64,000 bases of DNA from Bugula neritina (lineage: Eukaryota; Animalia; Bryozoa), in contig OZ037765.1 of assembly GCA_964035545.1 (NCBI GenBank), forward strand, positions 18,972,995 to 19,036,994, in the 5' to 3' direction. The translations under genes were made by a program, and so were the position numbers. The stretch's first letter is position 1; every line of letters starts with the position of its first letter. Positions 1-64,000 of the stretch are shown here, piece after piece. The notes under the pieces are model-generated. The model was not told the DNA's origin. It made no database searches and worked only from the letters and a program-made list of their open reading frames with translations.

Positions 1-140
1 ATCTATATTTTTTATTGTGTTGCTATTTATTTTATGTATATATGGTTCATGCATGTATTTTATTATGTTTATTTTGTTTTAAATACTGCGCTATAATTCT
101 ATAAATGATCTATAGGAAAGCATAGATTCTAATTTCACAC

Positions 141-22823
<22,683 letters not shown>

Positions 22824-23081
22824 TTTCAGTATCAACAGTTGGAATCCTCAACTCAGAATGAATATTGTTGAGAGTAGAATAGGAAGCCACTTTTCAACAA
22901 GTTTGCATTGCTGGCAACGTGATATTAGGCATTTTAAAATAATTTACTCCCCACTCTATGTCGTAATATATAGTTGTTGAGAGATAGTTAACAGTCTTTG
23001 GTAGATTGCTAGCTACCAAAAGCGTTCAAGCGTTTATGAAACCGCATGGTGTAACTATACGTTACCAAAAGAAAAACTTGA

Positions 23082-23384
23082 CCCCTCATTCACACTTTGC
23101 CGTATCATACGCCGTAACAGCAAATATCAGCCACTTTTACGAATGTTTGAGTTTCCTGTACGCCGGTGCGATACGTTAAGATCAAGCACTGATTGATTCA
23201 AACAAGTTGCGGCGAGCTCCTATATTAGACAGGAAAACTTTGTCATGAACCGATTGGATATAAGTGTTCAATGAAGTGTGATAGATGTACCTAATAGCAA
23301 ACTTTGAAAACTTCAGCCCGGACATATTAAAAGTGGCTGATATTTGACGTTAGGGTCTATGGTACAACAAGTGTAAATGAGAGG
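23082..23384. mobile_element. piggyBac-like MITE about 260 bp upstream of copy A ATG
   Basis: ~60-bp imperfect TIRs (CCCCTCATTCACACTT...CAAATATCAGCCACTTTTA / TAAAAGTGGCTGATATTTG...AAGTGTAAATGAGAGG); TTAA-like flanks TTGA/TTAG. Confidence 0.65.
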
Positions 23385-23717
23385 TTAGACTCCATAAACA
23401 GCTTGGTTCCTCGTAATCATATAACCGAATACCAACCGCGCTATATACTTCACTCAGCCTATACTATTTCATTATAGTTATGTTCCGAGAAAAGAGCTCC
23501 TCATTGCAGTCATGCCTCAAGAAAATAATGATTTAGTTTCTGAAGATACGGATGAGTGTAATAAAAATGTTATAACCATTAACACTAAGCCTATGCTTAA
23601 ACTTTCATTGCATGAATGGATATGAAGCGGAAAGATGATGCAATAAGTTCTACAATGAGAAATGTTAGACTTACGCTATTTCTGGTTGTTTTGATTGTTA
23701 TTTTTGTTGATACTTTT

Positions 23718-23758
23718 AAGCGTAGCTTAAGTCTTTTGTTGAGACTTAAGCTACGCTT
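23718..23758. repeat. 17-bp perfect hairpin, probably the core of a small MITE
   Basis: AAGCGTAGCTTAAGTCT-tttgttg-AGACTTAAGCTACGCTT. Confidence 0.7.
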
Positions 23759-26136
23759 GAAATTATCAACAAAACTAAGCTTGTAGAATTTCTTAAACAT
23801 CAGCCAAGTAAAAATATACAGTGAATTACCTAATATTCTTTCACTCAACTACAATATCCTAGTTTAATAATAAGTCAAGTTATTCTAATAATCACAGACA
23901 GTAGATGTTGCATCCCTAATAATCCTCAAAAATTATATTGCTTATAGATCTTGAAGACAAATACTTAGATATAGTGTATGCCTTCCAGAGACAAATGGGA
24001 ATATGATTGAGGCCTACTTATAACAGTGTATAATTTATGCTGATGTGGTGAAAAAAAATTTCAAAGAGAAACCTAAAGAAGAAAAGTTGTTATTGCGACT
24101 AAAAAACAGTCAATCAATCAATAAGAAAATAAGAATTTTCTACAATATAAAGACTATGATGGACGTTTGGAATACGACGATATTTTGACAAGAATTAAAA
24201 CTCAAGGCATATTTAATGCCAATTTTTATATGCAGTTAATTCTATTGCAAAAAACTATTTAATAAACCACACTTTAAAATAATTTATGGTAGTTATGATT
24301 TGATTAACTGTGTACCATTCTAGTTTAACAAGTTCAAACATGTTTAAACACGCATGTCAAATGTGCTATGAGGTTACAATTGATAGGTTTTCAATAATTT
24401 CCCACTCATTAGAGAACTCAATATTGAATGTGTCTTTAATGAATACAGAATGTCCTGTAAATAATTCCCTTATTTGAAAAGGTTTTATCTTGCTGAATTT
24501 TTTGGTTTATTATTTTAGAAAAAAAACTTCTTACAATTAGACATTCATAAAGGTACAGGCAAAGCTTCGCTTAAATATCCAATTTTCACACGACCTGAAT
24601 CTTAAAAGATGATTTCATGTCTAAAAAAGTACTATCTACAAGTAATGCTTAGTGAGAAAAGATACAAGCCAATTTTACCAGGACTTGGATTCCGTAGAAA
24701 TAATTTTGTGCCTAAAAATAGTATTACAGAGAGGTGATGTTTCAATCAAATATATGATTTATAACATATAATATTTAATAATTTAAATTCCATATGAAAC
24801 AATTTCATATCAAAAAACGAATTCCAGAGGAGTAACTAATTCTTGCCAAAAAATAATATCATAGAGAAGTAATGTTTAGATCAAAGATGCAGTTCTGCCA
24901 AAATCTAAATTCAATAGGCAAAAATTCGAAATAACTCTGTGTCTAAAATAAATGACAGAAAGGTGATGGTGAAGTCAAAAATATAATTTAAATTTCATAG
25001 AAAATAACTTTACGTCTCAAAACAAATTCTATAGGAATAATTTTGTATCTAAAAATAATATTACAGAACTGCCATCTCTTTCGAAAGAGTAAATTTTTGT
25101 TTAGTAAATTGAAGTAGGTACCATAAAATCTGTATGTCTATTTCCCTACTGGACATTTTAGGTCCTATCATGGTTGGACGGGGTAGGTACATGGTAAGTA
25201 GTCACTTATGTGGTCCTGGTCCGGTGAGAAGAATGGTGCAGATTGATTGGCTGCACTTGATCACCTATTCAATTTAATTGGTTAAAGAACTGTTAGTAGC
25301 TTGACAGATCAAAACCAACTAGTGGTGGATATTTACTATGTTTCTATTATTATAGCATTATCCGAATGGATATTTTTATTCCGTTAAAATAAATAGTCAC
25401 ATCGGATGAATCCGTTACTATAAGTTATTGCAAATCGCAAACCACAAATAATAGGGCTTTCATTCGCATAATGCATGTGCAGTCATGGAAACGCAGTGAT
25501 AGAGGGGCTAATGTTGATGCAAATATTTTTAGCAGTAGCCTAATATGTATCCGAAAGCGCAAATGTTTTAGCTCACCTGTTTCTGTAACTATATAAGTAT
25601 CAAAAAGGTATTAGTAAAAGTTTTTGTTTTAGATAAAAACTTTCTAATAAATTGGAATACAATGATTTGTAGATAATCCACCTTTGGTAAACCTCGCACC
25701 GGTTTTTCATAGTTAAAACTGTAGTGACAAAGTAAAAATTTAGTCTTACAAACTCAATACATAATCATAATGATAATCAAGTTCAAAATTTTAATATTAA
25801 TAGTATTAGTATTATAACTATTAGTAATGAAATGTTCAACTCAATTATCATTATGATCATGCATTACTATAAATATTAGTAATTATTGTTAGCAGTAGTA
25901 TTACTTTTACTAGGTTTATTATTAGTACTACTGCTAGCAGTAGTACTAGTAGTAATTTGTTTATGTTGCTAAATTTAATAGTATATTAGTAATAGAATTA
26001 CTATTAGTATTACTGCTATTGTCTGTTACCATTTGACTTACACTCACAGTTACTCGAGCTGTTACTCTTCAACTGTCTTAAGTATTGCCATTAACTGCAT
26101 GTAAGCTGTTTGTGTTACTATTAGTATTATTATTAA

Positions 26137-26331
26137 CACACACACAGCACACAGCACACAGCACACAGCACACACAGCACACACAGCACACACAGCACGC
26201 AGCACACAGCACACAGCACACAGCACACAGCACACAGCACACAGCACACAGCACACAGCACACAGCACACAGCACACAGCACACAGCACACAGCACACAG
26301 CACACAGCACACAGCACACAGCACACAGCAC

Positions 26332-26370
<39 letters not shown>
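26137..26370. repeat. (CACAGCA)n + (CA)n tandem repeat
   Basis: Direct reading. Confidence 0.95.
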
Positions 26371-26371
<1 letters not shown>

Positions 26372-27647
26372 ACATGATCTAAAAATTACCATTGAAGTAA
26401 ACAAGAAAGTGGTCAACTATCTAGATATAAATTTTGACATCAACAAAAGAGTACACAAACCCCATGTAAAACCTAACAGCGAAATCGTATATGTAAACTC
26501 TAAATCTAACCACCCTCCCCATATCATAAGAAACATCCCACAAGCCATAAACAGCAGGCTTTCCAACCTCTCATCTAACGAAGAAGTGTTTAGTCAAACA
26601 ACAAAGATACACCAAGAAGCTCTAACAAAAGTGGGTATAAACACAGCTTAACATTCTAGTCTACATACACTACTAGCAGACCAAAAAGAGGAAGAAGATG
26701 AAATATCACATGGTATAACCCCCTTTTTCCAAAAGTGTAACAAGTTACCTGGGAAAGCAATTTTTTAGAATCCTGGAGGAAGAAATACCCAGAGATCACA
26801 AACTCTACAAAATTTTCAACAAAAACAACATAAAACTCAGTTACAGTTGCTGCAGAAATTTGAACATAATCAACAGCCACAATAAAAAATTACTCAACCC
26901 AGAAATCCAACCTCCTCGAGAATGTAACTGCAGAAGCAACATGGTGTGCCCCCTAGATGGAAAATGCCTCACAAAGTGCATCATATACCAAGCTACAGTT
27001 ACAACTAAAGATGGCAACCAACCCCAAACCTACGTGGGAACATCAGAAACATAATTCAAAACCAGATTATACAACCACAAATCAACTTTCAACAACAAAA
27101 CAAAAAAGACCCATACTGAATTGAGCAAATACATTTGGGAATTAAAAGACAAGAACACTAATTTTAACATAACATGGAAAATTATGAAAAAGACAAACTC
27201 ATAAAACAAAGTTACTAAAAGGTGCAACCTATGCCTATAGGAAAAGTATTTCATAGTATACCAGTCCAGTACATCTTCCCTTGATAACAGGAATGAGATT
27301 TTATCCACATGCAGACATGCACAAAAGCACTACTTGGGCAACGTTACATAACAATTCAAGCACTTATTACCTATTATATATTAGCTTTTTTCCATTGAAT
27401 AACTAGCTTTATAGTCTAATCCTTTTACAATTGGAATGCTTTATAGATTGTATTTATTTATTTATTTTTAGTCTGACACCTGACGAGAGCAGTTTACCGT
27501 ACGAAACTATTTAGTCGTGTGAGATTTTTTTTAAATAAAAAATATATATCTTTAACAATCTGAAAGCACTACATTATATTAGCTCTGTCACTTGTGATAT
27601 CGAGCACTTTAATTTACAGGAACTCCAACTAGATTGACAATCAGCAT

Positions 27648-27651
<4 letters not shown>
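26371..27651 (+). mobile_element. 5'-truncated, degenerate Penelope-like element (RT thumb + GIY-YIG endonuclease)
   Basis: VNYLDI...YVNSKSNHPP, WYNP, KLSYSC, CNCRSNMVCPLDGKC, IIYQATV...YVGTSE, ELSKYIWELK, CNLC. Stops and frameshifts are present. Flanked by (CA)/(TA) repeats. Confidence 0.88.
27473..27523 (+). ncRNA. Minimal type-I hammerhead ribozyme (degenerate stem II) in the 3' end of the Penelope-like element
   Basis: acac-CTGACGA-...-GAAA-ctatttag-TC-gtgt. Confidence 0.65.

Positions 27652-27723
<72 letters not shown>
27652..27723. repeat. (TA)n microsatellite
   Basis: Direct reading. Confidence 0.93.
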
Positions 27724-27729
<6 letters not shown>

Positions 27730-27981
27730 AGGAAAAGAGCAATTTAATTATATAGATGTTGTTTTATTGCACTACTAATAGTTTCATGCCTCTTCGGCAC
27801 TCCTCAGGCACAATATCTGAGGAGTGCCGAAGAGGCATGAAACTATTAGTAGTGCAATAAAACAACATCTATATAATTAAATTGCTCTTTTCCTCAATAA
27901 TATAATTGCTCATTATTATACACATAATAATTTGAGCACTTTTTTATCCGCTGTTTTTTAAAAATCTCACGATACAATTAT

Positions 27982-27984
<3 letters not shown>
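27720..27984. mobile_element. Penelope-type pseudo-LTR fragment with an 88-bp perfect inverted repeat carrying hammerhead cores on both strands
   Basis: Arms 27720-27807 and 27817-27904 with a 9-bp spacer. CTGAGGA-gtgcc-gaaga-ggcat-GAAA-ctattag-TA. Flanked by (TA)n on both sides. Confidence 0.7.

Positions 27985-28039
<55 letters not shown>
27985..28039. repeat. (TA)n microsatellite
   Basis: Direct reading. Confidence 0.93.
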
Positions 28040-30835
28040 GATTTAACTCAACTATCCAATTGTCACTGGGCACACAGAGTGCCCTGCTTATAAAGGAGAG
28101 CTTTATGTAGATTGGCTGTATAAGTTCTGTTTGTCAGGCCACCATATTGGGTGCTGTACAGCGGGGTGGGGCATCACAGACTGCTGCTATAGGCCGTCAT
28201 TTTCGAGAGTGCCGCACTTAATGTGAGTAATTTGTCTATAATACAAAAATACTGCTAATGGCTATTGCATAGGCCAGGTTTCAAGTACGTAGGTGGAACG
28301 GAAGATAGCACGACATATCCCACGGTCTTCACAATATCACTATAGCTATTAATATTACCATACCACAACTATTACTAGTATTTGTAGGCTAGACTAGATA
28401 TTAGTTATTGCTATTGCTATTAGTATTACTATTACTCTATATTAGCAAGTGGGCAGCACTTGCTGAAATAACTTATACAAATGTGAAAAAAAAAATAATT
28501 TATTTTCTTTGCTTGTGTAAATTGCAATTGTATTTTTTCAAGTTTTCAATAGATAATATCAGTACGTATAAGCTGATATTGTGCAAAATAAAGTATATTC
28601 TGCTAAAAAAACTAGCTCTTGAAGTATTCATGCAATCATATATGTACTTTTAAATCATTTATTGGATATAGTATAGCAGCATAGTAGTATAGCAGCATAT
28701 GTGTAGCTAGATGTACTACCACCTCCTCAAGCTGGTTTTGAGCCATCTTTATGTTTTGAGCATACACCTTGTAGCTAACACATAATCATGTTAACAGCCT
28801 AATTCCATTGTTCATGTAATATATACAGGTCAAATTACATCAGTTGGGCAACTTTTATAATTGCCAAGCAAAATAATATAATTTTGTTCTTGCTTTTCCC
28901 AGTTTGTACTAAATGAGGTGAACTGACCCAATCATATAAATGTAAATATATATGTAAATATAAATATAAATAGTTTATGCATATAATATGTTCATCAGTG
29001 CATTTTTGAAATGCAATACTCTCTAATTTGTAATTTTTTTAGCGTGTGCTTTTCTTTTACCTTATGGCTTTTCTTAAAGCAGACAGAATGTCGATCTTTT
29101 AAATAGTGGCAGCTGATATATGAAGTCACCATCACCACATAAGGTGATTCACAGAGATTATGACAGTTTGGACAGATACGCACATGTGCACACGTTCGGG
29201 GAAGCATGGGTGCAAATGTAAAAACAAAAAATTCCTATGGATTGATTTAAATACAATTTTTCAAAATTTTTTTGCAATTATATAATAATATATTAAAAAT
29301 ATATTATATAAGTCGGCATGCACTACATTATATAGTGAATACAGCAAGTTGCCTTTACGTGGCTAGAACATAAATTTAGAATTAACAGCTTTCTACACAT
29401 GAAATTTAGAGTTATCTTACTATTTTCTTTCTTTGCAGATATATGATGTATATATAGGCTTTATATAGAAAGAAAACAATTTAGGCTGCAGCAGACTTAC
29501 ATACCATGCATTTGTTTTTAATCTACTATTTTGAATATGTTCCATGTTTTTATGCCATCTGTTATACTTGTATTACTATATTATCTTAATTATAAGTATG
29601 ATTAAAATTTATATAATTACTAGAAAAGTAATGTTTTTATCAGTTCAACTCCAAATGAATAGATATAAAACTGTCAGTAAACCTCTTTTTAGTAAAAAAA
29701 TGTTCACTGACTGCGGCAATTTTTCATCAAAAACTGGTGCTAACAACGAACACCATTTTAATTTTATTAGCTTGACATACAGGATGCATTATTTTTACTG
29801 TTATAGAATAAATCAATTTAATATCTCAGTTGTATGATTTATATTATATGTCTGTTAGATAACAGGCAGCTGGTATATGGTTCTGTGGCGCATTCATCTC
29901 TTTACTGTCAACTTAATATTTATTGCCTTGCTGTCACAACTGAATATTTGTAAATTATTCTTTTCTATACTAGCTTATTTCTATTTTTGTTTTTCTATTA
30001 TTAGTAAGTTAATATAAGCAATATAGTTTTTATTGGCGTAAACAGTATTTTGCCTGTGTTTCTTTTTATGCTAGATCCAACTAAATATATACTGACTTTA
30101 ATAACTTGTTATAAATTTACTGAAAACTGTAAAAAACTGTAAAAAATATAATTATATTTAGTTTGTAAGTTAAAGAGGGGTATATTGAAACTGACACGCT
30201 TTTCAGGGTGTTTAGTAAAAATGGCAGAGGTAAAAATGGCACACAGGTAAATATGGCATAAATGAAAAAGTAGGTAAAATATAACATTCCTTAGACAAGA
30301 CCAAGATTGTTTTCTACAAAATAAATGGTTACCTCTTCTCGGCGAAAAAAGCATTTTCAACCTGAAGGTGCAATCTGTTTTTCTGAGCATCACCAATATA
30401 TGCCTGCATATGGTATTTGTTTATGTTTTGTTATATTGACAATGCATGGTTATTGTATGTCAATTGTTTATAGAAGAGTAATTAAAAAGATTGTCTAGTT
30501 GTGAGATGTGAACTTTAATGCTCTATATTTTAGATAAGGGCAGTTAAATAATGCATGGGTATCAAGAAAAATGGTGAATTGAAATGTATAAGAATGATTA
30601 TATAAAGCTGTTGCCTCTATCTGAAATCAAACCTCTGGCTTGCAAGCAGGCATGATAAACATGGGTAAAGTCAACTCTACAGATTACTGTATAAAAATTG
30701 TCATCATAAGTGATAAAATGCATGGTGAACAGTTATGGTGCTAATAGTCTACTGTTGTGAAGCTATATTTCAGTGTCTAGTATATAATATAAAAGGTCAG
30801 CTACTCGAATTATTGTACTAGTTATAAGTGAGTCA

Positions 30836-30951
30836 CTAGAAGAAAAGCAAATGTTTGCTGACTAAATGCATTGTGAGCGGAAACAGGAAGTGTGACAAGA
30901 CAAGGGTGTTTGCTGACTTGTCCTGATTTTTTAGGTTGGATGCCCATTCAA
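30836..30951 (-). CDS. Carboxylesterase B terminal exon (GPI-signal-like tail)
   Basis: (V)[37 protein letters not shown]; homologous to 47367-47503; tgtag acceptor. Confidence 0.7.
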
Positions 30952-31204
30952 CTACAAAGTAAAATGTAACATGATATTAGATTATGAACAGTTGAAACTA
31001 TAATATCACTTAGATGTAGCTAGATGATTTTAAATAGAATAAGGGGCTAAATATCTCCTCAAACTTTTTATAAGTTTTTTGAAGATATTTTTTATAAATA
31101 TTTGTGGTCATCTTCATACAATATTTCAAGCACTAAGTTTATAAAAAGCTACATCTTTTATTTTATTGCTATTTTTGACTTATATTATTATCATTATTGT
31201 TATT

Positions 31205-31322
<118 letters not shown>

Positions 31323-31640
31323 CTATATTTTTTTATGTTAGATACATTATTACAATTCTGTGAATTGTCTTTAGGAAACCAAAATTTCTAATTCCACACC
31401 TAATATGATTTCAGTTTTCAATTTTAAATGTTCATTCATACAGAGATACCTAAATAATAAACATGACTGTTTTTAGTCACTACCATGCTCAGTAAATCAT
31501 TAATAGATCTAAAATTTGAGGTCTTCAATTGCACATTCACTAACATCTGGCTAAACAAATTGTAAAACATAAACCAGATAAGTATTTTAAAAATCACATA
31601 ATATATTTTTGCAAATAGGATATATGCTTAAGTGTGATAT

Positions 31641-32052
31641 CGTAGTATTTTTGCGTGGTTGTGAAATATATTAAGCAATGTGTATAGTCTATCACTAGTA
31701 ATCAGCAAGAAGAGTTTTCTAAGCTTGAAATGATAACGTTTTTATTATTCTTCTAGATGTATCTTGGGCGAGCTCCGGTAGTAGACCGAATAACAACTGT
31801 GAACTTGCCACCTTATACAGTAGCAACACTCTCCTTCCGAAATCTGGTTCGATCGTTGGCCGAAGTTCTGCCAGATCTCGGAGTTCCGGTGGTTGAAATG
31901 ATCGATGTGCAGGCCAATCACGCTTCTAAAACTCCGAAAAATGTCAAACTTCGGCCTAGGATCGGCTCACATAAAAGTATAAGAAAGTATTATATTTAAA
32001 TAAAAGGAAATGGGAAAGACAGATAAAAAACTGATTACCGAAAACCACTACA
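31641..32052 (-). repeat. 3' LTR of Gypsy element 2
   Basis: Diverged direct repeat of 38658-39068. Confidence 0.85.
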
Positions 32053-32233
32053 CACACCCCCTTCAAAAAGTTCAAAAAGTACTTTTCCGATGTAACAAGA
32101 AAACTGGTTTTGGGGGAAATAAAGAGAAAAGAGTATTACAGCAGCGTATAAAAAATGACAAAAATAATATAAAATCTAGCACAATTTCAGATTTTGAGTA
32201 TTATTATGTACCAGTATCATAATAGGAGCACAA

Positions 32234-33000
32234 TTAGTGGCGTCACCCGCCACTAGAGCGTTCTAGGCAATCGACAGGTCACCGCAAAGTAAAAAGGTCC
32301 TCCTCAACCTGCCGCATGTGACGCCGGAGGCGGTGGACTTCTTTTTCGTGCAAGCAGCGAGGTGGCCGAGTTGCCATGACTGCATGACGGTGAGGTGGCT
32401 AGGGTATTATGGCTGTCGGACAGCGTGATGGCTTTCTGGCTTCTTGGGTCCTCTTCTGTTTTTGAGATTTGGCCCAGGAGCCCTCAATCCCTGTAGTTGT
32501 CTCGGCATTGCCATCCACCTGAGCCAGCACAACCAGCAATGACTGGGTGGCCTCTGGCTGGGTGGCGGTTCCAGTCTTCTCATTCATGCTGTCTTAGAGG
32601 GGCCGGGTACTTCATAGCGAGTGATGTCTGTTTGCGCAGGTTCTCGACATGAGGTAGAATGAGGTTTGGAAACTCTGGAAAGTTTACTTTTTCTACGATG
32701 AATGTTTTGCCTGTGTAACAGCGGGCTATGCACTGGTGGCACAGCACATAGTCTCGCTGGTAGGAAAACTTCCCACACGGACAAAACACATTTACAAAGT
32801 GCTGAGGGGCGTGGACTCTCAGTCACCGGGTGGTAAAAAATTTCCTTCCACATTGACGGTACCTGAGACTGCTTGACTCGCCGCATGTCTCCTCTATCCT
32901 GTTGTGCCGTCAGGACTTAGAGTGATGCCAACTACTTAGAATAACCTGCTCTTTCTCCTTGGGCAACTGCAACTTTATAGGCTCCAAAGCAGGCGTCTCA
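32234..33000 (-). pseudogene. Decayed zinc-finger accessory ORF of Gypsy element 2
   Basis: RIEETCGESSSLRYRQCGRKFFTTR*LRVHAPQHFVNVFCPCGKFSYQRDYVLCHQCIARC...NFPEFPNLI, aligning with ORF 60153-60974; coiled-coil-like end EVHRLRRHMRQVEEDLFTL. Confidence 0.7.
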
Positions 33001-36000
33001 AGAATGGCAGGGGCTGTTCATCAAGTGGAGGAGAACCTCTCGAGCTGCTAAAAGCTGAGCAGGAGTCTTGAGAGAGAGGGGAGTCAACCGGACTCGGCCT
33101 AACCTCTTCACAATTCATTGCAGCTTCTGTAATACACAGTAGAGGCAGTGACTAGCTGGTTATACTGGTGCCAAAATTTGGCCTCTGCTTATACGAAGCC
33201 CTGCAGTGGAAGGGCAAAATAGGTGCAACCCGGAGAGCCGCCAACCCCACCTCCTGATTCAGCAGGTAGTTTTTGGGTGGTGTCTCTCTAAGGTCCATCT
33301 GATATTTCCCATTACTAAAAAGCTTGGCCTCATGCTAATAGACCGGTGAGAATGTGTCAAAAGAAAGATTAGACTTCAAAAATAGAGGGTCTAGTGCAAT
33401 AGAAATACCTGATTGTGTATTAGTGCTGTCTTGGTCCGTGACTTTACCCATATTAATTTTTTGAAATTGTGGAATCGGTTCAATAACCTGTCTGTTTTTC
33501 TTGAGCGGTAGAGAGAAAGTGACTGAGCCTCATGTTTATAAATTTAAATTTGAAGACTTTTGGTCAGGTGTACGGTCACTCAATCTATTAGCTTTCTAAA
33601 TGATAACTCCGAACATCGAGACCTCTCCAATTTTTGATACGCGTCTTTATCTGTATATAATGTATTTCTTGGGTTTTTGGCTTTTGAATTTGATTGTTTA
33701 CCCGAAATGGGAGTACAGTCCCTTGGGGGCAAATCTGTTAAATGTCCCACATGGAAATCGGCCAGATGTTTCGGTGATCTATTCTTCTGGCTCCTTTCTA
33801 AGGTGTCAGGCAAAGGCGTGCCATGCTGATTTTTGGGTTCGGCAGGTTCGCTTATCCCCGCCCTCGCCCACCAAGAAAAATGGGGGCATCCTCTACCCCC
33901 AGGGCTGCCGGGGTTGGGTCCAAGGCTGGCTGATCTAAAAGTCTAAGCTGAGGAAGCGGTTTTGGTGCGTCATCGGGCTTTGCTGGGTTGCGGTCGAAGA
34001 TCTCCCAATCTCTAGGTCACGCCACTCTTCCTCGAATGATGGGTTGATAGGCCGGCTCCAGTAGTGGAGGTGCATTTCCCACAGCATCCGGGCTGCCATA
34101 ATAGGATCTTAGCCGCTGCTCATTTTAGACTGAGATCTGCCCTGAGCGCTTTACACGGTATGTGTGGTTGGGTAAAACCTTTACTACACAGTTGGTCCTA
34201 CGAACTTGGGCTGAAGTTTAGCAGCCTGTTCGCGACGCCTACTGTAACTGAGCATCCATACTCAGTCTCGTAGTTAGTACAAGGGAGGCTCTTTTGAGTC
34301 TTCTATCGGCACTTTTCACTGCTTTTCTCACAGAGCATCGTAAGCTTTCTCTATCATTTTCATCAACTTCCCCACCTACTCGTGCACTCAGGCGCTGGAA
34401 CATGGTATGTCAGGTATTCCGGAATGCGGGTCTCGCGGCCAAGCATCAGAGGGTTTGAGGTCTCTTGTATGCTGGAATGTGGTGTGCTGTGGTAGGCCCA
34501 CATAATTTAAGGCAGCACCACGTTTCATTTCTTCTGACTCTTGCCCAAGATTAGGCTCCTGAGAGCGTCACCCAACATCCGGTTGTTCCGTTACACAACT
34601 CCGTTTCCTTGCGGGTGATCTGGGGTGGTCTGACTCTTATTCATCACCCATATCCGGCAGAGGTCTCCCATTACCTAAGACTAAAACTGAGCACCCTGGT
34701 TTGTATAGATAGAAGTAATAGAACGCATGTTGGTCTAGGGCCCGGGCCACTGTAGGAGCTGACTCGTCTGGAATAGCAAGGGCGTCCGCCCACCGAGTGA
34801 AGTGGCTTGTAAGCAACAGTGTTCAGGTGTTCTCTCTGATGAATAATGGCATAGGCCTGAGTAAGTCTACCGCTACTACTTGCCACAGCTGACCAGCATG
34901 CAGCCAGCGTCGACCTGTGGTTTTTGTAGGGTGGCCATGCTTGCTAGCCTGGCAGGCCTCGAACTGTCGTATCCGCAGTTGCACGTCTCCGTTCAGTCCG
35001 GGCCAGTACCACCTCAGCTGTAGACACCTGATGACCCAACTGGCTTCAACATAGGCCTGTTTATGAGTGTCCCAGATCAGTGCCCGTCGGAGAGCGCATG
35101 GACATACGACATTCTCTTTTCTGGTGACAGTTATCTGCTGCTAGTGATATGGTGAGTAGGCCAACCTGGTTGACCTTGAGGGAATTCCAGCAACGACAGA
35201 GACGTTGGAACTCAACATTTCCCTGCCACTGCTGTTCCTTGGTAGGTCGTCTGCATTCCTCCTTGATTTGGAAGATGTCAGCTACTGCTCCGGGTAGCGT
35301 CTCCTAGAGTCAGCACAGCTCCTTGACAGTCTGATATAGTGTAGGGTTGGTGCGAAGGGCAATGACAATGTCTGAGTGATCTTCAGACCGAAGACGGCCG
35401 TGTTCCCAACTATAGACGTAGTCTTTCTGCAACTTTCCTCTACGTCAAAGTGAGCAGATCCCTCGCCCCATTTCTTTATGTGTAGGCATTGTTTGCACTT
35501 CCCTGTGGCCATAGGCATTTCCATGTTTTGTCTCAGCACAGTATGCAATCTTGTAGAAGAATTTAGCAAGAATCTTTAGCCAACGAGCCACCTGGCTCGA
35601 AGGCTGAGCATACTTGCACAGCCTTATCAGTGAAGCATGGTTCGTTCCTAGCCTGAACGTTTTCTTATACAGATATGACCAGAAGTGCTTGACTGCCTTG
35701 ACTACTGCCAGGATCCCCTTCCTGGTGGTACAGTAGTTTTTCTTTGCAAAAAAGAGGGTCTTACTGTAGTAGGCTACCACCACTGCGCATCTACCCTTGA
35801 CTTGTGATAGTATGGCTCCCACACTGTGACGACTGGTATCAGTGTCCAAGATGTAGTCCTTGGCGAAATCAGCATACGCCAAGATGGGCGCTTCCATTAG
35901 CCAATTCTTGAGATGATCGAATGCCTGCTGTTTTTCTTGTGTCTACTGCCACCTGACGCTCTTGGCGGTGAGTCAATTCAAAGGCTGCGCCATTTCTGCA

Positions 36001-38657
36001 AAACGGCGTTTATACTGTCTATGATACTCTACCAGACCTAAGAAGGCCTGCAACTCAGAGAGATCTCGGGGGAAAGTCCATTTTTCTACAGCTTATATTT
36101 TTTCGAGATTGGTACCAACGTCAACCTGGCCAACCACATGACTCAAATTTTTACTATTAATTACAAGAGTGCACACTTGGAGGGCTTCAAATTTAGTCCT
36201 GCGGCTCAGAGGCAATCGAAGACCTCCCGCAGATGATTGGCATGAATTGTAAACTCTGGGGAAATAAGAATGACGTCATCTAGATAGATGAGAAAGGCCT
36301 TCTAGTGTAGCTCACTGGGGACCTGCTCCATTAGTCGTTGAAAAATTGCCGAGGCGGACGTAAGCTTGAATGGCAGTATTTTTTATTTCCAGAGTTCGTC
36401 GCGCATGATGAATGCTACTTTGCTCTGGGCATCCGGACTAAAGGGCACTTGCCAGTACCCACTAATCTGATCCAAAGTACTAAAATACTGGCTCCCGCAA
36501 GGGCGTTCAGAAACTCATCTTTCCGAGGAAGTGGGTAAGCATCCTGGATGGTAACACCGTTGAGCATGCAGTAGTCTACGCAGAATCTCCAGCTACCATA
36601 TTTTTTCTTGACCAAGACTACTGGAGAGCTCCACACACCGTGGGCAAGCTCAATCAGGTCCCGGTTGAGCAGGCTCTGTACTTGTCGGCTTACCTCCATT
36701 TTTTCTCGGCCCTGACCGTCAAATCGGCTGCCGGATGAGGTCGGTGCCGGTGGCCAAGGGTGTCTCGGGGCAGACGGCTATAGTCAGCTCAATGTCACTA
36801 TCTCCGCAGCTGAAAACATTGCTGTAGTCTATAAGTAGCCAAGCCAATTCTTGGCGTTCGGTACTGTTTCTACAGTTGTTGGAAGCGCCCTCATAAAGGT
36901 TGATTATGTGCCCTGGTATTGTCCCGAGGCTGGCCCGAGAGGAGTGTCTTGGGTGTCGGCCACTGTTTTTAGTGCCGGTGCCACATCCGTTTTTTGGATG
37001 GAGTGGTACTTCTTCACCAAGGTGCTAGCTGATAGTCGGACAGGCTCTGCAGAAAGAATTGATACATTGTACAAGAACTTCACTCCAACAGTTTAGCCGA
37101 TTCAGGCTGTTTGCCAGTTTGATCTTTCCATGCATATTCTCAACTACTCCAAGTTTGGCTATTTCCTTTACAGTTTACTTTGCAACACACGGTCACTTGG
37201 AAGTGTCCAGGCACTATACAATCTTGGACCGCCACTAAACCCTGCTGAATTTGTCGACACAGGTGAGTTCTCTCTCAGCCACCATCACCACCAACTTCTA
37301 AAAATCCATGCAGCATTGATACTTTTCCAGAAACGGCATGCCTAATATGGCATCCTCCTTCAGGTGGCCGACGATGAACGTCTCGTGAATCGCCTGGTCA
37401 CAGACTTGTCCAGGTAATGTGAGAATGCAGTAAAAGGGAATGGATGATTTGTTAACCAATATACCATGCGCGACTTCATACGGCTGGAGGCTCGCCCGCT
37501 CGCGAGTGTCAAGAGTGTCGAAGAGACGCCGACTCAACAGGTTTGCAGTACACCCAGTGTCCAGTAGGAAGGTGGCAGCTTTACTCGCAATTTTTCTGGG
37601 TAGGAAATAGCTGCTTCTGTACGGCTGGGCCCTTCTATAGCAATCAGTCTCTAAGGGAGACATTTCTTTGTTTATCATTGCAAGCGTCTTCTTTGTCTTC
37701 ACAACCTTGGAGTTTTTTGAGGCTCGGAGGGTAGCTTGGGAAACTCTTGCGAGTAAGCTGAGCTTTTTTCTATGACCCTGTGGAGTTACCCCTAGACCGA
37801 TTACGGAGTGGCCAGGCAGAAGATTCATGTAGGCCTAGCGGCCTCTCAGACCTTTAGGGTGCCTGCCATCCATCGTCAAGAGACTCCATATGGGAGCTGC
37901 GTGGTCTGGCAGGGGTTTAAGGAAGGTCCATAAACATCCGAATCCAATTTGTCTGTCATTCGGTCCTAACAGGCCCTATGGGTACTCTCCTGGGTGTCTG
38001 AGCTTTTCCCGAATAGGGTTAGCTTGGTGCCCACGGTTGGCAAAAAGTTACCATGAGCCTCGGGTGTTTAAAGACACCCTCCCTCTTTGGGGACACTGTC
38101 TGCACACATGTCCCGAAGCACCACACCCCTAACGGGTGAAGCATGAAGGACTGTCACGGTCACTTGAGGCCTGGGTGCCCGCTTGTCAGCCTGTTCCTGT
38201 TGTATTTTTGTCACCTCTGCTTGTTAGGCCTTTCATCATGTTCATCAGCATGGTGAGTTGGTTGGACTGGAGTCAAGCAGTTGTAGCAGCTACAACCTAA
38301 GGGCTTGGTCGATCAGGCCTGGTTATTTTCGGCTGTTCTTCTACCAGATTGGCTGCGAAGTCCGCACTATGGGGGCCGGCCATTTGACGATGACGGCTAC
38401 CTCTTCAAATTCCCTGATAAACTGTTCGACATCTCCCTCTCATCTCAAAGTCAGAGGCTTGAGGCAACACCTGTCACCAGGTGGCACCTGCCTAGCCTCA
38501 CCTGCCTAGCCTCACCGACTCCCTGAAGGGCGGTGATTAGTGTCTCCATTGTGAGAACTTCTTCCTCTCTTCCTCCTCTGGCCATCTTGCCCTTCTTTCT
38601 TCTTTAGTGATGACTGTTTGTCTTGCTTATCTATTTCAATCCCACCACTGCCACCAA

Positions 38658-39068
38658 TGTAGTTATTCTTGCGTGGTTGTGAAAAAGATTAGGCAATGTG
38701 CATAGCCTATCACTAGTATTCATCAAAGAAAGTTGTTTGGGCTTGAAATAATAAAGTCTTGATTATTCTTCTAAATGTGTCCTGGGCAAGTTCCGGTAGT
38801 AGACTGAATAACAACTGTGAGCTCGCCCTCTTATACAGTAGCAAAAATCCGTTTTAAAAAACTGGTCTGACCGTAAGCCGAAAGTTGGTCGGATCTCGGA
38901 GTTCCGGTGCCCGAAATGACCAGTGTTCAAGCCAATCGCGATTAGGGAACTTTGAAAATGTCGAAAATTGGCCGAGGATCGGCTCACATGAAAGTGTAGG
39001 AAAGTATGATATTATAAAAAGAAAGGAGAGAGACAATTCAAAAACTGGCTACCAAAAACTAAGTTACA
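38658..39068 (-). repeat. 5' LTR of Gypsy element 2
   Basis: TGTAG...TACA; followed on the minus strand by the tRNA-Leu PBS. Confidence 0.87.
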
Positions 39069-39175
39069 ATTTATGGAGGACAAAAAAAATAAAATTTAGT
39101 AGCATAGGATAAAATTGACATAGCCTAAATTTAGCAATTACAAATATAATATTTGAAAAATTATAGAAGACGCAC

Positions 39176-39432
39176 CTGAAATAAGAGAATAAGCAATAGT
39201 TCTTTGCCGGTTGTCTGTAAATTGGTCCAGCTGGTATAATTTTACAAGAAACTTAACACACGGTTTAGTAGAAAGTGGAACAGCCATGGCACACTCTGAA
39301 GATTCTAAGATGCTTTTAATGCTGTCCAATGACAAGCCGTTATTTATTGCATCTTTATGAGGATAAGATGATAAATAATAAGCAAAATTAGCTTGCATTT
39401 CTTGTCCGTTAAAACCTAGCAAGAGGTCAAAT
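39176..39432 (-). CDS. Carboxylesterase B exon 6
   Basis: FDLLLGFNGQEM...; 257 bp. Confidence 0.85.
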
Positions 39433-39940
39433 CTAAATACAAAACATATGAATTATAATGCAGGAAAAAATTAGAATATGTTACATCAAGACTAGTATTT
39501 TAGTAAATTTGTGGGACTTGTGAGCAATTACTATACTATAACAATATTGGATGAGCATTGAATAAGTGTTGCAATATGCATACTGATCATAATAAATTTT
39601 TAAATTGAGGCAATATAAAAGTTGCTATACTTACTATATTCAAGGCCATGAGAAATTTGTTAAATGTACTTAAATTTTGCAACATTCTGATTCTGTAGAA
39701 GCTCAAAAAATACTAAATTCATTAGAGAAATGATTGCCCTAATTTAATTGGCCTAAGTTGCTTCACCATAACATGCTGAGATTTGCATGGCCGTTTTGAA
39801 ACCTTATACTTGCCTATATATGTCGTTAAAGCAGTTAACCTCTAAGTAAATATTTAAAACATGCCAAAGTAAATAGCTGCAAAGTAAAACGCTACTTTTA
39901 AGTCTGCCTTATGGTATGTAATAAATTAAATGTAAAATAC

Positions 39941-40194
39941 CTTCCGGACAAATTATATACTTCAGCCACTATGTCTTTAGAGAAGAAATCTTCATTTGGA
40001 AAAGGAACAAAGTAGTTATATGGAGCCTGTGTGGGAGTTTCTATGGAGAATATTTCTTCTACGGTCTGGTCAGCTAGGCATGTGTAAACTGACATATCAT
40101 CAAAGCATTTGTATTGCTTTTTTATATTTTTCTGATACTTGTGCCAGTTGTTTTGCGAAATATGCCAGCTCCAAGGTGAAAAAAGAGTTCCAGA
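39941..40194 (-). CDS. Carboxylesterase B exon 5
   Basis: SGTLFSPWSW...; 254 bp. Confidence 0.85.
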
Positions 40195-40478
40195 CTGCAA
40201 ATTAGTGGAAATATTATTATATAGAGTGTTTAATATATTATGTTAGTATACTTATTAACATGTAATTATCTATTTATATATGACTCGTTGGACCTATTAT
40301 GTTTATATTTTCACTATTAACAAGTTATATCTATATTTAATTAATAAGCATAATACAGGGGTGATAAGGATTACTATGTTTATTATTTTATATAATGCTT
40401 TCCTTATGCTATATGTTAACGAACATATACATATTTTGTACATACACATATGATATTCTATTACTTAGAATCTTATAC

Positions 40479-40663
40479 TTCAACAATAGCTTTTTGAAAC
40501 AGTCCAGTGTTATGAGGACTCATCATCTGAGCTGAGACACTCCCAGCTCCTGCAGATGATCCAAATATGGTAATGAGCACTAGATCTCCACCAAACTTGT
40601 CAATATTTTCTTTTACCCACATTATAGCAGCTCTTTGATCCCACAAGCCAAAGTTTCCAGTGC
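40479..40663 (-). CDS. Carboxylesterase B exon 4
   Basis: GNFGLWDQ...[15 protein letters not shown]; 185 bp. Confidence 0.85.
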
Positions 40664-41125
40664 CTATTTGTTATGAAGCAGTATATTGCACTTGAACTGT
40701 TGTTAATAAATAATATTGAATCTACATTCAAGAATTTGGTGAACAAATTGAAGTAAGTTAAAAATAAAAAAGAAATATTATTCATAATCGCCTAGTAAAA
40801 GTATCGTTTGCTTTCCTTACAGCACAACTTTAAAGATACTATTTAGTGAGTGCATATTTGTATGTGTATGCTTGCATACAGCTATAATACATATATGCAA
40901 TACTGTTGTTAATTTATACTGCAAATAAATTACACTGTGGGTAGTTATTGAGAGTTTAATGCTCAAACATTTAACTCTTTGTAAGAAAGAAAGAATGAGG
41001 ATAAATTAATAATTGTAAAAAGCACATTGTTGGCTTGCAATGCAAAAAGAGCCCATGCAAGTCTGACTTCTTACAGAAGTGGTAAAAGTTACATATAAGT
41101 ATAAATCATATATATATACCTCAAT

Positions 41126-41170
41126 CTGTGGACAGCGGCTGTTTCGGGGTTTGTCCCCTCATCAGCACAG
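41126..41170 (-). ncRNA. Type-I hammerhead ribozyme (intact core)
   Basis: ctgtg-CTGATGA-gggg-acaaa-cccc-GAAA-cagccgctg-TC-cacag; all three stems pair. Confidence 0.88.
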
Positions 41171-41397
41171 AACAGAGTACCATGGCCCACACCTTCGCAA
41201 TAGTAGAAACTTATGTTTCTACTAAAGCATATTTAAAAGGTGTGTAAACTCAAGCCAGAGAGCTCAAGTGACTCTAGGGGTCACCTAGGAGTCACGAGCC
41301 TTGCAAAATGCTAGCAGCTTGAGTTTGTGACCATGGTGAGAGAGCTCAATCACTAAATGTCATTGCTGAGCATTAAGTGAGAGCGTAATACCTCAAT

Positions 41398-41442
41398 CTG
41401 TGGACAGCGGCTGTTTCGGGATTTGTCCCCTCATCTGCACAG
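41398..41442 (-). ncRNA. Type-I hammerhead ribozyme (core variant CAGATGA)
   Basis: Same fold with a U4A change in the core. Confidence 0.65.
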
Positions 41443-41672
41443 AACAGAGTACCATGGCCCACACCTTCGCAATAGTAAAACTTATAGTTTTACGTACTAA
41501 AGCATATTTAAAAGGTGTGTAAACTCAAGCCAGAGTGCTCAAGTGACTCTAGGGGTCACCTAGGAGTCACGAGCATTGCAAAATGCTAGCAGCTTGAGTT
41601 TGTGACCATGGTGAGAGTGCTCAATCATTTAATGCCATTGCTGAGCATTAAATGAGAGCGTAATATCTCAAT

Positions 41673-41717
41673 CTGTGGACAGCGGCTGTTTCGGGATTTG
41701 TCCCCTCATCAGCACAG
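41673..41717 (-). ncRNA. Type-I hammerhead ribozyme (intact core)
   Basis: ctgtg-CTGATGA-gggg-acaaa-tccc-GAAA-cagccgctg-TC-cacag. Confidence 0.85.
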
Positions 41718-41826
<109 letters not shown>

Positions 41827-42042
41827 TTATGTAGGAGCTGCAAGCCTCAAACAGTAATGAAATTAGCTCATTTTATACCTAAAGTTACAATATATAGCAA
41901 GCAAAGGAAATCAAACAAAATGATTTCTCGATTTTTTTAAATTAAAATATTTTTTTAATGTATGAGCAAAAAGAAGGTATTGCACTCAGTTGACATCTGC
42001 AATTTTAAAATATTGAATTTCAAATAAAAGAAACTTTCTCAC

Positions 42043-42267
42043 CATTTCCATTCGATAAAAATCCTAAAAGCCCGAGTCTGTAGTTGATGGCTACTACAAT
42101 CACATCTCCAGTTACGGCTAGAGGTGTACCAAAATATATATTTTTGGCTCCAGTTAAATAACTTCCACCATGTATCCAAATCATCACAGCTTTCTTGTTA
42201 TTAGAGTTAACTTCTCCTGGCACCGTGATGTTGAGGTGCAGACAATCCTCACTGCCAAAAACTGTTC
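42043..42267 (-). CDS. Carboxylesterase B exon 3
   Basis: SEDCL...WIHGGSY...INYRLG. Confidence 0.87.
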
Positions 42268-42515
42268 CTACAAAACAGAAGATTTAGAGTTATGAATTTA
42301 ATATCAGAGTTTGGATATCTTTTATTTGTGTATATTTGCTGCTTCGTATAGATGTCTATATTACAATTAAGCTGGCAATGTCAATGCCTCTTTATCAAAT
42401 AAACAATTGTAATGAAGCCTTCAACCTATGCTGTCAGCAATGTTTGTATTGAATCGCCTTGCTATTATTGCATGAAACACAACTAAAAATATAATATTTC
42501 TAAACCTTGACTCAC

Positions 42516-42647
42516 TCGACAAAAACAGGTCTTTTTGTAGACAATATGTTGTTTGGATGGTTGCCTCTCTTACTCCGATCCAAGAAGGATAGGCCTCTGG
42601 CTTTTTAAATCGTAATTTCCCAACTGGTGCTTTAGCATACGGTATCC
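42516..42647 (-). CDS. Carboxylesterase B exon 2
   Basis: [30 protein letters not shown]; donor A|GTGAGT. Confidence 0.85.
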
Positions 42648-43936
42648 CTATAAAAAATTTGAGAAAAAATATTTAGTTAGTCAGTTTTTGTCAAATATGT
42701 CATAAAAGTATCAACATTAAGCCTAGTTTCTGTTTTGTAACCTAAAATGTTTAAGAAGCTAAATGTAGTCTAAATAGACTTTTGCTTAAAAATGTACTTT
42801 TATTTAAATTCATGTCTAAATTCAATCATAAGGAATAAAAATTAGCCAACACATCGAATGAAAAATAAAAAAGCTGCCACATTAGGGAAGTATTTAGATA
42901 ATAAAAATTTTCGTCTAACTACATATCATAACATAGGAATTGTAAAGTTTTACTCTACCACCTTGCAGCTCAGACAATATATGTTATTCTAGAGGCTGAA
43001 ACAGAATAATGGCTAAAGACTTTATTCTGTGCATATGAGATACAACAAATAGATTAATTTTTGACCACTTAGCACTTCATAGTTATTTTAAACTACATAG
43101 GTATTATTCGTATAGTTTGCATTCAGTATTCAAATTGCTTATATATGCTGGGAAGTTTCAACATAGCTTATAAGTCAATCGTCTATATAGTCTATAAAAG
43201 CTTACAAGTATTCTGTTATAGCGCCTATAACAGGGGTTATAAATAAGTAGGTTATGTAGTTTAATATTTAGAAGCGTTTTGCCAAATAGCTTGCTAGCTG
43301 ATACTAAATTTACATAATATTGTAATACAACTTATATACCTCGCCAGTTGACTGGCCGTAAACCCTGACTCAAATGTATGCCTGGCCCACCGAGTAGCCT
43401 GGATAATTGTTCTCGTACAACACTTGACGTCCCAAATGAATAAAAATTGTTTTTGAGCTATCTGCATATACACACACATTCTCTTTGTATGTGTTTTTAA
43501 ATAAAATCATCACAAACAAAATCCAAAAAATTCCAAAACCAAGAATTATTTAAAATAAGTCATAAACCTGCGTCACCCACAATCAATTATTTTATTAATT
43601 CGATAAAAGTATATAATATTTGTTTGGATAGTTTTCTATTGTACAAAACTAAACTCTAGCAGCAGTCGCCTGCTCTCCCCCCCCCCCCCTCCATGATAGC
43701 ACATCACATTTCCAATTGACTAATACCAAATAAGAACTACTGAACAAAACCTCCTGATTGCATATTTCTAAAGTTTTTAGCTTTTCAATTACAAGTGCAA
43801 CAGAATTCTAACCAATATTGTTATTTCATTCTACAAATAGTGTATTAACTTTTAAGAAATAAATTTTTATTTGATATTTTGCAATGTAATACTATAAGAT
43901 AAATATGATAATAAACCCTTATTACTATTAACATAC

Positions 43937-44084
43937 CTAAAAAGATAGCTACATCTGTGTTATTGTAGGTTAGAGATTTTCCTTTCAACTGTCCTCCATG
44001 ACTCAGCTGTACAACAGGATCAGCACCTGCAGCAGTGTGCCACAAGAGAAAATTTAGTATCACAATAAATCTTGCCTTATACAT
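43937..44084 (-). CDS. Carboxylesterase B exon 1
   Basis: MYKARFIVILNFLLWHTAAGADPVVQLSHGGQLKG; paralog of A exon 1. Confidence 0.85.
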
Positions 44085-45048
44085 TCTCAGTGTTAACAGC
44101 GGAAATGCTCAACTCCGAATTATTGTGATTGAGTTACTCCAGGGGTGCTTTTTCAGTATATCTTATACCACTGTATTAGCAGTAGAGGACTTCCAGTCAA
44201 TAGCGATAATAGAGCATTGTATTGATTAATTTCTAGAAATGGTCATCAACCTTTGCTTAGCCATACATTATGCAAATGAGTAACTGAATGGCTGTAGCTA
44301 ACAACCAATTCAATTCGATTGGTTAGGTAACAATAATAGCAAATAAAACAACTGATGGAAACAGTAGGGGTGATATTAATACGGCTAATTCAAGCAAAAT
44401 TTTGTACTTCAAAACAGTTCCCTCATCCAAAAATATAATAAGAACTTTGGGCTATAAGAAATATAAAAGTAGAGTAATTTGTTATTGATAAATCCTCCCC
44501 TTTTATTCTTTGTTGTAAGAAAATGCTCTTACCACTACAGCTATTTGATAAGAATTCAGTCTTGCAACCTAACTTGAACCTAAGTAGTCTTTTCACTGTA
44601 TAGACTATATATAGCAGATCTTATAAATCTATTATCTCTAACATTTATCAATGTTATAAAAGCATAGATCATGCCTTTTCACATTATGTCAGTTGTTATG
44701 CAAATGTATTGACTACATAATTCAAACACTGTTTCAAAACAGTTATATTTTAGAATTTTAATCAGCTCATGAACTAATATGAAATCTCGAGCTACAGTAC
44801 CTATTGTAGCAGATTTGTTTGGTCTGCTAGCAACCGCAACTTCTCCGAGTGGGTTTGGGAATTCAACTGATGTCTTGTGAGTGTAGTTTTTAGTATTTTA
44901 TTCCAACTAATAACACTTTCGCGCACGAAGCTACACCGTAAATTCTAAATAATAATACACACAATTTAAGGCTAAATAAAGTTTAAGAAAATAAAAACTG
45001 TAAGGAAATAATAAACATAAAAATTATTAAAGTAGGCAAAAATATTAC

Positions 45049-45489
<441 letters not shown>

Positions 45490-45492
45490 CCA

Positions 45493-45640
45493 CAATCTGT
45501 GGACAGCAGCTGTTTTGGGGTTTGTCCCCTCATCAGCACAGGAAAGAGTACTATGGCCCACACCTTTGCAATAGTAGAAACTTATGTTTCTATTAAAGCA
45601 TATTTAAAAAATGTGTAAACTCAAGCCAGAGAGCTCAAGT
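45493..45640 (-). mobile_element. Truncated copy of the same retrozyme family (hammerhead GAAA mutated to AAAA)
   Basis: Closely matches 41121-41268 and abuts the (TG)n/(TA)n tract. Confidence 0.8.
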
Positions 45641-47366
45641 TATTGAAAGTGCAACAACATTGCTTGTAAGATGTGTCAAAAGTCACAAAGAGTGATCCAT
45701 GTTCTCTTCATAATGTAATTCATCAGGTTGTGAGGCTAACAAGTCTAGTAATACTCCCTACGACTACTTGCAGCTCTGATTTGATACTGGTTGCTAAATC
45801 TACTCTTATCACAATTATGCATATAAATAATTACATGTAGTTTAATGCTTTCTACTGGTACATGTGACCCACTCATAATATATGCACTCCATTTAAAAAT
45901 ATGTTAACTAAAAAATTAGAAGATTTATGTTTGTTTTACAATTGATTTACATTGTTGCCTCAGCTTCACAGCAAAAACAAGTCAAATCATGTCTATACAA
46001 ACTTAGCAAATAAATTTTCTCAAGAAGTTTCAAGTCAACCACTGTTTAATTCAATGCAGGTGTAGAGCTCTGATGTTTAATTTTGTAATTTGGAGAAAAT
46101 ATATCAAAATTTTCAACCGGAAGCACTGTAACCGATATTGAATTTTCATAGCTTTTTTTTCTATACTGAGATGTAGCTCTATTTTATCGCTGCTTACCAA
46201 TCTTAATTTTGTGAGCAAAAATAAACTATCATGGTGCATTACTTGAAATTTCAGTAGCTTGACTGGTGACCATTTTTGCTCTTGTCTTTGATCTAGAATG
46301 GCATCCAGCCAAGCTATAAATGAAATATTGCGTGGTCTTATGTTATATAATATGGCACGTCATACAATTTATAGTGAGCTACTTACCTATGTCAAGTAAG
46401 TTCAGTGACAAAAAAAATCAATTAGATTATGGGAAAATAATAGTAGCTATAGTAACAATGATAAACAAAAATGAAAATATTGTTGTATTTCTTTCTAGAT
46501 GCTGAGTCATGTATAGAAACACATTATTGTTTAAACATGCATTCATAATCATCTTATATTTGTTGCACAAATGTAAAGATTTATAAAACACTCATGGACT
46601 TACTGTAGAGGATTATAGTTTTAAGATAATGGACTGAGCATGCATAGTTTCAATTTTTATTGGTTGATGTTTATAAAACATAGGAGTTTGATTATCCCTC
46701 ATTATACTTTAAATAGCATTTTAGCTGCACTGTTGTACAATAAGATTATACTAAGAATAAAGAAATACTTTTATTTGAGGGAAAATCTTCTAAATTTATA
46801 TTTATTCGGAATTAAATTCAACGCATGATGCACACAGAAAGTTAATACATTCTGTTACTTTCTTTGGCATTATTGCCATAAACATTTATGTAAAGAAATA
46901 ATATTACCATACCATCACAATTATTATTCAATAGTTAAAAACTAAAAATGTATAGTTGCTAAACCCTTACGTAATAAATAGTTCTTTACCCAAAGTCTAA
47001 CCTTCGAAATATAATTGATTCACAAAGCTTCACCATTTGACATTATAAAAGCTATAATAGTTACAGAAGAATAATTTGTTTTGCTATAAATTTTGGATGC
47101 ATTACTAATTATAAGTTGTATTACACAAAATCACACAAAAATCTTCAATGTGCTGTTATAAAGCGCAGTTAAATATTGTCCAGCAGGAGAAATAACTTAG
47201 AAATGTCAGAATAATCACTGCATATAGCAAACTGCAATCATGAGTGATAAAAGCATGATGAGCAGTATAATGTAGTGATCTAATGTTGTGAAGGTATTTC
47301 AGTGTCTAGTATATATGATATAATGAGCCATATACTAGAATAATCACATGAGTTATAGGTGAGTCA

Positions 47367-47503
47367 CTAGAAGGAAAGCAGATATTTGCTGACTAAAAGC
47401 GTAGTCAGCGGAAACAGGAAGTGTGACAAGACAAGGGTGTTTGCTGAGTTGTCCTCTTTCACGTTATCTCCCCCTGAACTCTCTGAGGTGGGCACACATT
47501 TAA
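47367..47503 (-). CDS. Carboxylesterase C exon 10 (Cys + GPI-anchor signal)
   Basis: (V)[44 protein letters not shown]; phase-compatible with the exon 9 donor; conserved in copy B. Confidence 0.78.
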
Positions 47504-50500
47504 CTACAATTAAGTAAAATATAACATGATGTTAGGATGTGAGCAGTTGAAACTATGTCACTTATGCAGAACGTTACTAGACGATTTCAAACCTGCTAAA
47601 GCACTAAATATTTCCACAAACTTTTAAAAAAGTTTGTGGAAATATTTTCAGGAACATTAGTAGTCATCATCATACAATATTTTGAGCACTCAGTTTATGG
47701 AAAGCTATAACATTTTTTTATTTTACTGCTATTTATTTATTTATATTGTTCTTTATATATATTATGCATGTTTCTATTTGTTTTATATTAGATAATGTAT
47801 TACATTTTTATGAATTATCTTTAATGAAGCATTTAGATTCTAGTTCCACACCTGGAGCTTTGTCAGACAAAACTTGTAGTCTTCTAGCCTCAAACAAAAC
47901 ACTCTGTACTTTCTCCAGTCTCTCCTTGTGAGGAGTTGTGATCACACTGATGTTGTCTTTGTTTAAATCCAGAAACTTGTTAGTTACAGTGTTGAACTGA
48001 GGCCACTCCGGTACATCATCAGGAAGTGCAACTGGCTGATTGGGGTTTCTATTTATAATATGCACTGAATAAATCACTAATATCTTTATAACAATTAGAT
48101 GATATATTATATTATAACACATAGTTATATATCTGATATATGCAACAAAATCATGTAAGTATTAACTATTGATCAGTTGCTACCTCATGATATATTTGTT
48201 GAATATATTTACTCTATGGTAAAATATAAAACTACTCCCAACAAAGCTCCGTCAAATTTTTTTTGTTACTGCTATAGCAAAAAAGCAATTATGACTGAAT
48301 GCTCTTTCTAACATCATGCAAATAGCCTTTACTAGGAATCAAACCACTGCACTGGCTTGCGTTTACCCAGGCAGCACCTTAACTAATAAACCATAGCTGC
48401 ATATGATTCCTTCATTACCAAATACAACCTCAATTATCTAAGAAATAATATCATTGGATATAAATTTCTGGGACAAATTTTGAATTTTAAGCAATGCAAG
48501 TTTATATCTTACCCTGATTTAGCAAAATTAGTCCACATAGTCATCATGGTATTTGATAGTGGTTGTAGATCTTCAGTTGTTGCATTGATGAACTTCAAGT
48601 ATGTACTAGTTGCATCTGTGAGTGGATCTTCAAGGTAAGCTATAATAGTCATGGTAAATATGATTGAAACTAGCATATCAAAATATTCACATGTTTAATC
48701 TAAAACTATTTTTGCTTACTGTTTGCACCTACATATATTCAAAAGTTATGGACAATTAATTTTGTAGGTATAAGCACTGAACAAAATCCTTTAAAATGAA
48801 CATCTGACAAATAACCACCATTAACGCATATACTATAGAAATGTGGCTTGCCAGAAATAGTATGTCAGATGAAACATTTTTCTGCTCTTTGCTTTAGAGG
48901 ATTTTGAAAATATAAATACGCAATATTTTATTTTCCCAGTTCTTAATAGTAATAAGGCTGTTCATACTTTTTTTCAGCTCTTCATCTTTAGCTGCCTGAT
49001 ACCCTCCAAAGACCAATCCTACTTCAGCAAAATGATCAGCTGACACTCTGATCCAATCAGGTACTTGGAAAGGTAAGGCAACAGCAGGCGTGAGTTCAGT
49101 AAAGTAGTAAGCATATGTAGATTGGCTAGAAGAACTGTGTTCACTGTGATCCACCAACTTTCTCACACTGTCCACATTAAAGTTCAGTTCACCTGCAAAT
49201 TTAAAGTTTAATTTATCCTTTATAATTTAAACAACTGCATGTGATAGCCTTATAAAAACAACTTGAGATATTGCAAAAGTTAGCCATGCAAAAAACTCCC
49301 ACAAGCTTATAGTTGCCGTTCCTGTTAGAAAACCCCTGATGAAAAAGGTTTTTGTCAAATCAGGTTAAGGACTTATTCAGTTACTAGGCAAACGCTCTAA
49401 CCCTTCGACCACTGCTGCTCCCATGTTTTATGTCAGCATTGCAAAAGTTAGCCATGCAAGTTGACATAAAATATGCACAATGCAATAGCGAGAATAGTAA
49501 CTGCGCTTATATATTATAATGCAGTAAGCTATATAATAGCAATTTGAGGCCTGGAATTGCAGCTTCACTAATATCTAGCTAAATAGATGTTTTCTAAATT
49601 CTAAAATATGAATTATAGATGAAGATTTTAGAAACTACATATATAATATATTTATGCAGATGGGATATGCTTAATTATAGAGAACAAACAAAGTAATAGT
49701 ATAGGAAAAGAATGACAGAAGTTAGTTTTAACAAATATAATATTTGGAAAATTAAAGAAGATGCACCTGACATAAGAGAATAGGCAATAGCTCTTTGTTG
49801 GTTGTCTGCAAATTGGTCCAGTTGGTATAAATTTACTAAAAACTCAACACACAGTTTAGTAGAAAGTGGAACAGCCATGGCGCACTCTGCTGACTCTAAG
49901 ATGCCTTTAATGCTGTCTAATGACAATCCGTTGTTTACTGCATCTTCAGCAGGATAGAACGATAAATAAGATGCAGCACTAGCTTGCATTTCTTGTCCAT
50001 TGAAACCTTGCAAGAGGTCAAATCTAAATTATACCAAACATATGACTCAGAGCAAGAAAATGCTAGAATAGGCTACAGCAGGACTATAGTATTTTATTTG
50101 ATTGGTAAGACTTGATCAAATACTAAACTATTATAGCATATTAAATGAATATTAAATAGGTGTTGCAATTATAAGCATCCTGATCATATCAAATTTAGAC
50201 CATATTTGGAAGCCATGATATAAAATCTGGTATACTTTCTACATGCAGAACTATAAGAAATTTGCTAAATTTACTTGCATTTTTGAGACCTTTCAGCTCT
50301 TCCAAAAATCATAAAATATAATTTTAATTTAAAAGGTGGTTGTCCAAATTTATTCTTTGATTGATTCATAATAATACGCATGGTTCTTTTAAAACCTCAA
50401 ACTTGACTATAGGTTCTTCAGAGGTTAGCCAATAGGTACATACTTGAAACATACCAAAGTAAAAGGCTGCAAAGTACATTATAATGTTACTGTATTGAAA

Positions 50501-53500
50501 TTAGCGCTAGTTTGCTAAGCTATTTTAGCTACACTAAGAAAAGCTTTCTACAGCACAGCCAGTGCTAACTCTGGCACTTGGCAATTGTTGGTGTTAGTGA
50601 ACTGGTGTAATTTTAAGAGAGCAAAATAAGTAAGTTATTTACATTAATTATATTGTTTCCTTTTTTGTTTATTGTTTATTTATGTTTATCCTGATCATGT
50701 AAGTTTGAATTGCAATAATTGTAGTCTTGACGGTGTCAATAGGATGTAAATAGAAGTCAATGAGATCAACTAATGTATGTTGAATAAAACAAAATAAAGG
50801 ACATCAGTGAAGAGTTAATGCTCAACTCAAAGCCTAGTTCACTACAGTCAAGATTATTTGTAACCAAGTCAAGATAATTCCTGAAGTCAAGTCAAAGATA
50901 ATTAAAAAAATTATAATGTTGGACCAGTAGAGAATTTTGGAGCTGGAATTGTCCATGCATACCGATAAGCCGATGTGGGGATAAAGTAGATGAATTTCAG
51001 TGATACACCCAAAAGAGAAGTCTCACAGGCCAGCTAAGTCAAAGTGTTATGCAAATATATTCAGTTATGATGAATACAAATGCAGCTAGGAACATTCAAG
51101 AAGTTCATTTGATGATGTGTTTGATGATGTGTGTATGAATTGATCAAAGTTAATAGTTTCTACATCAAGCTGAAACATTGGTTTTAGCTTTTAGCTTTTT
51201 TGTAGCAAATTTGTCAACATAATATGTGTTTTGTTATAATATTTTCTATATGCAAGAAATTAAGTTTTGTAATTGTTATTTGTTATAGTGCAGGCTAAGT
51301 TGTAGAGAGCTTTGTCTGCAAATCTCGTTGACTTGGGTGCTTTACAATTTGAATTAAATCATTGCTAGTATAGGTATCGTGCTAGCATTTTGTCAAAGCC
51401 CTCCAGAAAACTTTCCAGTTTCAAACATAAAAACAGCATTTCCTTGTTACTTTTTCATTGTCATAATAAGTTGTTTAATTGTTGTCATCTATCTAGTGGT
51501 ATTATTATATACAAGTTGGTGATTTAGCACATTTTGGTTAATATTTTAACATTTGTGGTGCATGAATACAAAGCACTGTAGATTGTCATTTAGAGACAAC
51601 ACTTGTATGTCATTGATATTTGTATGTGAGACATAGGTTATGTTGTAAACAATTGTGTAGGTTGTTTGATTATAAATGCACTCAGTACTAGTTTGTTCAC
51701 TTTCAGATCTAAAGCTAAACTTTATATATTGATAAATTGTTTTTTTGTTATATCTGACAATATTTATTGTGATAATTCTCTATGTGTTGGCAGCATCATT
51801 TTGATAATTTTGTCAATCTCTATGGATTACATATAATTTTTGGTTAAAATTGTTAATTGAACACTTAATTATATAAGATGAGTGGTTTATACATGGAAGT
51901 GTTAAACTTATGTCGGTGAAACAACTCCGAAACAAACTAAATTGCTACGGGATGCCAGCAACTGGCGACAAAGATGAGTTAAAGCATCGCCTACTCAAAA
52001 AGTTTGAAAGTCATCAAACACAGGTGGACAAAAGTACAAAAGATAAGTCTAAGGTAGAAGTAAGTTCACAAAAGGACACACCTTCAAATACCAAACATGA
52101 AGACTCAGTGCAGCACAATGATTTCAACTCTCGTGACCACAGAAAGGCTGCAAAGGCAAGAAGAAAAGCTGAAATACAAAAACTGCTGAGTGAGATGGAC
52201 AGCCCTAGTGATGAGGACTCATCAGGTCACAAAAGGGAAAATTACCACTTGCAAGAAGCTTGTGTTCATGGAAGTCAAATGATGTTTGAGAGGTTACCAG
52301 CACCTACCCCGCCTGTATTTAATGGCAACGTACTTGAATATCATGATTGGAAAGTAGCATTCGATGGATTGATTGGTCATCTCCCTTTACAACCAAGCCA
52401 GAAGTTCTACTACCTAAAGCAGTATTTGAGTGGTAGAGCACTCAATGCTGTAAGCAGTTTTCTTTTAATGAACACAGAGAAGGCATACATGAAAGCACGA
52501 AATCTTCTAGACAAGAGATATGGAGATCCTTATTTACTCAGTAGAGAGATTCAAGCAAAGTTGAGAGCTTGGCCAAAAATAGCTACAAGAAACACCGAGG
52601 AACTACGTGACTTTTCTGACTTCTTAACCAAATGCCTGACAATGAAAAATGAAACAAAATCCTTGAACTATCTTGACAGCGTTTTTGAAATCTTAGAGTT
52701 AACTCGGAAACTCCCAAAATGGGTCATAAACAAATGGAATGACAAGGCCTATAAATACAGAGAAGAAAATGGAGAACATCCTGATTTTAACAAGTTCGTA
52801 AAATTTTTGCGCAGGGAGTCAGATAAGGCATGTAATTCTGTGTATTCGTTAGCAGCAGTAAGACAAACACCTGAATCTAATAAAAGGAGGGATGTTTATA
52901 GCAAGGCAATACCAGAAAGAAAGTCTATGATATTGAACAACATTTTTCCACACATTTAACCAGGAAACGTGAAAAGTGTGTTATTTATTCAAAGAAGCAT
53001 CCTACAGTATTACACCAAGAAGACCAGTGGAAGAAACCTGAAAATATTATATGTTATGAAGATGAATCTCCAACAAAAGAAGTGGTAGCTGCTCAAGATA
53101 TTCTACGGACTGTAGACCAAGACTTTAAGTACATCGATAATCAGCCTTCAACAGTTTTTGGAAAAGTTGGCAACGTATCACAAGATGACATGAAGTGTAT
53201 GAATATTGAAAGAGAAAACGTAAAGCAAAATGTATCTGGTTGCTTGTCTATGAAAGACGACATTGAGCCATCGCATGGAAGTAAAATAATAGTATTAGTT
53301 ACCCGAGAAGAGGTGAAGTTTCAAAAATTTGTAGATCCAGCCATTCAGGACCTGTATGATTTTGCTGATGCAAATTGGTTTGGATACATCTCAAGGAAGT
53401 TTAGAGGAAATTCACATCAAGGAAATGAAGAAAGGAGAATTTCATTCCATATTTTAAGGGCCAAAGCACGTACAACACCATCGATGATCACCACTGTATC

Positions 53501-56500
53501 TCGCTTAGAGTTGAAAATAGCAATTCATTTGAGCAAATTAGTTAGACATGAACAAGTGTTTGCAGCACGCGAGTTTGCTTACAATAGTTTTAAGATAGAA
53601 CTAGGATATATAGCAAGTAAAACCTGGCCATCTCAAGCATATGTCTCAAATGACATTCAACAAGTAAAGAATCACACCAACATGTTTCAATTGACACATG
53701 TCTCAACCAGAGATAATCTAGCTCAGTTAAAACTTGGGGAAGTAACATTTAACAAACATGAACAGTTGACCGTGCTTTATAGACCAGAATATCTTCGATC
53801 AATAATAGAAGATCGCTCATCTCCTACATGCTTGGCAAACTATGAATGTATGACAGACTATGCCATGAAGTCAAAGTATAATGATCCTTTACAGTCACAA
53901 GAACTAGCAATAACAACAATTGTATAGAATGGTTTACAAGGTTCACAATGTTTCACCTAACACTTTATGCTTGCAAAGTAATACTTGGGAAAATACTTAG
54001 ATGCTATAAACAAGATATGGCAGGTGACTAAAGATAACACGGAACCAAACTAAAACAGTCGTCATAAGGGGCGAACTTTCACTTAAGATTAGCTCTATGT
54101 ATAATTGTATTTAAATGCTATTCCTTAGTTTTTTTTGTTAAGTATGTTGTTATATGTATTTATATGTTTTGTTTTATGTCATTTTTGGTTAACAAGTCAC
54201 TAAAAATCTAAGGTGTTTATCAAATGTTTGAGAAATGGGAGCGATTTCTGGAGGGTGTGTAGTGAAATTAGCGCTAGTTTGCTAAGCTATTTTAGCTACA
54301 CTAAGAAAAGCTTTCTACAGCACAGCCAGTGCTAACTCTGGCACTTGGCAATTGTTGGTGTTAGTGAACTGGTGTAATTTTAAGAGAGCAAAATAAGTAA
54401 GTTATTTACATTAATTATATTGTTTCCTTTATTGTTTATTTATGTTTATCATGATCATGTAAGTTTGAATTGCAATAATTGTAGTCTTGAAGGTGTCAAT
54501 AGGATGTAAATAGAAGTCAATGAGATCAACTAATGTATGTTGAATAAAACAAAATAAAGGACATCAGTGAAGAGTTAATGCTCAACTCAAAGCCTAGTTC
54601 ACTACAGTTACTTTTAAGTCAGCCTTCTGGTACGTAATAAATTAAACCTAAAATACCTTCCAGAAAAATTGGAAAGATATACGTAAAGCATAATATTGTT
54701 TTGGAACCCATAAAATCAAAAAATACATAGTTTTACTTTTAACTTTGCATTCTGTTAATAAATTAAACTTTAAATACCTTCCAGACAAGTTGTATACTTC
54801 AGCCACTATGTCTTTAGAGAAGAAATCTTCATCTGGAAAAGGGATAAAGTAGTTCAATGGAACTTGTGTAGGAGCTGCTACGGAGAATATTTCTTCTAGG
54901 GTCTTGTCAGCAAGGCATGTGTAAACTGACATGTCATCAGAACATTCATATTGCTCTTTTATATTATTCTGATACTTGTGCAAGTTGTTTTGTGAAACAT
55001 GCCAGCCCCATGGTGAGAAAAGAGACCCGGACTACAAAGCAGTAAAAATATTATATAAATCATTTGACATATTATTATGTTTATACTATATCTATTATAA
55101 ACATATTATATATATTATTATATAAACATGATACAGGAGTAATTTATAGGATTATTATGGTTATTTTATACAATGTGTTCTTCATGTTTTACGTAAAGAA
55201 GTATATCAGTTCTGATAAACATTTCTAGTGATGGTATTCTATAACTTAGATTCTTATACTTCAACAATAGCTCTTTGAAACAGTCCAGTGTTATGAGGAC
55301 TCATCATCTGAGCTGAAACACTCCCAGCTCCTGCAGATTCTCCAAATATGGTAATGAGTTCTGGATCTCCACCAAACTTGTCAATATTATCTTTTACCCA
55401 CATTATAGCAGCTCTTTGATCCCACAAACCAAAGTTACCAGTGCCTGCATGTGTTGTGTAATGCATATAAATATCACACCTGAATTGCTATTAGTAGGCC
55501 ATTTCAAAAATTTATACATTCAAAAATTAAGCTAGCAAATTTAAGTACGGTAAGTTGAACATCCATAAAAAGTTATTATTTATCCCTTGGTGAAAATATC
55601 GTTTGCTTTCCTTACAGCACAACTTTAAAGAAAGTATTTATTGAATGTAAATATGCATATAGATGCATGCATATATTATACAACCACAATGCACATGTAT
55701 AATAAGCCTCTGTATGCCTAGCCTGTAATATGTGAGCTAAAGCTTTCAAGACTGTCCATTTATCAACAAATTAATGACATGGGCGCAATGAAAATTATTA
55801 TAACATCTTTTCAGTTCCAGTTTGAAAATGTCAAAATGTTGAAACATATTTTGTAAAAAACCTATTTAGATTAGATAAATGACAAAAAAAAGTGTTTCTT
55901 TTTTGCAAGAAAATTTTCATTTTTTTAATAAAGCTTTGCTTTAAATATTTAGTTTAGCAAATAAATGATTAATTAAAGCTTTACATCTTTCTTAGCTGTA
56001 TACAAGTTAATAACATTTTTATGAACATATAATATCAATTTCTTTCTTTTTTAAAACTATTTTTGAAAAATAAAAAGTTTTTCTTGAACTGACAGGCAAT
56101 TTTAAACACTAGCTCAAAGACGTACTTTTATTGGCAATAAAAAAATATAATCATTTTAATTCATGTAGACTAAAAGCCTCAAATAACAATGACAGTTAAT
56201 TAGCTCATTTTATACATCAAACTACAATAAATTAAAATAAAATCAGCTATCAAATAATTCGTTTGCTGCCTTTAAATTAAAATAAATTCCGTTTTAATGT
56301 ATGAGCAAGAAGAAGGTAGTATTGTGCTCGGTTGACATCTACAGTTTTAAAATATTGAATTTCAAAGAATAAAAACTTTCTCACCGGTTCCATTTGATAA
56401 AAACCCTAGTAGTCCGAGTCTATAGTTGATGGCTACTACAATCACATCCCCGGTTACAGCCAGAGGTGCACCAAAATATATATTTTTGGCTCCAGTCGTA

Positions 56501-58343
56501 TATCCTCCTCCGTGTATCCACACCATCACAGCTTTCTTGTTATTAGAGTTAACTTCTCCTGGTACTGTGATGTCAAGGTGCAGACAATCCTCACTGCCAA
56601 AAGGCGATCCTACAAAGCAAAAGATTTAAAGATTATAATTTTAAATCAACGTTTAGGCATTCTGTGTTGGTGTATTTACAATGCCAATAATTGGGACTCA
56701 AGTTGCTTGAGACCCAATTATTGGCATTGCAAATACCTTTTCATCAAGTAAAATTTTTCAAATATGCTAATAAGCTTTCAACCTATATTATCAGCATGTT
56801 TGTCTCAGATCACGCTGAAAATATTGTTTGAAACGTAATCTGACACCCATGAATGCCTAAAAATACTCGCTAAAAATACCGCTTTTTACACACTCAATAT
56901 AAGATATTATATATATTAGTGGTAAAATTTTATTTGTTTGCATAGGTTTATTGGCGATCAACTAATCAATATTGTTTACTCAATGCATGCACCTACAATG
57001 ATATAGTATTACAGTAATGTGTTATGGTTTGCCTTGGTTTTCAATTGCACAGGTGCATGTTACTGCTATGTGCCAACTACAATATAGCAAAATATAATAG
57101 AATCTATTATAGCTATGCACAAATCACTTTTCATAATGATCTAGCTACAGGTACAGAAGAAATAGTTTTAAAGAAAATTCACCAAACCTTTACCCAATTG
57201 GGTTGGATAAAATGTTCACATTCTTACAATGCCATGTGTTAAATAATTTGGCCGTGAAGATAGGTATTTTGAAGCTCAATCTCTCTATGCATTTATATCA
57301 TCTTATGCTCGCATGACAGTTTTCAACTTTTTATTTTATGGACTTCAATTTTGAACAACTTAATTGAAAAAATTAGGCGGGCTTTCAACCATCACATAAT
57401 ATGCATACAATTCACTGCTCAATATAAAAGAGTTGGAAACTTAAGTTGTAAAATTATTGTTTTGAGTTTCTGGTTGTAAATAAAACATGCATTTCAAAAA
57501 ACTTCCAGTTTTTAAATGAACAGCTTTTGAAAGCATTGAAATGCACTCTTAAATGTAAATCTTTAGCATTTTGCTGTTAAGCTAACTTTAGTAAGGAAAA
57601 AATTTTCAATTCAACACCAAGATCAGAATAAAAATGATGCTAAAATCTCCAGCTAAAGCAAATTTTTAATAATGATAATAAAATTATCATCCAAAATTTG
57701 TTAGAAAAACTTTTAAAAAAAGACTCAAGCTTTAGTCTTATTTCATGTACAATACTCTTTGTTGCTTCTAATTTTGTTAATATTAGGTAAAGATTGCAAA
57801 TGTCATGAGTAATCATATTTAAATCTTTAGTTTACAGTTATTGAAAAATGAATTTATGAACCAACAGTTGCATGATGCAACAAGGGTGGCTAGAGTGAGA
57901 CACCGGTGTTGTTTTTATATAATGCATTTTAATTACGTATATGTAGGCCTTTTATTAAATATCAAAAATTAAAACTAGCAATGTAGCTCAAAATCTCACG
58001 GTTTTTCACTTTTGTTATTGGTGTTTATTTGAATTGCAAGTAGGCTATGCCGAGGAGCTTTGGCCGAATTCTTACTCAATTTAACAGCATCAACTATACA
58101 GTGTTATAGTTGCAAGTAAATTCAGCAAAAATGGCATTCATATAGTCACATTGATGATTAAACTAAAAAATAAAATGTTTTGCTGGAAAAAAATTTGTAA
58201 AACTTGATTACCTGGCAAAAAGATATCTTGTTGTGGACAATTTGCTGTTTGGATGGTCGCGTCTTTGATTCCCTCCCAAGAAGGATAGGCCTCTGGCTTT
58301 TTAAACCGAAGTTTTCCAACTGGTGCCTCAGCATATGGTATTC
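47367..58343 (-). CDS. Type-B carboxylesterase copy C (5'-partial; exon 1 right of window), predicted GPI-anchored
   Basis: Exons 58343-58212, 56609-56385, 55444-55260, 55031-54778, 50023-49767, 49192-48968, 48639-48513, 48048-47852, 47503-47367 join in frame. Intact GESAG/GFNGQE/ADHFAE triad. About 628 aa if exon 1 is 148 bp as in A and B. Confidence 0.92.
47852..48048 (-). CDS. Carboxylesterase C exon 9
   Basis: [18 protein letters not shown]; donor CAG|GTGTGG. Confidence 0.85.
48513..48639 (-). CDS. Carboxylesterase C exon 8
   Basis: [12 protein letters not shown]; 127 bp. Confidence 0.9.
48968..49192 (-). CDS. Carboxylesterase C exon 7
   Basis: [12 protein letters not shown]; 9-bp in-frame insertion relative to A. 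Confidence 0.9.
49292..49437 (-). mobile_element. tRNA-headed SINE-like insertion with 22-bp target duplication
   Basis: ATTGCAAAAGTTAGCCATGCAA at 49270-49291 and 49438-49459 (single copy in gene A); A-box-like GTGGTCGAAGGGTTAGAGC head. Confidence 0.7.
49767..50023 (-). CDS. Carboxylesterase C exon 6
   Basis: GFNGQE; 257 bp. Confidence 0.9.
50491..50846 (+). repeat. 5' LTR of BEL/Pao element
   Basis: TGT...ACA; AATAAA at about 50783. Confidence 0.95.
51910..52959 (+). CDS. gag: BEL/Pao Gag (DUF1759-like) with N-terminal SAP-like motif
   Basis: [20 protein letters not shown]...[14 protein letters not shown]...LDKRYGDP. The N-terminus [28 protein letters not shown] resembles the SAP consensus. 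Confidence 0.85.
   Translation: MSVKQLRNKLNCYGMPATGDKDELKHRLLKKFESHQTQVDKSTKDKSKVEVSSQKDTPSNTKHEDSVQHNDFNSRDHRKAAKARRKAEIQKLLSEMDSPSDEDSSGHKRENYHLQEACVHGSQMMFERLPAPTPPVFNGNVLEYHDWKVAFDGLIGHLPLQPSQKFYYLKQYLSGRALNAVSSFLLMNTEKAYMKARNLLDKRYGDPYLLSREIQAKLRAWPKIATRNTEELRDFSDFLTKCLTMKNETKSLNYLDSVFEILELTRKLPKWVINKWNDKAYKYREENGEHPDFNKFVKFLRRESDKACNSVYSLAAVRQTPESNKRRDVYSKAIPERKSMILNNIFPHI
53082..53927 (+). pseudogene. Highly diverged BEL/Pao Pol remnant (RNase H / Peptidase_A17-like region)
   Basis: [12 protein letters not shown]...[10 protein letters not shown]...[10 protein letters not shown]...HVSTRDNLA resembles Pao LHxFxDAS...AKSRVAP...IPRLEL...HVxSxxNPAD. Confidence 0.7.
54258..54606 (+). repeat. 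3' LTR of BEL/Pao element
   Basis: TGTAGTGAA...TTCACTACA terminal inverted repeat; purine-rich tract upstream. Confidence 0.95.
54778..55031 (-). CDS. Carboxylesterase C exon 5
   Basis: [10 protein letters not shown]...; 254 bp. Confidence 0.9.
55260..55444 (-). CDS. Carboxylesterase C exon 4
   Basis: FGESAG; 185 bp. Confidence 0.92.
56385..56609 (-). CDS. Carboxylesterase C exon 3
   Basis: SEDCL, WIHGGGY; 225 bp. Confidence 0.92.
58212..58343 (-). CDS. Carboxylesterase C exon 2
   Basis: [14 protein letters not shown]. Confidence 0.92.
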
Positions 58344-59161
58344 CTTTAAAGAAATTTGGAACAAAATACTGCCTCATATTAGTCAGTATTGAGCATGTCA
58401 TTCAAGTGTATAGACATTAAAGCCTAATTGTTTCTGATTTGTAATTTAAAAATATGAATACTTACATTGAAAATGTAGGCTACACATATTTACATTTATG
58501 TCTGAACTTTAATGCAATGCAATAAAAATTAGCTATAGCGCATCAAATGAAAAATATGATATCCATGTTAAGCATGTATTTAGAAATTAATGCAAATTTA
58601 TGCCTAACTAAGTTTTATTTTATAAAAATATACTGTACACAAATACCACAGATATATAAAAAAGTTTAATTCTATTTTTTGAATATGCACACATTATTTT
58701 TGTATATTTTCCACAAAACATAATTATAACAACTCAAAACTGAAAAGCAATTCACATAACAGCTACATAACTCAAAATAAAAATATAACGTTTCTTTGTC
58801 AATTTTTTTATTGCACACAACCATGCGCATAATAGCAATAGTCTCCAAATGGTATCCCATAAAGTGATTTGATTGACTATAGTTCAAATATGAAGTTATA
58901 CATTAAACAGTGTGTAAATTTACATTAGACATGAATCTTTTTATATATATATAATATTTTTACTTCTGTAATTTTATAAATGCCACAAGCCTCTATTTAG
59001 TGAATATCAGTATAACATTCTAAACCATGACACTTGGTGTAAATGCCTATGTCATGCTAGCTTAATAACAAAATAAAATGACATCAATGAAGATTTAATA
59101 ATCAACCACAGCCTAGTTCAAGAATTTTTGCTTTCTAACAAGTACAACCAGTTCACTACTT

Positions 59162-59559
59162 CAGGGTTGGGGTCAACTACGTGTGAATGTAATGAATTAC
59201 AATTAAAATTACATGAAAATTTGTTAATTACGATTACAATTATAGGTAAAAATTAATGTAATTAATTTCAATTACATGCTAATGCTATTAATTACAATTG
59301 CAATTACTTTTGTTCTCACAAGGAATATATAAGATAAAAGTTATAAAATTTCACTTCTAGGGTCCAACAACTCAGGCAATTTTGACAGTGGAGAACCTTC
59401 TCTGTTTCTAACAATGATACTATACTACCTTGACTTAATCTGAACTTGCTGTTTGACAGAAGATATAGTAGGAAATGTATGAAATTTTAAAGATTTAAAA
59501 GTTTGAAGTAATTGACACATAATTATAAAGTAGTTGTAAAAATCAACTACTTTAGATAT
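59162..59559. mobile_element. Probable non-autonomous DNA transposon end, interrupted by Gypsy element 3
   Basis: CAGGGTTGGG start, then repeated AATTAC(A) subterminal motifs. It interrupts the LTR relic shared with copy A. Confidence 0.45.
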
Positions 59560-59864
59560 TGTTATCATTTTTAGATTTAGGGTTGATGTGCTATCCAGAG
59601 AGTCTATTTATTTACTATAGAACTGCACCAGGATAAGTCGAGTGAACGAGTATATTTTACACACAATTATACATTATAAAAACGATACATTATTTCCAAA
59701 CAAGTTACACATCTAATCTATTTCACACTCTAGCTTCGACTGAGTTAGCAGCGGGAAACTACAATTGCTGCTAACTATCAACTACGCTAATTGGCTATCC
59801 ATTGTTCCGGGTCAATTACGCGACCCTACATGTCGTGCTGCTGGTAGTTCCACGAACCACCACA
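59560..59864 (-). repeat. Putative 3' LTR of Gypsy element 3
   Basis: TGT...ACA ends, adjacent polypurine tract, minus-strand AATAAA. The partner LTR is not in the window. Confidence 0.7.
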
Positions 59865-60152
59865 CCGCCCCCACCAGCAGAAAGCCATCTTTCTGATATA
59901 TATATAAAAAAAACATTCAATAGTAATTGCATACATCAGTGGACAAAATAATACATAATATACAGGAAGAGACACAATAATAGGCAGAGTCATTATAACG
60001 ATCCGTTGCATACAATTGGCCAGCTGTAGATAGACGAGGAATACTAGCTAGCTGTGGTATTAGACAAGGAATAACCTGTCTAGCAGTTAAGCATTTGCAC
60101 GATCTTGGTTCCTCACAAGATGTGAAGTTGCGGAGTATTCTGGGTAGCCTAA

Positions 60153-61230
60153 CTAGAGTCCTTGTTGGGCACGCCGGTGCTTGGCTTGGCATGTACGCAG
60201 TTTCCGTTTCATACGGCATACGGATCCCTTTAGCTGGAAGAGTCCGGTTGTAGTGTTAAGTAGATCTGGTGCCAGCTGGGTGAATTCTTCTTGTAATCGC
60301 AGGAGGCGTTCTTCTACTGTGGCTAGGCGGACTGGGTCGGGGGACGGTGTCCGTCTGCGGCGCAAGGGTGGACTGGGGGACCTGGTTCGTCTCTTCGCCG
60401 GGGTAGGGGAGATCTCTCCTTCTTCTGGATATGTAGTTTCCTCGGGGGTGTATGTGATTTGAGGGCGGTCAGACACCAACGGGGATTGTTGGCGGGCGTT
60501 GTCTAACACATGTTGGACCCCCGAGGACAGAACGGCTAATAGCATGGCCTTCTTCACCAGAGGTCGTATAAGTGTGAGGAACTCCGGGTATAGCTTAGCG
60601 TCGACCACGTAGTTCTCTCCAGGGAAACAGCCCGCCGCCCTGTGTCTGGTGACGGGGTAGGGATACACATCATTGTACCCGCAGGGGCAGAATGTCAGTA
60701 GGAGATGAGCATTGACGTGTAGTTTAAGGGAGCGGTGAGAGGCGCAATCTTCACCACAGATCTGGCATCTCGTCCGTCCTCTGGACCCCCAGGCTGTTTC
60801 TATTTCTTCTTCTGTTTGTGGAGACACCCACCGCCAACGGCGGCGTAGTGGCTCAGGCCGGTCACCACTAGCATACTCCTCTGGATACGGAGCGGGAAGT
60901 GTTCTATCCCGTACCCTGGTTGTAGCGGGTCGAGTGTAATCTGAAAAAGTTTCAACAGTGTTAATACAGTACACTGTTGTGTTGTCAGCTTGAACAGCTT
61001 GGCAACTCCTAATTCAGTTACCTCGTAGAGATTTATGGTAGTGAATAGTCAGATAGAACACGTATTGCAATGAGATTATAAAAATCTCTAAGTCAAACTG
61101 AGTTCTTACTACGGTATTTCACTAACCTATCTCCAGCTCGATTGACTCAGTGAGTCAGAGCTGAGCGATGCAATCTAGTTTCGTATTAAGATATAGTTAA
61201 CTCACCCCACGATCTGTTGTCGTAAGACAT
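60153..61230 (-). CDS. Predicted two-exon zinc-finger / Arg-rich / coiled-coil accessory gene of Gypsy element 3 (exons 61230-61206, 60940-60153; 270 aa)
   Basis: ATG 61230, donor G|GTGAGT, branch-like ATTAAC, acceptor TTTTTCAG|, and the phases match. C-x2-C-x12-H-x3-H followed by C-x-C-x12-H-x4-C. Confidence 0.7.
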
Positions 61231-61751
61231 ACTGAATGCGTGAAATGGTTTGAACTACTGCTTAGAAACACGTCTACTCCTGACTGCATCAGCGTATGAA
61301 AAGATCGAGCAACGTGGTTGGGGTGCGTGATTAAGACTTTGTGCACCCGGCGGATGAATTTTATTTCTATTTCCGCCGATGCAAAAGTTGATATTTCCGT
61401 GGTGTTGACAACTCCCACATTTGCTCGATTCTTTTCTCGTACGGTTTTCCCCTAGACTTTCATGCGTGCCGCTTTTAACGCAGTCACATAAGAAGTCCTT
61501 CAAGTATGCGGGGGGTTGCCTCGTACGCTGTCCCCTTTCTAGGGGGGGTGACACGCTTGCCGGTTCGTTAGTAGGGGCCTCTAATGGCGTCTCTACTTCA
61601 CCGTCAGCAGTCACCTCTTCTTGTTCTCCGGATGGAGCCCCTCCCTCCGTGGGGGTTTGCACTTCCGGAACCGGCTCGGTTTCTGGAAGTGATGAAATTA
61701 GACTTGGCGGTGGCGGACACGCTTCTGTTGACAAAAGCTGCCGCTCCTCTC

Positions 61752-64000
61752 TCACCAAGTTTTCCTCCCGCGGTATGACCACTTCGTAAAGTGGTCGGTT
61801 AGTACTAGGATCCAATTATTGCCTCTGGGGGTCAGGGGCATGGGTCCGACCAGGTCTACAGCGACTACTTGCCAGGGCCTACCAGCGTATAGCCTCCGCC
61901 GTCCTGCTTCACCAGGGGGGCGGCTATGCTTACTGGCCTGGCAGATCTCACACTGTTTGACTCTGAGCCGGACATCACGCTCCATTTGTGGCCAATACCA
62001 CCGAAGTCGTAATTTGGACATCACTCGCTTGACCCCTGCGTGGGCCTGCTTGTGAGTATCCCAAATCAACTCACGGCGGATGGCTGTGGGGCAGACCACC
62101 CTCTTCCTTTCCGGGTGTCTGCCGCTGGCAGCTAGAGAGATGGTTAGTAACCCATCCTGCCCGATCCGCAGCGAGTCCCAACGCTGACAGTATAGCCGGA
62201 ACTCGGCGCATCCCTGTCGTATGCGTTCCTCGCTGGGTCGTCGCCCTTCCCTTTTGGCCCGGTATATGTCCGCCACGACTCCAGGCAGCTCTTCTTGGAG
62301 CTTCTTCAGCTCTCGAACATTACCGGCCAGTACAGGGTTGGTGCGGAGGTTTTGTACATCCTCCGGGGACTCATCAACTCTTTGCCTGAGTTGACCTTGA
62401 TCCCAGTCAAACGGTGCTCCGTGATGAGCCAGCGTCTCCAACTCGCATCGTGGGGGACCTCCATCCCTCCTCTCGATGTTGAGACACTGTTTGCAACCTT
62501 CGTCAGGTCGACGACTCAACCCATCCGCATTGCTGTGTCTCTTGCCCGGTCGATGTTCGATCCGGTATGAGAATTCAGCTAGGATTTCGAGCCACCGGGC
62601 GACCTGACTAGAGGGCTCTGCTCTCCTGCACAACCAGATCAGCGAGGCATGATCCGTACGCAGCCGGAACTTCCTGCCATATAGGTATGGTCTGAAGTGC
62701 TTCACTGACTTGATTACTGCCAGCAGCTCCTTGCGGGTAGTGCAGTAATTTCGTTCAGCGGGTGAGAGAGACTTGCTGTAGTAGGCTACTACTACCTCTC
62801 GGCCTTCCTGCACTTGTGACAGCACAGCGCCAACATTCTGGTCACTGGCGTCCGTGTCTAGGATGTACTCCAGAGTGAGGTCTGGGTAGGCCAAGATGGG
62901 CGCCGTTAGTAGGCAGCCCTTGAGGCGGTCGAACGCTTCTTGTTCGACTGGAGTCCACTGCCACGTCACCCCCTTTGCGGTGAGCCGGTTTAACGGCTGA
63001 GCTATGCCCGCAAAGTCTGGTATGTATTGCCTGTAATACCCTACCAGCCCCAAGAAAGCCCGGAGTCCGGTCAAGTCTTGGGGGGTGACCCAATCTTCTA
63101 CTGCCCGTACCTTTTTGGGATCCGTTGCCACGCCGTTTCGACCGACAACGTGCCCCAGGTACTTGACCTCCGGCTGCAATAGAGCGCACTTGGAAGGTTT
63201 GAGCTTAAGACCGGCACCTCGGAGTCTCTCGAAAACCTCTTGCAGACGACTGACATGTGTCTCGAAGTCTGGAGAGATTACGATGACATCATCGAGGTAG
63301 ACCAGCAGTGTCTTCCAATGGAGTCCGCTAAGGACTTGTTCCATCAGCCTCTGGAAGGTGGCTGGGGCGGAGGTTAACCCGAAGGGCAGCACCTTCCACT
63401 TCCACAAACCGTCCCGTTTTATAAACGCCGCTTTCTCTTGGGCGTCGGGACTCAGAGGAACCTGCCAATAGCCGCTTAGCAAGTCTAACGTACTGAAGTA
63501 CTTGCTGCCGGCTAGGGCGTCCAATGACTCGTCAATACGAGGTAGAGGGTAGGCGTCCTGTATGGTTACGCTATTGAGTTTGCGGTAGTCCACACAGAAC
63601 CGCCAACTGCCGTCTTTCTTCCGGACCAGTACGACTGGCGAGCTCCACGCACTATGGGCGGGCTCTATCAGTCCCCGGTCCAGAAGATCCCGTACTTGTC
63701 GGCTAACCTCCTTCTCTTTCTCCGGCCCCAGCCTGCGCGTGGGCTGCCGGACATGGACTGTCCCTGCAGTCATCGGTATTTCGTGTCTGACAATTCCAGT
63801 CAGTCCCACGTCATGCTCTCCGCTGCTGAACACATCACCGTAGTCGCGTAGTAACTTAGCCATAGCTTGGCGTTCCCTGTTACTCGCGCAGCCGCCACTG
63901 GCTGTTTCATATAACTCCCGGAGATGTGTTGGGACTGCCCCTCGTCCCTGAATAGGGTGTCGAGGGAGTGCCTCTGTCGCATCATCCAGCGACGGGCCTA
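61752..64000 (-). CDS. pol: Gypsy Pol (RT, RNase H, integrase N-terminus; integrase core deleted)
   Basis: The frame is open to the window edge. RT WRFCVDYRKLN/LPFGL/YLDD, RNase H DTDAS...ELLAV...TDH, IN H-x3-H...C-x2-C and VAVDLVGP...TDHFTKW, then an abrupt loss of homology. Confidence 0.93.
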   Translation of the reverse strand, partial: GPSLDDATEALPRHPIQGRGAVPTHLRELYETASGGCASNRERQAMAKLLRDYGDVFSSGEHDVGLTGIVRHEIPMTAGTVHVRQPTRRLGPEKEKEVSRQVRDLLDRGLIEPAHSAWSSPVVLVRKKDGSWRFCVDYRKLNSVTIQDAYPLPRIDESLDALAGSKYFSTLDLLSGYWQVPLSPDAQEKAAFIKRDGLWKWKVLPFGLTSAPATFQRLMEQVLSGLHWKTLLVYLDDVIVISPDFETHVSRLQEVFERLRGAGLKLKPSKCALLQPEVKYLGHVVGRNGVATDPKKVRAVEDWVTPQDLTGLRAFLGLVGYYRQYIPDFAGIAQPLNRLTAKGVTWQWTPVEQEAFDRLKGCLLTAPILAYPDLTLEYILDTDASDQNVGAVLSQVQEGREVVVAYYSKSLSPAERNYCTTRKELLAVIKSVKHFRPYLYGRKFRLRTDHASLIWLCRRAEPSSQVARWLEILAEFSYRIEHRPGKRHSNADGLSRRPDEGCKQCLNIERRDGGPPRCELETLAHHGAPFDWDQGQLRQRVDESPEDVQNLRTNPVLAGNVRELKKLQEELPGVVADIYRAKREGRRPSEERIRQGCAEFRLYCQRWDSLRIGQDGLLTISLAASGRHPERKRVVCPTAIRRELIWDTHKQAHAGVKRVMSKLRLRWYWPQMERDVRLRVKQCEICQASKHSRPPGEAGRRRLYAGRPWQVVAVDLVGPMPLTPRGNNWILVLTDHFTKWSYRGRKTW

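Follow-up and report, generated by a model that had tools for sequence, protein, structure and literature searches.

Complex retroviruses make small regulators, such as Rex and Tat/Tax, from spliced mRNAs near the 3' end. Rev is likewise the product of a small accessory gene expressed from spliced mRNA near the 3' end (PMC10309623). Among Gypsy elements, the only function-tested accessory regulator of such a layout in the literature we searched is CERV, which belongs to Cer1, a Ty3/Gypsy element of C. elegans; it is expressed by splicing, its C-terminal half occupies the env position, and the genomic RNA depends on it for export (PMC10309623). The available part of that paper describes CERV as a 517-aa protein of five exons, three of them common with gag, in which a C4-type loop is combined with a GTPase-like domain, and its authors note no obvious homology beyond nematodes (PMC10309623). 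In the LTR retrotransposons of bdelloid rotifers, the non-Env ORF3s are of GDSL esterase, DEDDy exonuclease, coiled-coil, and TM types and are typically expressed via spliced messages, as far as the accessible text goes (PMC5408684).

Here, we analyzed a 64,000-nucleotide stretch of DNA from the bryozoan Bugula neritina (the window), in which a Gypsy element carries a zinc-finger gene in the env position. Compared by description only, this gene shares with CERV a Gypsy setting, a non-Env ORF located after pol and before the 3' LTR, splicing, a leucine zipper, and a basic NLS (all three predicted here), and a zinc-binding motif, and CERV's last exon lies in the frame of the polyprotein, as in distant relatives of the window gene; the window protein differs in its length of 270 aa, its C2H2 plus CxC-H-C pair, and its own mini-exon behind pol (PMC10309623). 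Bdelloid ORF3s likewise occupy the env slot of animal LTR elements and are non-Env genes specific to their families, but they are enzymes or membrane proteins, and the words "zinc" and "intron" are absent from the main text that describes them (PMC5408684). Extra ORFs of plant and fungal elements likewise include conserved genes in the env slot, some of them spliced, but the sense ones are TM or env-like, many are antisense, and no such zinc-finger domain is reported in the accessible part of that account (PMC7264820). Unlike Rev/Rex and Tat/Tax, to which it has no shown homology, the window protein belongs to an element without Env and has no NES outside its folded domain.

Since CERV precedes it, a complex-retrovirus-like Gypsy layout is already described, and on this point the initial annotation is overstated; intron retention also does not need a Rev-like regulator, since Mason-Pfizer monkey virus exports its unspliced RNA by RNA structure alone (accessible part of PMC10309623). 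The layout is therefore known from CERV, and what we found in no description are the protein family, the mini-exon behind pol, and the occurrence of fused and free forms. Our literature search, with Repbase, Dfam, GyDB, and supplements outside it, returned no account of this zinc-finger family, and no such gene is described in the available parts of PMC6431247, PMC11952523, PMC13524379, PMC2836005, and PMC4592553. Caenorhabditis was absent from 30 named accessory-protein clusters or pol relatives. With more than 100 protein clusters, the window gene would represent a second, apparently independent solution.

The accessory gene and its Gypsy element

The features are listed below in the direction of transcription, followed by a homologue elsewhere in the window; (-) denotes the minus strand.

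61755-63998 (-): Gypsy pol (RT, RNase H, integrase H2C2 zinc-binding domain), from Pfam and the match to relatives
61255-61815 (-): pol tail ORF, the low-complexity integrase C-terminal region after an internal deletion
61232-61238 (-): acceptor-like CATTCAG just upstream of the ATG, a candidate 5'-leader acceptor
61206-61230 (-): predicted coding exon 1, 25 nt, MSYDNRSW plus G, ATG at 61230
60941-61205 (-): predicted phase-1 GT-AG intron, 265 nt, donor GTGAGT at 61205
60965 (-): branch-like ATTAAC in the intron
60948-60941 (-): intron acceptor TTTTTCAG
60153-60940 (-): coding exon 2, 788 nt
60489-60875 (-): conserved double zinc-finger domain with flanking helices, from the 125-stretch alignment and AlphaFold
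60339-60395 (-): Arg/Ser-Pro tract, candidate nuclear localization signal, subfamily-specific
60159-60335 (-): long helix at the C-terminus bearing leucines in heptads, a predicted coiled coil
59865-59875 (-): polypurine-tract-like run downstream of the accessory gene
59584-59864 (-): probable 3' LTR, about 280 nt, AATAAA at 59612, bounds approximate
32634-32936 (-): decayed domain homologue behind the pol of a second Gypsy element (tblastn E 1e-8, 26% identity)

When 61230-61206 is joined to 60940-60153, an in-phase open frame of 270 aa results behind Gypsy pol. We reproduced this phase-exact join from the window sequence and found the ATG, donor, branch-like ATTAAC, acceptor, and upstream CATTCAG where the initial annotation had placed them on the minus strand; the Cys/His finger motifs, the Arg/Ser-Pro tract, and the long C-terminal helix that it had read in the protein are all present as well. 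At 0.374, the GC content of the intron is below that of the pol tail (0.524) and of exon 2 (0.561). Five stops close the exon-2 frame upstream, inside the spacer, and exon 2 of the window has no in-frame ATG ahead of the fingers. At the CATTCAG site, the AG is without variant in DNA run X2, while 61238 and 61239 vary.

The upstream pol is assigned to Ty3/Gypsy by its Pfam order RVT_1, RT_RNaseH, Integrase_H2C2 (RVT_1 6e-37, RT_RNaseH_2 8e-36, Integrase_H2C2 6e-15), and the accessory ORF, which is non-Env, lies between it and the 3' LTR, the position of CERV. The 5' end of pol and the 5' LTR are beyond the window edge. The integrase core is missing in this copy, a point absent from the initial annotation: pol matches its relatives up to query residue 740 and breaks off where the core begins, while six intact relatives continue for 144-430 residues more. 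At the probable 3' LTR, the summed contig depth in DNA run X2 is about 116,000 versus about 20,000 on either side. No match to pol was confirmed in viral contigs.

The double-zinc-finger family

We found 72 homologues of the exon-2 protein at E <= 0.001 among 1440 candidates, all from metagenome or Logan assemblies and 44-98% identical to it. A profile of 36 homologues gave 123 representatives at 50% clustering, 63 of them at E <= 1e-10, and the core alignment comprises the 125 stretches that cover the core out of 199 proteins examined. The domain follows the pattern W-x-S ... CxxC-x12-H-x3-H-x5-CxC-x12-H-x4-C. Conservation of its Cys/His residues had been proposed as a check on the gene, and all eight ligands proved to be 86-100% conserved across the 125 stretches, along with the upstream Trp and a downstream Val-Asp; this conservation persists down to about 25% identity. 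The first finger is a classical C2H2 finger (C-x2-C-x12-H-x3-H, ligands 94-98% conserved) whose helix has two conserved Arg/Lys positions (R 0.65, R 0.69). Fingers in classical C2H2 arrays are joined by TGEKP-type linkers, whereas here a five-residue linker precedes a CxC-x12-H-x4-C second finger, so that the pair does not form a TGEKP-joined array. Judged by this conservation across sequences, the accessory gene is real, selected, and family-conserved, not a one-off.

AlphaFold predicted one compact domain for the 129-aa domain stretch with 88 sequences (pLDDT 95.1, pTM 0.86), while the full-length model with 36 close sequences was poor (pLDDT 54) and had no significant Foldseek match. The domain model had no structural match at E <= 0.001 in PDB or BFVD, and its best structural Z among 48,161 chains was 3.7; matches to C2H2 arrays were limited to the finger pair of about 50 residues (Z <= 3.6; Foldseek E >= 0.5). 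This absence of a good structural match does not prove a novel fold. By sequence, the best PDB matches of the family profile were classical C2H2 fingers (SALL3 2e-5, HIC2 8e-5, TZAP 2e-4), with weak bZIP matches to c-Jun and C/EBP (E 0.09-0.75), which we set aside. The window domain resembles SALL3/4, HIC2, TZAP, and Kaiso in its first finger and two-finger arrangement but differs from them in its CxC-x12-H-x4-C second finger and in that the pair sits inside a larger domain. No Pfam family reached its cut-off for the window protein (C2H2 single-sequence E 0.14), zf-C2H2_4 barely passed its cut-off in 1 of the 36 homologues scanned, and the ESM Atlas gave nothing clear, with C2H2-type leads only (best score 0.89).

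Outside the domain, the C-terminal helix spans residues 202-260 in the predicted structure, and its LATxEERLLRLQ is near-invariant in close homologues; a heptad-like pattern occurs at this end in 23 of 29 distant homologues versus 8.6 in shuffles. Among the protein features that had been listed early on, the finger pair and the helix are thus present, but the Arg/Ser-Pro tract is found in only 2 of the 44 close homologues examined, and we rejected it as a family feature. Some kind of basic run occurs in 18 of 29 distant homologues, a count made without a control. All NES-like patterns lie within the folded domain. Since the protein has no clear TM segment (its highest 19-residue hydropathy, 1.5, lies in an amphipathic helix), it is not Env, as had been argued from the start; there is also no env family among its Pfam matches and the predicted fold is a zinc-finger one, and we rejected an Env identity.

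Candidate functions and integrase-fused forms

A finger pair with a basic helix, a linker, and a coiled coil is, on the predicted structure, the anatomy of an oligomeric nucleic-acid-binding protein. We hypothesized that, as a nuclear regulator, it binds the LTR of its own element and keeps the element transcribed, a reading that we favor tentatively and that, taken as the whole chain including the DNA step, we hold to be somewhat short of an even chance. The 265-nt intron would be excised from the accessory-gene transcript, a further splice from the 5' leader would occur as for env, and the protein, with its predicted fold, predicted nuclear location, and oligomerization through the predicted coiled coil, would bind the LTR as its putative target and either sustain transcription or counter silencing. 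We favor this reading because the finger resembles DNA-binding C2H2 fingers, the Arg-rich tract lacks conservation, and the protein contains no NES-like pattern beyond the folded domain. Its weakness is that a shared C2H2 fold would not by itself indicate a function, and C2H2 fingers can bind RNA or protein too. The earlier suggestion of a nuclear regulator or anti-silencing factor thus keeps its conserved non-Env gene and its nuclear-type features, with the function a prediction.

Alternatively, the protein may be a Rev- or CERV-like export factor, which would be translated from spliced mRNA, bind the unspliced genomic RNA, oligomerize by its coiled coil, and license export; we consider this unlikely but credible. 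The layout is as in Cer1 CERV, whose env-position ORF is expressed from a spliced mRNA and encodes a leucine zipper, a basic NLS, and a Cys finger, and CERV, the only tested precedent, acts on RNA export (accessible part of PMC10309623). The strong splice signals, which genomic RNA must escape, and the Arg-rich tract of the window subfamily also point this way. On the other hand, that tract is rare even among close homologues, NES-like patterns are confined to the folded domain, the fingers are like classical C2H2 fingers and unlike CERV's C4 loop, and a protein of this kind is not indispensable for exporting unspliced RNA (PMC10309623, in the part available).

The distribution of the domain bears on a further alternative. 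P0324 encodes RNase H, integrase, and SH3 with the domain after them, all in one 1460-aa frame, and P0325 has SH3 and then the domain in frame. Such forms are what would be expected if the domain guided the integration complex to particular DNA or chromatin, as an integrase fusion in some lineages and in trans in the present one. We regard this tethering role as unlikely, though fusion of the domain in frame behind integrase is compatible with it too. The slot is also that of the chromodomain in chromoviruses, which is located after integrase. Between SH3 and the domain, however, P0324 has about 500 residues that match no Pfam family, which would fit cleavage or separate spliced expression, and a stop and a predicted intron separate the gene from pol in the window lineage. 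Since the last CERV exon of Cer1 lies in the polyprotein's frame, as the domain does in P0324, and yet is expressed by splicing, in-frame fusion is not decisive, and the parallel speaks for an export factor as well (accessible part of PMC10309623).

We also examined 80 listed pol-related loci, drawn from 10 of 64 search parts, among which the family HMM found no clear family member. Twenty have at least 1 kb behind integrase, and 4 of these 20 carry a C2H2-like motif, fused to integrase in two and in separate ORFs in the other two. At L002:5174-7381 and L003:5343-7628, the pol of which is 56% identical to the query, integrase extends in frame for more than 600 residues with a finger pair and then an acidic tail; this finger pair within a long integrase extension would favor tethering, but L002 matches the family HMM weakly (iE 0.0066) and L003 not at all. 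L011:2481-3350 and L029:3127-4467 each have a separate post-integrase ORF that combines C2H2-like fingers with a C-terminus that is basic and looks helical; their pol is 38% and 47% identical to the query, respectively, and neither scores against the family HMM. A search for longer fused forms gave none in 7981 candidates, a weak negative, as P0324 proves that fused forms exist. DNA surrounding the homologues was confirmed for none of 180 metagenome, 95 viral, and 120 genome-collection pattern matches.

Within the window, a second Gypsy element, decayed and distant, lies at 32000-39000 (-), with pol DNA 67% identical (blastn) and the domain in the equivalent slot (family HMM iE 6e-28). Upstream of its domain, it resembles the relatives P0248 and P0281, which start with MPKF, and an acceptor-like site is found near 33200. 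We considered a coding intron in this element and rejected it, as its two phase-1 ATG-donor candidates are weak and the relatives have their own start. A third, decayed Gypsy element at 3950-9500 (-) is 70% identical to the second and shows no trace of the accessory domain, its 3' end apparently being cut off at a (TA)n run.

The domain is small, folds with high predicted confidence, and lends itself to expression and assay on its own, and the gene family permits a direct test of transcription against RNA export and integration targeting. If the preferred LTR-regulator reading is true, env-less animal retrotransposons would commonly carry their own nuclear regulators. A still broader picture, which we consider doubtful, is that a large, hitherto undescribed marine-invertebrate Gypsy group consists of "complex" retroelements with their own multiply spliced double-zinc-finger nuclear regulator, which would shuttle between integrase-fused and free intron-containing forms and would have been domesticated more than once by bryozoans.

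Probable intron removal and origin of the gene

The 265-nt intron is probably removed by splicing in the family of this copy, as judged from its signals and from the homologues. Within the 314-nt spacer, there is a single phase-1 donor that follows an ATG with no intervening stop, and it matches all 5 scored consensus positions. Such a 5/5 ATG-donor unit occurred in 20 of 5000 dinucleotide shuffles, and one with at least 4 matches in 304 of 5000, in a test that was post hoc and assumed the acceptor to be present. Among the 23 of 85 close proteins that span the junction, 22 carry the signature [FL]-[SL]-[DG]: the junction is preceded by Ser (20 proteins), Leu (2), or Glu (1), Phe or Leu stands one place further back in 22 of 23, and the junction residue itself is Asp in 21 and Gly in 2. 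We infer that this signature is the translation expected of a conserved pyrimidine-YAG/G acceptor.

A quite unlikely alternative is that the ORF is real yet unspliced and starts at an ATG beside or downstream of the supposed acceptor, with the mini-exon and donor being coincidental. A Met at -3 from the junction, where translation could start, is present in 15 of the 23 spanning homologues, although gene callers favor rows with a Met upstream of the junction; the distant B-type proteins P0248 and P0281 start with an MPKF of their own. However, the window and 8 of the 23, including P0001, P0002, and P0046, are without this Met, the apparent start sites of homologues scatter over several positions, and the donor unit is rare in shuffles. 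P0024, the one spanning protein without the signature, also argues against an unspliced ORF, as it has a 14-residue Met leader joined exactly at the junction position and is nested with support 100/99 among relatives of acceptor-type sequence in the tree, as would be expected of an intron-lost copy. Likewise, four homologues have a His-Cys pair ahead of the junction; in the window, this pair is readable only in a different frame, suggestive of non-coding conservation.

Reads bear less on the question. RNA run X1 has one contig inside exon 2 (60574-60792) and none across 60940-61247 (share of words 0.16); since the intron is without cover, this run demonstrates neither splicing nor transcription. 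In DNA run X2, 119 contigs on 60870-61310 include no exon-exon joint. Neither run thus provides a junction read, as an unspliced ORF would have it. The 17 variant places in these 441 nt of X2 all lie outside the ATG, donor, branch, and acceptor; with so few places, however, the invariance of ATG/GT/AG has low power (about 0.76 expected by luck). Ten of the 17 listed places and a 1-nt insertion fall within the intron, and 2 of the 3 variants in exon 1 are synonymous. The spliced accessory gene of the initial annotation is therefore supported by its signals and by the homologue signature, but not by an RNA contig across the junction.

Bryozoan gene models also contain the domain (XP_067940964.1, XP_067944745.1, KAF6040922.1), and bryozoans are its only named holders among the names looked up. 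In the family set, the bryozoan models are P0219/P0320, P0266, and P0321, all candidate domesticated genes; P0266 (Watersipora) and P0321 (Bugula) have a common short N-terminal motif, and one Watersipora protein has two tandem domain copies. These models may be a new source of domesticated zinc-finger genes. They occupy at least two separate places in a domain tree. This tree, built from 80 of the 125 stretches (distant stretches with at least 85 residues and 13 close ones), has few columns and a midpoint root, and the direction of transfer cannot be read from it. Although annotated bryozoan genes include the domain, a one-off captured host zinc-finger gene, carried neutrally, is highly improbable and, as the refutation that had been allowed for, is itself largely refuted by the 72 homologues and 123 clusters, the presence of the domain behind pol in several distant element families, the conservation of its ligands at low identity, and the separate tree places.

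Other features of the window include a tandemly duplicated host gene at 1-14000, 39000-43000, and 47000-58600, with copies about 70-84% identical and with SEDCL and WIHGGG motifs in exons that we take to be carboxylesterase-like; the three Gypsy elements are interspersed among these copies on the same strand. A 358-nt direct repeat (50491-50848 and 54258-54608, 97% identical) encloses two ORFs at 51877-53927 (+), presumably a BEL/Pao gag region, and together these are probably a young, internally deleted LTR element. Near-perfect palindromes lie at 27720-27904, 22268-22450, and 23698-23778, the longest being 185 nt at 96% identity, and a long pure (CA)n microsatellite lies at about 45030-45520.
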